Source: Thermodesulfobacteriota bacterium (GTDB lineage Bacteria; Desulfobacterota; Desulfobacteria; Desulfobacterales; UBA11574). Taken from it: 64,000 nucleotides of DNA. Under the pieces are notes generated by a model. That model had not been told where the DNA came from and made no database searches. It saw nothing but the letters and a program-made list of their open reading frames with translations. The stretch lies in the NCBI GenBank assembly GCA_042573625.1, contig JBHPCZ010000001.1, positions 12,859 to 76,858 on the forward strand, written 5' to 3'. The translations under genes were made by a program, and so were the position numbers. This document shows positions 1-64,000 of the stretch, piece after piece. The number at the start of each line of letters is the position of its first letter. The stretch's first letter is position 1.

Positions 1-357
1 AAGCGGTTCGGATGGGACACGACGTTTCCGCTTTTTTCCGGCCCTTAGATTTGGCGCTTTGGCAGCCAAAGGGTGACATGAAGTTCTGCTCACGTTTTTC
101 AAATTCTTCTCGAATGTTCATTGGATTTTAAAATTGTAGAGTGCCCATCAATAACTGGTCTTTTTCCCCAATCTCACTGAACAATAATAATTATACTTGA
201 TTTAACAATTGTAAAGCCTAACCAATGGAAAATCGGTAAAAAGACTAAAAAAACTTTACCTGAGCGCAATCAATAAATATATATAGTTTAATAGATGCCA
301 GGCAGATGTATTCACAGGGCGACTGAATTGTAAAGAAGTATTTAACCCGCATTTCTC

Positions 358-936
358 ATGAAGAATTTCAATAAAATGAAAGAAAAACAGGGACACCACC
401 TCATACTCGGCGAACTTATCGATTTTATTACCGGTGAAACCCTTGAGGACACCCATGATGAACGGTACAGGCAAAAAATTGCCCGCCTTCTCGTGAAACA
501 CAAAGGTTATGATAAGACCGATATCAAACCCCGTTGTGATCTCATTGCAAGCGCGGGCGAGAAACAGGCCATCGTAAAAATCGATTTTAGTGTAAACCTG
601 TCCGGCAAGATCTGTATGATTATTAAGTACGGACCCGGATCACTCGTAACTCGACACCGTCCCGCACTGGCTGCATCGCGGCTTTTAGCCCCTTACCAGA
701 TCCCGGTTGTTGTGGTAACCAATGGAGAGGACGCGGACATCATCGAGGGGTCATCGGGCAAATTACTCTCCAAGGGGCTTGATTCCATTCCCTCTAAGCC
801 CCAACTTATTAATAGAATCGCAAACGAGCAATTTGGCCCAATAACAGGTAAACAGGCTGAGTGGGAATCGAGAATCTTTTATGCCTTTGAAGTCGACGGA
901 AGTTGCCCGTGTGATGATACCGTATGCAGATTATAA
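358..936 (+). CDS. conserved hypothetical protein, HsdR_N-like (type I restriction enzyme R N-terminal-like) fold suspected
   Basis: 192-aa ORF with an alternative in-frame ATG at 376. The strand-rich core (KIDFSVNL..ICMIIKYGPG..PVVVVTNGED) resembles small HSDR_N-type proteins. Recognised by eye only. Confidence 0.45.
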   Translation: MKNFNKMKEKQGHHLILGELIDFITGETLEDTHDERYRQKIARLLVKHKGYDKTDIKPRCDLIASAGEKQAIVKIDFSVNLSGKICMIIKYGPGSLVTRHRPALAASRLLAPYQIPVVVVTNGEDADIIEGSSGKLLSKGLDSIPSKPQLINRIANEQFGPITGKQAEWESRIFYAFEVDGSCPCDDTVCRL

Positions 937-951
937 CAGGAAAAAAACAAC

Positions 952-1452
952 ATGCATTATGAACATTTCATGAAAAAGGCTCTGGACAAGGCAAATGAGG
1001 CACTTTCCGAAGGCGAATTTCCGGTGGGGTGTGTCATCGTATATCAAGATCGGATTCTGGTATCCGGATCCAGAACCGGCACCACCGGTACCGCTGCAAA
1101 TGAAATCGACCATGCTGAAATGATTGCATTAAGACGCCTCGTTGAACTTAACGAAACAATGGATAAAAGTAAAATAACCCTTTTCACCACGATGGAACCC
1201 TGCCTGATGTGTCTCGGCGCCCTGGCCTTAAGCGGTATTGGGGAAGTCGTTTATGCATATGAAGATGTCATGGGTGGCGGCACCCGATGTGATTTGGCAA
1301 AACTGACGCCGCTGTATAAAAATTGCAAGTTTTCCATCGTGCCGAACGTCCTTCGGGATGAAAGCCTTAAGCTTTTCAAGGCGTTTTTTCAAAATCCGGA
1401 AAATGCGTACTGGCGGGGAAGCCTTTTGGCCAGTTATACACTCAGTCAGTAG
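952..1452 (+). CDS. CDA-fold nucleoside/tRNA deaminase family protein
   Basis: 166-aa ORF with the zinc-binding signatures HAEMIAL and PCLMCLGAL (HAE...PCxxC) typical of cytidine/tRNA-adenosine/guanine deaminases. Confidence 0.8.
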   Translation: MHYEHFMKKALDKANEALSEGEFPVGCVIVYQDRILVSGSRTGTTGTAANEIDHAEMIALRRLVELNETMDKSKITLFTTMEPCLMCLGALALSGIGEVVYAYEDVMGGGTRCDLAKLTPLYKNCKFSIVPNVLRDESLKLFKAFFQNPENAYWRGSLLASYTLSQ

Positions 1453-1754
1453 CCTTCACCTTACCCTATATCTGGATTAACGAGGGTTGTTTTTTTGCAT
1501 ATATAGTGGTATGAAGTCGATCACTCGCCAGAATCGTTATTTTCTGCTCGAATTCATTCTGTAGCACAATCCGCTACTTATTTTTTTCTTGCATTTCTTT
1601 ATGTTGATATATATATATTTACGGTTACGTAAGCGAAAGCTTGCCAGCTTTATATTATGGGTTATGAGAAATGACGGATTATCATCTTTTGACGATTCCG
1701 GTTCATCCCATTCATGAAACCAGGACCTTAACCACAAAACGAGGAGGTGAAAGC

Positions 1755-2285
1755 ATAGCTAAACCGAGACACCCAAACAGAACCGACAAAACAAATATCA
1801 ACAGGAATATTAGGGCAAGAGAAGTACGAGTTATAGACCCTGACGGCAATCAGGTCGGTGTTGTCCCTACCCACAAGGCACTTGCTGTTGCCAATGATTT
1901 TGGTCTTGACCTGGTGGAGATTTCTCCGACTGCAAATCCCCCTGTGTGCAAGATAATGGACTATGGTCGTTACAAATATGAAATGACCAAAAAGAAACAG
2001 GAAGCGAAGAAGAAACAGAGCACCTTCCAACTCAAGGAAATAAAAGTCCGTCCAAAAACCGGCGAACACGACCTGAACACCAAACTCAATCATATCAAAA
2101 AGTTTATCGAGAAAAAGGACAAGGTTAAGGTCACCGTCATTTTCAGAGGGCGTGAGATTACGCTCTCCAAACTCGGAGCTGATTTGCTTGCAAAAATTGT
2201 TGAAGAAACGGAAGATATTGCAGTAGTCGAGCAATACCCCAAATTTGAAGGTCGAACCATGGTTATGGTGCTGTCACCCAAATAG
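1755..2285 (+). CDS. infC: translation initiation factor IF-3
   Basis: Conserved IF-3 sequence (INRNIRAREVRVIDPDGNQVGVV...VCKIMDYGRYKYE...). Start placed at the in-frame ATA 1755, 7 nt after GGAGG (1743-1747). The ORF-track ATG at 1671 has no SD and adds 28 non-conserved residues. Confidence 0.9.
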   Translation: MAKPRHPNRTDKTNINRNIRAREVRVIDPDGNQVGVVPTHKALAVANDFGLDLVEISPTANPPVCKIMDYGRYKYEMTKKKQEAKKKQSTFQLKEIKVRPKTGEHDLNTKLNHIKKFIEKKDKVKVTVIFRGREITLSKLGADLLAKIVEETEDIAVVEQYPKFEGRTMVMVLSPK

Positions 2286-2379
2286 CATGTTCGCCTTTAC
2301 AACACTTTCATGATAGCGAAAAAGCCCTTTTAAGCTAGGGGTATGCCCTGTTTACTATGGGTTGAATTTTTTCCTGAAT

Positions 2380-2424
2380 ATGGCGTGGGCTGGCATTTGT
2401 AGTATGCCCACGCCATCTATTTTT
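2380..2424 (+). terminator. strong hairpin plus T-tract between infC and rpmI (terminator or L20-type attenuator)
   Basis: ATGGCGTGGGC (2380-2390) pairs perfectly with GCCCACGCCAT (2406-2416). It is followed by CTATTTTT. Confidence 0.55.
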
Positions 2425-2496
2425 AATATATGAACAAATAAACTTTATCAGCATAACGAAGTTGGCTGAGAAAGCTTTATAAAAGGAGAAAAAAAG

Positions 2497-2694
2497 ATGC
2501 CAAAAATAAAAACAAATCGAGCTGCGGCAAAGCGTTTCAGAAAAACAGGCACAGGCAAATACGTCTATTCAAAATCGAATGCCGGCCATATTATGACCAA
2601 AAAAACCACCAAGCGTAAGCGAAACCTAAGAAAAAGCACAACTATTGACAAAACCGACATAAAAAAGGTAAGGCTGCTCCTCCCCAATGGGTAG
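2497..2694 (+). CDS. rpmI: 50S ribosomal protein L35
   Basis: 65-aa basic ORF starting MPKIKTNRAAAKRF, with SD AAGGAG upstream. Canonical infC-rpmI-rplT order. Confidence 0.95.
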   Translation: MPKIKTNRAAAKRFRKTGTGKYVYSKSNAGHIMTKKTTKRKRNLRKSTTIDKTDIKKVRLLLPNG

Positions 2695-2718
2695 AGGATC
2701 TAAATATGGAGAAAACTA

Positions 2719-3069
2719 ATGCGAATCAAAAGAGGTTTTAAAGCAAGAAAACGACGAAAAAAAGTTTTGAAATTGGCCAAAGGGTATCGCGGAGGCCGAA
2801 GCAAACTATTCCGTACAGCGACTGACGCTGTAGACAAGGCGCTCATGTATGCTTATCGGGATCGCAGAACGCGAAAACGGGATTTCCGGAGGCTTTGGAT
2901 TTCACGGATTAACGCGGCAGCGCGAATGAACGATTTGTCTTACAGTAAATTCATACACGGCTTAAAACTATCCGGCATTGAGCTTGACAGAAAAGTTCTG
3001 GCAGATCTGGCGATATCTGACCCCCCGGGGTTTGCTCAAATAGCCGCCCTGGCCTCAAAGCAGCTTTGA
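2719..3069 (+). CDS. rplT: 50S ribosomal protein L20
   Basis: 116-aa [28 protein letters not shown]..., a typical L20 N-terminus. Confidence 0.95.
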
Positions 3070-3085
3070 TAATAGAGCATACAGA

Positions 3086-4093
3086 GTGGATACGAATATA
3101 GAACAGGTTAAGGAAGATGCATTAAAGGAACTTGAAACCGCATCTGACAAAAAACAAATCGATGATCTTTCTGTTCGATATTTGGGAAGAAAGGGCAAAG
3201 TTACTCAGCTGTTGAGGAGTGTTTCGAAACTTCCCGAAGAAAAACGACCCGAAGCGGGGAGAAAGGCAAATGAGATAAAGCGAACACTGGAAGGCGTATT
3301 CAAAGATGCCCGAAGAAAAATCGAAACTCGCCCCACAGAAAAAGATGACGGAATTGATGTTTCACTGCCCGGCAGAGCGCTTCGGCAGGGCTCCTTGCAT
3401 CCGATCACACAAATTACAAACCAGATATGCGACATATTATCAAAACTCGGGTTTGATATCTATGAGGGACCTGAAGTTGAAACAGACTACTACAATTTTG
3501 AAGCCCTGAATATTCCGAAAAATCATCCGGCCAGAGATATGCAGGATACGTTCTATATTTCAGAAGATGTCGTCCTGAGAACCCATACATCTCCGATTCA
3601 GGTCAGGATAATGGAAAAGCTTTCTCCGCCGGTTCGAGTGATAGCACCCGGCAAGGTCTATCGCTGCGATTCCGACCTGACGCACACCCCCATGTTTCAC
3701 CAGGTTGAAGGGCTCCTGGTGGATGAAAATATATCTTTTGGAGATTTGAAGGGAACGCTGACCACTTTTGTCCACCAGATGTTTGACGACCGGACCAGCC
3801 TCAGATTTCGCCCCAGTTTTTTCCCTTTTACCGAACCAAGTGCCGAGGTCGATATTCTTTGTGTCATTTGTCGGGGCAAAGGGTGCCGGGTTTGTTCACA
3901 GACAGGGTGGCTCGAAGTCCTTGGCTCCGGTATGGTTCATCCTGCGGTGTTTGAAAACGTCGGATACGACACAACCCGCTATACCGGTTTCGCTTTCGGG
4001 ATGGGCGTTGAGCGGATTGCCATGCTGAAATATGGAATTGATGATATTCGGAAATTCTTTGAAAATGATTTAAGATTTTTAAGGCAATTTTAA
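3086..4093 (+). CDS. pheS: phenylalanine--tRNA ligase alpha subunit
   Basis: 335-aa ORF (GTG start) with class II aaRS motifs (HPARDMQDTFY, RTHTSPIQ, FRPSFFPFTEPSAEVD, GFAFGMGVERIAM). Confidence 0.95.
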   Translation: MDTNIEQVKEDALKELETASDKKQIDDLSVRYLGRKGKVTQLLRSVSKLPEEKRPEAGRKANEIKRTLEGVFKDARRKIETRPTEKDDGIDVSLPGRALRQGSLHPITQITNQICDILSKLGFDIYEGPEVETDYYNFEALNIPKNHPARDMQDTFYISEDVVLRTHTSPIQVRIMEKLSPPVRVIAPGKVYRCDSDLTHTPMFHQVEGLLVDENISFGDLKGTLTTFVHQMFDDRTSLRFRPSFFPFTEPSAEVDILCVICRGKGCRVCSQTGWLEVLGSGMVHPAVFENVGYDTTRYTGFAFGMGVERIAMLKYGIDDIRKFFENDLRFLRQF

Positions 4094-4094
4094 A

Positions 4095-6515
4095 ATGAAG
4101 GTCAGTTTAAGCTGGTTAAGCGAATATGTTGATATTGAAATAAAAGCAAACGACCTGGCAGACGCCCTTACTATGGCCGGTCTTGAAGTTGAAACTGTTT
4201 CAGACCGCTATGATTACCTTAATCGTGTTGTTGTCGGTCGAGTTGCCGAAATTCGCCCGCATCCCAAAAATGACGCGCTGAAGCTATGCCGGGTAGAAAC
4301 CGGTGGCAGCACGATCTCAGTCGTCTGCGGTGCGCCCAATACAAAAGAAGACATGCTTGCACCATGTGCCTTTCCCGGCACGGTGTTGCCAAACGGAACC
4401 GTCCTCGAAAAAAGTCTGATTCGAGAAGAAGTGTCGGAAGGGATGCTTTGCAGCGAAATCGAATTGGGGTTGGGTACCGGAAGTGACGGTATCATGGAAC
4501 TCGGTCGGAATCTTTCAATCGGTGATCCGCTGAATCAAGCCCTTAATTTATCTGACACAGTATTCGAAATCGATTTGACGCCGAACAGACCGGATTGCCT
4601 CAGTGTTATTGGAATTGCTCGCGAAATAGCGGCAATTCAACAAACAAAGATTAAATACCCTGAGATTCACCTGCCGGAATCATCTGATGACATATCCGAA
4701 TATACCTCTGTTACAATAAACGACCCTGAATTATGCCCAAGATATGCCGCCAGTCTTATTTTTGACATCACTGTCGGGCCGTCTCCTTATTGGCTTCAGG
4801 ACCGTTTAATTTCAGTAGGTTTAAAACCGATCAACAATATTGTTGATATTACCAACTTTGTAATGATGGAAACCGGTCAGCCGCTCCACGCCTTTGACCT
4901 TGACCACCTTGCCGAGAACCGGATCATCGTACGCACAGCCGGTAAGGGAGAAGCTTTTATTACACTGGACGGGAAAGAACGCCGCCTTGACCCGGAAATG
5001 CTGATGATCTGCGATGGTAAAAAACCTGTCGCTATCGGGGGCGTTATGGGCGGGCTCAACTCGGAAGTTGAAAATTCTACGACAAAAATTCTTCTCGAGA
5101 GCGCATATTTCAACCCGGTCAGCATTAGAAAGACTTCAAAAAAATTAGGGTTAAATACAGACGCTTCGCACCGTTTTGAGCGCGGCGTCGATCCCGGCGG
5201 TACCCTTCGGGCATTACACCGGGCAACACAGCTCATTGCTGAAATCGGCAACGGCAAAATGGTTAAGGGCGTGATCGACGAATATCCGAACCCTGCCTCG
5301 GGAAAGACGATCATTCTTAGCGCCAAAGCCTTAAATCACCACCTGGGTACTCGCCTAAATTTGGCTGAAATCAATAACCATTTAAAATCGATTGAATTTG
5401 AAGTTAAAAAAATCGATGATGACAAACTCCAGGTTGTTCCTCCGTCATGCAGGGTCGATATCAGCAGGTTTGAAGACCTTTCAGAGGAAATTGCGCGTCT
5501 GTATGGCTATAACAATATCGAAACCACCTTTCCATCGATACCGGCTGAATCCAGACAGGCTTCAGAGAAGATTGTCTCAAGAGACCTTGCCAAACGATTG
5601 ATGATCGGATTGGGGTTTAACGAAGCAATCAATTACAGTTTTATCAGCAAATTGTCTGGTGATCGGCTTGAACTGGAACCGGATGATCCCAAAAGAAACA
5701 CTGTGGACATTTTAAATCCGTTGTCTGAAGACCAGTCTGTGTTGAGAACATCTTTGATACCCGGGCTGCTCGAAACAATGCATTACAATCTTTCGATGCA
5801 GAATAACAATGTCAAGCTGTTTGAGATCGGCAATGTCTTTTTTAACACCGGCCAGAAAGATGCTCAGCCTGATGAGGTTGAAATGTTTGCAGGACTCTGG
5901 ACAGGGCATAGGGTCGACGCTGCCTGGTTTTCCAAGGAGATCCATTGTGATTTTTATGACTTAAAAGGCGTTGTTGAAGAGCTTTTAAGAAATTTGGGCG
6001 GCATTACCGCCACATTTGCCCGAATACCGCCGGAATCCTGTTTTATCACAAGACCCGGATCCACGGCCCAGATTATTGTTGAAAACGAATGGGCGGGACT
6101 CATCGGAGAAGTACATCCAGCATTAATTCGGAATTACAATCTGAAACAGAAGACGTTTATTTTTGAACTCAATTTCGATCAGTTGATCGCCCATATTCAA
6201 GACCCTAAATCCACACAACCTCTCCCGAAATTTCCACCGACATCAAGGGATGTCACACTGATTGTCGATACGGACATTGAAGCGTATAATATTCTGAAAA
6301 GCGTTGAAAATCTCAATGAAGAACTGATTGAAGATATTCATCTCTTTGCTGTTTTTCAGGGTGACCCGGTTCCTGTGGGGAAAAAAAGTATTTCATTCAG
6401 AATAACCTACAGGTCTTCGACTGAAACTCTGGAAGATAACACAGTCAATCACCTTCACATGCAAATCGCTGACAAGGTTGTGAAAAAATTTAATGCAACA
6501 CTACCGAGTCTATAA
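4095..6515 (+). CDS. pheT: phenylalanine--tRNA ligase beta subunit
   Basis: 806-aa ORF starting 1 nt after the pheS stop. Carries the MKVSLSWL N-terminus, a tRNA-binding domain and B3/4, B5 and FDX-ACB-like regions. Confidence 0.95.
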   Translation: MKVSLSWLSEYVDIEIKANDLADALTMAGLEVETVSDRYDYLNRVVVGRVAEIRPHPKNDALKLCRVETGGSTISVVCGAPNTKEDMLAPCAFPGTVLPNGTVLEKSLIREEVSEGMLCSEIELGLGTGSDGIMELGRNLSIGDPLNQALNLSDTVFEIDLTPNRPDCLSVIGIAREIAAIQQTKIKYPEIHLPESSDDISEYTSVTINDPELCPRYAASLIFDITVGPSPYWLQDRLISVGLKPINNIVDITNFVMMETGQPLHAFDLDHLAENRIIVRTAGKGEAFITLDGKERRLDPEMLMICDGKKPVAIGGVMGGLNSEVENSTTKILLESAYFNPVSIRKTSKKLGLNTDASHRFERGVDPGGTLRALHRATQLIAEIGNGKMVKGVIDEYPNPASGKTIILSAKALNHHLGTRLNLAEINNHLKSIEFEVKKIDDDKLQVVPPSCRVDISRFEDLSEEIARLYGYNNIETTFPSIPAESRQASEKIVSRDLAKRLMIGLGFNEAINYSFISKLSGDRLELEPDDPKRNTVDILNPLSEDQSVLRTSLIPGLLETMHYNLSMQNNNVKLFEIGNVFFNTGQKDAQPDEVEMFAGLWTGHRVDAAWFSKEIHCDFYDLKGVVEELLRNLGGITATFARIPPESCFITRPGSTAQIIVENEWAGLIGEVHPALIRNYNLKQKTFIFELNFDQLIAHIQDPKSTQPLPKFPPTSRDVTLIVDTDIEAYNILKSVENLNEELIEDIHLFAVFQGDPVPVGKKSISFRITYRSSTETLEDNTVNHLHMQIADKVVKKFNATLPSL

Positions 6516-6540
6516 CCTCTGTTAAGCTATCCTTGCTAAA

Positions 6541-6891
6541 ATGCATAGCAACACGTTTTATCAAAAAGATTTACCGGACAAACTGTACTTCAAAATTGGA
6601 GAGGTCAGTTCAATTGCAGAGCTTCCCTCATACGTCCTCAGGTTTTGGGAAACAGAGTTTAAACGGATCAAACCCAAGCGGACCTCCTCGGGCCAGAGAC
6701 TTTACAGAAAAAGAGACGTTGAACTGATCCTGAAGATTAAACATCTCCTTTATGAAAAAAAATATACGATCCAAGGTGCAAAACAACATTTAAAATCCAA
6801 AACCACTGAAATTAAAAAAGAATATCCAACCCGAACACTTGAAGAAATCCGTCTGGAATTGGAAAAGATTCGAGACCTTCTGGATCCGTAG
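6541..6891 (+). CDS. MerR family transcriptional regulator
   Basis: 116-aa ORF with an N-terminal MerR-type HTH (YFKIGEVSSIAELPSYVLRFWETEF...SSGQRLYRKRDVELIL). Confidence 0.8.
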   Translation: MHSNTFYQKDLPDKLYFKIGEVSSIAELPSYVLRFWETEFKRIKPKRTSSGQRLYRKRDVELILKIKHLLYEKKYTIQGAKQHLKSKTTEIKKEYPTRTLEEIRLELEKIRDLLDP

Positions 6892-6969
6892 ACACCCTTT
6901 TGAATGATAATTTTAATTGTCGAAAATGATTGACAAGTTCGATTTAGTGTCATAATTATTATCAGGAGA

Positions 6970-7045
6970 GCGGGCATAGCTCAGTTGGTAGAGTACAAGC
7001 TTCCCAAGCTTGGTGTCGCGAGTTCGAATCTCGTTGCCCGCTCCA
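6970..7045 (+). tRNA. tRNA-Gly (anticodon CCC)
   Basis: A 76-nt cloverleaf folded by hand: acceptor GCGGGCA/TGCCCGC, D arm GCTC-AGTTGGTA-GAGT, anticodon stem CAAGC/GCTTG with loop TTCCCAA, T arm GCGAG-TTCGAAT-CTCGT, and an encoded CCA end. Confidence 0.9.
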
Positions 7046-7195
7046 CGATAAATTCGCCTTTTTCGTCTAAAGGTTACTTTCGAGTGGGGATTTTATCTAT
7101 GTGTGTGTGGTTTGGAGTTAATTTTTTCTTAAGGGTTGTGAACATGATCAGATAAAGTTTCTCACTACACATAAAGAGATTTCTATTTGGAGAAA

Positions 7196-7216
7196 ACGGG
7201 CGAACGCCCGTTTTTT
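7196..7216 (+). terminator. rho-independent terminator about 150 nt downstream of tRNA-Gly
   Basis: ACGGGCG-AA-CGCCCGT hairpin followed by TTTTTATTTTT. Confidence 0.55.
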
Positions 7217-7246
7217 ATTTTTAAAAGTTAGCATAAACGCAGACGT

Positions 7247-7798
7247 TTGAAATCGAAAAGGAAAAAAATAAAAGCAAAAGGGCCGGAGAGCAGAACGAAG
7301 AAATACGCTTCGGAAAGTAAGGAAGTAATTATCGCCCGGGTAATGGAATTCATTGAACCGTTATGTGAAGCCGAAGGAATGGAACTGGTTCATGTAGAGT
7401 ACCAACGAGAGCGTGGTGGCAAGATACTTCGCCTGTATATCGACAAACCCGGAGGAATTACACTGGATGATTGTGTAGATATCAACCGCCAAGCTGGAGA
7501 TGTTCTTGACGTAAATCTTGAAAATACCGGCCCATACAGCCTTGAAGTTTCATCCCCCGGGTCTGATCGACCTCTGGGCAAACAAGTTGACTTCGAAAGA
7601 TTCAAAGGGAAAATTGCCAAGGTCAAGACCACTCAAGCGATTGAGGGGAAAAAAAACTTCACGGGTGTTCTCCAGGGGATCTCGGGAGGAATGGTCAAAC
7701 TCCTGGTCGATGACAAGACAGTGGACATCCCTTTACGGGAAATCAGCAAGGCCCATCTTGTCAACTATCGGCCTGAACCCGACCCCGTTAAAATATAA
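7247..7798 (+). CDS. rimP: ribosome maturation factor RimP
   Basis: Sits upstream of nusA-infB as usual. Conserved core FIEPLCEAEGMELVHVEY...LEVSSPGSDRPL. TTG start at 7247 is uncertain. The ATG at 7343 would truncate the conserved N-terminal helix. Confidence 0.85.
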   Translation: MKSKRKKIKAKGPESRTKKYASESKEVIIARVMEFIEPLCEAEGMELVHVEYQRERGGKILRLYIDKPGGITLDDCVDINRQAGDVLDVNLENTGPYSLEVSSPGSDRPLGKQVDFERFKGKIAKVKTTQAIEGKKNFTGVLQGISGGMVKLLVDDKTVDIPLREISKAHLVNYRPEPDPVKI

Positions 7799-7865
7799 CG
7801 GCGGGCATAAAACGTTATATATATAAAGGATCTTATAAGAACCATCATTTGAATGGAGAGTACGG

Positions 7866-9302
7866 ATGTTTATAACAGATATAAAGCGTGTCGTTGAGCA
7901 AGTGAGCCGTGATAAGGGTATTGACGCCGAAACATTAATCAAAGCACTTGAAGAGGCTCTCAAATCGGCCGCAAGGAAAAAGTTTGGCTCCAAAATCGAT
8001 ATCGAAGTTAAGTATAATGAAAAAACTGGAGAAATCGAGGTCTTTCAGTTCAAGGAAGTTGTCGAAAAAATTACCGAACCTGATGTACAAATAGATCTCG
8101 AACAAGGATATAAGCTGGATCCGGAATGCGAGATCGGTGACAGCCTCGGCACAAAAATGGACACGGCAACTTTTGGCAGGATCGCTGCGCAATCGGCCAA
8201 GCAGGTCATTATCCAGAAGATGAAGGACGCAGAAAGAGATGCGGTTTATTCCAGTTTTATTAACCGAAAAGGTGAAATAATCAACGGGATTGTCCAGCGT
8301 GTAGACCGCGGCGATATTATTGTTAATCTGGGACAAACGGAAGGCCTCGTTCCCAATCGAGAGCAGGTTCCAAGAGAAACCTATCGGCGTGGAGATCGTA
8401 TAAGGGCTTATATTATGGATGTACTGTATGACACGCGTGGCCCTCAGATTATACTATCAAGAACGCACCCGAACTTCCTGATCAACCTTTTTAAAACAGA
8501 AGTTCCCGAAATCAGTGAAGGCATCGTTAATATCATGGGCGCGGTTCGTGAACCAGGACTCCGGGCGAAAATCGCCGTTGCCTCAAATGACCCTGATATA
8601 GACCCTGTTGGCGCCTGTGTCGGAATGAAGGGAAGCCGTGTACAGACTGTTGTTCAGGAACTCAAAGGTGAAAAGATAGATATCATCTCCTGGCACATTG
8701 ATGCTGCAAAATTTGTATGCAACGCGTTGGCGCCTGCAGAAATATCCAGAGTTATCATTGATGAGGAAGACAATTCGATGGAAGTTATTGTACCCGACGA
8801 ATTCCTTTCAATAGCCATCGGGAAACGGGGACAGAATGTACGGCTTGCCTCGAAACTGACCAACTGGCATCTTGATGTCACCAGCGAAGCCCGCTACAGC
8901 GAAGCAATGAAAGACGGCTACAACTCATTGGTAACATTGCCCGGAGTCGGGATTAGCATGGCGGATGCATTGTTTGAGAAAGGCTTCTTCTCCGCCGATG
9001 AGATTAACAAAGCCTCCATAGAGGATCTGATTCAGATCAGGGGAATTGGCGAAGGAAAAGCCACGAGGCTGATTGAAGCTGCCAGCAAAAGCCTTGAAGA
9101 GGCCGATGAAATCGATGAAACGACAAAAGAAGGTGCATCTGACGACTCAGATGCCGGTGATGACCATTCTGTTTCTGATGAATTATCCACTCCTGATATT
9201 CAAGAAGCGGAGGAAAAAGATACGGAGCATGATGAAGATAAAACCGAAGAGGCCTCATCACCGGATCCTTTACCACTGGATGACGGAGAAATATTAGAAT
9301 AG
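7866..9302 (+). CDS. nusA: transcription termination/antitermination factor NusA
   Basis: 478-aa ORF with S1 and KH regions (GIVQRVDRGDIIVNLG, DPVGACVGMKGSRVQ) and an acidic C-terminal tail. Confidence 0.95.
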   Translation: MFITDIKRVVEQVSRDKGIDAETLIKALEEALKSAARKKFGSKIDIEVKYNEKTGEIEVFQFKEVVEKITEPDVQIDLEQGYKLDPECEIGDSLGTKMDTATFGRIAAQSAKQVIIQKMKDAERDAVYSSFINRKGEIINGIVQRVDRGDIIVNLGQTEGLVPNREQVPRETYRRGDRIRAYIMDVLYDTRGPQIILSRTHPNFLINLFKTEVPEISEGIVNIMGAVREPGLRAKIAVASNDPDIDPVGACVGMKGSRVQTVVQELKGEKIDIISWHIDAAKFVCNALAPAEISRVIIDEEDNSMEVIVPDEFLSIAIGKRGQNVRLASKLTNWHLDVTSEARYSEAMKDGYNSLVTLPGVGISMADALFEKGFFSADEINKASIEDLIQIRGIGEGKATRLIEAASKSLEEADEIDETTKEGASDDSDAGDDHSVSDELSTPDIQEAEEKDTEHDEDKTEEASSPDPLPLDDGEILE

Positions 9303-9373
9303 ATAGCGTTATCTTGCACATAGGGTTTCGGAAAACCGATAGTCCGATCAAAACAAGAAATTAAGGGGGATGG

Positions 9374-11893
9374 ATGGCAAAGATCAGGATATATGAACTT
9401 GCCAGGGATCTTAACATGACAAACAAGACACTGCTTGAAAAGCTAAGGGATTTGGACATTTCTGCCAAAACCCATATGAGTTCTCTGGATGAAGCAGCAG
9501 CAGCCCGGGTTAAAGAGAATCTCTTCGGCACGCCGGAAAAAGAGATTGAGGTAACGCGGATAAAACCGACGATTATTCGAAAACGCAGAAAAAAAATAAA
9601 AGAAGCGCCGGCCCGCAGCCTGCCGACCCCCCCTGAAAAAGTGGAGCAAAAACCCCCACAACCCGACATGGCAGAACCCGAGCCGTCTGCTGTTACAAAG
9701 CCATTAAAACTCAAACCGGCTAAACCGAAAAAAGAAATAAAGAAAGTTAAAAAACAGGCACCGGCAAAAATTATACAACTTCCGAAGACGCCCCCTCCTG
9801 AGGAGAAGAAACCCGAGCCCCAAAAAGCCCGGGTTAAAAAACCGAAAAAAATTATTGCCAAAACACTGCCGAAGGATCCAACTCAACCGAAAGTCGGAGA
9901 TCCGCGCGAAGATTTGACCGCAAAAGATAAAAAGAAGCGGAAATGGGCAAAGCAGCCGGATGACATAGCGAAGGATAGAAAATTTTTCAAAAAGAAAATT
10001 TCTTTTCGGAGAAAAGAGGTTGTTGAAGGAGCCGCACTCTACTCCAAAAAACACCGGGGTCGAAAGGGGCTAAAGGCCGCTAAAGCCAAAACAACAGCCC
10101 TCAGCCAAAAAACTCAGATTACAACAGCCAAAGCCATTAAGCGTAGAATCAAAATCGATGATACCATCGTCCTTTCTGATCTGGCAAAACGTATGGGGAT
10201 AAAAGCCAGTGAAATGATCAAGAAACTAATGGATCTGGGTGTAATGGCAACCGTGAATCAGACCATCGATTTTGATACTGCGGTTCTTGTTGCCGCTGAA
10301 TTTGATTATGACCTTGAAAAAGCTTCTTTTGAAGAAGAAACTGTCTTAAAACCGGAAAAGGATGATCCAAAAAAGTTGACCCTAAGGCCTCCGGTCATCA
10401 CGATTATGGGGCATGTGGATCATGGAAAAACAACACTTCTCGACGTTATACGTAAAACCAAGATAACAGAAAATGAAGCAGGGGGAATTACGCAACATAT
10501 CGGCGCTTATCATGTTAACACAGATAAAGGCCCCATCGTCTTTCTCGACACCCCCGGGCATGAGGCGTTTACTGCAATGCGTTCCCGCGGTGCCAAGGTT
10601 ACAGATCTGGTGGTCCTGGTTGTTGCCGCAGACGACGGCGTCATGCCGCAGACCATAGAAGCCATCAATCACTCCAAGGCTGCAGAAGTGCCGATCATTG
10701 TTGCGGTAAACAAGATTGACAAACCCAATGCAGAACCTGAACGTGTTAAAAGAGAACTTGCCGAAGTCGGACTGACACCTGAGGATTGGGGGGGGGATAC
10801 CGTTTTTCTTGAAATTTCGGCTAAAATGAACCAGGGAATTGACGACCTGCTTGAAATGATACTCCTCCAGGCTGAAATAATGGACCTCAAGGCCAACGCG
10901 GACAAACTCGCTATGGGTCGAGTCGTTGAAGCAAAATTAGACTCCGGCAGAGGTCCGATCGCCACCGTACTGGTGGAGGAGGGAACCATTCATACAGGAG
11001 ACCCGGTCGTGTGTGGTATCCACTACGGTAAAGTGCGCGCTTTGTTAAATGACAGAAGGGTTAAGGTAGAATCAGCAGGGCCATCCATGCCGGTGGAAGT
11101 TATCGGTCTTTCGGGTGTGCCCGACGCCGGAGATGAGCTGATTGCACTTTCCGATGAAAAGAATGCCAAACAGGTCAGTATGCATCGGATTCAGAAACAG
11201 CGATCTAAAGAACTGGCCAAAACCAGCAAATTAAGCCTTGAAAAACTTTATGAACAGATGCAGAAAGGCGAGGTTAAAGATCTTAACCTTATATTAAAGG
11301 CAGATGTTCACGGATCTATCGGAGCGATTAGAGATTCTCTGGTAAAGCTTTCCAACGATGAAGTCAAAATCAATGTAATCCATTCAGCTACCGGAACCAT
11401 AACCGAATCCGATGTATCTCTGGCCGCAGTTTCCGATGCGATAATTATCGGTTTTAACGTCCGCCCCGGTTCAAAGGTTCAAAGCATTGCAAATGAAGAA
11501 AATGTGGATATTCGTTTTTACAATATTATTTATAAAGTTATCACGGATGTCAAAAATGCCATTGCTGGCATGATGTCATCGACTTTTGAGGAACGAACGC
11601 TGGGAATGGCCGAGGTTCGCGAAGTGTTTCACGTTCCCAAAATCGGCGCCATTGCCGGCTGCTATGTGACCGATGGAAAGATAGAGAGAGGGCAGTTGGT
11701 CCGCCTCATCAGGGATGGGGTTGTTTTATATGATGGAAAGATTTCTTCCCTCAGGCGATTCAAAGACGACGCTAAAGAAGTACAAAGCGGTTATGAATGC
11801 GGAATCGGTATCGAGAATTATAACGACATAAAGGTTGGCGATTCATTAGAGTGCTACTACCTGGAGGAAATCAGACCTGAACTCGAAGCGTAA
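9374..11893 (+). CDS. infB: translation initiation factor IF-2
   Basis: 839-aa ORF with GTPase motifs [13 protein letters not shown] and NKID. Lys/Pro-rich N-terminal region. Confidence 0.95.
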
Positions 11894-12013
11894 TAGTGAT
11901 ATTCATCTTTCGATTCGTTAGAATATACCCCTTCAGAGGACCAACAGTGTGGGGCCGTTGACCCGCCGCTTTCTTTCACATTCGATATTTACACATAAGG
12001 CGTGGAAACAATC

Positions 12014-12301
12014 ATGGTTGTTGGTTTAGGGGTTATCACATTCAGGCTGCATGACAGCCGATCATTAAAAGGAAAAAGAAAGGTCGTAAAATCGATCATC
12101 ATGCAGTTGCGCAATAATTTTAATATATCGGTTTCAGAGGTCGGATCAAATGACGTGTATCAGCGTGCGGAGATCGGCTTTGCACTGGTCGGTAACAACA
12201 AAAGGGTCATTAACGCCAAGATAGATAAAGTTTTCAACCTCACCGACGAGTTGGGATTGGCCGAGATCGTTGATAGTGAAATGGAGATTATTAATATATA
12301 A
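12014..12301 (+). CDS. DUF503 (YlxP-like) protein
   Basis: Small ORF between infB and rbfA, MVVGLGVITFRLHDSRSLKGKRKV..., typical of DUF503. ATG at 12014 preferred over the GTG at 12002. Confidence 0.75.
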   Translation: MVVGLGVITFRLHDSRSLKGKRKVVKSIIMQLRNNFNISVSEVGSNDVYQRAEIGFALVGNNKRVINAKIDKVFNLTDELGLAEIVDSEMEIINI

Positions 12302-12303
12302 CT

Positions 12304-12642
12304 ATGAAACCCTATCCGCGATCAGAAAGAGTCAGTGGTCACATCCAGAAAGTTTTGTCAGAGGTTTTACAAAAAAATGTTAAAGACCCTCGTCTGGAAA
12401 TGATCGTCATCACAGGCGTAAAGATGTCCCGGGACCTAAGAGTGGCGCGGATTTACTATACAACATCCACGGGTGGAAAAAACACAGCGGAAGTAACTGA
12501 AGGATTCAAGAGTGCGCTGGGGTATGTAAAACGACAGCTTTCCCGTGAACTCGGTTTACGGTATATGCCTGACCTTAAATTTCTGTATGACGAATCTTTT
12601 GACTACGGGTCACACATAGAAGAAATTCTAAAGACCATATAA
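12304..12642 (+). CDS. rbfA: ribosome-binding factor A
   Basis: 112-aa ORF in the infB-rbfA-truB context. Contains RVSGHIQKVLSEVLQKNVKDPRL. Confidence 0.9.
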   Translation: MKPYPRSERVSGHIQKVLSEVLQKNVKDPRLEMIVITGVKMSRDLRVARIYYTTSTGGKNTAEVTEGFKSALGYVKRQLSRELGLRYMPDLKFLYDESFDYGSHIEEILKTI

Positions 12643-12649
12643 ACGTATA

Positions 12650-13618
12650 ATGAATCAAATAATACAACACTTGAAAAGCAGAAATCATTTTCTACTTGTT
12701 ACCCACACCGGTCCAGACGGCGATGCAATTGGATCTTTGATCGCTATGGGACTTGCTCTCGATACATTGAATAAACAGACAACCTTATACAATGAGAGTC
12801 CCATTCCGGCTGTGTATCGGTTTCTGCCCTCGGTCAATCGTGTAGTGTCTCACATCGATAAAGAAGATTATGAGGCTGCCATTATTCTTGATTGCGGCGA
12901 GTTGGAACGAGTAGGAGAGGCTGCTGCGGACATCAGCCGGATACCGATCATTATCAACATTGACCACCATATCACCAATACCCGTTTTGGCGATTACCAG
13001 CTCATCGATACATCTGCATGCGCCACCGCGGAAATCGTTTACCACGTGATAAAAGAAATGAATGTGCCGATTGACAAAGCCATTGCCACCTCTATTTATA
13101 CGGGTATTTTAACGGATACAGGCTCGTTTCGTTTTTCTAACACGAACAGGGCCGCTTTTGCCATTTGTGAAGAAATGGTGAACCTGGGTATTGATCCCTA
13201 CACCATCGCTCAACATGTTTACGGCGCCTACTCCCTGGGCCGCATAAAGCTTCTTAATCTGGCCCTTGACTCCATTGAAATATCCGATAACGGCAAGCTG
13301 TCGATAATGACCGTCACTCAGAACATGCTTAAAAAAACAAATACCCGGCCCGAAGACGTTGACGGACTTATTCATTACGCAAGGGCTATAAAGGATGTCA
13401 AAGTCGCCGCACTTGTACAAGAACACAGCAACGACAAAGGGCAATCAAATGGTTGTTGCAACTTTAATGTGAGCCTTCGTTCTGACGGAACGGTGGATGT
13501 GGCAGAAATCGCCGCCGCTTATGGCGGAGGCGGCCATTTCAGTGCTGCGGGCTTTAAAACAAATTCGGCATTACCTGAAATAAAATCTAAAATTGTCAAT
13601 TTAGCTGAAAAAATCTAA
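12650..13618 (+). CDS. DHH/DHHA1 family phosphoesterase (NrnA-like oligoribonuclease/pAp phosphatase)
   Basis: Motifs THTGPDGDAIGS, DCGE, NIDHH and GGGGHFSAAG. Confidence 0.8.
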   Translation: MNQIIQHLKSRNHFLLVTHTGPDGDAIGSLIAMGLALDTLNKQTTLYNESPIPAVYRFLPSVNRVVSHIDKEDYEAAIILDCGELERVGEAAADISRIPIIINIDHHITNTRFGDYQLIDTSACATAEIVYHVIKEMNVPIDKAIATSIYTGILTDTGSFRFSNTNRAAFAICEEMVNLGIDPYTIAQHVYGAYSLGRIKLLNLALDSIEISDNGKLSIMTVTQNMLKKTNTRPEDVDGLIHYARAIKDVKVAALVQEHSNDKGQSNGCCNFNVSLRSDGTVDVAEIAAAYGGGGHFSAAGFKTNSALPEIKSKIVNLAEKI

Positions 13619-13627
13619 CAACAAAAT

Positions 13628-14536
13628 ATGCAGTATGAAATAAGCGGTGTTGTCGTTGTAGATAAACCCGCAAATATAACATCCGCCAAGGTAGTGGCCA
13701 TTGTAAAGAAGTTGTTTAGGGCAAAGAAAGCAGGACACACCGGAACCCTGGATCCATTTGCCACCGGAGTTATGGTATGCTGTATCAACAGGGCGACTCG
13801 ACTATCCAATTTTTTTTTGCATGGCAACAAAAAATACCAAGCAGTTCTTCACTTGGGCGTTTCGACAGACACCCAGGATTCAACCGGAACGATTACTTCG
13901 ACGTGTAATAAAACAGATTGTTCTGAAGAAGCGATACGGGCGGCATTTAAGCAGTTCAATGGGACCATTGAGCAGCTTCCACCGGTGTATTCAGCATTAA
14001 AGCATAAGGGGGTTCCCCTTTACAAGCTTGCGCGAAGTGGCAAGCCTGTTCAGAAACCGGCACGGAATGTTCATATCTCATACATTAAAATACTTGAAAT
14101 AAACTTGCCGTTAATACGTTTTGAAGTGGCCTGCTCTGCTGGAACATACATCAGGACACTCTGTGCGGACATCGGTACATTGCTTGAATGCGGAGGGCAT
14201 CTCAAAGAACTCAGAAGGATCGAAAACAGTGGTTTTACTATTGAAGAAGCCGCAACGTTATCAGAACTGGAAGAACTCGCTCGTTCCGACAAATTGCCAC
14301 GTCGGATGATAAGCATGGCAAACGCTTTACGGGATATGCCCGAGCATCTTGCCGATAAAGTATTGGCTGAAAAAATTGTGCATGGCAGTATCCTCACAAC
14401 AAAAGATGTCACTGCCGAACAGCTGGACGACCCTGAAAGTTTTATCAAAGTTCTCGATCCGGACCATGATCTTATCGCCGTGTTAAACTATTCAAAAGAT
14501 AGTGGCAAATATAAATATTACTGTGTGTTTAATTAA
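13628..14536 (+). CDS. truB: tRNA pseudouridine(55) synthase
   Basis: Contains GVVVVDKP..TS...V..............KAGHTGTLDPFATGV with the catalytic Asp motif. Confidence 0.9.
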   Translation: MQYEISGVVVVDKPANITSAKVVAIVKKLFRAKKAGHTGTLDPFATGVMVCCINRATRLSNFFLHGNKKYQAVLHLGVSTDTQDSTGTITSTCNKTDCSEEAIRAAFKQFNGTIEQLPPVYSALKHKGVPLYKLARSGKPVQKPARNVHISYIKILEINLPLIRFEVACSAGTYIRTLCADIGTLLECGGHLKELRRIENSGFTIEEAATLSELEELARSDKLPRRMISMANALRDMPEHLADKVLAEKIVHGSILTTKDVTAEQLDDPESFIKVLDPDHDLIAVLNYSKDSGKYKYYCVFN

Positions 14537-14582
14537 TTAAAAAGCATTAACCTTTACTTTCACCAAGAGGAGGCAACAAAAA

Positions 14583-14852
14583 TTGGTTTTTACATCACAA
14601 GAAAAAAAAGATTTGATTGATCAATTCAAACTTCATGAAGCTGATACAGGTTCGCCTGAGGTTCAGGTGGGGCTATTGACCCATCGCATTTCTTATCTTA
14701 CGGAGCACATGAAAATCCACAAAAAGGATCATCACTCCAGACGGGGTTTGCTGATGCTGGTCGGCAGGCGCCGCAGGCTCTTAAATTACGTGAAAAATAA
14801 AGATGTCAAACGATACAGGACCATCATTGAAGTCCTGGGGCTGAGACGGTAA
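14583..14852 (+). CDS. rpsO: 30S ribosomal protein S15
   Basis: 89-aa ORF (TTG start after AGGAGG). Contains [37 protein letters not shown]. Confidence 0.9.
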
Positions 14853-15060
14853 CAAACCAACAGGCGGACACACAGGACGGGCCTTCAGAACCGATGGCGG
14901 GTAAATGGATCCGGCGTCGGGCGGATTAGGGAATCCTGAATCCTGAAGGTTTGCGTTATGCACTTTTCGCGCCGAGTATGATCAGAACGCGGAGAGGCAG
15001 ACGATCCGCTCATTGATGAACGTTTTGAAAACGTTTTGAAAAAACAGGTTAGGAAAACAA

Positions 15061-17160
15061 ATGGAAACTATACTTAAAGCAGACGTTAGAGGAAAACCGC
15101 TGACCATTCAGACCGGAAAGGTTGCAAAACAGGCATCCGGTTCAGTCGTAGTACAATATGGTGAAACCATCGTACTGGTTACCGCCGTCTCCTCCGAAGA
15201 GGAACGAAAGATAGATTTTTTACCGCTTACCGTTGAATACCAGGAAAAGATATACGCGGCAGGCAGAATACCGGGAAATTATTTCAGGCGCGAGATCGGA
15301 AGGCCGAGCGAAAAGGAGACCTTGACCGCTAGATTGATCGACCGTCCGATTCGACCGCTCTTTCCGAAAGGGTACCGCAATGAAACGCAAATTATTGCAA
15401 CCGTGCTCTCCATGGATCAGGAAAACGATCCGGATACCCTGGCAATGTTGGGGGCATCTGCCGCGCTTGAATTGTCAGACATTCCGTTTTCAGGGCCCAT
15501 CGCATCTGTTCGTGTCGGTCGAATAGATGGCCAATTCGTGGCCAACCCCACCATCAAAGAGTGTGAAGTCTCCGATATCAACATTATTGTTGCCGGTTCA
15601 AAAACCGGTGTTGTGATGGTGGAAGGCGGCAGTAAAATGGTGAGTGAAGAGGACATCCTTGAAGCCATCTTCTTTGGTCATGAGGCGATGCAGCCGCTCA
15701 TAGATCTCCAGATAAAGCTAAAGGAAACCTCTGGAGCGCCCAAGCGCCCGTTCGCCCTCCCGGAAAAGGATGAAGAACTGGTTAACAAGATCGAATCCGA
15801 GGCGCACCTGGCCATTAAAGAGGCCCTCTTTAAACCCAATACAATAGTCCGAAAAGCAACGCTTCGGGCGGTCAAATCGGGCATACTTGACACCCTCGGG
15901 GAAGCGTACGTGGATCGTAAGGGTGAAGTAGACGATATATTCAAAGATATGCTGAAAAGGATCAGCCGGGATGTTATTCTCAAGGAAGGGCGACGGATAG
16001 ACAACAGGAAATTTGACGAGATACGTCCGATTAGCTGTGAGGTGGGAATTCTGCCCAGGCCGCATGGTTCCGCTCTTTTTACTCGGGGTGAAACCCAGGT
16101 GCTCGGTGTACTGACACTGGGTTCAGGACCGGATGAACAGCGGGTCGAAACACTCATTGGTGAGGAATTCAGACCTTTTATGCTGCATTACAATTTTCCG
16201 CCATACTCTGTGGGAGAAGTGAGACGATTGGGCGGCCCCAGTCGAAGAGATATCGGGCACGGCGGATTGTCCACGAGAGCCATAGAAAAAGTTCTGCCGG
16301 ACAAGGAAGATTTTGATTATACCATCCGTCTTGTCTCCGAAGTTTTTGAGTCAAACGGATCTTCATCCATGGGTACCGTCTGTTCAGGCATCCTCGCCCT
16401 GATGGATGGCGGCGTTCCCATAAAATCCCCTGTTTCCGGCATTGCCATGGGCCTCGTAAAAGAGGGGGATGATGTGGTTATCCTGTCGGATATTCTCGGA
16501 GATGAAGACCACTCCGGCGATATGGACTTTAAGGTGGCCGGAACAAAAGACGGCATAACCTCTCTTCAGATGGACATCAAAATCCATGAACTGACCCGGG
16601 ATATCATGGAAAAAGCGCTTGAACAGGCCCGCACCGGTCGGCTCCATATCCTTGACAAGATGATGGAAGCGCTGCAGGAGCCCCGAAAGGAAATCTCTCC
16701 CCATGCCCCGACCATCATTACGATTGAAGTCAATCCTGATAAAATTCGCGACATCATCGGTCCTGGCGGGAAAATCATCAGATCAATTCAGACTGAAACA
16801 AACACCCGCATTGAAATAGAAGATTCAGGACTGGTCAAGATCGCCGCCGTCTCCCAGGAAGACGGAAATGCTGCCTTAAAAATGATAAAAGAAATAACCG
16901 TTGAACCCGAGGTGGGTGCTGTCTATGAAGGGACTGTCGTGAAGATTATGGATTTTGGCGCTTTTGTCCAGATAATGCCCAACACGGACGGCCTTGTACA
17001 TATCTCTCAACTTTCCACCCAGCGTGTCACAAAGGTTTCAGATATTGTAAAAGAAGGAGACCGCATCAAAGTCAAGGTTCTCGAAATCAACAAGGACGGT
17101 AAGATTCGCCTCAGTCATAAGGCTATTCTGGAAGAGAAAAATGGACATAGAAGTAAATAA
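15061..17160 (+). CDS. pnp: polyribonucleotide nucleotidyltransferase (PNPase)
   Basis: 699-aa ORF with two RNase PH-like domains plus KH and S1 ([15 protein letters not shown]). Canonical rpsO-pnp order. Confidence 0.95.
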
Positions 17161-18406
17161 AACCATCCTTGAAAACAATATCAGAATTCTAACCAAAGAG
17201 ATGCCGCATTTCCACAGTGTCTCAATGGGAGTATGGGTAAATGTTGGCGCCCGGGATGAATCATCCGCCGAAAACGGACTCTCCCACTTTATTGAGCATA
17301 TGATCTTTAAAGGGACAAAGAAACGAACAGCATTCCATATTGCCAAGGAGTTCGACGCCATCGGCGGCCAGACAAACGCTTTTACAGCCATGGAGGGCAC
17401 CTGTTACCACGCCAAAGTAATGGACACCCATCTGGAGACCATGGTTGATATCCTCACGGATATATTTCTGAATTCTGTTTTTGATGCCAGCGAGGTTGAA
17501 AAGGAACGTCTGGTTATACTTCAGGAAATCGGGATGGTCGAAGACAGTCCGGACGAATACGTTCATCATCTTTCTGGAAGTACATACTGGGGAGACAACC
17601 CTTTGGGTCGACCCGTCATAGGGAACCGAAAAAATATTGCACGTTTTGACGCAAAAGTCATTGAAGACTTTTTTCGCCGTTTCTATCAACCTGAACATAT
17701 TGTTATTTCGGCTGCGGGCAACTTGAAACATGACCATTTTGTCGACCTTGTCGGACCGGCCTTCGAGTCCGTTCGTTCGGGCAACGGCTTGCCCCAACGG
17801 TCCACACCCAGCGGGCGCTCCAGGGTTGAATTGCATCACAGAGAACTTGAACAGGCTCACCTCTGTTTGGGCGCAAAAGGGCTGCCCATAACCGACCCCC
17901 GGCGGTATGCCTATTCGCTCATGAACATCATTTTCGGTGGTAACATGAGTTCAAGACTCTTTCAGAACATACGAGAACGCAGGGGGCTTGCTTACGCGGT
18001 CTTCTCCTTCATAACTTCTTATATCGACACCGGCATGTTCGGCGTCTATGCCGGCGTCGATCCCAAAAACGCGCAAGAAGCGGCCGCGTTGATCCTGAAG
18101 GAAATCCGAAAACTTCAAAAAGAACGTGTTGACTCAAACGAACTTCACGATGCCAAGGAATATCTAAAAGGCAACATCATGCTCGCATCTGAAAACAATG
18201 ACAACCAGATGGTCCGGCTGGCCCAAAGTGAAACCCACTTTGGGCGTAGCATACATCTGCAGGAGATTCTGGATAGCGTGGAAGCGGTTACCGAAGACGA
18301 AATTCTTGAGTTGGCTGAAAATCTTTTTGATTCGAATCAGTTTGCACTGACCCTCCTTGGCCCGGTTGCCGACAAGAAAGCATTTGATGACATTTTGAAC
18401 CCTTGA
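17141..18406 (+). CDS. M16 family (pitrilysin/insulinase-like) zinc peptidase
   Basis: [11 protein letters not shown] matches the inverted zinc motif HxxEH. 421 aa. Overlaps the pnp end by 20 nt. Confidence 0.85.
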
Positions 18407-18418
18407 TTATAAATTGGA

Positions 18419-18889
18419 ATGAATTCCCAAGTGGACACTTCGCCGACCATAGAATTTCTTCGCTTAAGGCCGGATTTGGACGCAGATATACCGCTGCCCC
18501 GATATATGACGCCGAATTCCGCTGGGATGGATATTTCCGCCGCCATAGAAAAAGACCTTGTCCTTGATTCCGGATCCATTTCATTGATCCCCACCGGATT
18601 TGCTGTGGCCATCCCGGAGGGATTTGAAGCCCAGATTCGTCCCCGAAGCGGGTTGGCTGTAAAACATGGCATAGGGCTTATTAATTCCCCCGGCACCATA
18701 GATTCCGATTATAGAGGAGAGGTAATGATTGCTTTGATAAACCTCGGCAAAGCGAGCTATACCTTTCACCGGGGCGACCGGATCGCGCAGATGATTATCA
18801 AAAGAGTTTACCAGGCAAGATTAAAGGTGGTGGAGCAGCTCACCGAAACCGAACGGAATACCGGCGGTTTCGGACATACCGGCCTATGA
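18419..18889 (+). CDS. dut: dUTP diphosphatase
   Basis: Motifs SAGMDI, RPRSGLAVKHGI, GTIDSDYRGEV and GGFGHTG. Confidence 0.9.
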   Translation: MNSQVDTSPTIEFLRLRPDLDADIPLPRYMTPNSAGMDISAAIEKDLVLDSGSISLIPTGFAVAIPEGFEAQIRPRSGLAVKHGIGLINSPGTIDSDYRGEVMIALINLGKASYTFHRGDRIAQMIIKRVYQARLKVVEQLTETERNTGGFGHTGL

Positions 18890-19094
18890 ATATGTAATAT
18901 TTTAGACAAGATTTGCTGGATTAACCAGGTTTATCAATATACTGCCTGCCGGCGGATTGCCTTTTCCCATTTTCATCAGGAAAATGGGGGGAAAAGTATC
19001 CTGAATATCCTGTTGATCCTGTCAGAAAAGCCAATTCAAAGAGAACCGGGCTCAGCAATATATTTATTGACAATTCAATTAACTTCCAAAGTTG

Positions 19095-19916
19095 ATGACA
19101 GTTAAACATCTCCAGAAAAAAGAAAAACAGCAGAATCCGACTTGCAACCTTTCCGTATGTGTGCTGGGTAGCGGCAGCAAGGGTAACGCCATATTTATTT
19201 CAGACGGTTCCACCTCAATTCTGGTTGATGCGGGCCTTTCCGGGATCGAAATCGAACGCAGACTGAAATCAAAAGGGCTTTCTCCTGAAAACCTGGATGC
19301 CATCCTTGTCTCTCATGAGCATGTTGATCATATAAAGAGCGCCGGGGTGCTTTCTCGTCGTTTTGACCTGCCGGTATATATCAGTTGCAACACAGGAAAA
19401 GTCGCCTCAACACAGCTGGGAACAGTAAAGAAACTCAGGAATTTCGAGTGCGGCTCGGCTTTCAAAATAAAGAATTTAACCGTACACCCCTTCTCTCTGC
19501 CCCATGACGCTAAGGATCCGTCCGGGTTTACGGTGAGACTTGACAGCAAAAAGATCGGGATTGCCACCGATCTCGGCACTGCAACCGCCATGGTTAAATC
19601 GCATCTTAAGGATTGCGCGTTGCTGATTCTTGAAGCCAATCATGATCCGGCCATGCTTGAAAACGGGCCTTATCCGTGGCCCCTGAAACAGCGCATCAAG
19701 AGCAGGACCGGTCATCTTTCAAATGAAGCCTCCAAAATTCTCCTCAAGGAATTACTCCACGACCGACTCCAGCATGTGATCCTGGCTCACCTGAGTGAAA
19801 TCAACAACACGCCCCAAAAAGCCGTCAGCGTTATCGAACCGTCGCTGACATCTTCCGACACAAAGCTGCATGTCGCATTCCAGGACAGGTGCGGGGATCT
19901 GCTGCATCTCAAATAA
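19095..19916 (+). CDS. MBL-fold metallo-hydrolase
   Basis: Contains SHEHVDHI (HxHxDH) and downstream His/Asp ligands. ATG at 19095 is 3 nt inside the TTG-started ORF. Confidence 0.8.
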   Translation: MTVKHLQKKEKQQNPTCNLSVCVLGSGSKGNAIFISDGSTSILVDAGLSGIEIERRLKSKGLSPENLDAILVSHEHVDHIKSAGVLSRRFDLPVYISCNTGKVASTQLGTVKKLRNFECGSAFKIKNLTVHPFSLPHDAKDPSGFTVRLDSKKIGIATDLGTATAMVKSHLKDCALLILEANHDPAMLENGPYPWPLKQRIKSRTGHLSNEASKILLKELLHDRLQHVILAHLSEINNTPQKAVSVIEPSLTSSDTKLHVAFQDRCGDLLHLK

Positions 19917-20108
19917 TTTCCAGCCGGCGAGAAAGGCAGTTTTTGACGCCAAGACAATCGGAATCTTTTTTCCATATATTGATCTTTACCATTGACATAC
20001 ATCAATATATTGTATTAAGGGAGAAAAAATTCGCTGTTCAATCCTTTCTATAAAAACAGTCTTCATAAATTACAATGACCAGCCTTGCTTAGAAAGGTTT
20101 AAAACGAC

Positions 20109-21374
20109 ATGGCCCTAAACGTCGGATTTGTGTCTACCCGCTTAGCGGGTACAGATGGTGTGTCATTAGAAGCGAGTAAATGGGCGGACGTTTTTAATCA
20201 AAATGGCCACAGCTGTTTCTGGTTCGCGGGAAAGCTGGATCGGGACGCGGAAAAGAGTTTCATTGTCCCCGAGGCCCATTTTAAGCATAAAAAGAATCAG
20301 CGGATCAATGAACAGGTCCTGGGTAAAAAAGGTCGAACCCCCCGGGTAACCCGGGCGATTCACGACTTGAGGTCGCTGCTTAAACGTCAACTCCATACAT
20401 TCATTGATCGCTTTGGCATCGACCTTCTGATTGCCGAAAATGCTCTTTCCATACCGATGCATATTCCCCTGGGGTTGGCCTTAACCGAAACCATTGCCGA
20501 GACCCAGATCCCCACTATTTCGCACCATCATGACTTCTACTGGGAAAGAACCCGCTTTTCAGTGACCGCCATCAGCGACTATCTTCGAATGGCATTCCCC
20601 CCCAACCTGCCCAATATCCAGCACGTGGTTATCAATTCCGAATCTCAGGAGCAACTGGCACTTCGCACGGGGATATCGTCGGTCATCATTCCCAATGTTC
20701 TCGATTTTGACAATCCACCGCCGCTGGATGCTAACGGGACTCGTGTCTTCCGTAAAACCTTCAATTTGAAGCCTGATGACAGGATGATTTTGCAGCCCAC
20801 CCGTATCATACAACGAAAAGGAATTGAGCACGCCATCGAGCTGGTCAAGGAATTGAAGGATCCCCGAAACAAACTGATCGTATCCCATGATGCAGGTGAT
20901 GAAGGATTTGAATATGCCGAGTGGCTGAAAGAATATGCGGACGAACATGATGTAGACCTGCGGCTGGTGGCAACCCGCGTCGCAGATCCCTGGGGCAACA
21001 ATGGGGGCAACGGAGCGGAATACTCTCTCTGGGATGTCTATTCCTACGCTGACTTCATTACGTATCCGAGTATTTACGAAGGATTCGGCAATGCCTTCCT
21101 CGAGGCCATTTACTTTAAAAAACCGCTGTTGGTCAATCGCTATGCAACGTTTGTCAGAGATATTGAGCCCCAGGGGTTTGATCTGGCCGTCATGGACGGG
21201 TACCTCTCAAAGAAAACGGTTAAAACAGTTATAGGAATTCTGGAATCACCGGAGCGTAGAGAAAAAATGGTAAATTTGAACTATGAAATTGCCGCCCGGC
21301 ATTATTCATATTCCATACTACGGAAACAGCTCAATATCATTTTAAACAGTCTGGCGAGACAGTCTATTAATTAA
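20109..21374 (+). CDS. glycosyltransferase (GT-B fold, GT4-like)
   Basis: 421-aa ORF. The C-terminal half has the GT-B pattern (ADFITYPSIYEGFGNAFLEAIYFKKPLLVNRY), the E-x7-E-like region. Confidence 0.7.
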   Translation: MALNVGFVSTRLAGTDGVSLEASKWADVFNQNGHSCFWFAGKLDRDAEKSFIVPEAHFKHKKNQRINEQVLGKKGRTPRVTRAIHDLRSLLKRQLHTFIDRFGIDLLIAENALSIPMHIPLGLALTETIAETQIPTISHHHDFYWERTRFSVTAISDYLRMAFPPNLPNIQHVVINSESQEQLALRTGISSVIIPNVLDFDNPPPLDANGTRVFRKTFNLKPDDRMILQPTRIIQRKGIEHAIELVKELKDPRNKLIVSHDAGDEGFEYAEWLKEYADEHDVDLRLVATRVADPWGNNGGNGAEYSLWDVYSYADFITYPSIYEGFGNAFLEAIYFKKPLLVNRYATFVRDIEPQGFDLAVMDGYLSKKTVKTVIGILESPERREKMVNLNYEIAARHYSYSILRKQLNIILNSLARQSIN

Positions 21375-21510
21375 CTGCAAAAACTGAAATTCAACCTTAC
21401 ATCTCAAAATTTTAGTTCAAACTAAATCTGACACTATTCAGGTATCCATTACGTATCAAAGAATCCGTTACCATTTGATACTTGCAGATATCTGTACTTG
21501 TGGCCTGCCA

Positions 21511-21652
21511 AAAAACACTAATATATTGCATACGCATTCTTTATAGCCTGAAAACAAACCCCAGGTTAAAACTTCAATCCAAACATCCCACAATGTGGCA
21601 TTAACCGTTTGAAATAACATTCATTTTTGTTGACTCTCCGGTAACGTTGTGA
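21511..21652 (+). repeat. 5' promoter-region module, copy A (homologous to 30524-30669)
   Basis: Aligns by eye with copy B. Shares an exact 17-mer AAACATCCCACAATGTG (21581-21597 vs 30593-30609), the block TTCTTnATAGCCTrAAAAC, TAACCnnTTTGAA, and a TTGAC -35 box (21630-21635). Confidence 0.7.
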
Positions 21653-21711
21653 TTTAGAAACTTCTTTCTGAAACTATCACTGCGGTACATTTAGATTTGG
21701 AACCTACTGCT

Positions 21712-23907
21712 ATGAAACCGCTCCGGAGATTGCCACAGCCTGCCGACGCCATAATCCAGATTCTTATAGATAAGTCGTTTCTTTTTTTACTCTATAGAAC
21801 TGTTCTGCTTATTGTTTTTACCTTCTCTTTCGCACAGGCCGCCGAAGACCAGCCGGAGATACATCAGATGGAAGAGGTTACGGTAACCGCAACCCGGATG
21901 GAAAGAAAGGCCGTTGAAGTTCCGGCAAGCATTGCCGTTGTCGGGGAAAATGACATAAAAGACACCCGGATGTTTAACCTCAAAGAAGCACTGTTGGGCA
22001 TCCCCGGCGTTCTTATTGACACCCGCAACCAGGGCTACGATTCCCGACTCCTGATTCGGGGGGCCGGATTGAAAGCCAGGTACGGGGTGAGAGACATTAT
22101 GGTTTTGCTCAACGGCGTTCCGATTACTGATCCGGACAGCCTCTCCCGTCTGGATTTTATAGACACCCAGCTGATTCAAAGAATTGAGGTGGCCAAGGGC
22201 CCCAACTCCACCCTGTGGGGCGCTAATGCAGCCGGGGGCGTTATCAACATCATAACCAAAAATCCTCTGGACAGGCAGGGCGGCGTCTTTAAAATCGGTG
22301 CAGGGGACTATAACGCCCAAAATTATCATCTTTCCTATTCCGACGATCTGTCTGAGAACTTTTATTATACGGTAAGCGGAAGCCGCAGGCAGTCGGACAA
22401 TGACTGGCGTCGATGGAATGAGTTTTATACCAACCAGGGGGCTGTCCAGGCCGCTTATGTGTTTGAAGACGAATCTATCCTTGAAAACCACATCAGTTAT
22501 ACCAAAGCTTCACTGCAACTGCCCGGAAAATTGAACCAAACCCAGTTCGATCAGTACCAGCAAACGGGCGAAGCCCATGCGACCGATGGCCCCTGGCAGC
22601 ATTCGGGTAGATATTCTGAAACTTTCTTTTTCAGTTCGAAACTATCCAAAACCGTCGGCACTTTTGATTTCGAGCCCCTTTTATTTATCAACAGGTGGAC
22701 GCACCACCACCCTGTAACCGGAAGAATCAACGATTCCGATACACTCTCCTGCGGCACGGATATCCAGACAAACCTTCGGCATGCTTTCGGAAAAATGAAA
22801 GGGACGCTGACCGCCGGCGTTACCGCCCGGTTTGACAAGCAGGACACGGATTATTTTGAATATGCCGATGTGCTTAAGACCCCCGGCGGGAGAATTACTG
22901 CCACCCTTAGTGATACGCCCGGAAATTTGATCGAGATACAGAATCGCGGTGTCCAGCTTTACGGGGTGTATTTTCAGGAATCGATCCGGCCTTCAGATCG
23001 GTGGATTATCGACCTGGGTGTTCGGTTTGACATCATTGATTTCGATATCGATGGGACAAAAAGGGCCGAATACGACTATAGTACCGGAACGTACGTAGAA
23101 TGTCCGGACGCCGGTCTGACGAATTGCGGAAATTATCAGATCAATAAAACTTTTAACGACTTCAGCCCACGGGTCGGAGCGGTGGTCAAGCTGTCGGAAA
23201 GCACAAATTTGTATGGCAATATTTCCAAGGGCATTCAGACGCCCACCGAAGGAGAGATCAGCGAAAATCCCGATCTGGAACTTGTGGAAGTTGAAAACTA
23301 TGAAGTCGGTGTCAAACTGAGATATCCCGGATGCTCCCTGGAAACGGCCCTGTATTACTCTCCGGTAAAAAATGAAATCGTTAAGGTCGTTCAAGAAGAC
23401 GGCGATACCGAATACAGCAACGCCGGCAGGACCAGAAAAACAGGCTTTGAGCTGACAGGGTCCCTGGAGTTGATACCCCGGTTGACCCTGGGCGCCGCGT
23501 ATTCATTTACGCATTACACGTTCGAAGAATTCACAGAAACCATCAGGGTGGGTGCCTCGACGCAAAATATCGACCGAAGCGGCAACCGGCTGCCGTATAT
23601 CCCCGAGCATCAGTACTCGTTTTTTGCCGCTTACCGACATCCGTCGGGGTTGAAGTTCAAGCTTCAATCCCATACCTGGGGGTCCTATTACACCGACAAC
23701 GCCAATACCGAGAAATACAACGGATATGCTTTTATCACCGGCGTCATGATCGGGTATGAATGGAAAGCATTCAATATTGGACTAAACATTGACAACCTGT
23801 TTGACGAACACTATGCCGTGGAAGTCGAAAAGGACAGCAGCGGAATAAAACGCTATACGCCGGCCGCACCGAGAAGTTTTATACTCCGGGTTTCATACAA
23901 TTTCTGA
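21712..23907 (+). CDS. TonB-dependent outer-membrane receptor
   Basis: Signal peptide ending SFAQA. Plug region (EVTVTATR...VPASIAVV...LLGIPGV...RGAG) and a beta-barrel ending in a C-terminal aromatic residue (RVSYNF). Confidence 0.85.
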   Translation: MKPLRRLPQPADAIIQILIDKSFLFLLYRTVLLIVFTFSFAQAAEDQPEIHQMEEVTVTATRMERKAVEVPASIAVVGENDIKDTRMFNLKEALLGIPGVLIDTRNQGYDSRLLIRGAGLKARYGVRDIMVLLNGVPITDPDSLSRLDFIDTQLIQRIEVAKGPNSTLWGANAAGGVINIITKNPLDRQGGVFKIGAGDYNAQNYHLSYSDDLSENFYYTVSGSRRQSDNDWRRWNEFYTNQGAVQAAYVFEDESILENHISYTKASLQLPGKLNQTQFDQYQQTGEAHATDGPWQHSGRYSETFFFSSKLSKTVGTFDFEPLLFINRWTHHHPVTGRINDSDTLSCGTDIQTNLRHAFGKMKGTLTAGVTARFDKQDTDYFEYADVLKTPGGRITATLSDTPGNLIEIQNRGVQLYGVYFQESIRPSDRWIIDLGVRFDIIDFDIDGTKRAEYDYSTGTYVECPDAGLTNCGNYQINKTFNDFSPRVGAVVKLSESTNLYGNISKGIQTPTEGEISENPDLELVEVENYEVGVKLRYPGCSLETALYYSPVKNEIVKVVQEDGDTEYSNAGRTRKTGFELTGSLELIPRLTLGAAYSFTHYTFEEFTETIRVGASTQNIDRSGNRLPYIPEHQYSFFAAYRHPSGLKFKLQSHTWGSYYTDNANTEKYNGYAFITGVMIGYEWKAFNIGLNIDNLFDEHYAVEVEKDSSGIKRYTPAAPRSFILRVSYNF

Positions 23908-23918
23908 GGCAGACGAAA

Positions 23919-24551
23919 ATGCGCTACCGAAAAATCATCACTCTTGTTGCGGCAGTGGCCATCTCCCTGGCCGCCGCCACATACCGCTTTGGGGATTCAG
24001 CACACAGCATCGGTCTTGTTTCGCTCAAAGGCGGTAAGGTTAGACATCCCTTTGTTCTGAAAGGCGGGCAAAAACATTACAGCCTGATTGGCACCGCAAC
24101 CGTTCTCCCGCCCTATCGGGGCGATGTTCGAATTTCGCTCGAAGGCTGGCCTGAAATTGATCATGATATTTTTTTATCCGGACCGGTGATCGATTTCGAC
24201 CTGCATAAACTTCCGGAGTTACGGGACCGCACTCTTTACGGCCTCAAACCCCAAGACAGGATTGCTCTCTGGGTTCGGATACATCCTCCCGTATTCGACC
24301 CGGTGTGCCGTATGAAGGTCGAAGACGGATTCTTGAAATATCATTACGGATCCCGGCAATATCATTTCTGCTCGAAAGCATGCAGAAATGCTTTTCTAAA
24401 ACAACCTGAAAAATATACCGGCAAAGAAGGTGCCTGCGGGAAATACAACCTTGTTTTTCACGATACCAGATCTGGCGCACCGGTCTTGAATATGCCCGTG
24501 AGGTTCAAGGGAAAGGATAAAATGGATGGAAAAAGCCGGCACTCTCACTGA
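23919..24551 (+). CDS. secreted YHS/TRASH-domain metal-binding protein
   Basis: N-terminal signal/anchor. C-terminal DPVCRMKVEDGFLKYHYGSRQYHFCSKACRNAF matches the YHS (TRASH-like) Cys pattern. Confidence 0.7.
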   Translation: MRYRKIITLVAAVAISLAAATYRFGDSAHSIGLVSLKGGKVRHPFVLKGGQKHYSLIGTATVLPPYRGDVRISLEGWPEIDHDIFLSGPVIDFDLHKLPELRDRTLYGLKPQDRIALWVRIHPPVFDPVCRMKVEDGFLKYHYGSRQYHFCSKACRNAFLKQPEKYTGKEGACGKYNLVFHDTRSGAPVLNMPVRFKGKDKMDGKSRHSH

Positions 24552-25353
24552 AAAAAGTTTTTTTATCCGACATCGATACTGGATCATCGCCTTTTCAGCG
24601 TTGCTGTTTCTTCCACCGCTGTCATTTGTTTTCCAGTTTACCGGGGACAGCAACTTCTGCGGCACCTGGTGCCCAAGGATGTTTTTCGTATGGCGTCGGG
24701 GAATGCCAATTGGCGCTTTTTTAGCCTCTTTTTTAAGGAGCTACATGGGCGTTGCCCTTCTGTTCGGGATTCTGATCAGTACCTTTTTTTACAGCAGATA
24801 CTGGTGCAGCCATCTGTGTCCCATCGGGGGAATTATGGAGCTTGGCAGCACGTTGGTTCCGCGGTTTATAAAAATTAATTTTTCAAAAATTCCAGCCCCC
24901 TATTTCCGATACGGCTACCTGTCAGTCTACTTGATTGCCGCAGCAGCCGGCATCGGCAGCTTGTGCTGCGCTTACTGTAATTTTGCTGCCGTACCGCGGA
25001 TGTTCGGCGCCTTGGTTTCACCGGCGGACGTGACCTACTTTTTGAGAAAGGCCGGGCTGATCAACCTGGGCCTGGTCGTTTTCCTGGGCTTTATGTCCAG
25101 AGGAGGCCGAGCATACTGCAACCTGATCTGTCCAGTGGGTGCTCTGGATGCACTGTCAAACCGGCTGGGCAATCGTTGGGGAAAAAGGGTCAGGATTTCC
25201 GCTGAGATCTGTGACAATTGCGGCCAGTGCGTGGACAACTGTCCGGTATGGGCCATTGAAACCGGTGAAAAGACAAAAATCGATCCACATTCCTGCATCC
25301 CCTGCAGAATTTGTGAAATCTCCTGTCATAAAAATGCTATTGTTTATGAATAG
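24526..25353 (+). CDS. membrane-bound 4Fe-4S protein (NapH/MauN-like polyferredoxin)
   Basis: Several TM segments. Cys motifs CSHLCP and CNLICP, plus a C-terminal 2x[4Fe-4S] ferredoxin (CDNCGQCVDNCP, CIPCRICEISCH). Confidence 0.75.
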   Translation: MEKAGTLTEKSFFIRHRYWIIAFSALLFLPPLSFVFQFTGDSNFCGTWCPRMFFVWRRGMPIGAFLASFLRSYMGVALLFGILISTFFYSRYWCSHLCPIGGIMELGSTLVPRFIKINFSKIPAPYFRYGYLSVYLIAAAAGIGSLCCAYCNFAAVPRMFGALVSPADVTYFLRKAGLINLGLVVFLGFMSRGGRAYCNLICPVGALDALSNRLGNRWGKRVRISAEICDNCGQCVDNCPVWAIETGEKTKIDPHSCIPCRICEISCHKNAIVYE

Positions 25354-25497
25354 TTTTTCAGGAAGATGGAGGTTATGTGCACGTGTTGTTCCAATATCAG
25401 TTCAAGGAAAGTTTTGATAACTGCAATTACGACCAAGTATCAAGTATCAGATTTTTTGGTGATACCAGAATATCATATCACCAAGATGACAGGGATC

Positions 25498-25640
25498 TCT
25501 GAAAGTTAAAATATTTGTGATATTGTTTTCCGATAGGGCGAATCCATTTTGCGGGGTTTGCCTTTTTGATTTTTTGTGGATTACTCGATATGTATAATCG
25601 TGATAGCCCGGCTTCAGGTTGTGTTTATTGTAAGATATGC
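25498..25640 (+). repeat. 3' module, copy A (homologous to 31195-31340)
   Basis: Aligns with copy B across the terminator and about 60 nt beyond it. Shared blocks: TTGTGrTATyGTTTT, GGGCrAATCCATTT, GGGGTTTG, ATATGTA, GGCTTCAG and TTGTAAG. Confidence 0.7.
25537..25575 (+). terminator. rho-independent terminator inside 3' module A
   Basis: GGCGAATCC pairs with GGGTTTGCC (2 G-U pairs) around an 8-nt loop. Followed by TTTTTGATTTTTT. Lies between convergent genes. Confidence 0.6.
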
Positions 25641-25722
25641 CAAATTTGATTTCGGATAGAAACCTTCACTTTTCGGCAATTTAAAGTGTCACCATAGTCT
25701 ATGATCACTATACAAGCCAATT

Positions 25723-26628
25723 TTATTTTTTATATTGTCTACCACCGGAACCACCACCGGGACCGCCACCGAAACCACCACCGGGACCACCACCAAGACT
25801 ATCAATGGGGCTAGCATCGAAGTCGCCTGCCCCTCTTTGATCGTCAGTTTTCCAGGGTTGGGTATGTATATCGGAGCTAAGATTTTCTGCTCTTACCCCA
25901 TGACTGATAGCATGAGAATACTGGTTGGCAAGTTTGACTGGATCAGTGCTCCTGGAATGACTCATAAACGAATGGCGCAGCTGTTTCATTTCCTGGGTGC
26001 TGTATTGCTGATTATGTGCATGACACACTACGTCTTTTGCAATTCTAGATGAAACACCGAGACGGGCCATATCTCTGAGCGATAGAAAACTTTCCTGGGC
26101 AAGCGCTTCTGTGTTGGTTTTCGTTCTCTGTTGTGTTCTGTTCTGCAATCTATTCATGACCTGAACAGCATCCTTGTTGTGTATACCGGCTGTAAATCCC
26201 TCTGCAATAGCCTTCGTAATATCGTGTATACGATCTGTATTTTGCGTAATTTGTCTGGCATGATTATTTGCGATTGAGTAGCGATATCGTGTCCTCTCCA
26301 TTGCTCGAAGCACTAAATCTTGAGGAGCATTTTTGGCAAGACCCTCAAAAGCTTTATTCATAACAGGCTTAACCGGCAAACTTTCTTTTACAGTAGCCAT
26401 CAAGATCTGTTGTGCTCGTATGGTGTTTTGGTTCTGGTAATTGTTTTGTATCATCATTTTAGTCACTTTTACGGCTTCATCTCTATGAATACCAGCATTA
26501 ACCATGGCACGAGTATGGGTTCTGATCTGCTCGTTGGCTATTGTAGATAGTTCACGATCAACTTCATCCCCAAAAGCCAAGGATGCAACAAGGGAAATGC
26601 CGAATATGACAATTAAAAATTTTTTCAT
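25723..26628 (-). CDS. secreted helical protein with a Gly-rich C-terminal tail
   Basis: 301-aa ORF with signal peptide MKKFLIVIFGISLVASLAFG and tail GGGPGGGFGGGPGGGSGGRQYKK. Last gene of the ECF sigma operon. No family recognised. Confidence 0.6.
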   Translation of the reverse strand: MKKFLIVIFGISLVASLAFGDEVDRELSTIANEQIRTHTRAMVNAGIHRDEAVKVTKMMIQNNYQNQNTIRAQQILMATVKESLPVKPVMNKAFEGLAKNAPQDLVLRAMERTRYRYSIANNHARQITQNTDRIHDITKAIAEGFTAGIHNKDAVQVMNRLQNRTQQRTKTNTEALAQESFLSLRDMARLGVSSRIAKDVVCHAHNQQYSTQEMKQLRHSFMSHSRSTDPVKLANQYSHAISHGVRAENLSSDIHTQPWKTDDQRGAGDFDASPIDSLGGGPGGGFGGGPGGGSGGRQYKK

Positions 26629-26682
26629 GATTTCGTCCTATATTAAGGCTTTATTCTTTATAACGTATTTAGGGGTAAAAGG

Positions 26683-27009
26683 TTACATGTCCGGGACAAA
26701 AATACAATTTTCGGAACCAAAATCGTCCTTCTCTTTAAACCGACAGGGCGGTACATACACGATACCGTCTATAATATAAAAGTAAGTAAATTCTAATCCT
26801 GCTGGCATCGTCACCAACCAGGTCTTTGAATCAATTTTTTCTACCTGATGAAGTTGATATCCATCCTCTGAGGATGCAAATGAGACAGTATGTGCTTCCG
26901 GTTTTTCTAGATATATGTGTGTCAAATTTCCTTTAACTTGACAAAAATGGCCTGTACACCCCATTAAGCTCATTGCCAGAAATAAAGTTGCTGTAATAGA
27001 ACGTTTCAT
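26683..27009 (-). CDS. lipoprotein with a CBM48/AMPK-beta GBD-like (E-set) domain
   Basis: Lipobox LMGC. The C-terminus KDDFGSENCIFVP parallels PDDFGGENSIFYV of the adjacent anti-sigma factor. Confidence 0.6.
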   Translation of the reverse strand: MKRSITATLFLAMSLMGCTGHFCQVKGNLTHIYLEKPEAHTVSFASSEDGYQLHQVEKIDSKTWLVTMPAGLEFTYFYIIDGIVYVPPCRFKEKDDFGSENCIFVPDM

Positions 27010-27569
27010 ATTTTGTTCTTTACATAAAATATGGAGTTCTCACCACCAAAATCATCTGGCTCCCGGGTTAGTATCGTTGGATCAGCGAATGGTTGCTGGC
27101 CCTCTATCAAATAGGTAAAGCGATGCTCTCCTTCTTTCAATTCATAGGTGACCTCCCAGTACCCGCTGTTGCCGATTTTTTGCATTGGAACTCGTTCCCA
27201 TTCTGTAAAGCTCCCCGTGATCTCTACCTGGCTGACATTCGGTTTGTAAACTACAAATCGTTTCACTACCGGGCTAGGTATTGGCGACGGTACGGTAAGA
27301 AACAGATAAATAACTGTGGCGGCCAATGCCGATGTAACCAGACCCATCGGCTGAAAAAAGGGACTGAAAAATCTTTTCCAGCTAAAAGGTGTCATCACTT
27401 TAGCGGATGGAATATGTTCGACAACATCACTCTGGATGAGTTTTTCCTGATGCAATAATTCTAATACCTCATCGGTAAAAGATTTATCTTTTTGCATGGT
27501 TTCAATAAAATCAATTTTGTCATCAACGTTCATCTCATTATCAATAAACATGCTGATATTATAATTCAT
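27006..27569 (-). CDS. anti-sigma factor, single TM, extracytoplasmic CBM48-like domain
   Basis: 4-nt overlap with the downstream gene and directly abuts the sigma gene. One TM segment (GLVTSALAATVIYLFLTV). The C-terminal ITGSFTEWERVPM...GYWEV...LKEGEHRFTYLIEG...ADP resembles the AMPK-beta glycogen-binding module. Confidence 0.65.
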   Translation of the reverse strand: MNYNISMFIDNEMNVDDKIDFIETMQKDKSFTDEVLELLHQEKLIQSDVVEHIPSAKVMTPFSWKRFFSPFFQPMGLVTSALAATVIYLFLTVPSPIPSPVVKRFVVYKPNVSQVEITGSFTEWERVPMQKIGNSGYWEVTYELKEGEHRFTYLIEGQQPFADPTILTREPDDFGGENSIFYVKNKI

Positions 27570-28046
27570 TTAATCCTCTCCTGCCTGAAGAATCTCTTTT
27601 AGCCTGATACGGGCTCGGTGAACTTTGACTTTTACATTAGCCTCACTTATTCCGATTATGCTTGCAATTTCCCTATATGATAGATCACTGCTAACCGTTA
27701 GAGCAAGGATGTCTCTTTGGTCTTTATTGAGTTTGTGCATGGCGGACAGCACATTACGATACGACTCCCGCACTAAAGTCAGCTGTTCGGGGTCAATCGT
27801 TGTATCTTCGATGTCGTTTTCTATTTCTTTGTTGTACTTTTTTTTGCGAGCATTGTCCCAGACGGCGTTCCTTGCAATGGTGAACAGCAACGAAACATTT
27901 TGTGTCTGTGGACCATATTTTTCCAGATAACGAGTGAAACTCTCCTGCATTATATCGCTGGATAGCTGATAGTTGCTGGTCAAACGCATCAGATAGCCGA
28001 ACAACTTATCTTTTTGAGTCCAGTAAAATGGACTAAATTTATCCAC
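27570..28046 (-). CDS. ECF-type RNA polymerase sigma factor
   Basis: 158 aa. Region 2 (SSDIMQESFTRYL) and region 4 HTH (LSYREIASIIGISEANVKVKVHRARIRLK). Confidence 0.85.
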   Translation of the reverse strand: MDKFSPFYWTQKDKLFGYLMRLTSNYQLSSDIMQESFTRYLEKYGPQTQNVSLLFTIARNAVWDNARKKKYNKEIENDIEDTTIDPEQLTLVRESYRNVLSAMHKLNKDQRDILALTVSSDLSYREIASIIGISEANVKVKVHRARIRLKEILQAGED

Positions 28047-28055
28047 GATACTTTT

Positions 28056-28083
28056 ATAACGTACGAAACATCAAAAGGTTACA
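28056..28083 (-). promoter_or_regulatory. ECF-type promoter (autoregulatory candidate) TGTAACCTTTT-N11-CGTTAT
   Basis: The minus strand reads TGTAACCTTTTGATGTTTCGTACGTTAT and ends 9 nt before the sigma ATG (28046). It has the same motif and spacing as the plus-strand copy at 28228. Confidence 0.55.
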
Positions 28084-28227
28084 GAATTATTTAATTTCCA
28101 GATAATCTACAGTAAAGCTTATACTCTATAGTATATGTTCTTATCAATTCAATTCTACAGCTGCTTCAACGGTTGTGGCTGCTTTCACCTGCCAACCGAC
28201 CATTTATGTAATTTTTTTTTGATATGT

Positions 28228-28255
28228 TGTAACCTTTTCACACCCCATACGTTAT
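28228..28255 (+). promoter_or_regulatory. ECF-type promoter, divergent twin of 28056-28083
   Basis: TGTAACCTTTTCACACCCCATACGTTAT. The -35-like (GTAACC) and -10-like (CGTTAT) boxes are identical and the offset is the same 22 nt. Confidence 0.55.
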
Positions 28256-28659
28256 CAATTGTTAAAGGGTGAGATGGATTGAGAAAGGTCACATCACCTA
28301 CTTGTTGAAACTGATGCTGAATTTGTTTTAACTTGCTAATTCCCTGCAGCTTGCTGCAGGGAGATTCATTGATGAACTAAAAACATCGAAAGAGAAGTGA
28401 ATAGAACTATTTTTTATGTAAGGAGGTATGAATTAAAAAAGTATAATAAACGCTTAAATTATTCAACACTTAGTCTAATTATTAACAAATATAATGATGT
28501 TATATCAAGGAATCTGGATGCGACTTCGTCAGATAGCCGTTCTTTTTATTTGCTCAATTTATTAGCGAAAGGAGGTGAAAATTAAGGCCGAGGGTGTGGA
28601 AAGATGAAAGATGTCAGAAAATCCAAAATGATTACAACGAATTATATGGAGGTAAAATT

Positions 28660-29073
28660 ATGACGTTTCAATATTCCCAAAAGGTCATTTTTAGTGCTGT
28701 TTGTCTTTTCATGTTGTCTCTAACTGCTTTTTCTTTGGCGCCAAAAGATTGCCACGCTTTTGAGATTACGATTGATGTGGCTCCAAACGTTCTTTCTCTT
28801 CAGAATAATGGCCAGGTGGTGACTGTACATACAGATATTCCTTATGATGATGTTGAGCTTACTAGTGTGCATATAAATGGTGTGCTTATTGATAGCTGGG
28901 AGTCGGATGTTCGTGGCTACTTTGTGGCCAGGTTTGTAATGAACGCGATTAAAAACTTGCCTTTAGTTATCGGCGATTACAATACATTCACGTTAGTTGG
29001 AAAAACTTTTTCGGACGGAGAATTTTCGGGGTCTCAAGATATTCTTGTTGTGGAGAATGATCCGAAGAATTAG
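28660..29073 (+). CDS. secreted hypothetical protein (beta-rich)
   Basis: ATG at 28660 lies 6 nt after GGAGGT. Hydrophobic signal segment VIFSAVCLFMLSLTAFSLA. The ORF-track GTG start at 28594 adds a non-signal extension. Confidence 0.6.
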   Translation: MTFQYSQKVIFSAVCLFMLSLTAFSLAPKDCHAFEITIDVAPNVLSLQNNGQVVTVHTDIPYDDVELTSVHINGVLIDSWESDVRGYFVARFVMNAIKNLPLVIGDYNTFTLVGKTFSDGEFSGSQDILVVENDPKN

Positions 29074-29517
29074 TAACGGTGCCGGTCAAGGATGAAGTGT
29101 GTTCCGAAATAACCTGCTGGGATTAATTGAAATACATCGAAAATTAGATATAACAAAACATTCGAGAGGGACCGGGAACTTACCCAAAGAAAGCGGACAC
29201 CAAAAGCTAACTAACGGAGGGTGTCCAAATGGCAAGAATCAAAGGGCTTCAAAGCCCGTATAAACCGCGTTTATACCAGGAACCCAAAGGTTCATCGATT
29301 TTTCAAACGAACTGGAAATTTACGGATAGATCAACCCGCACCCCATGCGATCAACCAGGTTAATGGGATGCTACTTGAAGGGAAGATCACCGGGAAATGC
29401 CGCGGCTTTTTATCGGCGCCTTTTATCCATTTTTTTGGCTTTAGAATCGACCTTCGGTGATCGTTTCCCGGCCCCTCATTTCCACCGTTCAAAAAACAGC
29501 AATTCAATCAGGAAAGG

Positions 29518-29664
29518 ATGAAAAAACTTTTTTTGATCTTGGTAATCTTTGTATCGTTTACAGCGTTTGCTTTTGCCGGTGGTGACCAAAATCATGGCAG
29601 CAAGGGACAAGGCAGTACAGGTAGTGACGGACAAGGCCAAACAACCCAACAGCGAGGCGATTAA
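29518..29664 (+). CDS. small secreted Gly/Gln-rich peptide (48 aa), below the ORF-track length cutoff
   Basis: Hand translation: MKKLFLILVIFVSFTAFAFAGGDQNHGSKGQGSTGSDGQGQTTQQRGD. SD AGGAAAGG directly upstream. Classic signal peptide. Confidence 0.5.
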   Translation: MKKLFLILVIFVSFTAFAFAGGDQNHGSKGQGSTGSDGQGQTTQQRGD

Positions 29665-29791
29665 ATAATTCACTCAACAAAAAGGGGGATAAATGGAACT
29701 TGTGACGACGCCACTTCTTGAAAAATGGAAGGTGGAAAGTGCTGAGTTTCTGTGTGTACTGCCGTAAAAACAGGATTAGGGTTTCTTTTTT

Positions 29792-30010
29792 ATGATTAAT
29801 ATTGTCAGAAATAGAAGAGGTAGACGACCCAGAACAGCCAGACGGGCATCCTTAAGAGACAGGCGGGCATTCTTAAGAGACAGACGGGCATCCTTAATAG
29901 ATAGAAGGGCATTCTTATCTGTAGTCCGTATTCCTAATAGAAGAAGTGGAAGAGACAGAAGGAGTTGGTCTGACCGCAGAGGTGGCGTTGAACGCAGAAG
30001 TATTCACTAA
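29792..30010 (+). CDS. Arg-rich DRR-repeat small protein (coding status uncertain)
   Basis: 72-aa ORF containing RRASLRD RRAFLRD RRASLID RRAFLSV, then RRSGRD RRSWSD RRGGVE RRS. The RR periodicity continues past the DNA repeat. SD is weak. Confidence 0.4.
   Translation: MINIVRNRRGRRPRTARRASLRDRRAFLRDRRASLIDRRAFLSVVRIPNRRSGRDRRSWSDRRGGVERRSIH
29839..29943. repeat. tandem 21-bp repeats (4 good copies plus 1 degenerate)
   Basis: CAGACGGGCATCCTTAAGAGA / CAGGCGGGCATTCTTAAGAGA / CAGACGGGCATCCTTAATAGA / TAGAAGGGCATTCTTATCTGT / AGTCCGTATTCCTAATAGA. Confidence 0.85.
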
Positions 30011-30069
30011 TTGAAGTGAAACTAAATATCACTCCCAAGTGTCTTAGATAAAGGGTTTTGGAATTTACC

Positions 30070-30444
30070 ATGGATAGTAAGGAATTTAAAAGCTTCCGCC
30101 TAAAAATGAACAAGACGCAACACCAGGTGAGCCGTCTACTCGGAACGTCTATAAAGACTATACAAAGTTATGAACAGGGTTGTCGAAACATACCAAATCA
30201 CGCAGAGCGGCAGATGCTTTATCTAATTTCCAGGATGAAAGAAAGCCACAATACTCAAAAACCATGCTGGGTTATCAAACAATGTCCTCGATGGGTAAAA
30301 AATAAATGCCCGGCCTGGGAATTTGATTCGGGGGATTTATGCTGGTTTATTAATGGTACATATTGTGGTGGTAATGTTGTTGAGAGCTGGGAACAAAAAA
30401 TGAAACTTTGCCGGTCCTGTGAAGCTTTCTCATTCTTGAGCTAA
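30070..30444 (+). CDS. XRE-family HTH regulator with a C-terminal Cys/Trp-rich (two-CW-like) domain
   Basis: HTH is FRLKMNKTQHQVSRLLGTSIKTIQSYEQG. C-terminus is PCWVIKQCPRWVKNKCPAWEF..DLCWFINGTYCGG...CRSCEAF. ATG at 30070 preferred over the TTG at 30058. Confidence 0.75.
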   Translation: MDSKEFKSFRLKMNKTQHQVSRLLGTSIKTIQSYEQGCRNIPNHAERQMLYLISRMKESHNTQKPCWVIKQCPRWVKNKCPAWEFDSGDLCWFINGTYCGGNVVESWEQKMKLCRSCEAFSFLS

Positions 30445-30523
30445 CTCAAAAACACTTCTAATCATACAACGATACTTTCGATAATGGTTTGAAATCCTCT
30501 GTCCGAAACCTGTGTGTTCTGCA

Positions 30524-30669
30524 ATAAAACACACCAAATATTGTATTCGTCTTTCTTCATAGCCTAAAAACCTTGTACCACAACTCCTATAAAAACATCC
30601 CACAATGTGTGATAACCTATTTGAATTACTACATAAATTGTCATAATTTTCTTGACAACGTCACAATCC
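30524..30669 (+). repeat. 5' promoter-region module, copy B (homologous to 21511-21652)
   Basis: See copy A. Carries the exact 17-mer at 30593-30609. Confidence 0.7.
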
Positions 30670-30680
30670 TTGTTCATAAT
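30652..30680 (+). promoter_or_regulatory. sigma-70-type promoter
   Basis: TTGACA (30652-30657), a 17-nt spacer, then CATAAT (30675-30680). Lies about 120 nt upstream of the 30802 gene. Confidence 0.55.
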
Positions 30681-30721
30681 TTACTGTGGCCAATCTTTCT
30701 AATTCAAAAAAGGGATATAAC

Positions 30722-30808
30722 ATGAATTGTATCCCCTTTGATATCCCCTGCTTGCCATGGGGAGCGTCATTTAATTTAATCAGTAACAGAAAGGGGGCAG
30801 AATGTTAA
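30722..30808 (+). CDS. candidate upstream ORF / leader peptide (28 aa) overlapping the start of the next gene
   Basis: Hand translation: MNCIPFDIPCLPWGASFNLISNRKGAEC. AAGGGA lies 6 nt upstream. The stop TAA (30806-30808) overlaps the ATG at 30802. The region also folds into two hairpins. Confidence 0.3.
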   Translation: MNCIPFDIPCLPWGASFNLISNRKGAEC

Positions 30809-31152
30809 AAAAAATGTTCAAGATTATTTTTTTCGTTTTTCTGGTGGGGCTTTTGATTTCGCCGGCGTGGAGCTCAGACAACATCGTCATCGACACGGAT
30901 CGTAATTTAATTCTCGCTGGAAGCGGAGGAGGAGACCAAGACAGAGACCAAGACAGAAAGCGTGACGAATCTTGTAACGACCTCGCCCCTTACAACCCTG
31001 TTCATCCTTTAATTCTCGCTAGAGGAGGAAACGGTGGCAACGGCGGCGGCGGTGGCCACGGCGGCGGTGGCGGCGGCGATCAAAGCAGGGACAGGGACTG
31101 TGACGATGGTGACGGCCCTCAACCTGAAGGCCCTAACGGCCCCGGCACCTGA
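30802..31152 (+). CDS. secreted Gly/Asp/His-rich repeat protein
   Basis: Signal peptide ending PAWS. Internal duplication: LILAGSGGGDQDRDQDRKRDESCND versus LILARGGNGGNGGGGGHGGGGGGDQSRDRDCDDGD. SD GGGGG upstream. Confidence 0.65.
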   Translation: MLKKMFKIIFFVFLVGLLISPAWSSDNIVIDTDRNLILAGSGGGDQDRDQDRKRDESCNDLAPYNPVHPLILARGGNGGNGGGGGHGGGGGGDQSRDRDCDDGDGPQPEGPNGPGT

Positions 31153-31194
31153 GATTGTAACCCGTGACGGAACTTGCGACGACGCCACTTCTTA

Positions 31195-31340
31195 AAAACC
31201 TGAAAATGTTGTGGTATCGTTTTTCAATAAGGGCAAATCCATTTGATGGGGTTTGTCCTTTTATTTTTATGATATATGTAATCAGTAAGAGCAGGCTTCA
31301 GCCTGTGATATTTGTAAGTATCTGCAATAACCTGCAAATA
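31195..31340 (+). repeat. 3' module, copy B (homologous to 25498-25640)
   Basis: See copy A. Confidence 0.7.
31230..31267 (+). terminator. rho-independent terminator inside 3' module B
   Basis: GGGCAAATCC pairs with GGGTTTGTCC (2 G-U pairs) around an 8-nt loop. Followed by TTTTATTTTT. Confidence 0.6.
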
Positions 31341-31536
31341 TCAAAAAGCTGAGTTTTTCCAGATATCCATTCCATATTACAAAATGTAAATGTCAGATAT
31401 GGTTGTGTCTGCAATTGGATAAATGCACAATTAAATCTTGGTCAATGCAATTAAATCCACCTGAAAACATCTAATCCGGGTTTTAAATCCTAACTGAGCA
31501 AAAGCGAGTGCCCCTTTATTTTTAGAACCATTCGAA

Positions 31537-32643
31537 TTAAATTTTCACCAGCTCATAATTTCGACTTCCAAGCCCCAGCTGCTCGGCATATTCCAACTGA
31601 TACGCCCAGTCCACCTTGGGATAAACCCCCCGAAACTTGTCTTCACCCGGTTTCATGTGGGTCTGGAGACAGGACCCGGGAAGCGCGTGCTCCTGGTTGA
31701 CAAGATCAACGGACGCCTGGTCGATAGCTACCGGATCTTTTGATGCAACAACGCCGATATCCCTGACGATGGGGGCATCGTTCATGGGATAACAGTCGCA
31801 TGCCGGAGAGACATCGGTGATGAAATTAATCGACAACGTCTTTTGGGATTTTCCCTTTAATACGCCCATGGTGTATTCAATCATGTTTTCCAAAAAAACA
31901 GGGATCGCCTGGTTCCATTCTATTTCTATGGCGGCGCTGGGGCAGACAAGGATACATTCGCCGCAACCGATACACTTTTTGGCATCCAGCACTGCTTTCT
32001 CCTCGACCAGGGAAAGGGCGTTCTGGGAACAGTGACCGACACAGTCTCCGCAGCCGATACACTTTTTCGTAATGACCTTTGGCGCCACGGTTGAATGCTG
32101 CGCCAGTTTGCCCCGCCGGGATGCGCACCCCATGCCCAGATTTTTTATCGCCCCGCCAAATCCGGAAAGCTCATGCCCTTTGAAATGCGCCACCGATATC
32201 AGCGCGTCGGCCTCGACGATATCCGTTCCAATGTAAACTCTCTTAAAATTCTTCTGATTGACAATGATGGATGTTTCGCTCCTGCCCCTTAGCCCATCGG
32301 CAATGATAATGGGCGCATCCACCACAGCGTAGGCAAAACCGTTTTGAATCGCTGTTGTCAGGTGATGGGGAGAGTCGCTCCGTGTCCCTGAATAGAGTGT
32401 GTTGGCATCTGTAAGAAATGGGACGCCATTAACACCTTTGATCGTTTCGACAATTTTCCGTAAAAATACAGGCCGTATAAATGCGGTGTTTCCCATTTCT
32501 CCAAAATGAAGCTTCACCGCAACAAGATCTCTTTCTTTGACAGCTTCGGAAAGACCCGCGGTTTCAATGAGCCTTCCCAGTTTTGCGACAAGGCTTTCTT
32601 TCATCGTTGCCCTAAGATCGATAAAATAGACTTTGCTTTTCAT
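31537..32643 (-). CDS. DUF362 family protein with an inserted 2x[4Fe-4S] ferredoxin domain
   Basis: N-terminus (VYFIDLR...VAVKLHFGE.GN..FIRP.F) is typical of DUF362. Also CIGCGDCVGHC and CIGCGECILVCP. Confidence 0.8.
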   Translation of the reverse strand: MKSKVYFIDLRATMKESLVAKLGRLIETAGLSEAVKERDLVAVKLHFGEMGNTAFIRPVFLRKIVETIKGVNGVPFLTDANTLYSGTRSDSPHHLTTAIQNGFAYAVVDAPIIIADGLRGRSETSIIVNQKNFKRVYIGTDIVEADALISVAHFKGHELSGFGGAIKNLGMGCASRRGKLAQHSTVAPKVITKKCIGCGDCVGHCSQNALSLVEEKAVLDAKKCIGCGECILVCPSAAIEIEWNQAIPVFLENMIEYTMGVLKGKSQKTLSINFITDVSPACDCYPMNDAPIVRDIGVVASKDPVAIDQASVDLVNQEHALPGSCLQTHMKPGEDKFRGVYPKVDWAYQLEYAEQLGLGSRNYELVKI

Positions 32644-32833
32644 TTTATCCCCCGGTCATTTTATAAAATTATTGATATCATTTGCCAGACAATTGGAAAG
32701 AATTAATTCTTTGTGCTCAAAATGGCTTCATGCTTTTCTGTTCTTCTCCCTTTCTTTCAGCGTCTGTTTTAAAACCGCCAGCATTAAACGGTCCTTTTCC
32801 CGAAAGGCTTCCTGTTTGATTTCGATAAGGTAT

Positions 32834-33241
32834 TCAAGACTTAGAATGCGTAGAATTTCGATGATCTGCGGTACGGTTTCTTGCATGTTTCAGCCTGGTA
32901 ATGGATAACATATTCTGCTGTAATACGTTCAAGCACTCTGCCGGTGTTAGAGAGAACATCCAACGAATCAAGGTCAGATCAACCCCGTCTTTGCTGTATG
33001 CCGGATTATCTTCCTGTGAATATACGATCAAATGAGATGGCTTATCCATACCGCCTTCTTTTCCTGCCAAAATGATACAGATGTTTACATCAATTAGCAC
33101 ATACCACGGACAAACCGCAAATTGTTTATGTGAAGATCTGGTCGATGGGTCCAATGAATCTGCGCTGACAGGCAAAAAAAATGCAGATTGAAAATCGGTG
33201 CGCCGGATGCATACATCTTGCAATTTCATGAGGATATCCAT
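32834..33241 (-). CDS. hypothetical protein
   Basis: 135-aa ORF with no recognised motif. Its 3' end overlaps a 52-aa minus-strand ORF (32728-32886, MQETVPQIIEILRILSLEYLIEIKQEAFREKDRL...) by 53 nt, so one of the two may be spurious. Confidence 0.35.
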   Translation of the reverse strand: MDILMKLQDVCIRRTDFQSAFFLPVSADSLDPSTRSSHKQFAVCPWYVLIDVNICIILAGKEGGMDKPSHLIVYSQEDNPAYSKDGVDLTLIRWMFSLTPAECLNVLQQNMLSITRLKHARNRTADHRNSTHSKS

Positions 33242-33276
33242 ATAGTCAGCAGGTAAAAACTCAGCGAAGGATAAAA

Positions 33277-33978
33277 ATGAATATTAAAACTAAACTGGCA
33301 GTTTTGACCATCCTTTACAGCATCTATGAAGATTTTGTAAGCAGCTTTACATGGGCATGTGAAAAGCACTGTGCCCTGTGCTGTACACGCGGCGTGACCT
33401 TGACGACCATTGAAGGGTATATGATTTTGGAACATTTGGTTTCAAAGGGGAAATCGGATTTGCTCGAAAAGATCAGCGCCGCAGCGTCTGAAAAAAGATT
33501 TCAGCCCAAAATTACAACGAACAGGCTGGCAGATCTCTGTGTTCAGGGAAAGGATATTCCTGACGAAGAAACCGGTGACAGATGGGGAAGCTGCCCCCTT
33601 TTAGTGAACGATGAATGCCCCATTTACAAAGTCAGACCGTTTGCGTGCAGGTGTATGGTTTCAAGCAAGAACTGCCATGAAACAGGTTATGCCGACGTGG
33701 ATTCGTTTGTTATTTCCGTAAATAATCTGTTTTTTCAAACCATCGAGAATATTGACTCACCGGGCTTGTCCGGCAATCTTACCGATGTTCTTCTTTTTTT
33801 GGAAACTGAAGACAACCGGAAATATTATAGAGACCATAATTTGGAAAAAAAAGGCATCGAACTTATTCCCAATCAGCCTGTGAAATCACTGATGATTCCT
33901 CCTGAACATCGGGTTAGAATCAAGTCAATAATTGATAAAATAAGGCGTATCAATGTGCCGGGATCGTCGAAGTCGTGA
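33277..33978 (+). CDS. YkgJ/UPF0153-like cysteine-cluster (Fe-S or Zn) protein
   Basis: CEKHCALCC (CxxxCxxCC) and CPLLVNDECPIYKVRPFACRC. Confidence 0.65.
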   Translation: MNIKTKLAVLTILYSIYEDFVSSFTWACEKHCALCCTRGVTLTTIEGYMILEHLVSKGKSDLLEKISAAASEKRFQPKITTNRLADLCVQGKDIPDEETGDRWGSCPLLVNDECPIYKVRPFACRCMVSSKNCHETGYADVDSFVISVNNLFFQTIENIDSPGLSGNLTDVLLFLETEDNRKYYRDHNLEKKGIELIPNQPVKSLMIPPEHRVRIKSIIDKIRRINVPGSSKS

Positions 33979-33995
33979 CCGGCGGAGGACGGGGG

Positions 33996-34850
33996 TTATC
34001 CCGAATACTGCGCAAGTTTAAGCAGCCGTGCCGCGTTTAGACCGCAAATGCGGGCCATATCTTCTCTGGGTATGCCGATGGCATCCAGTTCCTTGAAATA
34101 TCTCTCCGGTTTCAATAGCGGAAAATCACTGCCAAAAAGAATTTTTTCTGTACCGACAATTTTTTTCGCCACAAGATAGATTTCAGGATCATAAAGAAAC
34201 GGGGAAGCCGCCGTGTCAAAATAGACATTCTTAAATGTTTCTTTGACTTCCTTTTTCAGTAAGTTGAAAAAAAATATCCCCCCGCCCCAATGGGCCAGAA
34301 CGATCTTGTTTTCGGGAAATCGCTCGATCAGGTTGTAAATCTCTCTTAAGGTATTCGGTGACTTTCCGGGGTAGACATGACCGACCGGTTCATTGGTGTG
34401 GATCAAAACCGGCAGGTCTCTATCAAGACAAATATCCATAACGGGAATCAGTTTCTCAATGCACGCTTCATCAATCCCGGATTGATAAAATGCAAGTTCA
34501 CCGATACCCGAAAGCCCCCCATCGATACAGCGTAAAGCTTCCGCGCCGGCATCCGCGCAAAAGGGATCAAAACAACCCAAACCGACAAGCCGTCCGGCGT
34601 ACTTTTCTACGGACGCCATGATATAATCGTTTTGCATTTTAAATGTTTCCGCATTTTGCCACGGAAACCCGAACACCACGGAGACGTCCACCCCCTGTTC
34701 GTCCATGGCGTCGACGATTTCCCTTGCCCCAACCAATCTTGATTTGTCAGAACTGTACAGAAGCTTGAAAGCGGATTCAGACGGAAAATATTTATCCTTG
34801 TTTTCACGGATATCTTTGGGAAAAATATGCGTGTGAAAATCGACGACCAT
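33996..34850 (-). CDS. amidohydrolase-family (TIM-barrel metal-dependent hydrolase) protein
   Basis: N-terminal VVDFHTHIFP (HxH), later HTNEP, AHWGGG and FGSDFP. Confidence 0.8.
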   Translation of the reverse strand: MVVDFHTHIFPKDIRENKDKYFPSESAFKLLYSSDKSRLVGAREIVDAMDEQGVDVSVVFGFPWQNAETFKMQNDYIMASVEKYAGRLVGLGCFDPFCADAGAEALRCIDGGLSGIGELAFYQSGIDEACIEKLIPVMDICLDRDLPVLIHTNEPVGHVYPGKSPNTLREIYNLIERFPENKIVLAHWGGGIFFFNLLKKEVKETFKNVYFDTAASPFLYDPEIYLVAKKIVGTEKILFGSDFPLLKPERYFKELDAIGIPREDMARICGLNAARLLKLAQYSG

Positions 34851-34997
34851 CCATACACCTCCATCTGGGCAATTTTTTGAAGTGATCTATTGTTGATAGA
34901 AAACCAATAATGTATGATATAGGAAAAAGAGTCAATAGGTTGATGCCATGCTCCTAATTATGAATAGAAGGGGTTTCAAAACCTTAGAGTGAAGCCT

Positions 34998-35120
34998 TTT
35001 GACAATTTTGCGAAAAAGTTCTTAGCGAAGCGAAGTGTAAAATTCGTAACTGTCTGAGGGATTTATCCCGAGTTTTACGAATTTAGCGAAGCGAGCTTAG
35101 AACTTGTCAAAATTGTCAAA
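34998..35120. repeat. roughly 120-bp imperfect palindromic element
   Basis: Arms TTTGACAATTTTG...AAGTTCTTAGC...AAATTCGTAAC and GTTTTACGAATTT...GCTTAGAACTT...CAAAATTGTCAAA surround a small central hairpin (GAGGGATTTATCCCGAG). Confidence 0.75.
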
Positions 35121-35170
35121 CCAGCGAACGGAAGATTTTGAAACAGCTTCTATCAAACAAGAACGGGTCA

Positions 35171-35656
35171 ATGAAAAAACACTCTCTGAATATCACAGGG
35201 AAAAAGATCGAACGCCATGTCGTTTTGGTCGAACCCGAAGTACACTGGAACACCGGCAATATCGGCCGAACCTGTCTGGGTACCGGCGCCTTTCTTCACC
35301 TGATTAAACCGCTGGGGTTTTCCCTTGAAAGTAGGGAACTGAAAAGGGCCGGTCTGGATTACTGGCAGAGGGTCAAACTTTCTGTTTGGGATGATTTTGA
35401 AAGTTTCAAAAAAGAAATGGCGGCAAATAAAACGGAGGTCGCACTGTTTACAAAAAACGGTGAAAAGCCGTTCTGGTCCATGCCCTGCCCGGAAAGATTT
35501 TTTCTTGTATTTGGCTCGGAAACCCGGGGACTTCCCGAAGCGATTCTCTCTAATTACAAAGACAACACTTACCATATACCCATTACCCGTGACATCCGGA
35601 GTCTCAACCTGTCCACCACCGTGGGGATTGTGCTGTATGAAAGCCTCCGGTGTTGA
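35171..35656 (+). CDS. trmL: tRNA (cytidine/uridine-2'-O-)-methyltransferase TrmL (SpoU/TrmH family)
   Basis: VVLVEPEVHWNTGNIGRTC, LVFGSETRGLP and SLNLSTTVGIVLYE. ATG at 35171 preferred over the TTG at 35138. Confidence 0.8.
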   Translation: MKKHSLNITGKKIERHVVLVEPEVHWNTGNIGRTCLGTGAFLHLIKPLGFSLESRELKRAGLDYWQRVKLSVWDDFESFKKEMAANKTEVALFTKNGEKPFWSMPCPERFFLVFGSETRGLPEAILSNYKDNTYHIPITRDIRSLNLSTTVGIVLYESLRC

Positions 35657-35866
35657 ACCGGATGGCGTATGATTCTTTTAATACCCCGCCCGCTTGTGGC
35701 GGAGAGTTTCATTGGAAGTGAATCTTGTATAGAAACAGAATATTTTTTGACACTATTTCCTAAAAATAAGTTGTATCTGAGACTCGACTGCTGATATTAA
35801 ACCAAACCAGATTAAGCTCTCATTAAACCCATAAAAATGGCAAAGGTCTTCTAAAAGGAATTTCCA

Positions 35867-36295
35867 ATGAATGCAAATCGGTTTGAGTTCTTGAAAAAAG
35901 ATTTTGTTCAGGGGTTTCCGGCCTACTGCGGATTTGAAGTAGAACGGGCGGAACAAGGGATTTTTGAAACACGCCTCCAAGTTCGTTCGGATCACTGCCA
36001 GCAAGACGGGTTTGTCCACGCGGGTGTCATGGCGACCATGGCGGATCACACTGCAGGGTACGCCGCCTACACCACCGTTTCCGAACAGTTTCGGATTCTG
36101 TCCATTGAATTCAAAATAAACTACTTCAAACCTGCCGTTGGTGACACGCTCATCTGTCGCGCCAAAGTCATCAATGCCGGCAAAACAATCATTGTATCAG
36201 AATCCGAAGTGTTTTCCATATCCAAAGACAAAGAAAAGCTTGTTTCCAAGGCCACGGTCACCTTAATGGCCGTGCCGGTTGAGAATCTGGGATAA
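35867..36295 (+). CDS. PaaI-family hotdog-fold thioesterase
   Basis: 142 aa. GFVHAGVMATMADHTAGYAA and the overall PaaI/YbgC-like pattern. Confidence 0.8.
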   Translation: MNANRFEFLKKDFVQGFPAYCGFEVERAEQGIFETRLQVRSDHCQQDGFVHAGVMATMADHTAGYAAYTTVSEQFRILSIEFKINYFKPAVGDTLICRAKVINAGKTIIVSESEVFSISKDKEKLVSKATVTLMAVPVENLG

Positions 36296-36298
36296 AAA

Positions 36299-36823
36299 AT
36301 GGTAGAACATGAATTGGGCAACCTCAAGCTGACAGGATACTATCCGGGTGTGATCGGCAAGGTAACCGAACTCCACGCAATCTATTATTTCGAAAACTGG
36401 GGGTTTGACGTATCTTTTGAAACTCAGGTTGCGCGGGAGCTGTCAGCGTTCATCACTCAATTTGATCCACACAGAGATGGATTCTGGGCAGCACTGATGA
36501 ATAACGTTTTTGCAGGAAGCATTGCCATCGATGGCAGCCTTTCGGATACAGAAGGGGCGCGCCTTCGATGGTTCATTGTAGCTCCGGAATTTCAAGGCAC
36601 GGGAATCGGCGGCGTTCTGCTTCGCCGGGCTGTTCAATTCTGTAGAGACGCCGGCTACAGAAATGTTTTTCTGTGGACGTTCCGGGGTCTTGACGCGGCC
36701 CGAAGCCTTTATGAGCGGGAAGGTTTCAGGCTGTCTGTTGAAAAGCCCGTGCACCAATGGGGAAGGGAGATTATCGAGGAACAGTTTATACTAGACCTCT
36801 CGGAGCATCAATCCCGGATCTGA
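36299..36823 (+). CDS. GNAT family N-acetyltransferase
   Basis: The acetyl-CoA binding motif A pattern is seen in RWFIVAPEFQGTGIGGVLLRRAVQFCRDAGY. Confidence 0.8.
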   Translation: MVEHELGNLKLTGYYPGVIGKVTELHAIYYFENWGFDVSFETQVARELSAFITQFDPHRDGFWAALMNNVFAGSIAIDGSLSDTEGARLRWFIVAPEFQGTGIGGVLLRRAVQFCRDAGYRNVFLWTFRGLDAARSLYEREGFRLSVEKPVHQWGREIIEEQFILDLSEHQSRI

Positions 36824-36881
36824 TCTAACAAAATTGCGCCCTTGAACGCGTTTTTTCATGTTGACAGATGGGGCTTTATGG

Positions 36882-45671: not shown

Positions 45672-45977
45672 ATGATGACTTTAGTCTATCCCGAGTTTGC
45701 TGATGAAATCGAACATTTTGGAGAAGGAGCGGCATTGGAATGTTTTAACTGCGGCACATGCGCTGCGATATGTCCCCTTATTTATGAGCACTTCCCTCGG
45801 AGAATGATTCGTTACATTCAGTTGGGTGCCAAAGATCGAATCCTGGAAAACGCCGCCGAACTGTGGCGTTGTCTTCACTGCGGACTCTGCACGCAAACCT
45901 GCCCGAGAGAAGCTGATCCCGGCGAAGTCATTCTTGAATTAAAACGATTTGTTATTGATCACTGGAGGAGGTCCTGA
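45672..45977 (+). CDS. hdrC: HdrC-like 4Fe-4S dicluster protein
   Basis: CFNCGTCAAICP and CLHCGLCTQTCPR. Confidence 0.75.
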   Translation: MMTLVYPEFADEIEHFGEGAALECFNCGTCAAICPLIYEHFPRRMIRYIQLGAKDRILENAAELWRCLHCGLCTQTCPREADPGEVILELKRFVIDHWRRS

Positions 45978-45978
45978 A

Positions 45979-46905
45979 ATGTACAACCCGAGAGATATCA
46001 TCGACCTCATCGCCGACAATGTCGGAAAAACACGAAACCCGTTTGGCATACCGAAATCCCTGGTTAATAATTGGTGGAAAAAGGCAACGGTCAATCGGGA
46101 AGGCGGCGCGCTGCTCTTCACAGGGTTGATGTACCAGTTTGTTCCTTATATTGAAAAATCAACGCGCTATCTGGAACAGTTTGAAGACACATTTTGGGCA
46201 CGTTATATTCGCTTTGCCCAATATGCGCCAAAGCTACTGACAGGATTGGGACTGGCCCTCATTACGCCTGGAGAAGAAAAGTACAAGTCTAATACTATTC
46301 TAAAAAACATTGCCGGAATCCTCACCAAGTCCGGGGTTGATTATTACTACAACCCGGAGTTGGATGACTACAGTGGGATACTTCTTTATGATCTGGGGGA
46401 CCAGGAAAGTTTTGTCCGCCACGCCGAATTTGTTTCAGCCAAACTGAAGCGAGCCGGCGTAAAGAAACTCATCACAGTGGATCCGCATACGACCTACGCA
46501 TTGAAAGTTCTTTTCCCAAAATACATTGGCACAAGTTTTGATGTGAAGGCCTATTTTGAACTGATCGATCTCAGTTCAAAAAATGGTAACGGGCGCGTCA
46601 CCTTACATGATCCCTGCTTTTATGGAAGGTATCTGGAGCTGTCGGACGTGCCGGAAAAAGTTCTTTCAAAACTGGGCATTGAATGTGTGCCCATCAGGAA
46701 CTCCGGACAGTTTACCAACTGCTGCGGTGGACCGGCTGAGTCGATTTCGCCCAAGCTATCCCGGGAGGTTCTCGATCGAAGGGCAGAAGAGCTGCAAGGG
46801 ACCGGCGCACCGATCGTGGCCATGTGCCCCATCTGCCTTGGGCATTTGAAGAAATCCGGCGCAGAAGTCGAAGATTTATCAACGCTGATCGCGAGATGCG
46901 CTTAG
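45979..46905 (+). CDS. hdrB: HdrB-like (CCG-domain) Fe-S protein
   Basis: ATG at 45979 sits 1 nt after the hdrC stop, with GGAGGAGG upstream. CCG-domain motifs (HDPCFYGR..., NCCGGPAE, MCPICLGH). Confidence 0.8.
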   Translation: MYNPRDIIDLIADNVGKTRNPFGIPKSLVNNWWKKATVNREGGALLFTGLMYQFVPYIEKSTRYLEQFEDTFWARYIRFAQYAPKLLTGLGLALITPGEEKYKSNTILKNIAGILTKSGVDYYYNPELDDYSGILLYDLGDQESFVRHAEFVSAKLKRAGVKKLITVDPHTTYALKVLFPKYIGTSFDVKAYFELIDLSSKNGNGRVTLHDPCFYGRYLELSDVPEKVLSKLGIECVPIRNSGQFTNCCGGPAESISPKLSREVLDRRAEELQGTGAPIVAMCPICLGHLKKSGAEVEDLSTLIARCA

Positions 46906-46980
46906 ATGCAGTCTTGAAATCCGTTATGGCCTGTCCGTTATAAATGGTGAATATCGCCAAAGGCGTTGATGATTTTGAAA

Positions 46981-47216
46981 GGGTTCAAGGATTCAAGGGG
47001 CCGAGGATTCGAGTGAAATGCTTTAGAATTACAAAGATCTAAAAGTTTGGCAAAAGTCATACAGGCTCTATTTGGATCTTTATATTATTACAAAAACATT
47101 CCCAAAAGAAGAAAGATGCGGTCTGACATGACAGATCAGAAGGGCCGCTGTATCGATTCCTTCAAATTTGGAGAATAAACGCTTGAGCCCTTGACCCTTT
47201 GAATCCTCGAACCCTC
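46981..47216. mobile_element. decayed four-helix-bundle (23S rRNA IVS-type) element bounded by inverted repeats
   Basis: Left IR GGGTTCAAGGATTCAAGGGGCCGAGGATTCGAG (46981-47013). Right IR GCTTGAGCCCTTGACCCTTTGAATCCTCGAACCCTC (47181-47216). Confidence 0.6.
47026..47190 (+). pseudogene. four-helix-bundle (S23-ribosomal/IVS protein family) pseudogene
   Basis: Reads NYKDLKVWQKSYRLYLDLYIITKTFPKEERCGLT*QIRRAAVSIPSNLENKR. Shows the family signature (DLKVWQK..., LTSQIRRAAVSIP.N), but has no start codon, an in-frame TGA and a truncated C-terminal half. Confidence 0.65.
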
Positions 47217-47307
47217 TTCTCCAACTAAATTGGAGAAGAACCAAAAAGGTTAACCATAGTGCAGTTCTGTAATTATCGCTAATTCAAACAAGGAAAGGAG
47301 ACGAAGC

Positions 47308-47682
47308 ATGAGCGAAAAACAAGAAAAAACTCTCTACATCGGTACGTGTGCAGGTGAAGACCCTGAAAGAGCATCCATGCCCTTTGTCATGGCCAATGCC
47401 GCGCTGGCCATGGATATTCAGGCCACCATCGTGTTGCAGGGCCACGGTGTTTATCTTGCCCAAAAAGGTTACGTTGACAATGTACTCCCCGGAGGGGGAT
47501 TCCCACCGATAAGCAAATTGGTTGCCGAATTCCTGGAACTCGGCGGACAGTTGAGGGTCTGCGTACCCTGTATCAAAGAGCGGAATATTCCTGAATCCGA
47601 TCTGGTTGAAGGTGCGGAAACCACGGCTGCCGGCGCTGTCAATGCCGCAGCACTCGAAGCCGACGCGGTTTTTGTGTATTAA
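47308..47682 (+). CDS. DsrE/DsrF-like family sulfur-relay protein
   Basis: 124 aa. The pattern KTLYIGTCAGEDPERASMPFVMANAALAMD...LRVCVPCIKERNI is typical of the DsrE-like fold. Confidence 0.75.
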   Translation: MSEKQEKTLYIGTCAGEDPERASMPFVMANAALAMDIQATIVLQGHGVYLAQKGYVDNVLPGGGFPPISKLVAEFLELGGQLRVCVPCIKERNIPESDLVEGAETTAAGAVNAAALEADAVFVY

Positions 47683-47824
47683 ATCCGATTGGCGATCGGT
47701 TTTTGGAATGGAAACAAAAGGTCACACTGTTTTATACTATACTCAAGTTTCGGAGGTTTTGCAGAGAGATAATAAGATATCTCTCTGTGATCCTCTGAGG
47801 ATCAAACGTTAGCGAAAGATTCGT

Positions 47825-48067
47825 ATGCAAATCGCAGCCTCTATCAAAGAGTTGAATCTTATCGGTGTTGTCTCGCCGGTATGTATGCTCAAATGTAAAA
47901 GCGAGCTGGCGAGAATGAACGCCGGGGATGTGCTGGAGGTTTTGCTCCAGGATCCCGAGGCCGTTGAAGAACTTGTCAAAATTATCGAACGCTCCAAAGA
48001 TCGGGTAATCTCAAAAGAACACGAAGAAGATCATTATCGGATTCGTGTAAGAAAAGGAAAATCATAA
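47825..48067 (+). CDS. TusA-like (SirA family) protein with a non-canonical active-site motif
   Basis: 80 aa with a TusA-like pattern, but SPVCML stands in place of CPxP. GDVLEVLLQDPEAVEEL. Confidence 0.6.
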   Translation: MQIAASIKELNLIGVVSPVCMLKCKSELARMNAGDVLEVLLQDPEAVEELVKIIERSKDRVISKEHEEDHYRIRVRKGKS

Positions 48068-48077
48068 ATAGAAAGAA

Positions 48078-48485
48078 ATGGAATCCTCTTATACTTGTAT
48101 GAAACATAATATTACCGTTTCCGATGAGCATAACCAATGCCGTGATCCTGAGATTTACTGCAAGTTCCGATCTTCGTGTCCGATATGGTTTATCGACAAG
48201 AGGGGCGGCGAATCGATTGACAAGGATGACGCTGAACAAGAATTAAAACCAAATACGACGGACCACTGTTATCAGGAAAAGGAAAACGACATGCCGAACA
48301 ATGTATATGAATGTGAGAAATGTAACCATTCTTTCGAGAAACTTGTTTTTCAAGTAGACGATGAGCCTGTTGATTGCCCCAAGTGCGGAAACAGCCAATT
48401 GAAAAGGTTAAAATGCGCTGAAAGTTTTATGAGCAGCTCAAGTATCGGCGCCTGCAGTATCAATGCGCCCAAAGGTTTTTCCTGA
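48078..48485 (+). CDS. FmdB-family CxxC-CxxC zinc-ribbon protein with a Cys-rich N-terminal extension (may be two genes; internal ATG at 48291)
   Basis: The C-terminal half MPNNVYECEKCNHSFE...VDCPKCGNSQLKRL is the FmdB regulatory zinc ribbon. The N-terminal 70 aa carry CMKH...CRDPEIYCKFRSSCPIWF. Confidence 0.6.
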   Translation: MESSYTCMKHNITVSDEHNQCRDPEIYCKFRSSCPIWFIDKRGGESIDKDDAEQELKPNTTDHCYQEKENDMPNNVYECEKCNHSFEKLVFQVDDEPVDCPKCGNSQLKRLKCAESFMSSSSIGACSINAPKGFS

Positions 48486-48637
48486 GCCGGATAACGATCT
48501 TGCGGCGGTTCGCCGCGGACACTTTTTTTAAAATATCAGTAAGAGAATTCCTCTCGCAGAGCGGAAGGAACTAGGAAGCTCGCTTGGTGGGAGCATCGAC
48601 CCTGGCCTTGAAAACAGTCGCTATTATACAGTTACCG

Positions 48638-48798
48638 AATATCCAATATCCAACAAGGAATGTCCAATGATGAAGTGCACTCTTCTCTGCCTTTGCCATA
48701 TGACAGCGCCAAATTCCACGGAAAAATCCAACCCAAAGGTAAAAAAGCTGTTTCCCTTCGATATCCGATATTGGATATTGGAAATTCGATATTGAACA
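48638..48798. repeat. inverted ATATTGGA-type repeat element
   Basis: TCCAATATCCAA (48642-48653) is the exact reverse complement of TTGGATATTGGA (48771-48782). Both arms are embedded in further GATAT/ATATC iterations. Confidence 0.7.
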
Positions 48799-48929
48799 CA
48801 TTTGTTGAATGATGCCTCATGTGTCGGGGCACACCCGGATATCATCATTGACTTGCTTTTCGATTTCTGCCATTGATTTTTACGGAATCCGCTTTATCTT
48901 TTTTTATATCAATTTAGAAAGGAACAACC

Positions 48930-50483
48930 ATGCGACCAGTATGTCTGATCATCCGTGACGGATGGGGATACAGCGAGATAGAAGAGGGAAACGCCGTATT
49001 CGCGGCCAATCCGCCGAATATCAACTTTTACAAGGAAAACTATCCCTGGACGCTTCTGGATTGTGCCGGTGAACCGGTCGGTCTTCCCGATGGCTATCAG
49101 GGCTCATCCGAAGTAGGCCACCTCAATATGGGGGCCGGGCGAATCGTCGTCCAGGAACTGACACGCATCGACGACGGCATGCGCACCGGCGAGCTTTTCA
49201 AAGTAGAGAAGTGGAAGAATCTTATCGCCGACTGGAAGGAAAACCAGAGCCGTCTTCACCTCTTTGGACTGTTGCAGGACGAGGGGGTCCATGCCCACCA
49301 GGAACATCTTTTCAAAATCATGCGCCGTGCGCGCCGGGAATATCCCGAAGGCCCCATCATCATACACCCCTTCCTCGACGGCCGAGATACCTCGCCGCGA
49401 AGTTGCCTGGAATACCTGGCAAAGCTCCGGCAGGTGATGGCGGAAGTCGGCGGGTGCACCATCGGTACGATGATGGGGCGTTACTACGGGATGGACCGCT
49501 CCAGAAACTGGGAGCTGACCGATATTGCCTATCACTGCATTGTCAATGGCGAGGGCCGGAAATCTCCGGATGACGAAACCGCGGTTCGGGAATCATATGC
49601 CAAAGACAAGACACCGGACAATGTCGAGATGTTCGATGAATATGTTCCCCCGCATGTAATCGGCAACTATGACGGCGTTAGAGACGGCGATTGCATTCTG
49701 CACACCAACTACCGGCAGGACCGGGCGATCCAGCTCACCATGGCATTTGTCGATCCGAATTACCCCGGAAAACTCAACACCCGGCCAAGCGTGACCTATG
49801 TCGGGCTGACCCGGTATTGGGATGAGTTTACGGAATACATGCTGGGTGCAATGGATGCGGGCGGCGGCATGGAGAACCTGCTCGGCGAGGTCATCTCCAA
49901 TGCGGGCCTAAAACAACTGCGCATTGCTGAAACTCAGAAATTCAGACACGTCACCAGCTTTTTCAACGGCAAATCCACAACGCCTTATAAAAATGAGGAT
50001 CAGGTCGACGTCCCGAGCCGCTTCGACCCGGCAACCTTTGCCAGCCACCCGGAGATGGAGGCGGACCACGTGACCGAAGAATTGCTCCGGCGTCTTGATA
50101 ACAACCCCTATCAGTTCATCGCCGTGAACTACGCCAACGGCGATATGGTCGGCCACACCGGAGACATGGAAGCGGCAACAACGGCGATTGGAATTGTGGA
50201 TGAATGCGTGGGGAAAATTGTCGATCGCCTGCTCGAACTGAACGCGCACATCCTCATCACCGCGGATCACGGCAACTCCGAACAGATGATCGATTACGAT
50301 ACCGGTATGACCAAGACCAGCCACACCCTCAACCCTGTTGAATTGATCTACATTGCCGGCGACGCAAAGGGGAAAAAGCTTCTCAAACACGGCAAGCTAT
50401 CTGACATTGCACCCACAGTGCTGTTTCTATTGGGTTTGGACATACCCGAAGAGATGACCGCTAATAATCTGATCATACCCTAA
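48930..50483 (+). CDS. gpmI: 2,3-bisphosphoglycerate-independent phosphoglycerate mutase
   Basis: 517 aa with SSEVGHLNMGAGRIV, the catalytic Ser motif region. Also GDMVGHTG and TADHGN. Confidence 0.9.
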   Translation: MRPVCLIIRDGWGYSEIEEGNAVFAANPPNINFYKENYPWTLLDCAGEPVGLPDGYQGSSEVGHLNMGAGRIVVQELTRIDDGMRTGELFKVEKWKNLIADWKENQSRLHLFGLLQDEGVHAHQEHLFKIMRRARREYPEGPIIIHPFLDGRDTSPRSCLEYLAKLRQVMAEVGGCTIGTMMGRYYGMDRSRNWELTDIAYHCIVNGEGRKSPDDETAVRESYAKDKTPDNVEMFDEYVPPHVIGNYDGVRDGDCILHTNYRQDRAIQLTMAFVDPNYPGKLNTRPSVTYVGLTRYWDEFTEYMLGAMDAGGGMENLLGEVISNAGLKQLRIAETQKFRHVTSFFNGKSTTPYKNEDQVDVPSRFDPATFASHPEMEADHVTEELLRRLDNNPYQFIAVNYANGDMVGHTGDMEAATTAIGIVDECVGKIVDRLLELNAHILITADHGNSEQMIDYDTGMTKTSHTLNPVELIYIAGDAKGKKLLKHGKLSDIAPTVLFLLGLDIPEEMTANNLIIP

Positions 50484-50487
50484 ATGC

Positions 50488-51852
50488 ATGTCAAATAAAG
50501 CACTGAAAACAAAAGTATTGGTTATCGCGACATGCGCTTCCTTTATGACACCCTTTATGGCTTCTGCCATTTATGTTGCGCTTCCCACTATTGGAAAAGA
50601 TTTGGGAGCTGATGCAGTTCAGATAAGTTGGATATCACTTGCATATCTGCTTGCAGCTGCCATGTTCCTCGTTCCTTTTGGAAGAATCAGTGATATTTAT
50701 GGCAGAAAGAAAATATTTACTTTTGGTATGTCCCTATTTTTAGTAACGGCATTTCTTTCATCAATTGCACCATCCATTTATTTCCTCATTACAGTTAGAG
50801 CGCTTGAAGGCATCGGCGGCGCAATGATATTCGGCACCGGCGTTGCGATGCTTTCTTCAGTTTTTATCGAAGATAGGGGCAAGGCGTTAGGCATAAACGT
50901 CGCGTCTGTCTATACGGGACTGACACTTGGGCCATTTGTAGGCGGAATAATAACACAGCAGTTTGGCTGGAGAGTTTTATTCTTATCCATAATCCCTCTT
51001 GGATTATGGGTGGTTATTCTTTCAACACGGCTTAAACAAGAATGGGCTGACGCCGAAGGAGAAACATTTGATTTCGCGGGTTCCGTTTTCTACTGCATTT
51101 CACTGCTGCTCATCATGGTTGCATTGTCGTTATTGCCCAGTTTGAAAGGATTTGCGATTTTAGGTTTTGGAACCACCGGAATAATACATTTTGTCAGATA
51201 CGAATTTAAAATTGAAAACCCTGTTCTGGATATGGGGCTTTTCAAAAACAAAGGTTTCGCACTTTCCAGCTTATCGGCATTAATTATTTACTGTGCAACA
51301 TTTGCCGTCGGTTTTTTGCTGAGTCTGTATCTGCAGTATATCAAAGGCTTATCCCCTCAAAAAGCCGGAACAGTTCTTATTGCGCAACCCATCATGATGG
51401 CATCCTTTTCACCTCTGTTTGGCAGGCTTTCAGACAAGATAGAACCCAGAATTTTAGCAACAGCAGGACTGATTCTATCAAATGTCGGCTTGATCTTATT
51501 TATTTTTCTCGATCACGATACAACTCTTCTGTATTTAATATCGGGATTGCTGTTTATTGGATTTGGTTTTGCAGTGTTTTCAAGCCCGAATATGAATGCA
51601 ATAATGAGCTCGGTCGAAAATAAATTTTTAGGTGTTGCCGGAAGCACCTTAGCGACAGTGAGATTGTTAGGCCAGATGTTATCAATGGGAACCGCAATGC
51701 TGGTGTTCACCCTGATCATCGGAAGGGTTGAAATTATTCCCCAATACTATCCTTTCTTTTTAAGAAGCGTTAGATTGGCATTCATTATTTTTTCAATCCT
51801 TTGTTTTTCGGGTATTTTTGTGTCAATATCCAGAGGAAAAATAAGAAAATAA
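50488..51852 (+). CDS. MFS transporter (14-TM DHA2/EmrB-like)
   Basis: 454 aa, highly hydrophobic. Contains the MFS motif GRISDIYGRKK. Confidence 0.85.
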   Translation: MSNKALKTKVLVIATCASFMTPFMASAIYVALPTIGKDLGADAVQISWISLAYLLAAAMFLVPFGRISDIYGRKKIFTFGMSLFLVTAFLSSIAPSIYFLITVRALEGIGGAMIFGTGVAMLSSVFIEDRGKALGINVASVYTGLTLGPFVGGIITQQFGWRVLFLSIIPLGLWVVILSTRLKQEWADAEGETFDFAGSVFYCISLLLIMVALSLLPSLKGFAILGFGTTGIIHFVRYEFKIENPVLDMGLFKNKGFALSSLSALIIYCATFAVGFLLSLYLQYIKGLSPQKAGTVLIAQPIMMASFSPLFGRLSDKIEPRILATAGLILSNVGLILFIFLDHDTTLLYLISGLLFIGFGFAVFSSPNMNAIMSSVENKFLGVAGSTLATVRLLGQMLSMGTAMLVFTLIIGRVEIIPQYYPFFLRSVRLAFIIFSILCFSGIFVSISRGKIRK

Positions 51853-51949
51853 ATTGTTTGTCCGATACAACCGAAGAGGCATTTAGAATTTCGGGATACG
51901 ATAGAAAATAAAATTCAGATATTTATTTAAATAACAGGTATTTGGGCAT

Positions 51950-52372
51950 ATGGCGTTAGAATCGAGCAATCATCAGGAGACGAGAAAGCCTTCTCGGAAG
52001 AGAGGTTGTATCATTTTGGTGCTTATCGGAGTGGCACTGGTTTTCTTTGCCTTCTGGCAGATTGGCGAGCCTGCCAGACGGGCGAGGAAAATACACAAAA
52101 ATATCCATCCCGGTATGAATTTTAAAGATGTTGAGAGTTTTATGTCAGGCAGGTACTACTGCGATTATCAGGTCATGGCAGATGGCGAATGGAAGTCGAT
52201 ACAAAGAGTAGAATTCATCAAGCTGCTGGAGCTTGGTACAAAAAATTCGTTTCCCTCTAAACGCCTCTGGCTAACGTTTCTGGGAATGGCACCAGGTCGC
52301 GTGTCCTTTTTTGTAGAATTCGATAGTAGCGGTCGTGTTTCCGAAGTTACAGATCCCCATGGATGGGATTAA
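51950..52372 (+). CDS. hypothetical membrane-anchored protein
   Basis: 140-aa ORF with one N-terminal TM segment (CIILVLIGVALVFFAFW). Confidence 0.5.
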   Translation: MALESSNHQETRKPSRKRGCIILVLIGVALVFFAFWQIGEPARRARKIHKNIHPGMNFKDVESFMSGRYYCDYQVMADGEWKSIQRVEFIKLLELGTKNSFPSKRLWLTFLGMAPGRVSFFVEFDSSGRVSEVTDPHGWD

Positions 52373-52478
52373 CCAAAACAGACTTAACGCCGCAACGGAA
52401 CACTGCTCAACGACCCCTGTCCGTTGAGTTCGCTGGTTAAAAATAACCCTTTTACAAAGCAATCTCTTATAATTTGTT

Positions 52479-52865
52479 ATGGCTATCAAGCTTGAATTTT
52501 GTAATGTGATTGTTCCGGTCGACACAATCCGGGAGAAACTCGGAAATGGAACTTTCGAAAGTCGGTTTGCAAGAATTACGTCCGTCAACTGGCATGACGG
52601 TCATCTCTTCAGGGATGGATGCATGAACCCATGGGATCTTGAAGAAACGCTCGATGAATGGGAAAGTTTGGGGTTTGAACTTCTGACGATAATCGCTGGA
52701 AAAAAGCACTGGAAGGATCTTTGCGTAGTTAACTCGGGGCATGGTCCTTCATATCCATGTGAGTGGATTGAATACGATCCTATAAAGAACATCGTTTGGG
52801 TGAAGGGACGTGAACCTGGAGTTGCTGTAGGGCCGGCTGACCGCAAGGTTGCCGGAGAAGTTTAG
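52479..52865 (+). CDS. hypothetical protein
   Basis: 128-aa ORF with no recognised motif. Confidence 0.45.
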   Translation: MAIKLEFCNVIVPVDTIREKLGNGTFESRFARITSVNWHDGHLFRDGCMNPWDLEETLDEWESLGFELLTIIAGKKHWKDLCVVNSGHGPSYPCEWIEYDPIKNIVWVKGREPGVAVGPADRKVAGEV

Positions 52866-52880
52866 AACGCAGGGAGTTAA

Positions 52881-53252
52881 TTGGCAGATTTATATGGGAA
52901 GATGAAAATGGGGAAAATAGAAAAACAAATAAAATCGGAAATAAAGCAGTTGCCATTTATGCTTGGCAAGTTGATAGGTGGTATTATGGCCGTTATCGGT
53001 TTCCCAGGGGTGATCATTGTTACTAGAAAATCAAACGCGACGTTTTCCGATATGTTACCATATTTTCTTTTGGGGATAATTGGTGTTGGTATTTTTTTAA
53101 TAACTTCCAAGCTGTTTGCAAAACGACTGAATGAAAGTACTCATTCCGCACCAACCTCAAAAGAAAAAAGACAAACCAGTATTATATCTTGGATGATACT
53201 TTTGATCTTTGCAGCAATTTTCATATTAATTACATTCATTATAACCATGTAA
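52881..53252 (+). CDS. hypothetical membrane protein
   Basis: 123-aa ORF (TTG start; ATG alternatives a few codons in) with three hydrophobic segments. Confidence 0.45.
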   Translation: MADLYGKMKMGKIEKQIKSEIKQLPFMLGKLIGGIMAVIGFPGVIIVTRKSNATFSDMLPYFLLGIIGVGIFLITSKLFAKRLNESTHSAPTSKEKRQTSIISWMILLIFAAIFILITFIITM

Positions 53253-53262
53253 GAATGCGCTT

Positions 53263-55209
53263 TCACTCAGTCTCATCAACCCGTCGAAGACGATAGAGCA
53301 CGTTGGAGCCGAATTTTTTGGCCAACTCAACGGTTCCCAGGTAATCGCAGGCGAAGTCAGGATTGCCCGAAGCCATAAGTAAACATGCAAATTGCTCACT
53401 CACGAAAACGGCACCAGCCGCTGTTATGGGTTCGATACGGGCGGCTTGATTGACGTGGGTGCCGTAATAATTGTTTCGTTGAAGGATCGGATCTTCCGCT
53501 TCGAACACGGGGCCGGCATGCATTCCGATGCGGACATTGGTATCTTCGGGCAATCCCAATGCCTTCCAGTCCGTATTTAAAACCATGTCGCGCAAACTCA
53601 AGCTAAAATCAGCTGCAGCCGAAATTTCATCAAAAACAAGAAACAGACCATCTCCCCAGGTGTTGCAAAAATTAGGTTTTGTTTTATTGATGGCAATGAT
53701 GTTGGCCACCCGTCCCAAAAAATCGACAAAAAATGAAGGTGCATTTTCTTCGCCCAGCTTACTGAAACCGACCACATCCCCAAATAACATGGCTTTGATC
53801 TGACGAGCGATTTGAATTTTACGACCGCCTCGTTCATGCTTCGATTGCGAAAGCGTATTCACCGAAACTGCTGGTTTTTCTACGGCTACGGGCTTTCCAT
53901 GGAATTTCCGCCGGATCGCCTCAAGGTCCACTATTGCTGTGCCGCGACCTTGCCGCTGCCATGCCTGGACATTGTCGACCGTACCTCCGACTTTGCCCGG
54001 GGCAGCAGAATCCATTAAAGCGATCATTACTGGTTCGACTTCAAGCTGGCCCGCCCGGAACAGCGCCATCCCTTGAATTAAATCCCCTGTATATTGGAAC
54101 AGGATATCGTCATGAAGATACCCCTCTTCTGTTGCATAATGAACATTCGTCGCTCGAGACATTACATATTCAAACCGTTTTACCCAGTGTTCTCCGGCAA
54201 AAGCCACACTGGTCTGGATGAAGTCCTCTTTTCTAAAGGGAATTAATATATGGATTTCCGCCTCTCGTTCCAGCATAGCTTCAACAAACAAGATATCCGC
54301 GCCGCATGCTGCCGAGGAGTATCCAAAACCGGCATTGATCCTTCTGAGAGTGTTCGCAATTTCGTCTTTGACGACGCCTTCTATTATCGAAGGAAATCGG
54401 GGGGGATGTCTTTCTGGTGTGTCGATCATATGGCCTGTAAACGTCACAACGTTGGGGATATCAAGTGCCTTAAAGATGGATTCGTGTACTTCTATGTGCA
54501 TTGACAACATCTTGATCTGACGTCGCATCGTCGCAATGTCCCCATAACGATCATGAGCGAGCAACACGGCCTCTCTGTACCACCCAGCCGCCTCTCTTGG
54601 GCGGTCAAGAAGAAGACAGGCCTCGCCGACGGTGGCCCGAAACCAATAATCATTGGTGGGGATTGCATGCTTTTGATCCATACAGATATTGTAGACACGA
54701 CGGGCAATTTCCTTTGCTTTGTTTTTTTTTCCGGCGAGCATGGTCATGCTGGCAGCGTTGATTCCAGGAAAGTAATCATAAGAGGTTTCAAAAGCACGTT
54801 GGTAGTAAGTCGTGCTTTTTTCAACCGCTGCCCGGCGCGCCTTGCCTTCAGAGAGCTTGGTATAACGATCTTTGGCAATCCGTCCTGCCAGGCTTAAGGT
54901 GTCTGCGTAAACCGGGTTTTTCTGGTCGATCCGTTCTAAAAGCCTGCCCACCAAATTAGCGGCAGAACGGGTTGAACCGCCTCTTGCGAGCGCAAGCGCT
55001 GCCCAGTACATCAAATCGATATGTTCTGGAAAAAGAGCGAGACCTTCCTTTAAAATGTCGAAAGACAATAAAGGATGGCCGCATTTAATGGCCTTTTTTC
55101 CGAATTGAAGGAAGCGATCGGCGTTATTTCCCCAACTATTGGGCTCGCGCGCTTTCCAAGCGTAGATAATCTCTTCAAGTGTATTGGGCGTCTCTTTCTT
55201 TTCCATCAT
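53263..55209 (-). CDS. TPR/DUF4071-like + SLOG-like Rossmannoid + class III adenylate/guanylate cyclase fusion protein
   Basis: C-terminus has the cyclase homology domain: MLFGDVVGFSKL, NTWGDGLFLVF, RIGMHAGPV and GTHVNQAARIE. The middle region (FTGHMIDTPERHPPRFP...GYSSAACGADILFVEAMLEREAEIHILIPF) is LOG/SLOG-like. The N-terminus is made of TPR-like helical repeats. Confidence 0.8.
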   Translation of the reverse strand: MMEKKETPNTLEEIIYAWKAREPNSWGNNADRFLQFGKKAIKCGHPLLSFDILKEGLALFPEHIDLMYWAALALARGGSTRSAANLVGRLLERIDQKNPVYADTLSLAGRIAKDRYTKLSEGKARRAAVEKSTTYYQRAFETSYDYFPGINAASMTMLAGKKNKAKEIARRVYNICMDQKHAIPTNDYWFRATVGEACLLLDRPREAAGWYREAVLLAHDRYGDIATMRRQIKMLSMHIEVHESIFKALDIPNVVTFTGHMIDTPERHPPRFPSIIEGVVKDEIANTLRRINAGFGYSSAACGADILFVEAMLEREAEIHILIPFRKEDFIQTSVAFAGEHWVKRFEYVMSRATNVHYATEEGYLHDDILFQYTGDLIQGMALFRAGQLEVEPVMIALMDSAAPGKVGGTVDNVQAWQRQGRGTAIVDLEAIRRKFHGKPVAVEKPAVSVNTLSQSKHERGGRKIQIARQIKAMLFGDVVGFSKLGEENAPSFFVDFLGRVANIIAINKTKPNFCNTWGDGLFLVFDEISAAADFSLSLRDMVLNTDWKALGLPEDTNVRIGMHAGPVFEAEDPILQRNNYYGTHVNQAARIEPITAAGAVFVSEQFACLLMASGNPDFACDYLGTVELAKKFGSNVLYRLRRVDETE

Positions 55210-55286
55210 TACACATGCTTTCTCCGTACTCAGAAAATTAGTGGATATGTGTGATGTTATCCGGTTGACATGGTGAAATCATCGAA

Positions 55287-56306
55287 TCATTCCCGTATCA
55301 AGTTGAGAACATGCTGTACAATTTTTTGGGCACCGTCGGGACGGATGAGCGCCATAAGTCGCGAACTTATACTGCTTACATTACACTTAAGCGTCGCAAG
55401 AAACATATCGGAATTGACTTCTGACTGCCGTGCGACAAATCCCAGCCCCTGATCGGCAAAATGCTTTGCATTGTAGTATTGGTGATCCCGAGCTGCATAG
55501 GGATAAGGGATAAAAAACGCCGGCAAGCCATTGGCTGCCATTTCCCAGAGCGTTCCGGCCCCGGCGCGTGTCACGGCAAAGTCGGCTTCCACCATCCGCG
55601 ACGCGAGATCATGGTCGAATGCAAAACAATCGGCGTCTACATTCATCGCTTCGTAGGCGGTTTTAACGCGCTTGAATTCGGGTGCGCCGGTTTGATGCGT
55701 AATGGTAATTCCCCTGCGATCAAGAGCAGGTGCTACGGCAAGCGCAAAATTGTTAATGAAACTGGCGCCCTGGCTTCCGCCAAGAAAAAGCACACGCTGC
55801 ACGTTGCTGCGTTGCCGACGCCCATCGAAGAATGTCATATCGACTGGATAGTCAAGTACCGGGGAGCGCCTGTCATAGGAACTGAAAAATTCCTCGGCAT
55901 AAGGCATCATAATTCGATGGAGATAACTTATCGATACATTGTGCTCATGGATAAAAAGTGAAATGCGCCGCACTGCGGCGGCAAAACTGGCAGCCGCCGC
56001 CGGGTATCCTCCAACGCTCAGTACGGCTTTTACCTTGTGCTGCTTTAAAATACTGACGACCGTGATCGTTTCTCTGGCAATCATTGCAAGGGAAACAATC
56101 CTGCCGAAAAGCCTGCGATTCACCACTCCCCTCGTATTCAGAAAATAACAAGCGGCAAAGCCTGCCTCTTCGGCGAACCATTTTCGCTCCAAACCGTTAA
56201 TAGAGCCAATAAAAATCGGATCAACGCCCTCTTCGATAAACGCATATTTAAGTGCGCGTATGCCACTCAAATGTCCACCCGTGCCACCGCCGGTCAGAAC
56301 AATCAT
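55287..56306 (-). CDS. MurG-like GT28 glycosyltransferase paralog
   Basis: MIVLTGGGTGGHLSG (G-loop), HEHN, and a C-terminal AVTRAGAGTLWEMAANGLPAFFIPYPYAARDHQYYNA like MurG, but outside a dcw cluster. Confidence 0.75.
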   Translation of the reverse strand: MIVLTGGGTGGHLSGIRALKYAFIEEGVDPIFIGSINGLERKWFAEEAGFAACYFLNTRGVVNRRLFGRIVSLAMIARETITVVSILKQHKVKAVLSVGGYPAAAASFAAAVRRISLFIHEHNVSISYLHRIMMPYAEEFFSSYDRRSPVLDYPVDMTFFDGRRQRSNVQRVLFLGGSQGASFINNFALAVAPALDRRGITITHQTGAPEFKRVKTAYEAMNVDADCFAFDHDLASRMVEADFAVTRAGAGTLWEMAANGLPAFFIPYPYAARDHQYYNAKHFADQGLGFVARQSEVNSDMFLATLKCNVSSISSRLMALIRPDGAQKIVQHVLNLIRE

Positions 56307-57145
56307 CGATCGGAGTCTCCTTTGACTGAGCCATTATCCTTAATGTGAGCGTGGGTTGCGGCAGTGTCTGAAGCAGGAAACCACTCATCACACCAATTTC
56401 GAAGACGGTAATAGGCGAGAGCGGTCCACTCCTGAACGCCCAGTTCTAGTCGTTCAAGCTCCCCGACCAAATTGAAACCAAGTTGAATTTTATAGGCACC
56501 CGGTGTCCGAAAGTCGACCGGGTAGGGAATGACTGGCCAACCCGCTTTGCGAAAAACGCCGACGGCGCGTGGAATATGCCAGGCTGAAGTTACAAGAACC
56601 CATTGCTGTCCCCTGACAGGATTGATCAACCGGCGCGCAAAAACCGCATTTTCGTATGTATTGCGGGCCTTTGACTCGAGTACTACGCGCCTGAAGTCGA
56701 CACCCATGGCGCTAAAAAAACTTTTTGCAGGGACCGCGTCACCAAGCCCCTTTGATCCAAGGCTGTTCTTTCCGCCGGCATAGACGATCCGTGCCTTAGG
56801 AAACCTCCGTGCGAGGTGAAGGAGGGTGAAAATGCGTTCTCCGGAATCACCCAAAATCAATTGGCGGCGGGCCAAAATCAGTTTCTGATCAAAAGCACCG
56901 CCGAGCACAATGATACCGTCAATATGCTCGGGAAGCGTTTCTGGAACCGGAAAGCGATTTTCAAGTGGCACAAGGCTCCAGGTTCCGAGAGGAAAAACAG
57001 CAAGGCATACAAGGATCGCTACGACCAATATGATGAGCTTTTGCCCCAAGTGTCGCCATCGTCCAAACAGCATGATCGTGCCCGCAACCAGCAGTATCAA
57101 TAACGCATTGCCGGGTTTAATGAGAAACCATACTTTTTTAACCAT
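56303..57145 (-). CDS. YdcF/ElyC (DUF218) family protein
   Basis: N-terminal TM segments, IIVLGG, VYAGG and NTYENA motifs. 4-nt overlap with the MurG-like gene. Confidence 0.75.
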   Translation of the reverse strand: MVKKVWFLIKPGNALLILLVAGTIMLFGRWRHLGQKLIILVVAILVCLAVFPLGTWSLVPLENRFPVPETLPEHIDGIIVLGGAFDQKLILARRQLILGDSGERIFTLLHLARRFPKARIVYAGGKNSLGSKGLGDAVPAKSFFSAMGVDFRRVVLESKARNTYENAVFARRLINPVRGQQWVLVTSAWHIPRAVGVFRKAGWPVIPYPVDFRTPGAYKIQLGFNLVGELERLELGVQEWTALAYYRLRNWCDEWFPASDTAATHAHIKDNGSVKGDSDR

Positions 57146-57232
57146 TTCTCGTCATTTATACATTCTGCGTTCAGGTTAGTTTTATCGGCCAGGCTAAGCC
57201 TTTACTGCATTATACATAAGCCTGAGAACAGG

Positions 57233-58123
57233 TTACTTCGTGGGTTCACGCATTCGAATAACCGCCGCGCCTGTCTCGGTTTCAATAAATTCTCCGGTTA
57301 GAACACTAAACTCTTGCAACCAGGAATGCACGATTTTACGTTCATCTTGACGATCGGCGTCATCCAAAAAGACCACCGCGCCCTCATTCAATCGATCCAG
57401 AAGGAGCGGAATTGCCGGGTAGCGGGCCATGGGTTGTAGGCCTCCGGGCGGACCGTCGATGATTAACATATCAATGCCACCTATTTTTTCCAGCTTGGAA
57501 ATATCGTACCAACGCCAATTTCGGCCGTTTATTTCGTAATCCTGCAAGGGTGCATATAGGACTTCAACGAACTTTTGCAACCCGTGATCGACCAAGTATC
57601 TTTGTGAGCGTTCCACATGGTTTTTTGCATGTTCCAAAGTGATGAGTTTTCCTTGGCCCATTTTTTTGATGAAATACCCAACAACGATAGTCGTAACGCC
57701 ACTGCCCAATTCGACAATGACATTGGGCTTGTTTTTTAAAATCGTTGAGACGATGAGTCTGCTAAAGTCCGGTGAAGCTGCGAAAAGCCTCATCGGAGGA
57801 AGCGGCGCCTCTAACTTAATTAGCGCCAGTAAAGACAATAACGATTCAATTTGTCTGTAATCTTTTATCGCAATTCGGGGTGTTAACGTATGGAGCCTGT
57901 GGATGATTTGAAGGAGAAGAAAACCTAAAACAGACGTAGCGATCCATATTGTCAGCAGTAATGTGACCGGCCGGCCGGCGTTCAATTCCCAGGCAATCAT
58001 AATAATAAAGGGGACGCACACCACTGACTCAATGAGCAGATCCATTTTAACATGCTTCAAAGCAGGTATCCATTTTATATTTTTACCCAATCTATATTTC
58101 CCTTCACCATTGTCACCAGGCAT
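57233..58123 (-). CDS. membrane-anchored class I SAM-dependent methyltransferase
   Basis: Two N-terminal TM segments. VVELGSGVTTIVVG (motif I) and MLIIDGPPG...VVFLDDADR. Its start lies 12 nt after the TIR-WD40 stop. Confidence 0.7.
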   Translation of the reverse strand: MPGDNGEGKYRLGKNIKWIPALKHVKMDLLIESVVCVPFIIMIAWELNAGRPVTLLLTIWIATSVLGFLLLQIIHRLHTLTPRIAIKDYRQIESLLSLLALIKLEAPLPPMRLFAASPDFSRLIVSTILKNKPNVIVELGSGVTTIVVGYFIKKMGQGKLITLEHAKNHVERSQRYLVDHGLQKFVEVLYAPLQDYEINGRNWRWYDISKLEKIGGIDMLIIDGPPGGLQPMARYPAIPLLLDRLNEGAVVFLDDADRQDERKIVHSWLQEFSVLTGEFIETETGAAVIRMREPTK

Positions 58124-58135
58124 CGTTGCACAAAG

Positions 58136-60946
58136 CTAACGAGGGGAAAATGGCACGGCAACGGTCCCGACAAGATGGAACCCCGTCAGTTGTTCAATTT
58201 CCTTGATAATTTGATCGACCCGATCGCGTCGATAAGGTGGATTATCAAGATAGTGTCGCAGCAAAGCGCCAGGATCTTTCACATCGATTTGGTTTCTATG
58301 CGGCCAAAAATCGCTGATGCGCCAGAGTCTGATCGCAGCATCCGTTCCGCCCGAAGCCAGTACCGTTCCGTCTGGATGAAAGTCCAGGTGGATTGCGTAG
58401 CGGTCGTGACCGCTGAGCCGTGCAATCAACCGATGTGTCTGCATATCAAAAAGACGAATCGTATGCCGGTCATTGCTGGGTGTTCCCGAGGCCAGCAAAA
58501 GACCGTCAGGACTGAAAGTGATATGCCAAACCTCATAGGCATGATGCGCAAGCAGCGTCCCTGTCTGTTTGTATGTTCCCATATCCCAAAGTCTGATCAG
58601 GCGATCCCACCCGCCGGTGGCCAATACCTTTCCATCGGGGCTGAATGCCAGCGTCCGAACGTGCTTTTTGTGACCTGTCAGATTTGCCAGCAGATTGCCC
58701 GTCGCAACTTCCCAGACATACACGGTGGAGTCATAACTCACCGATGCGAGACGACGGCCATCAGGGCTGAAGCCTACCGCGCTGACTTCGCCGTTGTGTC
58801 CTTCAAAGGTTCTGACTTTATCCAGTGTCGGTATCTTCCACAGTTTAACTTTATGATCCCAGCCGGCAGATGCCAGTAATCGTCCGTCCGGATGAAAACT
58901 GAGCCCCATTACGTAGTCGTCATGTCCTTTTACCCACGCGATTTGTTCGTGCGTTGCAACGTCCCACAATCGAATGGTATTGTCCCGGCTGCTCGAAGCA
59001 ACAATTTTACCATCCGGACTGAAAATCACGGCTCTAACAGAATCTTGGTGCCCATTTAACGTGTCGAGTGTTTCCCCGGTTGCCGTGTCCCATAATTTTA
59101 TGGCAGCGTCATCCGCACAGGAAACCATGAGTTTACCATCCGGACTGAAATCCACGCCGCGAATAACATCTTCATGGCCTGTCAGGGTGGCAAAGTTCTG
59201 GCGTGCTCCGATGCGCCATAACTTGAGTGTTTTGTCGGTACTTCCCGACACGATGTGTCTTCCATCAGGATGGAAAGCAACCGACTGAATTTCATCAGCG
59301 TGACCTGTGAGCGTGGCAAGTTCTTGTCGAGTGCTGACTTCCCAGATCTTGATCGTGCGGTCCCGGCTGGCAGCAGCAAGCACTTGACCGTCAGGACTAA
59401 AAGCTATATCGAAAACGGCAAGTTGGTGACCACCGAGCGAGGCGACTTCTTTACGGGTTTTTAAATCCCAAATTTTGGTACTGCTCGCTCTGTTGGCGGC
59501 CGCAAGAAATTTTCCATCCGGGCTGAAGGCGACGGCCATGATCGGATGACGATAGGTTGCAAGCACGTCGATGGGCTCCCGATCTTTCACGCTCCATAGT
59601 CTCAACGTATTGTCCTTGCCGCCGGAAGCGATTTGCTTGCCGTCGGGACTGAGCGCAACACTGTGCACGCCGTTTGCGTGTCCCGTCAGCGTTGCGATTT
59701 CATTGCCTGAAACGAGATTCCACAGCTTGATGCTGTAATCCCAACTGCCGGTTATCAATAGTTGAGAATCAGGACCAAATGAGATGGACGAAACTTCTCC
59801 TTTATGTCCCTTGAGAAGTTTCAGCAACCGTAAGGAGTGTGCGTCCCAGATCCGGACGACCCTGTCGGCACCTCCGGATGCCATAAGCCGGCCGTCCGGG
59901 CTGAAGGCAACTGCAAGTACGGGGCCTCTGTGTCCCTCAAGAGATTTAAGCGGTCTTCCTTGTGGCATTTCCCAGCGACGAACGATCCCGTCCTCACTCC
60001 CGGAAGCGATCACCGCGCCATCGGTACTGAATGCAACACCCCTTGAAAAATTGGCGCCGGTTATCGTTTGGGCAAGTAGCGCCGGTGGAGAAAGGGAAGA
60101 AATAAGATCGATTTCAAGGGGATCCTGTTCCGCCAACAGGCTGTATCGCAATGAGTGCGCAGCATATAAAGTTGCGGCCGCTTCTTGACGGGCTCCGATT
60201 GCATCTTTAGTTTGCTGGATCATAAGTTCAGCGAGTTGCCGGTAGCGTGCCCGTGCACTCTTCGCAGTTTCCAAATGCCCCTTATACCAAACACTGCCAA
60301 TAATGGAAAGAATCGTAATTGTTGCCAATGTCACTTGAACGCGTCGCCAGAACTGTCGACGCTTTTCGCGTTGTTTGAGTTCATCATAGTTAACGCCCAT
60401 CAATCCTGCCAGCATTTTCAGCTTGGCATTCAGCTTGCCATCGCCTTGGGGGCGTATATCCGCTGCAATCGGTTCTGTTCTTTTTTCAGTGATTTCGCCA
60501 GATGAGTTTACGTGAAAGCGGATGCCTTGAGGAAAGCACTCTAAAAGTCCGCTCTCGGGCGTATCCGTGGCATTGGGTTCGCCATCGATGATCAGACACA
60601 AAACGCGATCCTCACGCCCCAATGATTTGAACTTTATGATTTCCTGATTTACCCAGTGTGAGGCAGCGGAATTTGCCGAACAGATCACCACAAGATAGCG
60701 TGACTTTTCCAAGGCATCATCGATGTTTCGGCCAAGATCAGCTGAGCCGGGCAGTTCTTCACGGTCGCGGAAAACCGGAAATAGACGTGAGGGCAAAGGA
60801 CCATTTCGGGACATTCGGCCGACAAGGCGTTTGGGAACACGGTAAGTCTCAATCGCCTTGTGTAGCCAATCACCCCATTTGCTGTCTTTATGGCTGTAGG
60901 AGATAAAGGCCCAATACTTGTATTCGGGCGTAAGTTTACTCTCCAA
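58136..60946 (-). CDS. TIR domain - transmembrane helix - 14x WD40 repeat protein
   Basis: N-terminal TIR (WAFISYSHKD...VVICSANSAASHWVNQEI with the SxWxxxE catalytic-Glu context). One TM segment (VQVTLATITILSIIGSVWY). Fourteen GH...(V/I)xFSPDG...AS.S.D.T(I/V)(K/R)LW units. TTG start after a G-rich SD. Confidence 0.9.
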   Translation of the reverse strand: MESKLTPEYKYWAFISYSHKDSKWGDWLHKAIETYRVPKRLVGRMSRNGPLPSRLFPVFRDREELPGSADLGRNIDDALEKSRYLVVICSANSAASHWVNQEIIKFKSLGREDRVLCLIIDGEPNATDTPESGLLECFPQGIRFHVNSSGEITEKRTEPIAADIRPQGDGKLNAKLKMLAGLMGVNYDELKQREKRRQFWRRVQVTLATITILSIIGSVWYKGHLETAKSARARYRQLAELMIQQTKDAIGARQEAAATLYAAHSLRYSLLAEQDPLEIDLISSLSPPALLAQTITGANFSRGVAFSTDGAVIASGSEDGIVRRWEMPQGRPLKSLEGHRGPVLAVAFSPDGRLMASGGADRVVRIWDAHSLRLLKLLKGHKGEVSSISFGPDSQLLITGSWDYSIKLWNLVSGNEIATLTGHANGVHSVALSPDGKQIASGGKDNTLRLWSVKDREPIDVLATYRHPIMAVAFSPDGKFLAAANRASSTKIWDLKTRKEVASLGGHQLAVFDIAFSPDGQVLAAASRDRTIKIWEVSTRQELATLTGHADEIQSVAFHPDGRHIVSGSTDKTLKLWRIGARQNFATLTGHEDVIRGVDFSPDGKLMVSCADDAAIKLWDTATGETLDTLNGHQDSVRAVIFSPDGKIVASSSRDNTIRLWDVATHEQIAWVKGHDDYVMGLSFHPDGRLLASAGWDHKVKLWKIPTLDKVRTFEGHNGEVSAVGFSPDGRRLASVSYDSTVYVWEVATGNLLANLTGHKKHVRTLAFSPDGKVLATGGWDRLIRLWDMGTYKQTGTLLAHHAYEVWHITFSPDGLLLASGTPSNDRHTIRLFDMQTHRLIARLSGHDRYAIHLDFHPDGTVLASGGTDAAIRLWRISDFWPHRNQIDVKDPGALLRHYLDNPPYRRDRVDQIIKEIEQLTGFHLVGTVAVPFSPR

Positions 60947-61299
60947 GCGAGGCCCCCCGTGTGGTAGATGCGTAATTACAAGGATAACTGTATGAAATTA
61001 CAGTGTGAATGCAAGTATTGAGATTTTTTGGGCAACTTTAATGGTATCTCACTCACCGATCTTATTGCTGATCAAAATGATTACAAAACCTGGAATCTAA
61101 ATAATGAATCAGATATTTGAAAAAATTATGGTGTCAGACCTGCAAACAAACAGTAGTGAAAAGCGTTTTATGCACATCTCATAATTGTTTAAAAAAAAGG
61201 AGCTTTCCCTTTGAAAAGGTCTTCGAGCAAAAAATCAAAAAGATACGGAGAAGAGCCGTGATAGTGGAATTAGGGTACCTGAAGTTGTCAGTATTTTCA

Positions 61300-61464
61300 A
61301 GTAAATTCAAGGCCAACCTGAGGAATTTTTTAATGATCCAGACAGAAATCAGAGATAGCGGTGATCAATACCTTTCTGAACTGATGAATACAGAGTTGAG
61401 CCATTTGCTCGGCCGTGAGCGTTATGAGTGCTGTATGCTTCCGACAAGATTCCCGCAAATCTGA
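61300..61464 (+). pseudogene. IS256/Mutator-family transposase N-terminal remnant
   Basis: YLSELMNTELSHLLGRERYE resembles the conserved ...E.E...LG..RYER region. The reading frame ends shortly after and no catalytic domain follows. Confidence 0.45.
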
Positions 61465-61994
61465 ATCCAGCGGTTGTTTCAAAGTCAACTATCACCCACA
61501 AAGCGGGTGGTTTGAATTTTCGGCCATAGGCCGGAAAGGCAAAAGCAAGTCGGTGCCTTAAAGTTGAACTTGCGTCCGGGTGCGGAGCACCCGGTTCTTT
61601 TGCAAGAATAAATTCGATCAGAACAATTGAGCTTTGGATTCGTATAAATATTTGATTTTTTTTTTGACAGCGTCGCAACAATACGATTAAATACATACCT
61701 GACAGATTCAAAAAAACGAAATGTTCTTTTCCAGCGGCCCCAACCGCGTTTTCAATGCGTGTGACGGCAAGACCTTCATGGACGCCTGAAATTATCCCGT
61801 CAAGGCACCGATGCCAAACCGGCAAGGCATTCCAAGAAACGATATTGCTTCAGCCCTTGTTTCCCCGCATAAAGGAGATTGATATGATTTTCAAAGGATT
61901 CGAGATAAGCGTTGGTTTCCTTATTCGATTTCCCGGAATTTTCCTTAAAATTCCGGTGCCTTTGTGCTCCGGCGGTTTAAGGGGTGCCGATGGA

Positions 61995-63383
61995 TTGAAG
62001 AGCGGTCTTTACAGGAAATCAATTAAAATCGTTGCCATGTGGATCCTTTGCTGGCTTTTTCTGTGGCCGCCTGCGCCGGGAATGGCCGAACCGCCGACCG
62101 AAGTCTCCGAACTGAGCCTTTCACAGGCGATTACGACGGCAATCGATAAAAATCCCAACCTGGAAGCCGTGCGCTTTCAGGTTAAGGCATCAGACGAACG
62201 GATCACCCAGGCCAAATCTACGTTTTTCCCCAATGTACAGTTTGTCGAAAACTACAGCCACACCACCAATCCCATGTGGGCATTTGGAACCAAGCTGAAC
62301 CAGGGGGCTATCTCTTCGCCGGATTTCGACCCGAACCAATTGAACGACCCGGACCCCATCGACAACTTTGCTTCCACCCTGTCGGTCTCCTGGCCTTTGT
62401 ACGACAGCGGCCAGACCTGGTACGGCTGGCAACAGGCCAAATTGAATCGCGAAGTGACCGACCTTGTATATTCCCGAACCCGCCAGCAGATCATTGCACG
62501 CACCATAACAGCCTACCTGGAGGTGCTTCTCTCCGATGAAAACCTGAAGGTGCTGGAACAAACTCTTGAGACTGCGCGAATCCATCTAAAGATGGTCAAC
62601 TCACGTTTTGAAAGCGGTTTTGTCGTCAAAAGCGATCTGCTCAGGGCCCGTGTTCACATCGCGGATCTGGAGCAGCAGCGACTTCAGGCCACAAGCCAGA
62701 CGCAGGTCGCCCGGTGCATGTTGAATGTTGCCATGGGAGAACCGGGAGACCGGCGCTATCAATTCACGACACCTCTGGAAAAGGGAGCCGAGGTGCCGGA
62801 CGACCTGGACGTCTGGATTGAAACCGCCCTTTCAAATCGACCGGAGCTGAAACAGCTGGAACAAAAACTGGTCATTGCCCAACAGGAGATCGACAAGTCG
62901 CAGGCCGCCCATCTTCCATCCTTCAGCCTGTTAGGAAACTACGAGGTAAACACGGAGGATTTTCAGGACGGCCACGACAATTACACCGTCGGCGCACTGG
63001 TATCTTTAAATCTTTTTTCCGGCGGCGGCCTTTCCGCCAAAACCGCTGAGGCACGACACGCGCTGGAACAGGTTAAATCCATGAATCAGGCGCTGGCTCA
63101 ACAAATCTGCGGGGAAACGCGCCAGGCTTTTTATAATGTGCGCAGTTCCTGGCAGCGCATCGAGGTGTCCGAAGCTGCGGTCGATCAGGCTGCCGAGTCT
63201 CTGCGCATCGTCCGAAACCGCTACGAAAGCGGCCTCTTTACCATTATTGACCTTCTCGACGCGGAGGTCGTCCTCCAACAGGCGAAAACCAATTATCTAA
63301 AGGCTGTTCACGACCACGAGGCTGCAGCTGTTCAGCTTCTACTGGCAGCAGGCGTTATTAGTGAAAACGGCAGGAGCCGCTGA
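61995..63383 (+). CDS. TolC-family outer-membrane efflux protein
   Basis: Two TolC-type helical repeat halves (LSLSQAITTAIDKNPNLEA..., ALSNRPELKQLE...). The start is uncertain (TTG 61995 or ATG 62037). The ORF-track start at 61755 adds a non-signal extension. Confidence 0.8.
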   Translation: MKSGLYRKSIKIVAMWILCWLFLWPPAPGMAEPPTEVSELSLSQAITTAIDKNPNLEAVRFQVKASDERITQAKSTFFPNVQFVENYSHTTNPMWAFGTKLNQGAISSPDFDPNQLNDPDPIDNFASTLSVSWPLYDSGQTWYGWQQAKLNREVTDLVYSRTRQQIIARTITAYLEVLLSDENLKVLEQTLETARIHLKMVNSRFESGFVVKSDLLRARVHIADLEQQRLQATSQTQVARCMLNVAMGEPGDRRYQFTTPLEKGAEVPDDLDVWIETALSNRPELKQLEQKLVIAQQEIDKSQAAHLPSFSLLGNYEVNTEDFQDGHDNYTVGALVSLNLFSGGGLSAKTAEARHALEQVKSMNQALAQQICGETRQAFYNVRSSWQRIEVSEAAVDQAAESLRIVRNRYESGLFTIIDLLDAEVVLQQAKTNYLKAVHDHEAAAVQLLLAAGVISENGRSR

Positions 63384-63424
63384 AAAACGATATACGATGA
63401 AACAATCAAATTATTGGAGCAACG

Positions 63425-64000
63425 ATGTGCCGAAAAGTGATGTTACGTATCAGTCTGGTGTTATGGATAGGGCTTTTTATTGGATGCGGTGAAAAAATCG
63501 AGCCCGGTACGAACGAACCGGCTTCCGGTCCGGCGGTCAGAGTCACGCTGGCGACGGCCGAGGCATCCAGTCAACCCTTTGTCTACGAAGCTTTGGGAAC
63601 CGTCATCGCCCAGACGACAAGCACCCTTTCCGGTAAAATCATGGGCACCATAAAGGCGGTTAATGTCCAGGTCGGCGACAGCGTTAAGCAGGGAGAGGTG
63701 CTGGTGGTGATCGATAAGCGTCAGGTTACCGCTCAGCTCAGACAGGCGGAAGCGGTTCTGGCGGAAGCCCGAAAGGCGGAGGTCGCCGCCGAATCCGCTC
63801 GCAATGTCGCGAAAGCCGGTGCGCAGCTGGCGGAAGCCACCTACAACCGATATCAGCGCCTCATACGGGAAGAATCGGCCACACGTCAGGAGTTCGAAGA
63901 AGTGGAGGCCCGGTATCAGCAGGCCCAGGCATCCATGGCCCAGGCAGATGCCATGGTCGCGGCGGCCCGATCTCGAGTGGAGCAAGTTAAGGCGGCGGTG
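63425..64000 (+). CDS. efflux RND/ABC periplasmic adaptor (HlyD/MFP family) lipoprotein, 3'-truncated by the window end
   Basis: Hand translation: MCRKVMLRISLVLWIGLFIGCGEK... (lipobox FIGC), then ...GKIMGTIKAVNVQVGDSVKQGEVLVVID and a coiled coil. Absent from the ORF track because there is no stop codon in the window. Confidence 0.8.
   Translation, partial: MCRKVMLRISLVLWIGLFIGCGEKIEPGTNEPASGPAVRVTLATAEASSQPFVYEALGTVIAQTTSTLSGKIMGTIKAVNVQVGDSVKQGEVLVVIDKRQVTAQLRQAEAVLAEARKAEVAAESARNVAKAGAQLAEATYNRYQRLIREESATRQEFEEVEARYQQAQASMAQADAMVAAARSRVEQVKAAV

Follow-up and report, generated by a model that had tools for sequence, protein, structure and literature searches.

Within the 64-kb stretch of DNA analysed here (the window), two gene units with unrelated products are each bracketed by a pair of conserved flanks, the 5' and 3' modules (Table 1). 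Cargo A is an uptake operon encoding a TonB-dependent receptor, a YHS-domain protein and a Fer4_5/NapH-like protein, cargo B is a single gene for a 116-aa protein with a signal peptide, and an ECF sigma cluster and a regulator gene lie between them. This gene content is as the initial annotation had described it, and the repeat pairs are real too: both emerge from pairwise alignment and from BLAST within the window, in the order and orientation given there.

Table 1. Features of the island and their positions in the window
Feature	Position	Strand	Basis or remarks
Strain-specific 9.8-kb island	21493..31318	.	Holds the whole finding; synteny break relative to L093-L095
5' module A, discrete promoter-upstream block	21494..21616	+	Homology to module B; island left junction to start of L001 operon homology
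Palindrome A, CCACAATGTGG, putative operator	21588..21598	.	Centre about 37 bp upstream of -35
Sigma-70-like core promoter A, TTGACT 21630 / 17 nt / TTTAGA 21658	21630..21658	+	Sequence reading; under promoter-scan threshold
Cargo A (whole)	21697..25353	+	
Cargo A, TonB-dependent receptor	21697-23907	+	Pfam, NCBIfam
Cargo A, YHS-domain protein	23919-24551	+	Pfam, NCBIfam
Cargo A, Fer4_5/NapH-like membrane polyferredoxin	24526-25353	+	Pfam, NCBIfam
3' module A, T2 copy (HMM positions 32-176)	25495..25638	+	nhmmer; terminator hairpin 25535-25564
ECF cluster, separate transcription unit	25723..28046	-	Without shared modules
301-aa secreted protein, Gly-rich tail	25723-26628	-	
108-aa lipoprotein-like ORF	26683-27009	-	
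Anti-sigma with CBM48/AMPK1_CBM domain	27006-27569	-	Pfam/NCBIfam
ECF sigma	27570-28046	-	Pfam/NCBIfam
HTH_3 + two-CW-domain regulator (NF045718)	30058..30444	+	Directly upstream of module B; Pfam/NCBIfam
5' module B	30508..30628	+	First ~55 nt homologous to T2 left half, then operator region
Palindrome B, CCACAATGTGT, putative operator	30600..30610	.	156 bp past regulator stop codon; about 46 bp upstream of -35
Sigma-70-like core promoter B, TTGACA 30652 / 17 nt / CATAAT 30680	30652..30680	+	11/12 matches in scan
Cargo B, 116-aa signal-peptide protein rich in Gly, Asp, Arg, His	30802..31152	+	No family
3' module B, T2 copy (HMM positions 27-172)	31185..31318	+	Hairpin 31229-31260; right end = island right junction

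Synteny with the close relatives L093-L095 breaks at 21492/21493 and again at 31318/31319. Window positions 10685-21492 and 31319-37274 are 80-93 % identical to positions 1-11384 and 13668-19184 of L093, and between these blocks the window island and L093 have no sequence in common. The relatives carry at this position a single gene for a 694-aa GAF/PAS/HisKA/REC kinase, which in the present strain has been replaced by the island. Both junctions fall directly after a AAGATATC-like motif, the conserved right end of the repeat family T2 described below. Along the island, G+C content is uneven, at 0.38-0.42 in the ECF/Gly-rich cluster as against 0.49-0.51 in the operon.

The TonB receptor/YHS/Fer4_5 triad is kept in three other loci (L001, L003 and L005), and is followed by ExbB/ExbD/TonB in L003 and L005. 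The L001 copy is 90 % identical to the window over ~21624-25362 only, with homology setting in at about 21618-21624; the operon -35 (TTGACT) and the sequence after it are conserved there, and a truncated Y1_Tnp gene lies upstream, abutting the operon in both L001 and L002. As these alignments indicate, the predicted core promoter of the operon travels with the operon and not with the 5' module. The operon with its own core promoter is found elsewhere without either flank and without the ECF cluster, which speaks against the tie between cluster and operon that had been proposed. Membership of the cluster in one co-regulated system with the cargos, as was also suggested, is likewise not supported, for the cluster contains neither module nor palindrome, differs in G+C and has its own ECF-type promoter-like sequence (GTAACC / about 15 nt / CGTTA) upstream of 28046. 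The only database match of cargo B is an identical NCBI entry, ACFL03_00215. A metal or redox theme is plausible from gene content. At the gathering threshold, the sole Rfam match is one tRNA at 6970-7042, and at E <= 1 there is nothing relevant in 21300-31600 or in five T2-rich loci.

Pairwise alignment and BLAST place the 5' homology at 21510-21616 and 30526-30628 (71 % over 110 columns, E about 2e-7) and the 3' homology at 25515-25634 and 31209-31318 (72 % over 122 columns, E about 2e-9), with no third copy of either module in the window. A two-sequence HMM stretches the 5' homology to 21494-21665 and 30508-30690, and the CDSs on either side of the 5' modules are non-homologous. An intrinsic terminator, a hairpin with a T-run after it, is present in each 3' module (-17.8 kcal/mol in A and -16.3 kcal/mol in B), and the two cargos do share a terminator region, as had been claimed. 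The parallel claim of a shared promoter region does not extend to the core promoters; these come only after the well-conserved part of each 5' module, and the shared block is therefore promoter-upstream sequence.

Both 3' modules are copies of T2, a dispersed intergenic repeat of ~175 nt (nhmmer with the T2 model, E about 1e-27 for each). Its 21-base hairpin core has matches in 73 metagenome contigs, in which the flanks are conserved far beyond the search pattern, and in contigs of uncultured Desulfobacteraceae/Desulfobacterales totalling 355 kb a profile HMM of 177 positions finds 144 matches, with as many as 8 in 10 kb; there are two copies in the 64-kb window and none in 19 kb of the relative L093. 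The neighbouring genes encode 41 different proteins upstream of the element and 39 downstream, with essentially no relationship among them, and the Pfam families represented (48 upstream, 66 downstream) are nearly all single-member, with ordinary housekeeping functions among the flanking genes. T2 is oriented with transcription, and the nearest upstream ORFs share its strand in nearly all loci. No consensus structure emerges except the terminator stem, with 11 pairs and -16 to -18 kcal/mol, which is present in 33 of 33 aligned copies, themselves selected by the stem-core pattern and invariant at the inner pairs, with one compensatory change. Between CTGCTAT and TGTGATATCG lies a segment of about 8-9 sequence classes, flanked by sequence that is at least 90 % conserved, and beyond the conserved right end all family copies diverge after the AAGATATC-like motif. 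The left boundary and the right end both show GATATC, which belongs to the conserved element, and there is no clean empty site among the fetched loci. In many loci, another terminator (GGCAGGGTCAGCAATGGCCCTGCC) follows the upstream gene just before the element. T2 is a Rho-independent terminator repeat that stands downstream of unrelated genes and is very dense in uncultured marine-sediment Desulfobacteraceae/Desulfobacterales. With no Rfam, plasmid or viral match, and nothing found in limited literature searches, the family appears to be undescribed so far. Cassette duplication with cargo replacement, an explanation put forward in the initial annotation, gives way here to the very alternative set against it at the outset, a common dispersed repeat beside arbitrary genes.

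The 5' modules have a different composition. Module B resembles left-half classes of T2 (82 % over 55 nt in L059 and 94 % over 31 nt in L071; z = 8.2 against a T2 copy). The best-conserved part of modules A and B, a single 17-nt block identical in both, holds the palindrome CCACAATGTG(G/T); such a run in modules that are 71 % identical is by itself only weakly improbable (about 0.1 by our own estimate). The window has just two CCAC-N3-GTG sites, one per 5' module. As the modules are paralogous, the two sites do not count as independent. As RNA, the palindrome has no stable fold, favouring a DNA site. The regulator gene next to module B encodes an HTH_3 domain (PF01381, E 3.8e-5) and a two-CW domain (NF045718, 46.3 bits with a cutoff of 35), and its seven Cys and its CW/PAWEF/CWFINGT motifs are invariant in nine aligned sequences. 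This is a large family, with more than 1,100 homologues; a literature search found no published function for the two-CW domain, and the seven-Cys domain probably serves as a metal, Fe-S or redox sensor. All five regulator homologues compared (52-66 % identical) have CCAC-N3-GTG in their own promoter, 45-133 bp upstream. In L083, L084, L090 and L091, the sole such site in 8-10 kb sits 56-95 bp upstream of the regulator homologue, and L075 has three sites (P about 2e-7); in L084, L090 and L091 the site is flanked by a TTGACA -35 box on one side and the -10 region on the other, and L083 is without a clear -35. The region upstream of the window regulator itself is without the site that all five homologues have, and the window sites lie upstream of the -35 whereas those of the homologues overlap the promoter. 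Since the homologue promoters carry the same site and the regulator gene adjoins module B, it is plausible that the HTH/two-CW regulator co-regulates the TonB-receptor/YHS/NapH-like operon and the 116-aa gene via the putative operators. Co-regulation, which had been proposed more broadly, thus keeps comparative support from the shared palindrome for the two cargos and loses the ECF cluster.

Taken as a whole, the region is likely a strain-specific mosaic island, in which repeat-derived intergenic modules, frequent in this lineage, mark off the transcription units. It is no new cassette system; its elements are dispersed intergenic repeats and reused promoter blocks, both known kinds. T2 would end transcription of the gene upstream of the element, and its numerous copies would act as recombination substrates that shuffle neighbouring genes, a process that would account for T2 standing at the end of two unrelated cargos. 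Each 5' module may be one of two paralogous ~120-bp blocks, built from a degenerate T2 left half and a CCAC-N3-GTGG palindrome. The palindrome would be the operator of the island-encoded HTH/two-CW regulator, and the regulator would control the uptake operon and the 116-aa gene from sites centred about 37 bp (operon) and 46 bp (116-aa gene) upstream of the respective -35 box.

Small size (~175 nt), high copy number and location beside arbitrary genes might suggest that T2 is a non-autonomous MITE or an IS200/IS605-type PATE and that the 3' modules are independent insertions into intergenic DNA, and both the truncated copies with fixed outer ends (HMM about 2-11 and 175-176) and the truncated Y1_Tnp gene adjoining the operon in L001/L002 would fit. 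Such a transposable element is nonetheless unlikely, given that T2 has no terminal inverted repeats (left end versus reverse-complemented right end, mean 10.9, with shuffles at 10.8) and that its orientation is always that of transcription. Moreover, no clean filled/empty site pair was found among the fetched loci, the comparison of L001 with the window being one of segment replacement rather than insertion, and tblastn with the L001 Y1_Tnp fragment found no further copy in T2-rich DNA totalling about 500 kb. It is highly improbable that T2 encodes a multicopy RNA of ~80-100 nt, whose 5' part varies and which has a conserved TGTGATATCGTTTTTCAATAAG box and a terminator of its own, so that the 3' modules would be sRNA genes and not cargo terminators. 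The prior terminator found in many loci, which would make that of T2 redundant, and the variable segment between well-conserved flanks are in keeping with an sRNA. However, no consistent promoter is present (55 sigma-70-like matches versus 76 in shuffles), the one candidate that recurs would have its transcription start at the hairpin, and neither conserved structure or covariation beyond the terminator nor an Rfam match was found; in addition, window copy B starts about 30 nt past the cargo stop codon with no terminator between.

Two further explanations take the junctions as sites of exchange. T2 may, though this is unlikely, be no passive repeat DNA and mark the footprint of an undescribed mechanism, an oriented 'terminator cassette' placed after genes, with the genes exchanged between copies at a fixed ...AAGATATC/TGC junction; this would account for the density found in uncultured Desulfobacteraceae, ~1 copy per 2.5-5 kb, and for the island having taken the place of the kinase gene exactly at such junctions. 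Quite unlikely is an integron-like system, in which T2 bounds exchangeable gene cassettes and a site-specific recombinase acting at ...AAGATATC/TGC moves or swaps genes between elements; it would have produced both cassettes of the window and put the island in place of the kinase gene. The position of both island junctions relative to L093, the elements co-oriented with genes and spaced every 1-5 kb in some contigs, and the identical right or left flanks joined to differing partners across contigs are what such a system would leave. On the other hand, synteny breakpoints occur along the whole element (HMM about 12, 45, 73, 96-111 and 154-181), a spread in keeping with homologous recombination. 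GTTRRRY/RYYYAAC core sites cannot be made out, and imperfect pairing is limited to the 11-bp terminator stem. There is also no consistently linked recombinase (one IS110 and one Phage_integrase match among 65 flanking proteins, the latter among 30 downstream proteins), and housekeeping genes are among the neighbours.

With the mosaic island as the preferred reading, conserved sequence flanking unrelated genes in these genomes should be annotated as repeat-derived punctuation, not as evidence for a functional cassette. As a very abundant, apparently undescribed terminator-bearing repeat, T2 bears on assembly breaks in MAGs, synteny analysis and terminator prediction. CCAC-N3-GTGG offers a concrete candidate operator for the uncharacterised HTH/two-CW family, by which its regulon may be predicted computationally. 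A further lead is a candidate link between this Cys-rich regulator and a conserved, unstudied TonB-receptor/YHS/NapH-like uptake operon.

Among known systems, integron cassettes resemble the T2 loci in that unrelated genes in one orientation are each followed by a conserved repeat, with neighbours differing by strain. Unlike attC, however, T2 is without core sites by eye on the alignment, the nearest being GTTGTGC without a complementary partner, and its pairing is confined to the terminator stem, with no long imperfect palindrome; its breakpoints are not at one position, no intI gene was seen, and the flanking genes have their own promoters, many of them being housekeeping genes. The 5' modules recall putative mobile promoters (Matus-Garcia et al. 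2012, PMC3488235), homologous promoter-region sequences found before non-homologous genes in one genome and defined by at least 50 nt at >= 80 % identity with non-homologous CDSs downstream and upstream. The largest family in that study, with 93 promoters, is in the sulphur-reducer Desulfurivibrio alkaliphilus, a precedent for this pattern among sulphur-cycling anaerobes. At 37/50 (74 %) in their best 50-nt window, the 5' modules are under 80 %; their distance from the start codon is greater as well, and the shared block is upstream of the core promoter, with a candidate operator in place of -35/-10 boxes; the pair is at most a distant member (E < 1e-4). A further known group is XRE-family regulators with palindromic operators in their own promoters. 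The window regulator is like them in its N-terminal HTH_3 and in the CCAC-N3-GTGG inverted repeat overlapping the -35/-10 of the homologues' own gene, and unlike them in its C-terminal part, a two-CW domain (NF045718) whose seven Cys are invariant, and in that the window sites precede two other promoters rather than that of the regulator. REP/BIME and ERIC/IRU elements are short non-coding hairpin repeats, multicopy between unrelated genes and often 3' of genes; they are modular or mosaic and serve as rearrangement substrates. REP doublet structure and a linked RAYT, in contrast, are not features of T2 (REPIN populations are reviewed in PMC8049555). T2 is, like REP/BIME and ERIC/IRU, a short non-coding hairpin element, multicopy and intergenic beside unrelated genes, yet at ~175 nt it is longer than these, it contains a complete intrinsic terminator, T-run included, and its direction always follows that of transcription.

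As the initial annotation had proposed, two pairs of repeats flank unrelated cargo in the window. Aligned with each other (E-values against the window), 5' modules A and B are 71 % identical over 110 columns (E ~2e-7), and 3' modules A and B are 72 % identical over 122 columns (E ~2e-9); no third copy of either module occurs in the 64-kb window. The gene content given there for cassettes A and B, and for the genes between them, likewise stands; in NCBI the source MAG bears ACFL03_* locus tags, and its proteins here are MFC1811091-MFC1811102. A terminator hairpin and T-run are present in each 3' module, and sigma-70-like core promoters sit directly downstream of the conserved portion of the 5' modules, in which no convincing sigma-54 or ECF promoter was seen by eye. 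Small ORFs running through the modules were rejected, their frames being broken by indels between copies.

Features of the island and of related loci (window positions unless a contig is named)
Feature	Position	Content or remark
Segments syntenic with L093	10685-21492; 31319-37274	80-93 % identity
Island	21493-31318	9.8-kb block
5' module A	21510-21616	
Cassette A		TonB-dependent receptor, YHS protein, Fer4_5/NapH-like membrane ferredoxin
3' module A	25515-25634	
Genes between cassettes		ECF sigma, anti-sigma with CBM48-like domain, several small secreted proteins, HTH regulator
Second dispersed palindrome TTAACTTGCTAATTCCCTGCAGCTTGCTGCAGGGAGATTCATT, REP-like	28321-28373	divergent intergenic region, ECF operon / 159-aa gene
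TTAACTTGCTAATTCCCTGCAGCTTGCTGCAGGGAGATTCATT elsewhere	L093 15080-15132, 18694-18729, 18791-18827; L030 ~3707-3840; L042 ~1320-1344	
48-aa secreted Gly/Gln-rich gene	29518-29664	
30-nt repeat, first copy	29695-29724	starts 31 nt past stop of 48-aa gene
Arg/Asp-rich 'DRR' ORF	29792-30010	three 21-nt tandem units
Regulator	30058-30444	HTH_3 domain and NCBIfam two-CW domain
5' module B	30526-30628	
Cassette B		116-aa signal-peptide protein, no family
30-nt repeat, second copy	31169-31198	starts 17 nt past stop of 116-aa gene
3' module B	31209-31318	
Direct repeats	58491-60039	126-nt period (42 codons)
Truncated Y1 gene	L001 7473-7679; L002 1024-1230	IS200-like/RAYT-like; ends ~20-30 bp upstream of operon -35
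Distant triad operons	L003 7553-13030; L005 7851-13615	
Neighbours of two-CW regulators	L084 5001-5979; L090 4001-5911; L091 3397-7640; L075 ~365-2504	

The 3' modules are copies of T2, a dispersed intergenic repeat. Its 21-base hairpin stretch GGCNAATCCATTTNNNGGGGTTTG, used as a search pattern, matched 73 metagenome contigs, in which conservation reaches ~175 nt, well past the pattern; contigs L010-L082 come from sediment samples. T2 opens with a left part containing GATATCTGCTAT, a short stretch that exists in several classes, and the box TGTGATATCGTTTTTCAATAAG, conserved to 90 % or more. The hairpin with its T-run comes next, then in some copies a 13-nt insert, and finally a right part (GATATATGTAATC...GGCTTCAGGTTGTG...TGGCAAGATATC) beyond which all copies diverge. 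Against a 177-position profile HMM built from 51 copies, the window 3' modules score E ~1e-27 (positions 32-176 for A and 27-172 for B), and the same HMM finds 144 copies in 355 kb of fetched contigs, with a maximum of eight per 10 kb. Within these contigs, T2 orientation tracks that of the genes. The nearest ORFs (41 distinct upstream, 39 distinct downstream) bear essentially no relation among themselves, and the flanking ORFs represent 48 upstream and 66 downstream Pfam families, nearly all single occurrences; examples include sigma-54 activators, LpxR, pseudouridine synthase, methionine synthase, SDRs and transporters. On clustering, the flanking proteins fall in with MAG proteins labelled Desulfobacteraceae or Desulfobacterales. 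A search of the GTDB representative set, from which the source MAG is absent, returned four Bacteroidales/Kiritimatiellota matches, close to the ~1 that chance would give. The 3' module is thus a dispersed repeat beside arbitrary genes, the very outcome that the initial annotation had set against its own proposal, and the cassette system that it envisaged was not borne out.

Several other identities for T2 were considered. RNAalifold recovered the terminator stem alone, with a compensatory change at one pair only; the inner pairs are invariant because the aligned copies were picked by a pattern covering the stem core. Rfam gave no relevant match at gathering or E-value thresholds. Terminal inverted repeats, suggested by eye in the left and right hairpin regions, scored no better than shuffles, and a promoter within T2 was rejected since sigma-70-like motifs are not enriched. 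No Y1 transposase is linked to T2 in ~500 kb, and plasmids and viral contigs gave no match. Contigs sharing one flank lose synteny with each other at many different points of T2, with some clustering near the right end, a spread that fits homologous recombination among copies. In light of the Rfam, inverted-repeat, promoter and transposase negatives and of this breakpoint pattern, our working description of T2 is a terminator-bearing dispersed intergenic repeat. A literature search on Desulfobacter* repeats found nothing relevant. As separate observations, the right end of T2 and its flank read TGGCAAG-N4-CTGCA, with sigma-54 -24/-12 spacing, in L020, L026, L055 and L001 (11520-11545), and by eye such a TGGCA-N7-TGCA occurs at few copies only, most having none. 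A second terminator-like hairpin family (GGCAGGGTCAGCAATGGCCCTGCC plus T-run), often found after the upstream gene and ahead of a T2 copy, has 14 sites in L018, L020, L027, L039, L040, L059, L064 and L078 and none in the window.

No further copies of the 5' module were found in ~600 kb of fetched loci (two-sequence HMM) or in representative genomes. On its left, module A stops at the island junction, and on its right it gives way at ~21617 to sequence homologous to the L001 operon; it therefore behaves as a discrete ~120-bp block. The first ~55 nt of 5' module B are homologous to the T2 left part (82 % over 55 nt in L059, 94 % over 31 nt in L071), and a local alignment with a T2 copy (z = 8.2) extends to the TCGTTTTTC box. 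A single T2 split by cargo insertion was rejected, as the segment at about HMM 40-67 is present in both 5' and 3' module B; the TCGTTTTTC box is also in 3' module B, and the two are therefore separate partial copies.

The cassettes lie in a strain-specific island. Contigs L093-L095 encode a glycosyltransferase with 90 % identity or more to the one at window 20109-21374. Of these, L093 is syntenic on both sides and has between the syntenic segments one 694-aa GAF/PAS/HisKA/REC kinase gene, versus the 9.8-kb block in the window. 5' module A begins at the left junction (...GCAGATATC|TGTACTTGTGG), and T2 copy B has its right end at the right junction (...TTTGTAAGTATC|TGCAATAACC); the corresponding points in L093 are GCAAGATATC and TTAGATACC. 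In contigs L001 and L002 the TonB/YHS/NapH-like operon is 90 % identical in nucleotide sequence, but only over ~21624-25362, starting just before the TTGACT -35 at 21630; downstream of this, they lack the T2 hairpin and weakly keep the repeat tail alone. The operon has a G+C content of 0.49-0.51, against 0.38-0.42 for the part with the ECF and small genes and 0.45-0.48 for the flanks. Based on the synteny break, the operon limits and this G+C spread, the block is a mosaic whose pieces were acquired separately and meet at repeat-derived sequence. Upstream of the operon in both L001 and L002, a truncated Y1_Tnp gene occupies the place held by 5' module A in the window. More distant triads in L003 and L005 are conserved and run on, normally through a ~62-aa ORF, into exbB-exbD-tonB, which the window and L001 copies lack; their neighbours differ, and L005 has a NosL gene nearby.

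Smaller repeats also occur. The two copies of the 30-nt repeat GGAACTTG(T/C)GACGACGCCACTTCTT(G/A)AAAA are 93 % identical, above the conservation of the genes themselves. DRRSG-type C-terminal peptides like the 'DRR' ORF end just before T2 in L024/L041 and L039/L043. The 126-nt direct repeats probably derive from a beta-propeller/WD40-like repeat gene.

The most conserved 5'-module stretch (17/17 nt) contains CCACAATGTG(G/T), and versions of the palindrome CCAC-N3-GTG(G) are found in promoter regions of metagenome contigs: between TTGACA and TATTAT in L042, directly after the T2 right end in L054, L062 and L020, and three times in L075, ahead of the gene for a homologue (52 % identity) of the window HTH/two-CW regulator. 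That regulator has more than 1,100 homologues, and seven Cys and the CW / PAWEF / CWFINGT motifs are invariant in nine aligned sequences. Four homologues 57-64 % identical (L083, L084, L090, L091) each have a single CCAC-N3-GTG in 8-10 kb, 56-95 bp ahead of the regulator gene. In L084, L090 and L091 this site is flanked by a TTGACA -35 and the -10 region; L083 has no clear -35. With L075, the upstream site is present in five of five (P ~2e-7). The window's only two sites are those in 5' modules A and B, and the regulator gene ends 156 bp ahead of site B. As RNA, the region of the palindrome does not fold stably. From the homologue promoters, the placement of the window's sites and the nearness of the gene to site B, we infer that the regulator would bind both 5' modules and couple the uptake operon to the 116-aa gene in expression. 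This predicted operator carries caveats: the window regulator has no site before its own gene, the sites do not overlap the -35 boxes but lie ~37 and 46 bp ahead of them, and the two are paralogous, hence not independent. Ahead of the ECF sigma gene lies an ECF-type promoter-like sequence of its own (GTAACC...CGTTA), unrelated to the modules; the ECF cluster has neither module nor palindrome and is tied to the two cassettes solely by position within the same island. The genes around two-CW regulators relate to redox, thiols, Fe-S or metals (FmdE and Mo-cofactor genes, HdrD-like Fer4_8+CCG pairs, MOSC, cysteine synthase, thioredoxin and, by eye, a DUF1326-like gene), which may point to the signal sensed by the Cys-rich domain; a literature search on the two-CW domain found nothing relevant.

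The finding is real, and most of it can be accounted for by ordinary repeat biology together with a plausible shared operator; the T2 family and the candidate operator appear to be undescribed. Integron-like cassettes and MITE/PATE transposition were considered and are improbable readings: no attC core sites were seen by eye in the T2 alignment, and terminal inverted repeats were lacking. The nearest known kinds are REP/BIME/ERIC-type dispersed intergenic repeats for T2; putative mobile promoters, i.e. reused promoter blocks, whose largest family in PMC3488235 is from the sulphur-reducer Desulfurivibrio alkaliphilus, though with 74 % over its best 50 nt the 5' pair is below the threshold of that study; and XRE-type regulators with palindromic operators.

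Follow-up and report, generated by a model that had tools for sequence, protein, structure and literature searches.

Two related intergenic modules and the operons that they precede

The DNA analysed here is a stretch of 64 000 nt from a Thermodesulfobacteriota bacterium (the window), to which all coordinates refer unless a fetched locus (L-number) is named. Two of its intergenic regions carry related sequences. Copy A lies between a GT4 glycosyltransferase gene and an operon headed by a TonB-dependent receptor gene, while copy B lies between the gene for an XRE/two-CW regulator, which ends 69 nt away, and a gene for a 116-aa secreted Gly/Asp-rich protein. The products of operon A were assigned by Pfam and NCBIfam; those of operon B gave no family matches. 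The features of the two loci are as follows.

21499–21634, + strand: module copy A, the full span alignable with copy B, with the −35 box at its end
21585–21601, unstranded: operator A, ATCCCACAATGTGGCAT, a 17-bp palindrome centred at 21593
21602–21613, + strand: TAACCGTTTGAA block, directly 3′ of operator A and at fixed spacing in A, B, L003, L008 and L039
21614–21629, + strand: AT-rich tract of copy A, between the core and the −35 box
21630–21658, + strand: putative promoter of operon A (TTGACT, 17-nt spacer, weak −10 TTTAGA)
21647–21654: half-site TTGTGATT in the spacer of the operon A promoter
21712–25353, + strand: operon A, encoding the TonB-dependent receptor (21712–23907), a YHS-domain protein (23919–24551) and a NapH-like 4Fe-4S protein (24526–25353)
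25507–25578, + strand: 3′ terminator element at the end of operon A
30070–30444, + strand: XRE helix-turn-helix plus two-CW (Cys-rich) regulator gene (NCBIfam NF045718, 4.2e-12); its product is the candidate palindrome binder
30513–30656, + strand: module copy B, the full span alignable with copy A
30576–30583, + strand: extra half-site TACCACAA, which precedes the left half of operator B by 22 bp
30597–30613, unstranded: operator B, ATCCCACAATGTGTGAT, centred at 30605
30613–30625, + strand: TAACCTATTTGAA block of copy B, read from the sequence
30652–30680, + strand: predicted promoter of operon B (TTGACA, 17 nt, CATAAT; 11/12 to consensus)
30659–30666: half-site CGTCACAA in the spacer of the operon B promoter
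30733–31152, + strand: operon B, a possible 25-aa Cys-containing small ORF (30733–30808) overlapping the 116-aa gene (30802–31152)
31201–31273, + strand: second copy of the 3′ terminator element, at the end of operon B

Local alignment of one entire intergenic region with the other gave a score of 65 for copy A (+ strand) against copy B (+ strand), as compared with 20.9 ± 2.7 for 1000 dinucleotide shuffles, of which the maximum was 37 and none reached 65; BLASTN returned two colinear HSPs (E 2.6e-4 and 1e-3). The similarity of ~140 bp proposed in the original prediction, which was made by inspection of the sequence, is therefore real. As that prediction claimed, a 17-mer, AAACATCCCACAATGTG, is exact in both copies (21581–21597 and 30593–30609); it has no other site in the window when up to three mismatches are allowed, and an nhmmer search of the 64 kb with a profile of the A/B pair found no third copy. 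The other blocks that it quoted are also present: TTCTTTATAGCCTGAAAAC (21537–21555 in copy A), TAACC..TTTGAA, whose TAAC block lies 1 nt out of register in copy B relative to copy A, and the TTGAC boxes at 21630 and 30652. The sequence CCACAATGTGG occupies 21588–21598 in copy A, and its counterpart in copy B is CCACAATGTGT at 30600–30610. The similarity is confined to intergenic DNA and ends before coding sequence is reached, and the flanking genes are unrelated; a duplication including coding sequence, which the original prediction had named as the competing explanation, is thus excluded.

Conservation of the module in other genomes is much narrower. The L003 locus, with a TonB protein 86% identical to that of the window (the gene is 87% identical in nucleotides), retains CCACAATGTAGCACTAACTGTTTGAA and the TTGAC promoter; in its core, 29 of 35 positions agree with copy A; to the left of this the sequence has decayed, and 47 of 83 positions are identical, with many gaps. 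The constrained part amounts to ~35 bp, namely the 17-bp palindrome plus the TAAC..TTTGAA block. The predicted conserved module therefore holds good as a ~140-bp similarity between A and B, but only ~35 bp of it are conserved outside the source genome.

Loci L001 and L002, in which the TonB protein is 89% identical and the gene order is that of operon A, carry a fragment of a Y1 transposase (IS200/RAYT-like) gene (L001 9680–9886, L002 1024–1230) in place of everything upstream of CATTTTTTGTTGAC. Despite the loss of the core, the −35 box and everything downstream of it are intact, which supports TTGAC as a promoter element, with the core lying upstream of it. In this closest relative, the transposase fragment in effect marks a natural deletion that uncouples the TonB operon from the operator.

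More distant occurrences were sought with a composite-core pattern (CCACAATGT-N11-TTTGAA plus three further fixed bases) in 596 Gb of genomes and a metagenome collection. Scans for CCACAATGTNNNANNANCNNTTTGAA yielded 22 matches in genomes and 47 in metagenomes, nearly all of them chance matches or a conserved coding stretch of a Bacteroidota gene; the only real relatives were L008, a Desulfobacterales chromosome, and its ortholog L039. Since the composite pattern occurs in this one further lineage only, the full module architecture is rare. In L008 and L039 the core is followed by TTGACA-N17-CAnAAT, upstream of split YeeE/YedE sulfur-transporter genes. Conservation between these two loci starts exactly at the left edge of the palindrome and runs on through the region to the start codon.

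These comparisons bear on whether the 140-bp similarity is simply a neutral relic of a recent intergenic duplication or gene conversion, with no shared regulatory function. The left ~70 bp would suit such an origin, being closer between A and B (57/83 for the left 83 nt) than between A and its ortholog L003 although the TonB genes are 87% identical, as would the absence of the whole upstream part from L001 and L002; moreover, we estimate the probability that an exact 17-mer arises by chance within a ~70%-identical 140-bp alignment at ~0.1. Nevertheless, the core is kept in L003, L008 and L039, the palindrome recurs at unrelated loci of other genomes, and a weight matrix trained on foreign sites picks exactly the two sites in the window (see below). 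As an account of the entire module, a neutral relic is very unlikely. It probably holds for the left half only, where the sequence comparisons suggest that the ~70 bp shared by A and B probably reflect copying of a promoter region within the lineage rather than conserved function.

A function at the RNA level, the module being transcribed as a small RNA or as a riboswitch-like 5′ leader common to both operons, would account for the conservation that continues to the start codon in L008/L039, and the promoters on which we place the transcription starts are predictions. However, Rfam recognized only a tRNA in the whole window at the gathering threshold and nothing in or near the modules at permissive thresholds, while folding of both copies on both strands was no better than that of shuffles (z-scores −1.4, +0.3, +0.9 and +0.6) and gave no shared fold; neither a conserved structure nor a known family was thus found for the module as a cis-regulatory RNA. 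Furthermore, L001 keeps TTGAC and everything downstream but not the core, and elsewhere the palindrome sits inside −35/−10 spacers, which is a DNA-level logic. An RNA is most improbable, in agreement with the original view that the module is not a leader RNA.

The Y1 transposase fragment at the equivalent place in L001 and L002, the lineage-specific left part of the module and the common repeated 3′ element in which both operons end might instead betray a small mobile or repetitive element (MITE- or REP-like) inserted upstream of the two operons. Against this, the 64 kb contain no more than two copies, which were found to have neither terminal inverted repeats nor target duplications in common, a plasmid BLAST with the module gave no match, and the left block ATAGCCTRAAAAC is absent from all 88 fetched loci, whether related or control. 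The inverted repeats or hairpin, high copy number and target duplications of MITE/REP elements are therefore not in evidence in the window or the fetched loci, and we rate insertion of such an element as improbable as an RNA.

The putative operator palindrome and its position relative to the predicted promoters

Copy A contains the palindrome CCACA-A-TGTGG, as originally described, but the 11-bp reading, on which the right half of copy B was given as TGTGT, is too narrow. Read over 17 bp (AT..CACA-W-TGTG..AT), copy A is ATCCCACA-A-TGTGGCAT and copy B is ATCCCACA-A-TGTGTGAT, with complementary bases at 7 of 8 positions per half in both, so that copy B is also a good palindrome. Those XRE-family regulators that have been characterised act as dimers on dyad operators, and each copy contains a dyad-symmetric site within the ~14–20 bp that we looked for in an XRE operator.

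The centre of the operator lies 37 bp upstream of TTGAC in copy A and 47 bp upstream in copy B, bearing out the claim that conservation lies mostly upstream of the −35 box; relative to the predicted starts, the centres are at ~−72 and ~−82, respectively. When related loci are included, two spacing classes emerge, of 37 bp (A, L003) and 46–48 bp (B, L008, L039 and one L075 site), which differ by roughly one turn of the helix; an AT-rich tract separates the site from the −35 box. The argument from helical phase is a weak one, as the six upstream-type sites known come from four independent promoters.

The two promoters differ in quality. A consensus promoter scan did not call that of operon A, whose −10 is poor, whereas that of operon B is near consensus. 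The half-site scan placed one half-site in each promoter spacer (TTGTGATT and CGTCACAA), and at the position of the former a full operator is found in other genomes. L003 has CCACAAC at the same offset as the extra half-site upstream of operator B. The AT-rich tract of copy A overlaps a Fur-box-like sequence, AATAACATTCATT, at 21612–21624. The Fur box has a 19-bp consensus, GATAATGATAATCATTATC; L003 has the exact 13-nt core AATGATAATCATT and copy A agrees at 10 of 13 positions, in a comparison with this consensus by eye.

Several other readings of the region were tried by eye and rejected. For a sigma-54 promoter, GG and GC are wrongly spaced, and three of the four copies lack the GG; for CRP/FNR, the spacing of the half-sites is wrong. 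A leftward promoter via TTCAAA would have a 20-nt spacer and run antisense into genes, an extended −10 promoter that overlaps the palindrome would lack the last T of its −10 in every copy, and for an ECF-type promoter there is no consistent −35/−10 pair. No ECF-type promoter was recognized in the modules; an ECF sigma factor gene (27570–28046) lies between them on the − strand, within 27006–28046, together with the downstream gene for an AMPK1_CBM/CBM48-domain protein (27006–27569). An IHF site at TAAC-N4-TTGAW is a possibility only: 8 of 9 positions fit, by eye, in three of four copies, and the consensus is weak. Some 100 bp upstream of operator A there is a further palindrome, CAGATATCTG (21483–21492), and a similar island, TGGCAAGATATnTGnAATCAA, lies ~35 bp upstream of the operator in L008 (about 3120–3145, − strand) and L039, between which it is conserved; these may be sites for a second factor, or chance.

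Association of the palindrome with genes of the regulator family

The regulator encoded at 30070–30444 is the sole two-CW protein of the window. It is identical to MFC1811100.1 of NCBI, from a Thermodesulfobacteriota metagenome-assembled genome, and MFC1813368.1 is an 85% identical paralog. The family comprises 1180 clusters (at 90% identity) with E ≤ 1e-5, mostly from Desulfobacterota-type metagenomes, of which the best 120 are 56–84% identical to the window regulator; in viral contigs, no match to the regulator was found. Among 57 aligned homologues, seven cysteines of the C-terminal two-CW domain are invariant and the helix-turn-helix residues largely so (G25, S27, K29, Y34, E35, Q36 and R39 completely). 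An XRE regulator with conserved DNA-reading residues is therefore encoded close to the sites. In the AlphaFold model, the N-terminal XRE-type helix-turn-helix has a pLDDT above 90, and the structures most similar to it are those of Aca2, restriction-modification controller (C) proteins, HigA2, HipB and ClgR. The Cys-rich C-terminal half was modelled with a confidence too low for comparison of folds, and the two-CW domain had no match among solved structures. A literature search found no paper on the two-CW domain, the family existing only as an NCBIfam domain model, nor did a search of the bacterial literature find the motif CCACAWTGTGG (W = A or T).

Contigs of six regulator homologues were fetched, giving seven independent regulator genes, which were either confirmed as two-CW or are homologues of 56–65% identity. 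The sites upstream of these genes are as follows.

L073: CTACAATGTGT
L075: CCACATTGTGT
L076: CCACAATGTGG
L083, two regulator genes: CCACAATGTAG and CCACATTGTGG
L086: CCACGTAGTGT, a three-mismatch variant
L087: CCACAATGTGG

Six of the seven genes have CCACAWTGTGG 54–173 nt upstream of the start codon. A match to CCACAATGTGG with at most one mismatch, on either strand, is present in five of the seven upstream regions, as compared with a shuffle expectation of 1.3 per 64 kb, or ~0.004 per 200 nt, for which a binomial estimate gives ~2e-11. The usual layout is TTGACA, 6 nt, CCACAWTGTGG and a −10, the site filling the −35/−10 spacer, and altogether nine sites fill or overlap the spacer 3′ of a TTGAC-like (TTGAC/TTGAT) −35 box in promoters predicted from the consensus. 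Counting the variant, all seven regulator genes have a site at their own predicted promoter, as expected of an XRE operator. The palindrome, alone among the parts of the module, is conserved across genomes and is tightly associated with the genes of this regulator family, and its overlap with the promoters predicted there is the layout of autorepression.

The palindrome is not restricted to regulator genes. Further copies are found in the promoters of neighbouring genes, namely a DUF5981/ferredoxin/cytochrome c3 operon and a Usp/GAF pair, in the promoter of a gene for a metallo-beta-lactamase-fold protein in L001, and in those of two short terminator-ended units in L073. The latter (3990–4130 and 4155–4270) consist of tandem promoters, AAAAACATCTTGACATATCAC(A/T)TTGTGG, with the operator in each spacer and an intrinsic terminator ~90 nt further on; these units are candidates for regulator-controlled small RNAs or micro-peptides. 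With a palindrome at six of seven regulator genes and at other genes besides, the motif is enriched upstream of genes in related genomes, the lack of which would have spoken against the original prediction.

In order to score the window with information from elsewhere, a 21-nt weight matrix was built from 12 sites outside it (symmetrised consensus AAATGCCACAATGTGGCATTT). Applied to the 64 kb, this foreign-trained matrix ranked operator A first (22.9 bits) and operator B second (15.8 bits), the next best match scoring 9.7 bits. The sites of L003, L008 and L039, which were outside the training set, scored 19.0, 22.2 and 22.2 bits, and 444 kb of unrelated control DNA contained two matches of at least 15.4 bits and none of at least 17.

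It does not follow directly that the regulator binds the palindrome, which might be the operator of a different transcription factor; the two-CW regulator genes would then be among the targets of that factor, and the regulator would adjoin copy B only incidentally. The link rests on association, the foreign sites come from loci that were picked through the regulator gene, and L001, L003 and L008 carry sites although the DNA fetched around them contains no complete two-CW gene. In addition, no good palindrome precedes the regulator gene of the window itself, which has upstream only ATCAC-N6-GTGT at 30028–30042 with the wrong spacing and is in this respect unlike six of its seven homologues. On the other hand, a site or its variant is present at the promoters of all seven regulator genes in contexts that otherwise differ, for which autoregulation is the simplest reading. 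The motif fits neither the half-site spacing of CRP/FNR (5-N6-5) nor the Fur consensus, while the regulator has the XRE-type helix-turn-helix fold, characterised members of which bind dyads of such a size. A different factor is therefore unlikely, and the adjacent XRE/two-CW regulator, originally put forward as one candidate among others, is by its family-wide association with the palindrome the best candidate for the predicted binder.

A proposed regulatory circuit

We consider it likely that the two modules are sigma-70-type promoter regions whose conserved heart is an operator of the adjacent XRE/two-CW regulator, which would co-control both operons. The shared transcription-factor binding region of the original prediction is to this extent supported computationally by the recurrence of the palindrome at six of seven foreign regulator genes and at other promoters. 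A dimer of the regulator would bind the 17-bp palindrome ATnCCACA-W-TGTGGnAT and thereby control the TonB-receptor/YHS/NapH-like operon together with the small secreted-protein operon, and the association described above suggests that it represses its own promoter in most genomes.

The palindromes in the window lie upstream of the promoters rather than inside them, from where the bound regulator would act on RNA polymerase. The 10-bp difference in spacing between A and B would place the two sites on one and the same helical face, and the one-turn spacing classes together with the AT-rich tract favour a stereospecific action on the polymerase. Our best guess is activation of the class I type. 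Class I activator sites of the CRP type, which depend on the alpha C-terminal domain of RNA polymerase, are centred near −61.5, −71.5 or −82.5, and the palindromes are centred at ~−72 (A, L003) and ~−82 (B, L008, L039, L075) from the predicted starts, with an AT-rich tract between site and −35 box. Unlike in CRP/FNR class I control, the motif and the protein family are unrelated and the same palindrome is found inside promoters elsewhere. Repression would be nearly as likely, either by cooperation with the weak half-site in the spacer or by blocking of the AT-rich upstream tract. Repression by looping to the spacer half-site would be compatible with A and B; inspection by eye of the L008 and L075 promoter spacers showed no half-site of this kind, and we have set the idea aside.

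As a kind of element, a dyad operator in a promoter is ordinary, and the closest parallels to the proposed circuit are XRE-family operators (phage 434/P22 cI–Cro type, C-boxes, Aca2 sites), with which it shares a dyad of ~17 bp suited to a helix-turn-helix dimer and a site in the regulator's own promoter. The modelled helix-turn-helix of the window regulator superposes on C.BclI, C.Esp1396I, Aca2 and HigA2. The sites of C-proteins activate or repress depending on their position. In contrast to these systems, the window regulator carries C-terminally a two-CW domain (NF045718) whose seven cysteines are invariant, and the putative targets are chromosomal housekeeping-type operons rather than phage, toxin–antitoxin or restriction-modification modules.

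The signal may be one of Fe-S, sulfur, redox or metal status, sensed by the Cys-rich domain, because of the invariant cysteines and of the neighbours of regulator homologues; these include NifU/NifS, MnmA, thioredoxin, Rrf2, MOSC and Hdr-like CCG proteins and an O-acetylhomoserine sulfhydrylase with MetX/MetW. IscR (Rrf2 family), a cysteine-ligated Fe-S sensor with a regulon that it both activates and represses, serves here as a working analogy only. Both proteins combine a Cys-rich sensor with a DNA-binding domain; autoregulation, here predicted from site positions, is common to both; the positions of the sites imply both promoter-overlapping and upstream modes of action; and homologues of the window regulator adjoin NifU/NifS, MnmA, thioredoxin, MOSC, sulfhydrylase and Hdr-like genes. 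Unlike IscR, the window regulator has an XRE helix-turn-helix in place of the Rrf2 winged helix, its motif is different, and cluster binding by its two-CW domain is hypothetical.

More tentatively, and with somewhat less than even confidence, we suggest that the XRE/two-CW family as a whole uses CCACAWTGTGG as its operator and would then govern an unrecognised cysteine-based Fe-S/sulfur/metal sensor regulon in sulfate reducers, with the operons in the window as new members. If this were true, the regulon would be analogous to those of IscR or CymR, and the secreted Gly/Asp/His-rich protein and the TonB/YHS/ferredoxin operon would be added to it. Since homologues adjoin genes for Fe-S assembly, tRNA thiolation, sulfur assimilation and Hdr-like proteins, and the motif precedes a YeeE/YedE transporter, it could define a regulon of sulfur, Fe-S or metal homeostasis in the Desulfobacterota, where such regulation is poorly mapped. 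The window and the related loci together give the unstudied two-CW family a candidate binding motif, target promoters and a predicted autoregulatory layout, and make it directly accessible to EMSA, DAP-seq and reporter fusions.

The two module-led operons also resemble each other at their ends. Each is closed by a 3′ element of ~70 nt, TTGTGrTATCGTTTTTCAATAAGGGCAAATCC-loop-GGGGTTTGyCCTTTT, which forms a strong terminator hairpin and whose conserved 5′ flank resembles an operator half-site. The window contains just these two elements, closing exactly these two operons. Other copies were found in L008 (1663–1736, − strand), L073 (5088–5160 and 3526–3564) and L039 (1004–1070, − strand). Those of L008 and L073 also end operator-carrying units and the gene upstream of that in L039 is off the contig, so that in the fetched DNA every 3′ element with a visible upstream gene ends a unit bearing an operator at its start. 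None was found in 444 kb of control loci, Rfam gave no match at permissive thresholds, and the TonB operon of L001, which has no operator, is not followed by the element either. On this sequence evidence, the distribution hints at paired 5′ and 3′ control elements.

Some minor features of the DNA around copy B were also recorded. The possible 25-aa ORF (MNCIPFDIPCLPWGASFNLISNRKG..., 30733–30808) lies in a hairpin-rich 5′ region and has a plausible ribosome-binding site; translational coupling to the 116-aa gene is suggested by the overlap of its stop codon with the start of that gene (ATGTTAA). An Arg-rich 72-aa ORF, RRASLRDRRAFLRDRRASLIDRRAFL (29792–30010), which immediately precedes the regulator gene, contains a 21-bp tandem repeat (29833–29916) and gave no family match. 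A 30-nt repeat, GGAACTTGyGACGACGCCACTTCTTrAAAA, is present at 29695–29724 and 31169–31198 (93% identical), in each case just 3′ of a gene for a small secreted Gly-rich protein (29518–29664 and 30802–31152); it could be the conserved start of a small ORF (M-ELVTTPLLEK / ELATTPLLKN) or an RNA element.

Follow-up and report, generated by a model that had tools for sequence, protein, structure and literature searches.

Two hairpins with conserved flanks at convergent gene junctions

The 64-kb stretch of DNA analyzed here, referred to as the window, carries two copies of a hairpin followed by a T-tract, both located 3' of a transcription unit on the + strand. Copy 1 lies 182 nt past the gene for a NapH-like membrane protein and copy 2 lies 77 nt past the stop codon of a 116-aa ORF; both sit at convergent gene junctions. 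The features of the two copies and of the transcription units preceding them are as follows (positions are those of the window).

21697-25353, + strand: transcription unit upstream of copy 1 (TonB-dependent receptor, YHS-domain protein, NapH-like 4Fe-4S membrane protein)
25406-25466, + strand: copy 1, module A (CTGCAATTAC...), partial duplicate, with the core GATAAC at 25416-25421
25514-25534, + strand: copy 1, module B (TTTGTGATATTGTTTTCCGAT), with a GATAT core, immediately 5' of the hairpin
25535-25575, + strand: copy 1, hairpin (25535-25564) and T-tract (25565-25575), assigned by scan, folding and family-wide strand-specific conservation
25535-25545 and 25554-25564, + strand: copy 1, 11-bp stem (AGGGCGAATCC / GGGTTTGCCTT) enclosing the 8-nt loop ATTTTGCG
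25565-25575, + strand: copy 1, tail (TTTGATTTTTT)
25587-25599, + strand: copy 1, module C (GATATGTATAATC)
25610-25639, + strand: copy 1, module D (GGCTTCAGGTTGTG..TTGTAAGATATG)
25650-25686, + strand: copy 1, optional module E (TTTCGGATAGAAACCTTCACTTTTCGGCAATTTAAAG), common to loci L023, L003, L014, L025 and L016
30802-31152, + strand: gene upstream of copy 2 (116-aa signal-peptide protein, Gly- and Asp-rich)
31208-31228, + strand: copy 2, module B (GTTGTGGTATCGTTTTTCAAT)
31229-31270, + strand: copy 2, hairpin (31229-31260) and T-tract (31261-31270)
31229-31240 and 31249-31260, + strand: copy 2, 12-bp stem (AAGGGCAAATCC / GGGTTTGTCCTT) enclosing the 8-nt loop ATTTGATG
31261-31270, + strand: copy 2, tail (TTATTTTTAT)
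31271-31318, + strand: copy 2, modules C (GATATATGTAATC) and D (GGCTTCAGCCTGTG..TTTGTAAG), the right end of an inserted segment

A sequence-only reading of this DNA had placed two hairpins with T-tracts at 25498-25640 and 31195-31340, and both are present there. In a scan of positions 20000-36000 they were the top two terminator-like sites, and RNA folding gave -17.8 kcal/mol (z = -3.1) for copy 1 and -16.3 kcal/mol (z = -4.5) for copy 2. Within the window blastn aligns 25515-25634 with 31209-31318 at 72% identity over 122 columns (E = 1.2e-9), the alignment containing one indel of 11 nt. Downstream of the hairpins, where the same reading had proposed about 60 nt of conserved sequence, the likeness extends over about 60–75 nt and includes all the stretches it had quoted (ATATGTA, GGCTTCAG and TTGTAAG). 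The upstream flank is shorter than the claimed 40 nt or so, the conserved part being limited to about 20–25 nt (TTTGTGATATTGTTTTCCGAT in copy 1, GTTGTGGTATCGTTTTTCAAT in copy 2). The argument that a plain terminator does not need such flanks holds, as termination does not account for their conservation. The module was also rightly said to occur twice: there are only two copies in the window, with no third full copy within the 64 kb and only the partial duplicate of module A at 25406-25466.

The two copies differ in their set of modules. Copy 1 consists of A (with the partial duplication), B, hairpin, C, D and E, and belongs to a subfamily with a 12-nt insert, while copy 2 consists of B, hairpin, C and D followed by a stretch resembling A-V-B', with no A upstream. 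A hidden ORF of 62 aa across copy 2 (31164-31352) was rejected as the conserved entity: it has no counterpart in copy 1, and the copies are separated by indels of 1 and 11 nt. A second conserved hairpin at GGCTTCAG was also discarded, as the pairing exists in copy 2 only. Other repeats of the window lie outside the family, namely the 5' regions 21450-21620 and 30460-30630 and a 30-mer present at 29695 and 31169. The 5' regions of the transcription units of both copies are about 70% alike over about 170 nt.

A repeat family of uncultured Desulfobacterales

Whether homologs exist outside this locus was the point on which the sequence-only reading had made its proposal depend; they are abundant. 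Searching for the hairpin as an exact pattern (GGGCRAATCCATTT N2-5 GGGGTTTG), for which we estimate about 0.5 chance matches in 596 Gb, we obtained 25 contigs, essentially all of them from Desulfobacterales MAGs. The few with other bin labels are near-identical to Desulfobacterales contigs of the same studies. The flanks are conserved in all 25 contigs as well, and a profile built from them detected further copies in the same loci, up to 4 per 8 kb. A second pattern anchored only on the flanks B and C (TGATATCGTTTTT N35-65 GATATATG), and therefore blind to the hairpin, matched at least 120 metagenome contigs; among the matches listed, 113 of 120 contigs contained the full element. With the family HMM, nhmmer identified 243 copies in 653 kb of fetched DNA, a density biased upward since the loci were selected for containing the element.

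No copy was detected in about 60 kb of DNA from the nearest relatives of the window, nor in six loci (about 77 kb) from other Desulfobacterales, among them Desulfosarcina sp. At the gathering threshold, Rfam 15 reported a tRNA alone in the window and no family for either copy, and in E-value mode both window copies and the array of locus L101 gave chance-level matches only. The family had no match in PLSDB plasmids or IMG/VR, and exact-protein look-ups for three window proteins returned no match either. Neither the core sequences nor repeat families of Desulfobacterales yielded a relevant description when the literature was searched in full text. The accessible part of a Breaker-lab survey that includes Desulfobacula toluolica contains no matching motif. 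Judged from the sequences collected, the family is previously undescribed and lineage-specific, dispersed in the intergenic DNA of uncultured, mostly marine-sediment Desulfobacterales.

Modular organization of the unit

The unit is non-coding, about 150–250 nt long, bounded by AGATATCT cores, and shows the same order of modules throughout all copies. The consensus reads from 5' to 3':

Left core: AGAT(A)TCT
Module A: CTGCTATAAA, with consensus GCTAT.AAT
Module V: about 25 nt, variable between subfamilies, TAAAAT at its end
Module B: TTGTGATATCGTTTTTCAATAA
Hairpin: GGGCAAATCC, loop ATTTnnn, GGGGTTTGCC
T-tract: directly 3' of the hairpin
Optional insert: about 12 nt
Module C: GATATATGTAAT
Spacer: about 15 nt, variable
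Module D: GGCTTCAGG..TGGCAAG, with consensus GGCTTCAGGTTGTGC..TGGCAAG
Right core: ATATCT
Module E (optional): TTTCGGnTAnAAACCTTCACTTTTCGGAAATTGAA

The motif GATAT(C/A) is repeated in both end cores, in B and in C. Full A-B-hairpin units make up 181 of the 243 copies, 32 have B and hairpin without A, 19 only the 3' half of the hairpin with C and D, and 11 A and B without a hairpin. The flanks noticed in the window are conserved because they consist of the remaining modules of the unit, B, C and D with A and E as optional ones, and not because termination needs them. Since the 11-nt indel that separates copies 1 and 2 is polymorphic in other genomes as well, it represents a difference between subfamilies.

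Parts of the unit resemble promoters. In several copies, such as those of L003, L012, L014 and L016, module D together with the next box is a good match to a sigma-70-type promoter (TTGGCA, 16 nt, TATGAT or TATAAA), and in L016 this putative promoter lies 30 nt ahead of a start codon with a Shine-Dalgarno box. The promoter-like parts are degenerate in both window copies, which fits the lack of a same-strand gene downstream of them. A sigma-54 reading of TGGCAAG-N4-CTGCT, which needs GG and GC at a gap of 10 nt, was rejected since neither the spacing nor GG/GC is conserved: in the alignments the left side lacks GG or is spaced by 8–9 nt, and the right side usually lacks GC.

Strand-specific conservation of the hairpin

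Of 200 unique copies, 166 combine a stem of 7 bp or longer with a T-rich tail behind it. Mean folding energies were -14.6 kcal/mol for the + strand and -8.7 kcal/mol for the - strand, and the + strand was the more stable one in 191 of the 200. One-step stem variants departing from the commonest pair were of the G.U type 134 times and of the A.C type 28 times, although both arise by equally easy transitions; given the common descent of the copies, the counts do not represent independent events. Two stem positions alternate freely between G.U, G-C and A-U. The direction of the bias is the one that selection on an RNA hairpin of the sense strand would predict, and it is opposite to what would be expected for a DNA cruciform or for a bottom-strand attC site.

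Taken together, the family presents a G+C-rich stem-loop with a U/T-tract, a 3' position co-oriented with genes, and conservation as sense-strand RNA. We identified the hairpin as an intrinsic terminator because of the fold and pairing bias of the + strand, the U-tract and the position after genes, and transcription probably ends at this site.

Orientation and genomic neighborhood

In 64 of the 66 loci with several copies, all copies lie on one strand, with a median spacing of 1.27 kb. For the first set of loci, where the arrangement of neighboring genes was counted from crude ORF calls, 23 copies between co-directional genes were in sense and none in antisense orientation, while 7 copies were located at convergent and 5 at divergent junctions. 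The shares of these three kinds of intergenic region are about those of random placement, according to our own expectation for bacterial genomes; only orientation is constrained. An ORF on the strand of the copy is found upstream in 108 of 139 cases, at a median distance of 114 nt. In five or six of 44 copies the upstream gene is divergent and leaves no transcript to be terminated; the unit is therefore more than a terminator.

Some loci contain arrays that can have about one gene per unit. In the array of L101, 8 copies within 6 kb alternate with single small genes, which from their translations we take to encode a DUF488-like protein, a small membrane protein of 128 aa, GNAT-like, inverted ABM-like and GYD-like proteins and unknowns. 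Similar arrays are present in L111, L005, L016, L050, L087 and L100. A Pfam scan of 148 neighboring proteins returned 179 families, none of them dominant, and no transposase or recombinase is consistently linked to the family loci. A Xer-like pair beside the array of L115 was considered as a dedicated recombinase and rejected, as it belongs to an independent multi-copy mobile element: a search for its homologs yielded five further loci, of which one contains the element, and there it is not adjacent to the recombinase. At 89.6 bits, the tyrosine recombinases found, which are part of that mobile element, stayed far under the IntI cut-off of 265 bits. A RAYT-like ORF was found in one of 138 loci, L006.

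Gene order around the repeat units

Both window copies lie in a segment without counterpart in the closest relatives, which were found as close homologs of the DUF362 gene downstream of copy 2.

19092-21374: glycosyltransferase and metallo-beta-lactamase-fold genes
21486-21493: left junction core AGATATCT; homology to L158 and L159, on the glycosyltransferase side, stops at 21492
21493-31318: segment without counterpart in the closest relatives, holding both copies, from comparison with L158 and L159
31316-31323: right junction core AAGTATCT
31319-31368, + strand: backbone stretch resembling A-V-B' (TATCTGCAATAACCTGCAAATATCAAAAAGC..CCAGATATCC), common to L158 and L159
31537-32643, - strand: DUF362 gene

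The segment of 9.8 kb contains the TonB-receptor/YHS/NapH-like operon, an ECF sigma/anti-sigma pair and genes for small secreted proteins. In L160 and L161 the DUF362 gene directly adjoins the glycosyltransferase and metallo-beta-lactamase-fold genes, and in L158 and L159 (89–92% nt identity) a hybrid kinase gene of 2.3 kb lies between them. In the window, homology to L158 extends up to 21492 and resumes at 31319. With a slash marking the breakpoint, the junctions read ..TTGCAGATATC/TGTACTTG.. (left) and ..TTTGTAAGTAT/CTGCAATAAC.. (right) in the window, and ..TTCGCAAGATATC/AAAGG.. (left) and ..TTAGATAC/CTGCAATAAC.. (right) in L158. Closing the gap yields TTGCAGATATCTGCAATAAC, which is a canonical D-A junction of the family, so that 21493-31318 represents an insert or a replacement in such a junction.

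Copy 2, as B-hairpin-C-D, forms the right end of the insert and copy 1 splits it into two halves. The half with the TonB-receptor operon has a G+C content of 0.48 and the half with the ECF sigma pair (25640-31318) one of 0.409, compared to 0.465 in the flanks. Homology to L026, which is 94% identical at the nucleotide level in the region of the NapH-like gene, is lost at 25423 within GATAAC/TGCAAT, where module A of copy 1 begins, and past this breakpoint L026 continues with different DNA. As neither the backbone relatives nor the other Desulfobacterales loci carry copies, the family appears to have been brought into this genome by the inserted DNA. Of the three readings offered from sequence alone, the end of a duplicated cassette came closest. 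Its first part agrees with copy 2 as the right end of the 9.8-kb segment and with copy 1 at the point where synteny with L026 stops; the duplication does not hold, since copy 1 is no duplicate of copy 2, the two belonging to separate subfamilies of a dispersed family.

Breaks in gene order at the edges of modules recur elsewhere. The strains represented by L016 and L012 are 99.8% identical over 3.4 kb, and similarity is then lost exactly at a GATATC that forms the left edge of a unit. The gene for the 128-aa protein is 96% identical in L101 and L111, with different neighbors on both sides. The block common to both loci extends from ..TAT/CTGCTAT, the start of A, through GTGATATC/ in B, both ends being located at GATATC-like cores. 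Upstream of the gene lies A-V-B' without a hairpin, which makes the whole a "filled" unit of the form A-V-B'-gene-B-hairpin-C.

Block ends were surveyed in every pair of loci with 350 nt or more in common at an identity of 88% or higher. Elements contain about 30 of the 71 internal block ends, and these cluster on either side of CTGCTAT and of C, upstream of B and of TGGCAAG, and downstream of the hairpin. Of 55 junctions, 8 have a GATATC-like core no more than 8 nt away in both partners, where about 1 would be expected. The breaks are thus bound to the element, though to no single point within it. It is at module edges that related genomes diverge in gene order, and the units accordingly delimit blocks of genes that can be exchanged. 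The pattern fits recombination or gene conversion between copies no less than a dedicated site-specific reaction.

Interpretation of the repeat family

We consider it highly probable that both modules of the window are copies of a dispersed intergenic repeat which is built around a Rho-independent terminator and delimits exchangeable gene blocks. The invariant heart of the unit would be the RNA hairpin GGGCAAAUCC/GGGGUUUGCC, formed by the + strand only and followed by a U-tract. Copy 1 would end the TonB-receptor/YHS/NapH-like operon and copy 2 the gene for the 116-aa secreted protein. The modules carry palindromic cores of the GATATC type and promoter-like boxes, with A and D as putative promoters. 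A unit in sense orientation could therefore end one transcription unit and start the next through the promoter-like part of D, which would explain why only sense copies survive between co-directional genes. The conserved modules may at the same time provide portable homology and recurrent junctions for the exchange of gene blocks. We favor an exchange that would proceed by homologous recombination or gene conversion between copies, in addition to insertion at the D-A junction.

A more specific mechanism, which we regard as rather unlikely, is site-specific recombination at the palindromic GATATC/AGATATCT cores, chiefly at the D-A junction TGGCAAGATATC/TGCTATAAA, exchanging gene blocks of any size. 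Each gene would be placed between a promoter-like module and a terminator, in a manner similar to integrons, using a different site and an enzyme other than an integron integrase. The unit would then, with the same reservation, be the attachment and expression module of a new gene-cassette system of Desulfobacterales and the window insert would consist of two cassettes. Several observations point in this direction: the arrays of co-oriented unrelated small genes (GNAT, DUF488, ABM, GYD and membrane proteins) with one unit between each, the filled unit whose 128-aa gene has different neighbors in L101 and L111, and the core found in both partners more often than expected. The window insert and the unrelated 2.3-kb insert of L158 moreover occupy the same point, with GATATC on the left and CTGCAATAAC on the right, and the breaks between L016 and L012 and between the window and L026 fall at GATATC or GATAAC. 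However, most junctions are spread over several module edges, as recombination or gene conversion between copies would give, and the insert of L158 lacks a B-T-C-D end. Neither a consistently adjacent recombinase nor a dominant protein family accompanies the units, and the pair at L115 is explained by its own mobile element.

The unit could also be a small RNA gene, although this is unlikely. Module A would serve as the promoter, and A-V-B-hairpin would specify a multi-copy small RNA of about 50–85 nt with its own terminator, composed of the variable 5' part V, the conserved single-stranded UGUGAUAUCGUUUUUCAAUAA and the terminator. Module A is indeed positioned about 50 nt upstream of the hairpin in the 181 full copies and contains TGCTATAAA, which can be read as an extended -10 box; a TAAAAT box lies 12–14 nt ahead of B. 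Copies after divergent genes would need a promoter of their own to be transcribed, and in one V subfamily a stem of 5–6 bp shows a compensatory change (CACACG/CGTGTG versus CACAA/TTGTG). On the other hand, module A is missing from copy 2 of the window and from 32 other copies, a -35 box is not conserved, the putative -10 box lacks the usual final T, and V has no common structure across subfamilies. With up to 8 copies in 6 kb the density is far above that of known small RNA families, and Rfam gave no match. A small RNA of this kind is compatible with the dispersed terminator repeat.

Very unlikely, in our estimation, is an attenuator, that is, a 5' leader with a conditional terminator in which a factor binding to module B would govern read-through into the downstream gene. 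It would account for the same-strand ORF that 117 of 134 full copies have downstream (median gap 130 nt) and for B, the best-conserved single-stranded stretch, abutting the 5' arm of the hairpin. Yet the gene ahead is convergent for both copies of the window and for about 13% of copies overall, and conservation of an alternative antiterminator pairing was not seen. The genes downstream are unrelated in function, and in several copies D and the next box read as a separate sigma-70-type promoter. Neither the small RNA nor the attenuator reading explains the copies without A or those facing convergent genes.

A local duplication, in which a single copying of the 3' end of a gene or cassette was followed by divergence, might be suggested by two copies 5.7 kb apart and by the similar 5' regions of their transcription units, but is refuted by hundreds of homologs in other organisms, by copies no closer to each other than to copies in other genomes, and by an 11-nt indel dividing subfamilies present elsewhere.

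Interspersed repeats described so far come mainly from a few cultured groups, such as the enterobacterial REP/BIME, the Correia and NIME elements of Neisseria and the BOX and RUP elements of pneumococci. For sulfate-reducing Desulfobacterales, our literature searches brought up no comparable family. Lineage-specific interspersed repeats shape the boundaries of transcription units as well as genome plasticity, and the present family offers a ready-made, strand-specific predicted terminator in many copies and marks the borders of accessory gene blocks. It also has practical consequences. Metagenome assemblies break at the repeat, 32 of the 243 copies running into the end of a locus or contig, and it gives rise to spurious calls of small ORFs, among them the one of 62 aa across copy 2 and a "gene" of 73 aa in L026. 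The family HMM could serve as a lineage marker and as an aid in annotating island borders.

Comparison with known systems

The hairpin resembles intrinsic terminators in its G+C-rich stem of 11–12 bp, its loop of 7–8 nt, the U-tract, its location 3' of and co-oriented with genes, and its conservation on one strand according to RNA pairing rules. Ordinary terminators have their structure in common and not their sequence, whereas in this family the sequence of the stem, together with about 100 nt of flanking DNA, is maintained in many genomes and beside many unrelated genes.

Integron cassette arrays with attC sites, as in sedentary chromosomal integrons (PMC11014356), are similar in layout only, with small unrelated co-oriented genes each followed by a repeat. 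Such a layout is found in L101, L111, L005, L016, L050, L087 and L100, and the same gene among different neighbors, as in L101 and L111, is a further likeness. An attC site was nevertheless rejected. The consensus of the family lacks the RYYYAAC/GTTRRRY cores, the repeat folds better by about 6 kcal/mol on the coding-sense strand with A.C mismatches on the bottom strand, and no integron integrase lies beside the arrays. Most attC cassettes have no promoter, while the repeat includes promoter-like boxes as well as a terminator. If the units were indeed sites of cassette exchange, they would stand beside integrons as a second, independent means of gene capture.

Multi-copy small RNA families likewise consist of short repeated units, each combining a conserved body with a promoter-like box and an intrinsic terminator. 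Examples are Qrr1-5 of Vibrio and the tandem array of NsiR1 in Nostoc. The present family differs in its far higher copy number and density and in the many copies without the promoter-like module, and its RNA is a candidate only.

Like the REP/BIME elements of enterobacteria and pseudomonads the family is extragenic, multi-copy, hairpin-forming and mosaic. REPs are palindromes of 20–40 nt, often in inverted pairs and linked to RAYT transposases, and REP/BIME elements can serve as stabilizers of mRNA 3' ends or as terminators. The single hairpins of the family point one way, its units are longer and no RAYT is consistently present. A REP/BIME-RAYT system was rejected on the basis of the one orientation in 64 of 66 multi-copy loci, the one RAYT-like ORF in 138 loci and the lack of a dominant neighbor.

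NIMEs, the Neisseria intergenic mosaic elements, are RS units bounded by dRS3. NIME and Correia elements are lineage-specific, abundant non-coding intergenic units of about 50–150 nt bounded by short palindromic cores. They form arrays near variable genes, affect transcription as promoters or terminators and mark sites of gene exchange. A MITE such as Correia was excluded. The best inverted match of the consensus ends is only the palindromic core of 6–8 nt, and at any pair of offsets no more than 12% of copies share a 4-mer, located inside the conserved core; the family thus has neither the terminal inverted repeats nor the TA target-site duplication of Correia. It is further distinguished from NIME and Correia by a strictly locked orientation, a canonical terminator at its center, the lack of any sequence relation and its occurrence in another phylum. 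As mosaic intergenic units with short palindromic cores, the Neisseria elements are nonetheless, together with the enterobacterial BIMEs, its nearest analogues.

Neighbours of the repeat units

In several genomes, among them that of the window, secreted proteins with Gly-rich tails (GGGPGGG / GYGPRGGG) are recurrent neighbours of the repeat units. They were located in the window and in four fetched loci from other genomes or metagenome contigs (L005, L020, L111, L145):

25723-26628 (-), secreted protein of 301 aa
30802-31152 (+), secreted protein of 116 aa
L005 5063-5566, secreted protein
L111 6815-7324, secreted protein
L020 and L145, secreted proteins

Small ORFs overlap the two repeat units of the window, and a further one is called as a gene in L026, an element-free relative of the NapH-like gene region:

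25366-25509, ORF of 47 aa overlapping a repeat unit
31164-31352, ORF of 62 aa overlapping a repeat unit
L026 1014-1235, called gene of 73 aa just 3' of the NapH-like gene

These three ORFs are not conserved between copies and are likely annotation artefacts of these intergenic regions.

Adjacent genes for Xer-like tyrosine recombinases of 223 aa and 292 aa form a pair in L115 (77-1595) and in the fetched loci L154, L155, L156 and L157; L154 carries a third Xer-like gene on the opposite strand to the pair. Many near-identical variants of the pair are present on short contigs, often adjoined by IS110, IS66 or IS630 transposases, and the pair appears to be a multi-copy mobile element in its own right within the same community.

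Further repeated sequences in the window

The TonB-receptor operon and the 116-aa gene have similar upstream regions (21450-21620 and 30460-30630, respectively), about 70% alike over approximately 170 nt. Both regions contain the core AAACATCCCACAATGTG with the internal palindrome CCACAATGTGG, which may serve as a common operator. A search for this region among all fetched loci gave no match. Other repeats, with a neighbouring gene, are:

29792-30010 (+), Arg-rich ORF of 72 aa with repeated (R/D)RRA(S/F)L(R/I)D motifs, including tandem 21-nt repeats at 29833-29916
30058-30444, next gene, for a 128-aa protein that has an HTH_3 domain at its N-terminus and is Cys/Trp-rich in its C-terminal half
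58604-60039, a 50-nt segment in six diverged copies at spacings that are multiples of 126 nt, probably a gene on the - strand for a repeat-domain protein with 42-aa repeats

Putative ECF-type promoter sites

The 30-mer GGAACTTG(T/C)GACGACGCCACTTCTT(G/A)AAAA occurs at 29695-29724 and 31169-31198 with 93% identity between the sites, each time 3' of a gene for a small Gly-, Asp- and Gln-rich protein with a signal peptide (29518-29664 and 30802-31152, respectively). It looks like an ECF-type promoter (GGAACTT..TCTT). The 30-mer does not belong to the repeat family.

A different element, TGTAACCTTTT-N12-ACGTTAT(A/C)AA, was found as inverted repeats and, after the sequences were checked, is present in three copies in the window:

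28053-28083 (-), upstream of the gene that encodes the ECF sigma factor itself (27570-28046, -)
26657-26687 (-), upstream of the gene for the 301-aa secreted protein
28228-28258 (+), upstream of + strand genes, the first start being near 28594

The genes downstream of these three putative AAC-N16-CGT sites probably form the regulon under the ECF sigma/anti-sigma pair encoded at this locus; the layout of the sites, AAC followed after 16 nt by CGT, matches the ECF-sigma promoter type.

Follow-up and report, generated by a model that had tools for sequence, protein, structure and literature searches.

A putative self-activating ECF sigma factor circuit with three promoters and a predicted near-leaderless sigma cistron in a Thermodesulfobacteriota bacterium

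ECF sigma factors usually autoregulate, and the promoters that they read share a generic layout of AAC-N16-CGT with a T-tract after the -35 box (PMC3817407; PMC7826278). A first-pass annotation of the 64-kb stretch of DNA analysed here, which we call the window, had noted two divergent copies of a promoter of this type beside an ECF sigma factor gene, one of them ending almost at the sigma start codon. This arrangement raises the question of whether the sigma factor reads these boxes and thereby activates its own expression, and of how its mRNA would begin if it does. We approached both parts of the question through the distribution of the motif in the window and through a comparison with orthologous loci.

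Results

Three exact copies of one bipartite motif

With up to three mismatches allowed, a search of the 64-kb window returned three exact copies of the 28-base motif TGTAACCTTTT-N11-CGTTAT, compared with 0.23 matches expected at that tolerance, and none of 100 shuffles gave three. All 17 specified bases are identical across the copies, which are positioned as follows:

28083..28056, minus strand: putative autoregulatory ECF promoter of the sigma operon; exact motif, matrix score 37 bits
28083..28077 and 28061..28056, minus strand: the -35 box (TGTAACC) and -10 box (CGTTAT) of this sigma-operon promoter
28228..28255, plus strand: putative divergent ECF promoter; exact motif, matrix score 33 bits
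26687..26660, minus strand: putative internal ECF promoter before the 301-aa gene; exact motif, matrix score 39.9 bits, the highest

The box starts are 22 nt apart, so that TGTAACC-N15-CGTTAT is equivalent to AAC-N16-CGT, and the copy at the sigma gene accordingly has the AAC -35 element, the spacer of 16-17 nt and the CGT -10 element of an ECF promoter, and stands before the sigma operon, facing the same way. Both divergent copies, with the shared box offset and generic ECF layout first ascribed to them, are thus exact; their description as twins falls short, because the third copy, inside the operon on the minus strand, had been overlooked. The 11-nt spacers (GATGTTTCGTA in 28083..28056, CACACCCCATA in 28228..28255 and ACCCCTAAATA in 26687..26660) and the flanks are unrelated among the three copies. 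Identical boxes around unrelated spacers point to constraint on the boxes rather than to a recent duplication.

A scoring matrix built from 29 orthologous sites (described below) gave 33-40 bits to these three copies only, the next best site in the 64 kb reaching 17.7 bits, and no further sites emerged in the window when spacers of 10-14 nt were allowed. A weaker third site had been suggested at 31156. The letters exist as described (TGTAACC at 31156-31162, plus strand, with CGAC at offset 21), but we rejected 31156..31180 as an ECF promoter: its family-matrix score stays under 8 bits whatever spacer length was tried, no ortholog site uses a CGAC-type -10, and the TGTAACC heptamer alone is not enriched in the window, with nine occurrences vs about five expected.

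The sigma operon and its internal target

Both minus-strand copies belong to a compact gene cluster, which comprises:

27570..28046, minus strand: ECF sigma factor gene, 158 aa, GTG start (Pfam and NCBIfam)
27006..27569, minus strand: putative single-pass anti-sigma factor with a C-terminal CBM48/AMPK1_CBM domain (Pfam AMPK1_CBM, 2.3e-10)
26683..27009, minus strand: 108-aa lipoprotein (p108), a paralog of the anti-sigma periplasmic domain (tblastn)
25723..26628, minus strand: 301-aa secreted all-alpha helical-repeat protein (p301) with a disordered Gly-rich tail

The sigma protein has the composition of an ECF (group 4) sigma-70 factor, with sigma-2 and sigma-4 domains only in its 158 residues. 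In Pfam, Sigma70_r4_2 scores 51.6 bits (cutoff 25.7) and Sigma70_r2 22.4 bits, just below its 24-bit cutoff, and NCBIfam TIGR02937 (sigma70-ECF) reaches 75 bits against a cutoff of 42.9. SigM is the nearest NCBIfam subfamily, under its cutoff; SigW, SigL, CnrH and SigE are the relatives in the PDB, the alignment with the SigW structure 5wuq starting at query residue 2. The start codon is the GTG at 28046..28044 (minus strand), and an in-frame TGA at 28073..28071, inside the promoter spacer, leaves no start further upstream. Among orthologs, the first 19 residues are conserved from codon 1, many proteins begin V/GTG, and ATG or GTG stands at the aligned first position in nearly every one. The distance of 9 nt that had been given between the minus-strand promoter copy and the sigma start is exact, while the codon itself is GTG rather than the ATG assumed. 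Literature searches for this ECF group or for a named CBM48-type anti-sigma factor found nothing specific, and a CBM48-linked ECF group is absent from the ECF classification paper PMC7826278.

The putative anti-sigma gene adjoins the sigma gene in all orthologs. In the window its ATG abuts the sigma stop codon, with the Shine-Dalgarno (SD) sequence GGAGAGGA inside the sigma 3′ end, and in nearly all orthologs the last sigma codons likewise contain GGAG or GGAGG next to an adjacent or overlapping stop and start. No Pfam anti-sigma family matched the N-terminus of the protein at E ≤ 10. The p108 lipoprotein is also conserved in orthologs and cross-matches the C-terminal region of the anti-sigma factor by tblastn; its last codon and stop (ATG TAA CC; 26683-26687) fall inside the -35 box of the internal promoter, an overlap of coding end and -35 box that is conserved in at least nine orthologous loci.

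This internal promoter ends 31 nt from the ATG of p301, with an SD-like TAGGAC, and in more than 25 loci the orthologous p301 promoters have a -10-to-ATG distance of 27-38 nt and a GGAGG SD. The 201 homologs of p301 are all unnamed and lack Pfam domains, and p301 itself matched no Pfam or NCBIfam family. Its AlphaFold2 model (pLDDT 84) shows 12 helices in a repeat arrangement followed by the disordered Gly-rich tail. With this model, a Foldseek search against the PDB returned only designed helical repeats at E > 0.01 and no natural analog. Lacking both a natural PDB analog and a Pfam family, this target represents an unnamed family restricted to these bacteria.

The motif accompanies the sigma gene across orthologous loci

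We compared the window with 20 genome loci and about 40 metagenome loci at 41-82% sigma identity, together with three closer contigs at 83-87%, finding sites by a GTAAC-N16-CGT[TA] search and then with the matrix from 29 sites. A bipartite motif with the consensus TGTAACCTTT-N12-CGTTAT is shared by about 45 orthologous loci from Desulfobacterales-type MAGs and from metagenomes, at a sigma identity of 41-87%, and across the 72 unique sites the boxes are conserved and the spacers are not. The motif lies directly upstream of the sigma gene in about 40 loci and between p108 and p301 in more than 25, and sigma, the CBM48 anti-sigma factor, p108 and p301 occur together as a module in nearly all loci compared, at least 18 genome loci among them; in almost every one of those genome loci the motif precedes both sigma and p301. 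Where the p108-p301 pair has been relocated upstream of sigma (L015 and L016; L numbers denote individual loci), the motif is still found between the two genes, and it also occurs upstream of variable small secreted proteins. Conservation upstream of orthologous sigma genes, together with overrepresentation in the regulon, constitutes a phylogenetic footprint, and the same conserved-motif logic has been used for defining ECF promoters (PMC3817407, PMC7826278, PMC7776599). It is very likely that all three boxes in the window are ECF promoters of the sigma factor encoded at 27570..28046.

A divergent unit with variable gene content

On the plus strand, the divergent copy faces a series of small genes:

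28256..28659, plus strand: AT-rich region of about 400 nt, from the divergent promoter to the gene at 28660
28660..29073, plus strand: 137-aa secreted protein (p137), SD GGAGG, first gene past the divergent promoter
29518..29664, plus strand: 48-aa secreted Gly/Gln-rich peptide gene, 82% DNA identity to an ORF of L002
30802..31152, plus strand: 116-aa Gly-rich secreted protein, signal-peptide end PAWS

The closest relatives have a divergent promoter too, and it is homologous to the segment 28210-28272. Across relatives this promoter stands 89-96 nt before a Gly-rich gene or a p137 homolog, and the gene that it serves varies. Homologs of the Gly-rich gene are found 89 nt past it in L002, L082, L083, L085, L087, L088, L092 and L093; in L003, L101 and L103 they are preceded by an ECF promoter of their own. 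A p137 homolog lies 96 nt downstream of it in L162, follows the Gly-rich gene as second in the divergent unit of L087, and sits near the module in L005; in L161 the gene divergent from sigma encodes an Arg-rich protein that, judged by its sequence, is apparently PilZ-like. The L162 arrangement supports the earlier proposal that the plus-strand copy drives the gene at 28660.

The AT-rich leader of about 400 nt that had been described between the two is present, but it looks like a lineage-specific rearrangement given the 89-96 nt of relatives. Within it, 28420-28501 matches a spacer of L086 and L087 that lies between the Gly-rich gene and p137 and precedes p137 or 48-aa peptide genes, and on account of this match the leader is best read as a rearrangement product. 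No Rfam family matched 25000-32000 at E ≤ 1, the fold z-score of the leader (-1.0) indicates no significant structure, and no plus-strand terminator-like site was found between the divergent promoter and the 28660 gene. The leader also contains a perfect GC-rich palindrome, TCCCTGCAG-CTTG-CTGCAGGGA, at 28341-28362 (plus strand), 85 nt past the divergent promoter; having no T-run, it could form a hairpin or bind a protein.

Because the first strong plus-strand terminator comes only at 31229-31260, the transcription unit may span the 48-aa gene, an Arg-rich ORF, an HTH/two-CW gene and the Gly-rich gene. The 48-aa peptide gene, whose counterpart in L002 lies downstream of the divergent promoter there, is probably in the same unit as p137. 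The Gly-rich genes and p137 carry SDs. The Gly-rich gene of the window is situated 2.5 kb from the ECF promoter, behind a near-consensus sigma-70-like element (TTGACA-17-CATAAT, 30652-30680), and the matrix scan found no ECF promoter of its own for this gene (30802).

Several further features of the plus strand deserve mention in their own right. The Arg-rich ORF (72 aa; 29792-30010) contains a tandem repeat at 29833-29916, with three 21-nt units encoding RRASLRD/RRAFLRD, and the divergent gene of L161 has a similar (D/E)RR-rich N-terminus ahead of its apparent PilZ-type domain. The gene at 30058-30444 (plus strand) fuses HTH_3 to a two-CW domain (NF045718; score 46 bits, cutoff 35 bits); it does not belong to the conserved module and is placed between the ECF-driven genes and the Gly-rich gene. 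A 30-nt repeat, GGAACTTG[T/C]GACGACGCCACTTCTT[G/A]AAAA, is present at 29695-29724 and 31169-31198 (plus strand; 93% identical, 0 expected), each copy just 3′ of a small Gly-rich secreted-protein gene. The repeat may mark the start of small ORFs (MELVTTPLLEKW... and VTELATTPLLKNL...) or act as a GGAAC-type promoter. No copy of it, nor of the 25-nt repeat beside 31156, turned up in the 160 fetched loci. A 51-nt repeat at 25526-25576 and 31221-31271 (plus strand; 75% identical) encloses the entire sigma module with its divergent unit, and both copies contain a terminator-like hairpin with a T-run behind it.

A recurrent promoter-to-start distance predicts a near-leaderless sigma mRNA

The interval between the sigma promoter and the sigma gene is a single short element:

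28055..28047, minus strand: AAAAGTATC, the 9 nt from the -10 box to the GTG; predicted transcription start site (TSS) and 5′ UTR

Exactly 9 nt separate the end of CGTTAT from the start codon in 16 non-redundant orthologs, the window included, and also in L161 and L162; about 21 non-redundant lineages fall within 7-10 nt altogether. The distance is 12-15 nt in L012, L105, L111 and L102, and 16 nt, through a 7-nt insertion, in L163 and in the L001/L002 clade, the nearest sampled, with about ten metagenome contigs. Insertions extend it to 77 nt in L083 and L086, to about 276 nt in L084, L085 and L088, and to 79 nt in L003. Spacings of 12-16 nt thus occur in six lineages and insertion-interrupted ones in three, and with 16 nt, 12-15 nt or insertions of 60-270 nt in some relatives the tight spacing is evidently dispensable. 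The insertions between the sigma promoter and the GTG in the metagenome relatives L083 and L086 (about 61 nt) and L084, L085 and L088 (about 260 nt) end in ...CTCAACTAGGGTATAAC, with CCCTA/TAGGG termini, and resemble a MITE or an IS remnant.

Of the 16 sequences in the 9-nt class, 14 have T at position 6 and 15 a purine at position 7. A pyrimidine-purine step falls at nt 6-7 in 15 of 16, compared with at most 6 of 16 at every other position, and the non-sigma promoters of the family have a broader pyrimidine-purine peak at nt 5-9, mostly T-TAAA. ECF transcription starts at -1/+1 counted from the flipped -10 base, the initiating purine being picked by a pyrimidine-purine pair (Todor et al., PMC7776599). 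When the fourth base of CGTTAT is taken as this -10 base, the candidate start positions are nt 7 and 8. The predicted sigma TSS is the A at 28049, which would leave a 5′ UTR of 3 nt, AUC, with a plausible range of 0-3 nt.

No SD precedes any candidate sigma start, and the 9-nt gap has no room for one. The start codons of the 9-nt class are GTG in ten cases, ATG in six and TTG in none, and the sigma cistron thereby combines the absence of an SD with an AUG or GUG start, as is expected of a leaderless mRNA. GUG is a poor leaderless start in E. coli. The sigma cistron would be the only leaderless one in the regulon, since the anti-sigma and target genes carry GGAG or GGAGG. In mycobacteria, leaderless initiation works only with ATG or GTG, and the codon must sit at +1 (PMC4633059); given this need for RTG exactly at +1, a 3-nt leader may behave differently. 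The first-pass annotation had estimated a sigma 5′ UTR of about 1-4 nt with no SD, and the range of 0-3 nt predicted from the recurrent 9-nt spacing and the pyrimidine-purine step agrees with that estimate. We consider it probable, judging from these sequence comparisons, that the sigma-dependent transcript carries a leader of at most 3 nt.

Further upstream, the four closest sequences (the window, L161, L162 and L163) contain a two-block element, TTGATA-18-TATAAG at 28147..28118 (minus strand) in the window, in which the boxes are conserved and the spacer is variable. It lies about 35-65 nt upstream of the ECF -35 box and 40-100 nt before the sigma start. The element could be a second, housekeeping promoter that gives a sigma transcript with a leader of about 65 nt; its blocks may serve basal sigma expression either as such a promoter or as the site of a regulator.

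Alternative readings of the boxes and of the sigma start

The most serious alternative leaves the ECF boxes as real and disputes only the leaderless mRNA, which would be bypassed by a housekeeping transcript from upstream or by a start further downstream, for example at Met20. In its favour are the conserved two-block element just described, the gene-caller versions of 139 and 144 aa in many homologs, and the -10-to-start distances of 12-16 nt or longer in several lineages. The proposed housekeeping promoter, however, has a TATAAG without the usual final T and was not called by a promoter scan. Initiation at Met20 would cost the sigma-2 domain its first helix, and the alignment with SigW begins at residue 2. 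Conservation at the protein level extends over residues 1-19, nearly every ortholog has ATG or GTG as its aligned first codon, and an SD stands ahead of no candidate start. An exact 9-nt spacing held over 42-87% identity would moreover be hard to explain if the distance between promoter and start were irrelevant. On this balance we regard a sigma mRNA that is not functionally leaderless as unlikely, and keep the near-leaderless transcript as the preferred reading.

The boxes themselves could in principle be something other than sigma-dependent promoters, as any bipartite, conserved motif with fixed spacing might be a protein binding site, in this case an operator for the HTH/two-CW protein encoded at 30058..30444 or for another repressor. 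Against this, the motif keeps the same orientation relative to the downstream gene at every site, lies at promoter distance, 27-40 nt before SD-led genes, and shows the AAC and CGT hallmarks with a 16-nt spacer; it also co-occurs with the sigma ortholog in every lineage, while the HTH gene is no part of the conserved module. This makes the operator reading highly improbable. Less credible still is an origin as remnants of a recent duplication or a small mobile repeat with no regulatory role. Three perfect 17-base matches within 1.6 kb might suggest it, as might the mobile-looking insertions near the sigma promoter in some relatives, but neither spacers nor flanks are related among the three copies and the boxes recur at orthologous positions even where protein identity between genomes is only 41-60%, and we rejected this origin on those grounds. 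The boxes are better read as ECF promoters.

Discussion

Collectively, the arrangement appears to be the standard signature of an autoregulated ECF sigma factor with a small regulon, and we assign a probability of roughly 80% to the reading of the locus as a self-activating ECF circuit with three promoters, a membrane anti-sigma factor and a near-leaderless sigma. In this circuit, RNA polymerase carrying the ECF sigma factor (27570..28046) would read all three bipartite boxes. Transcription from 28083..28056 would drive the operon of sigma, anti-sigma and lipoprotein genes and so provide positive feedback; the copy at 26687..26660, inside the operon at the lipoprotein stop codon, would boost the 301-aa secreted protein, the most conserved target; and the copy at 28228..28255 would drive a variable set of genes for small secreted proteins, in the window p137 and probably those that follow. 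With its periplasmic CBM48-like domain, the membrane anti-sigma factor presumably holds the sigma factor inactive until an envelope signal arrives.

A more speculative layer concerns translation. The sigma transcript would start near 28049 with a 5′ UTR of 0-3 nt, no SD and a GUG codon, whereas the anti-sigma gene has an SD and a coupled start. An excess of anti-sigma over sigma is a plausible consequence of this difference, and such an excess would silence the feedback loop until a trigger comes. Selection might thus keep the sigma start, often a GUG without an SD, 3 nt (0-3 nt) from its own sigma-dependent 5′ end while the anti-sigma gene keeps a strong SD and a coupled start. This would hard-wire an asymmetry in translation and, with it, the proportion of sigma to anti-sigma in a positive-feedback switch. 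We offer this rationale tentatively, as an idea that may well prove wrong. If it holds, the locus would be a case of near-leaderless or leaderless initiation in Thermodesulfobacteriota with a GUG start and a 3-nt leader.

The analysis defines the promoter motif TGTAACCTTT-N12-CGTTAT and a core regulon for an unstudied ECF family of Desulfobacterales-type sediment bacteria, the regulon consisting of sigma, the CBM48 anti-sigma factor, the paralogous lipoprotein, the secreted helical-repeat protein and small Gly-rich secreted proteins. It also supplies a directly testable orthogonal sigma/promoter pair, and a natural example for asking whether a sigma cistron placed at the 5′ end of its mRNA tunes sigma to anti-sigma stoichiometry. 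Since autoregulated ECF promoters and leaderless ECF transcripts have both been described already, no new regulatory principle is involved; the predicted near-leaderless sigma cistron, recurrent among orthologs, is the sole mildly unusual aspect of an otherwise ordinary stress-response circuit.

Comparison with known systems

Autoregulated promoters of the B. subtilis sigma-W, sigma-X and sigma-M type read TGAAAC-N16-CGTA or TGTAAC-N17-CGAC. The promoters described here resemble them in the xGxAAC -35 element followed by a T-tract, the 16-nt spacer and the CGT of the -10 element, in the position of the promoter directly upstream of a sigma/anti-sigma operon, and in a small regulon of envelope or secreted proteins. 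They differ in belonging to a distinct, Desulfobacterales-type lineage, in the CBM48-like periplasmic domain of the anti-sigma factor, in the -10 sequence CGTTAT, and in a sigma cistron predicted to lack both leader and SD; sigW and sigX have ordinary SD-led leaders.

The rpoE-rseABC locus of E. coli, the sigma-E paradigm, offers a second parallel to the circuit proposed here: one transcript from a self-recognised promoter carries the ECF sigma gene together with genes for a membrane anti-sigma factor and a periplasmic accessory protein (cited in PMC3817407). Unlike the present locus, rpoE is leadered, its motif is GGAACTT/TCAAA, and the accessory proteins of the two systems are unrelated.

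The closest precedents for the start of the sigma mRNA come from Actinobacteria, in which leaderless ECF-dependent promoters have been predicted (Todor et al. 2020, PMC7776599), and from mycobacterial leaderless translation (Shell et al. 2015, PMC4633059). The common feature, by prediction in the present locus, is an ECF promoter so placed that the mRNA starts on or beside an ATG or GTG codon that has no SD. The present case differs in its occurrence in Thermodesulfobacteriota, in a predicted 5′ end about 3 nt upstream of the codon rather than on it, and in that the sigma cistron alone, among the genes of its regulon, would be arranged in this way.

Follow-up and report, generated by a model that had tools for sequence, protein, structure and literature searches.

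The window, the whole 64,000-nt stretch of DNA that was analysed, encodes three secreted-looking, Gly-rich products within no more than 5.5 kb, which an earlier, sequence-only reading had grouped as one family: a 48-aa ORF, a 116-aa protein and the C-terminal tail of a 301-aa protein (Table 1). Their translations carry exactly the strings quoted in that reading, and all three have the Sec-type start described there, with a Lys-rich n-region and a hydrophobic core of 12–17 residues (predicted cleavage contexts AFA↓G, AWS↓S and AFG↓D for the 48-, 116- and 301-aa products, respectively). A crude screen of all 815 ORFs in the window returned 11 that are 40 aa or longer and have a signal-peptide-like start, and the 48-, 116- and 301-aa ORFs take the top three places among these in Gly density, which bears out the description of the products as secreted-looking and Gly-rich. 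The grouping itself did not survive; only the 116-aa protein has homologues.

Table 1. Features of the three flagged ORFs and of the 116-aa transcription unit; positions are those of the window.
Feature	Position	Strand	Description
301-aa exported protein, ECF-sigma regulon	25723..26628	-	C-terminal GGGPGGGFGGGPGGGSGG tail
48-aa ORF	29518..29664	+	Signal-peptide-like start, then 28-aa Gly/Gln/Ser/Asp-rich remainder
25-nt box, copy 1	29695..29719	+	GGAACTTGTGACGACGCCACTTCTT; begins 30 nt past the stop codon of the 48-aa ORF
Sigma-70-type promoter-like site	30652..30680	+	TTGACA-17-CATAAT, 11 of 12 consensus matches, ~120 nt before the start codon
Predicted 5' leader	30686..30801	+	Minimum-free-energy fold -31.7 kcal/mol, z -1.45
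116-aa family gene	30802..31152	+	NCBI MFC1811101.1, ACFL03_00215, named "hypothetical"
Signal-peptide coding part	30802..30873	+	MLKKMFKIIFFVFLVGLLISPAWS↓S; most conserved segment of the family (alignments)
Module 1, residues 36-60	30907..30981	+	LILAGSGGGDQDRDQDRKRDESCND; alignment A11, internal DNA repeat D7
Module 2, residues 70-116	31009..31149	+	LILARGGNGGNGGGGGHGGGGGGDQSRDRDCDDGDGPQPEGPNGPGT; alignment A11
25-nt box, copy 2	31169..31193	+	GGAACTTGCGACGACGCCACTTCTT; begins 16 nt past the stop codon of the 116-aa gene
Intrinsic-terminator-like hairpin and U-tract	31229..31260	+	Ends the 116-aa transcription unit

The 116-aa gene has many homologues and gene-like codon usage, and is flanked by a promoter-like site and Shine-Dalgarno sequence on one side and a terminator-like hairpin on the other. 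Its product consists of a signal peptide (residues 1–24), predicted to be cleaved after AWS, and a mature chain of 92 aa that has a net charge of -9, 26% Gly, two Cys, two His and no Met. The two LILA...DQxRDxD...C(N/D)D repeats that had been noticed in this protein are present at residues 36–60 and 70–102, and are seen in the DNA as repeat D7.

There is good support for placing the 116-aa protein, as a diverged member, in an undescribed family that is confined to Desulfobacteria. It scores 63.7 bits (E 2e-18) against a family HMM from which it had been left out, and BLASTP against P0002 gave an E-value of 9e-17; the low-complexity-aware searches in Desulfobacterota that the earlier reading had proposed found the 116-aa ORF to be conserved at the protein level. 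A profile search of 1.84 billion cluster representatives returned 18 matches, while a 15-member profile retrieved at least 190 clusters from a set of 5.8 billion proteins, all of them "hypothetical" and, where the source was named, all from Desulfobacteria, with Desulfosarcina, Desulfonema, Desulfospira and Desulfobacula among them. Family members are 54–180 aa long and share a strongly conserved signal peptide, MLKKxxKIGCxVxVxGLLSxPAWS, followed by one to three modules of the form LILA(H/K/R)GG-[H/Y/N]GPGDGTGNGGxGPxDGTGNGPGDC, the second of which is introduced by LLARGGNGNGG. Each module comprises a LILA hydrophobic anchor followed by H, K, R or G, a Gly run, a core ([H/Y/N]GPGDG[T/S]GN[G/D]GxGPxDG[T/S]G[N/Y/H]GPG) and one Cys, and the G, P, D and C columns are near-invariant. 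At least one core of the GPGDGTG type is found in 110 of 122 members. On average, Gly makes up 31%, Asp 10.5% and Asn 8.4% of the mature chain; most chains contain one or two Cys, and the median net charge across the family is -5.

The signal peptide of the window protein, MLKKMFKIIFFVFLVGLLISPAWSS, conforms to the family pattern MLKKxxKI(GC)...GLLSxPAWS(S/A), and its modules begin as family modules do (LILAGSGGG and LILARGGNGGNGG). Module 1 is a diverged form of LILAxGGxGPGDGTGNGGxGPxDGTGNGPGDC; module 2 retains the LLARGGNGNGG lead-in and a half-module, DGDGPxxxGxNGPG, with its Cys shifted and the terminal GPGDC gone. The GPGDGTG core is absent; DQDRDQDRKRDESC and DQSRDRDC take its place, and the half-module DDGDGPQPEGPNGPG comes after them. 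The DQxRDxD...C element had been taken to recur, and it does so in two other family members (P0197 and P0201), where it reads GDQDRDRDRDDSC. Since the core is replaced and a similar ending occurs in these two relatives, the window protein represents a diverged sub-variant.

The earlier statement that no known family could be recognised was confirmed. Pfam and NCBIfam scans of the three window products and of 10 canonical relatives gave nothing meaningful. A sub-threshold TrAA12 hit was dismissed as a composition effect, a profile search of the PDB matched only artificial Gly-Ser linkers, and literature searches by motif, locus tag or keyword found no relevant paper. The family thus lacks a match in Pfam, NCBIfam, the PDB and the searchable literature. 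It is widespread in Desulfobacteria and, for a low-complexity protein, its conservation is very strong.

AlphaFold models were compared for the window protein, in which the signal-peptide helix alone is confident, and for a canonical member. The mature part has a pLDDT of ~50 in the former and ~40 in the latter, values that may also mean a fold beyond AlphaFold's modelling; neither model contains a fold, and the mature part is predicted to be non-helical and to have no strands. This fits the disordered envelope role that had been suggested from the sequence.

The promoter-like site of the window copy aligns with a TTGTGA...AACAAT region upstream of family genes elsewhere. Within the predicted leader, UCUUUCU (30694–30700) could base-pair with AGAAAGG, the Shine-Dalgarno sequence, around hairpins at 30712–30735 and ~30743–30763, and the leaders of six relatives follow the same closing-helix logic. 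A covariance model built from these six relatives recovers its six training sequences alone, and its score for the window leader (30724–30804; 12.3 bits, E 0.16) is not significant. No sigma-54 promoter or enhancer was found near the window copy, which is solitary and lacks the partner genes that accompany the family gene in a sigma-54 operon of several other genomes.

In four independent loci, the family gene is preceded by a sigma-54 promoter (TGGCAC-N5-TTGA/TTGC/CTGA) with an enhancer, TCGACA-N4-TGTCGA-N14-TGTCGA, ~90 nt upstream. The operon led by the family gene continues with genes for a secreted protein of 183–200 aa, an outer-membrane beta-barrel, a protein of 125–130 aa, a histidine kinase and a sigma-54 response regulator, the 183–200-aa and 125–130-aa products being uncharacterised periplasmic proteins. 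L015 and L024 share this operon, and L011 and L018–L022 have it in part. The kinase is nearest to AtoS/ZraS (129 bits, against a ZraS equivalog cut-off of 479) and the regulator to AtoC/NtrC/NifA, with ZraR next (361 bits, against a ZraR equivalog cut-off of 760), and all NCBIfam matches of both proteins fall under the equivalog cut-offs. The barrel matches BBP2_2 weakly (E 2e-7 and 0.016). A precomputed match of the secreted operon protein to PF26390 (MamS_MamX) was not reproduced by a Pfam rescan and is a hint only. Contexts are otherwise heterogeneous: in L008 and L014 the family gene is immediately followed by one for a di-haem peroxidase (CCP_MauG), of which L007 retains a remnant; other neighbours of periplasmic redox or metal type encode cytochrome b561 with PepSY and DUF2202; and L009, L016, L017 and L023 have no informative neighbour. 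Synteny was also sought through the two-CW regulator (closest homologue P0007, 84% identical), whose homologues precede metY-metX-metW and have no Gly-rich gene in their vicinity, and no Arg-rich ORF was found upstream of other two-CW genes.

Sulfate-reducing Desulfobacteria inhabit metal- and sulfide-rich sediments, and to our knowledge little has been established about how their envelopes cope with cations and nascent minerals. The best explanation that we can offer, tentatively and taking family identity and mechanism together, is that the 116-aa protein may be a stress-induced, disordered, acidic, cation-binding protein of the envelope. Sec export and cleavage of the signal peptide would release an acidic, intrinsically disordered chain into the envelope, where regularly spaced Asp, Asn and Thr residues and one Cys per module could chelate cations. 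The mature chain would serve to buffer or soak up cations, or would be a chaperone, and its synthesis would be induced by a metal or envelope signal. Induction in one branch of the family would proceed through the sigma-54 promoter, its upstream enhancer and the co-encoded AtoSC/ZraSR-like two-component system; in the branch of the window, the sigma-70-like promoter would drive a transcript whose leader could pair with the Shine-Dalgarno sequence. The 116-aa protein itself may bind cations or mineral. With a regulatory handle of one kind or another in place (enhancer and sigma-54 promoter, kinase and regulator, or conserved leader), the inducing signal is directly testable.

This working model is drawn by analogy only with SilE and PcoE, small disordered periplasmic metal sponges of the enterobacterial sil and pco systems (silver and copper) that are under two-component control. 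The family resembles them in being small, Sec-exported and disordered, with repeated short ligand motifs and, in part, two-component control. However, SilE and PcoE use His/Met motifs and fold into helices on binding, whereas the candidate ligands of the family are Asp, Asn and Thr, with a single Cys in each module, in a chain of 31% Gly; no Pfam match links the two, and the mature window chain holds only two His and no Met. This difference in ligands counts against a cation sponge, as do the failure of the canonical core to fit the EF-hand and RTX patterns, the heterogeneity of the genomic contexts, and the absence from the window copy of the GPGDGTG core, the partner genes and a nearby sigma-54 promoter or enhancer. 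Moreover, the outer-membrane barrel of the operon would fit surface export as well as a periplasmic role.

In the regularity with which Asp, Asn and Thr are spaced among Gly residues, the family is reminiscent of calcium-binding EF-hand/DxDxDG loops and RTX repeats. The canonical sequence DGTGNGGDGPGD places D, T, N and D at EF-hand loop positions 1, 3, 5 and 12, and the window stretch DQSRDRDCDDGD fits positions 1–12 of the PROSITE EF-hand pattern (PS00018), with Gly at position 13. No other of the 122 members fits this pattern, the canonical core failing at positions 3, 7 and 8, and the family differs from EF-hands in having neither flanking helices nor a hydrophobic residue at position 8 or 13. 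On inspection, the Gly spacing is one off the tandem GGxGxDxUx nonapeptides of RTX proteins and a hydrophobic position is missing. Pfam searches gave no EF-hand or RTX (HemolysinCabind) hit, the latter sought at E-values up to 1.

The sigma-54 operon invites comparison with ZraP, a periplasmic protein controlled by sigma-54 and ZraSR in the envelope and zinc stress response of E. coli. As with ZraP, a gene for a small periplasmic protein stands behind a sigma-54 promoter with an adjacent kinase and sigma-54 regulator, and ZraS and ZraR are among the better NCBIfam matches of the latter two. ZraP differs in being helical with an LTXXQ motif, which the family lacks, and the window copy has no sigma-54 promoter. 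The window protein and 10 relatives gave no Pfam or NCBIfam hit to the CpxP/Spy/ZraP group, and the mature part is predicted to be non-helical in both modelled members. Sulfur-globule envelope proteins provide a further parallel: SgpA–D of purple sulfur bacteria, which are S0-storing sulfur oxidisers, likewise belong to sulfur-cycle organisms and are small Gly-rich repeat proteins that are exported by Sec and have no enzymatic domain. They are Gly/Tyr-rich and not acidic, unlike the family, and showed no similarity to it in any search here.

A more ambitious proposal, which we regard as unlikely, is that the operon constitutes an undescribed sigma-54/two-component envelope system of Desulfobacteria, in which the repeat protein, the MamS/MamX-like protein, the barrel and the periplasmic protein would trap or order metal or mineral, such as Fe/S or Ca phases, either at the cell surface or within the periplasm; the window copy would then be a solo derivative with its own promoter and a Shine-Dalgarno-sequestering RNA leader.

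The same barrel allows the family protein to be seen as a building block of a surface matrix: after Sec export, it would cross the outer membrane through the operon barrel with the aid of the two small periplasmic proteins, and would then make up or coat an extracellular layer or fibre whose chains are cross-linked through Cys. By analogy with curli (CsgA, CsgG/E/F) and Fap (FapC, FapF), this would account for Sec-exported Gly/Asn-rich repeats, which are typical of fibre subunits, encoded together with two secreted accessories and a BBP2-like outer-membrane barrel in L015 and L024, for a module number that varies from one to three and more, and for the one or two Cys of most chains. However, Pro, Asp and Gly abound in the modules, which have no hydrophobic or Gln/Asn amyloid ladder, no AlphaFold model contains strands, and the family has neither a Pfam match nor sequence similarity to the curli or Fap proteins. 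The barrel was found in two loci only, and most family genes, including that of the window, have no barrel gene nearby. We consider a surface matrix rather improbable.

The family gene heads an operon whose last genes encode a kinase and sigma-54 regulator of its own, and stands behind the enhancer and sigma-54 promoter; this could instead mean that its product is a periplasmic partner of the kinase, inhibiting it by feedback or acting as its co-sensor, much as ZraP and CpxP do for ZraS and CpxA, and not a bulk buffer. Inspection of the kinase sequence indicates two membrane spans around a domain of ~230 aa that has no family match. This is nevertheless quite unlikely, given that many genomes hold family genes far from such a kinase, that some carry two copies (L012), that the repeat number varies freely, which would be unusual for a specific protein partner, and that neither an LTXXQ motif nor a CpxP-family match was found.

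It is very unlikely that the family proteins are RiPP- or microcin-like precursors, with the conserved N-terminus as a leader and the MauG-type di-haem neighbour as a modifier: although the N-terminus is more conserved than the C-terminal part, the Cys is invariant and CCP_MauG adjoins the family gene in the loci named above, the N-terminus reads as a textbook Sec signal peptide and not as a leader of the double-glycine or RiPP type, conservation of the core is high where hypervariability would be expected, neither the window nor most loci contain CCP_MauG, the annotated neighbours in the loci for which gene calls were listed include no radical-SAM, YcaO, lanthipeptide or ABC-protease gene, and the window too holds no gene for a modifying enzyme or a leader-cleaving exporter.

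Equally improbable is the original proposal of one local family made up of the 48-aa peptide, the 116-aa protein and the 301-aa tail. Beyond their composition, their signal-peptide-like starts and their place as the top three Gly-rich ORFs of this kind in the window, the 48- and 116-aa ORFs both contain GGDQ and share a 25-nt box in their 3' flanks. However, BLASTP of the 48-aa against the 116-aa product gave an E-value of 0.39, the 48-aa ORF reaches only -0.1 bits (E 58) with the family HMM, and the 301-aa protein is not among the HMM matches listed (to ~E 59) that score above it. In composition-preserving shuffles, the mature 48-aa product is no closer to the 116-aa protein than expected (z -0.46) or, with its own shuffles as the null, to any of ~120 family members (p 0.47), and the two coding sequences are dissimilar as DNA (p 0.07). 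The 301-aa tail gave a shuffle z of 2.9 against the 116-aa protein, which we attribute to the poly-Gly run. By these comparisons, the 48-aa ORF and the 301-aa tail lie outside the family and have composition alone in common with it. Grouping by composition only can thus mislead, as just one of the three grouped products has relatives.

The 301-aa protein is a distinct, helical-looking member of an ECF-sigma regulon with a poly-Gly tail; its gene joins this regulon through its own ECF-type promoter motif (TGTAACCTTTT-N10-ACGTTAT, 26660–26687), and the protein belongs to no Pfam or NCBIfam family. The 48-aa ORF is omitted from the NCBI annotation and remains a putative, unproven gene: it had no match in a collection of 15 billion proteins, no promoter-like site was called upstream of it, and its codon usage is ambiguous, standing at the 6th percentile of real gene segments with an antisense ORF that scores equally. 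The 25-nt box had no exact match in 185,579 representative genomes and no Rfam match, and shows no conserved fold or hairpin. Its two matches in the window compare with none expected by chance, and weaker similarity continues beyond the box to ~29817 in the first copy and ~31294 in the second.

The sequence-only reading had grouped three open reading frames of 48, 116 and 301 aa as one family of secreted Gly-rich products. All three are present, with the strings quoted from them, in the window translations, and each starts with a putative signal peptide of Sec-type pattern. A crude screen of 815 window ORFs yielded 11 signal-peptide-like ORFs of at least 40 aa, of which these three are the most Gly-dense (ranks 1 to 3). 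As a matter of composition, then, the observation is real, and it is concentrated locally. In the NCBI annotation of this Thermodesulfobacteriota MAG (94-kb contig), the 116-aa (ACFL03_00215) and 301-aa (ACFL03_00185) products are both hypothetical proteins. Sequence comparison did not support kinship among the three. BLASTP between the 48-aa peptide and the 116-aa protein gave E 0.39, and the 48-aa ORF scored -0.1 bits against the profile of the protein family described below, with the 301-aa protein absent among the matches listed above it. In composition-preserving shuffles, the mature 48-aa peptide was no closer than its own shuffles to either the mature 116-aa protein (z -0.46) or the best of ~120 family members (p 0.47), and the coding DNAs of the two ORFs showed no similarity (p 0.07). 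The poly-Gly tail of the 301-aa protein reached z 2.9 against the 116-aa protein, which we attribute to run structure, not homology.

Judged by profile comparison, the 116-aa protein does belong to a real, unnamed family. Apart from the protein itself, a word-indexed search returned just one entry, a 100-aa metagenomic protein (P0002) that is 48% identical to it over the first 64 residues (E 9e-17). A two-sequence HMMER profile of this pair matched 18 proteins of 63-149 aa among 1.84 billion cluster representatives; a 1,903-aa protein (P0096), also matched, was put aside as unrelated. A 15-member profile retrieved 190 clusters from a set of 5.8 billion proteins, all named 'hypothetical' or carrying an obviously spurious automatic name, and every organism-named cluster came from Desulfobacteria, including Desulfosarcina alkanivorans (DSCA_52440), Desulfospira joergensenii, Desulfonema limicola, Desulfobacula, Desulfatiglandales and Desulfamplus magnetovallimortis. 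Against a family profile made without it, the window protein scored 63.7 bits (E 2e-18). Pfam and NCBIfam gave no match for the window protein or ten canonical members, in agreement with the earlier statement that no known family was recognised. Engineered Gly-Ser linkers were the sole matches in a PDB profile search, and full-text literature searches with motif strings, locus tags and keywords found nothing relevant on the family. The 116-aa gene is an ordinary-looking but genuinely undescribed conserved gene.

Family proteins consist of a signal peptide, strikingly conserved in one branch (MLKKxxKIGCxVxVxGLLSxPAWS) and ordinary and variable in others, followed by one to three modules. Each module comprises a short hydrophobic anchor (LILA plus H, K or R), a Gly run (LLARGGNGNGG ahead of later modules), a core of the form [H/Y/N]GPGDG[T/S]GN[G/D]GxGPxDG[T/S]G[N/Y/H]GPG and one Cys; at least one core is found in 110 of 122 members, and GPGDC-A/G/S or G[T/D]C[I/V/L/P]N[S/A] are frequent C-terminal ends. 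On average, 31% of a mature chain is Gly, with 10.5% Asp, 8.4% Asn and 6.7% Pro; the median net charge is -5, and most chains contain one or two Cys. Of these features the window protein retains the signal peptide, the two anchors, the lead-in (ARGGNGGNGG) and the half-module DDGDGPQPEGPNGPG; in place of the GPGDGTG cores it has DQDRDQDRKRDESC and DQSRDRDC. Two further proteins (P0197 and P0201) have a similar GDQDRDRDRDDSC ending, so the 'DQxRDxD...C' element, proposed from the sequence as recurring, is indeed a recurrent sub-variant. AlphaFold, run with alignments of 87 and 64 sequences, modelled the signal-peptide helix alone, the mature part having a pLDDT of ~50 in the window protein and ~40 in a canonical member (P0156). 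The family exists, has the form of an exported protein with conserved modules, and is predicted to be disordered.

Thirteen more family-gene sites from other genomes and metagenomes were examined (L001, L007-L012, L014-L018, L023-L024), with L019-L022 being repeats of the L018 locus. At L015 (Desulfonema limicola) and L024, the family gene is followed in order by genes for a 183-187 aa secreted protein, a ~325 aa outer-membrane barrel with a weak BBP2_2 match, a 125-130 aa periplasmic protein, a histidine kinase and a sigma-54 response regulator, the proteins of the two loci being 40-73% identical. Parts of this arrangement also occur in L011 and L018-L022. The recurring partners are a 183-200 aa secreted protein, the weakly BBP2-like barrel and a periplasmic protein of 125-163 aa whose C-terminus reads DPTGVRxRxGRGRG. 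Local searches found no Pfam, NCBIfam or PDB relatives of these partners; a precomputed PF26390 MamS_MamX match of the 183-aa protein, seen in L024 only, was not recovered with the local Pfam copy. By best match, the kinase resembles AtoS/ZraS, and the regulator resembles AtoC/NtrC/NifA and, next, ZraR; all these matches fall well below the curated cut-offs. Elsewhere, a gene for a di-haem CCP_MauG peroxidase directly follows the family gene in L008 and L014, and its last ~90 codons remain in L007 (81% identical to the L008 enzyme) as a decayed copy of this neighbour. Among the other neighbours are DUF2202 and a PepSY-containing cytochrome b561, and several loci have no informative neighbour.

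A sigma-54 promoter (TGGCAC-N5-TTGC/TTGA/CTGA) precedes the family gene at four independent loci (L015, L018-L022, L023 and L024), each with an enhancer at fixed spacing ~90 nt upstream that consists of a palindrome and a third TGTCGA (TCGACA-N4-TGTCGA-N14-TGTCGA). The cognate kinase and regulator are encoded in the operon itself at L015 and L024, and L023 retains the control region with no kinase nearby. One branch of the family is under sigma-54 and two-component control. Neither a sigma-54 promoter or enhancer near the 116-aa gene nor operon partners of this type were found in the window, which holds a diverged solo copy of the family gene and nothing more.

The mature protein would be an acidic, disordered envelope protein that would bind cations through Asp, Asn, Thr and Cys residues at regular spacing, and its production would follow an envelope or metal signal. 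Such a protein would be comparable to the SilE/PcoE sponges or to ZraP under ZraSR. In the canonical DGTGNGGDGPGD, D, T, N and D occupy positions 1, 3, 5 and 12 of an EF-hand loop, and the window DQSRDRDCDDGD fits PROSITE positions 1-12; as both fail the full EF-hand pattern, they resemble this motif and do not belong to it. Alternatively, the protein could be a subunit of the surface or of a matrix, exported via the operon's barrel, or a periplasmic modulator of the kinase; a modified-peptide precursor is far less likely. The family is clean, testable and lineage-specific, with defined regulators.

A second type of control region belongs to the family branch that contains the window protein. 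Six loci (L001, L007-L010 and L016) have ~170 nt upstream of the start codon in common, and a conserved leader of ~130 nt lies upstream of their family genes, preceded by a conserved promoter region. RNAalifold paired CUCUUU at the 5' end of the leader with the Shine-Dalgarno GAAAGGA, enclosing three hairpins. Across the six sequences 96.7% of cells pair, five pairs are altered on both sides (reached by 11 of 500 shuffles) and several one-sided changes keep G-U pairs; the covariation score was reached by 4 of 500 shuffles, and slid controls collapsed. This is suggestive of a cis-regulatory RNA, a candidate drawn from just six sequences whose hairpins are also DNA palindromes (GTAATTCGAATTAC; TGTGA-N5-TCACA). 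No Rfam family was found in L001 and L010, the two loci scanned. In the window, a strong sigma-70-like site (TTGACA-17-CATAAT) aligns with the upstream region of the relatives, and in the predicted leader (-31.7 kcal/mol, z -1.45) UCUUUCU again pairs with the Shine-Dalgarno sequence, enclosing two hairpins. Its homology to the relatives' leader is plausible, the best local match to their covariance model scoring only 12.3 bits (E 0.16).

Positions of features in the window and at loci carrying family genes
Feature	Sequence	Position	Strand	Remark
48-aa ORF	window	29518-29664	+	quoted strings present in translation
116-aa ORF	window	30802-31152	+	quoted strings present in translation
301-aa ORF	window	25723-26628	-	quoted strings present in translation
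TGTAACCTTTT-N10-ACGTTAT	window	26660-26687	-	before 301-aa gene
TGTAACCTTTT-N10-ACGTTAT	window	28056-28083	-	before ECF sigma gene
TGTAACCTTTT-N10-ACGTTAT	window	28228-28255	+	before divergent gene for 159-aa secreted protein
Sigma-70-like site	window	30652-30680
Best leader-model match	window	30724-30804
25-nt box, copy 1	window	29695-29719
25-nt box, copy 2	window	31169-31193
Terminator-like hairpin	window	25535-25564
Terminator-like hairpin	window	31229-31260		after 116-aa gene
Partner genes with family gene	other loci	L015 5415-10351; L024 6615-12044; L018 783-1364; L011 1652-5102
CCP_MauG remnant	L007	8547-8828
Enhancer and sigma-54 region	other loci	L015 4830-4925; L018 ~90-200; L023 ~5775-5920; L024 ~5725-5835
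Conserved ~130-nt leader	other loci	L001 36-167; L007 7875-8003; L008 7877-8003; L009 1480-1610; L010 109-243; L016 4875-5003

Whether the 48-aa ORF is a real gene is a roughly even call. In its favour are a good signal-peptide pattern, a Shine-Dalgarno-like AGGAAAGG and a 25-nt box, GGAACTTG(T/C)GACGACGCCACTTCTT, that starts 30 nt after its stop codon and recurs 16 nt after that of the 116-aa gene. Against it, it has no homologue, a collection of 15 billion proteins does not contain it, NCBI does not annotate it, no promoter-like site was called, and its codon-usage score lies at the 6th percentile of real gene segments and is equalled by its antisense ORF. The two box copies are 24/25 identical, with none expected by chance, and are followed by ~100 nt of weaker similarity (to ~29817 and ~31294). 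No conserved fold or hairpin and no Rfam match was found for the box, which is absent from GTDB representative genomes. Copy 1 lies at the opening of a 24-codon ORF (29693-29767) that has gene-like codons and a Shine-Dalgarno sequence, but start codon and Shine-Dalgarno sequence are both absent at copy 2. The box core TTGYGACGACGNCC also occurs, perhaps by chance, in the -35 region of the family promoters at L008 and L010. Two terminator-like hairpins in the window, separated by 5.7 kb, have 75% identity over 51 nt.

Between the 48-aa and 116-aa ORFs lies a gene for a two-CW regulator (30058-30444, probable ATG 30070) that combines HTH_3 with a two-CW domain at its C-terminus (NF045718, E 4e-12). 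Desulfobacteria contain 77 homologues of this regulator (48-84% identity), and in relatives (L002-L006), not in the window, the gene is directly upstream of metY-metX-metW-like genes. Just upstream is a 72-aa ORF (29792-30010; 36% Arg) that spans about four 21-nt tandem units (…GGGCAT(C/T)CTTAAGAGACAG…, 29833-29916). Its codon usage looks non-coding, it lacks a Shine-Dalgarno sequence, and no counterpart was found upstream of other two-CW genes; an array of iterons or operators is likelier here than a gene.

The 301-aa gene has a different affiliation. The motif TGTAACCTTTT-N10-ACGTTAT occurs in three exact copies in the window (0.04 expected) and is probably the promoter motif of the ECF sigma factor encoded there, defining a small regulon; the 301-aa gene has its own copy and is therefore a member. 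Beside the sigma gene, a putative anti-sigma factor (27006-27569, minus strand) contains a CBM48/AMPK1_CBM glycogen-binding-type domain (E 2e-10), and the adjoining 108-aa lipoprotein-like ORF (26683-27009, minus strand) has a similar sequence at its end (…DDFGSENCIFVPDM versus …DDFGGENSIFYV). Genes for a TonB-dependent receptor, a YHS-domain protein and a membrane 4Fe-4S (Fer4_5) protein form a row (21697-25353, plus strand) that ends beside the ECF operon and may be a metal-uptake unit.
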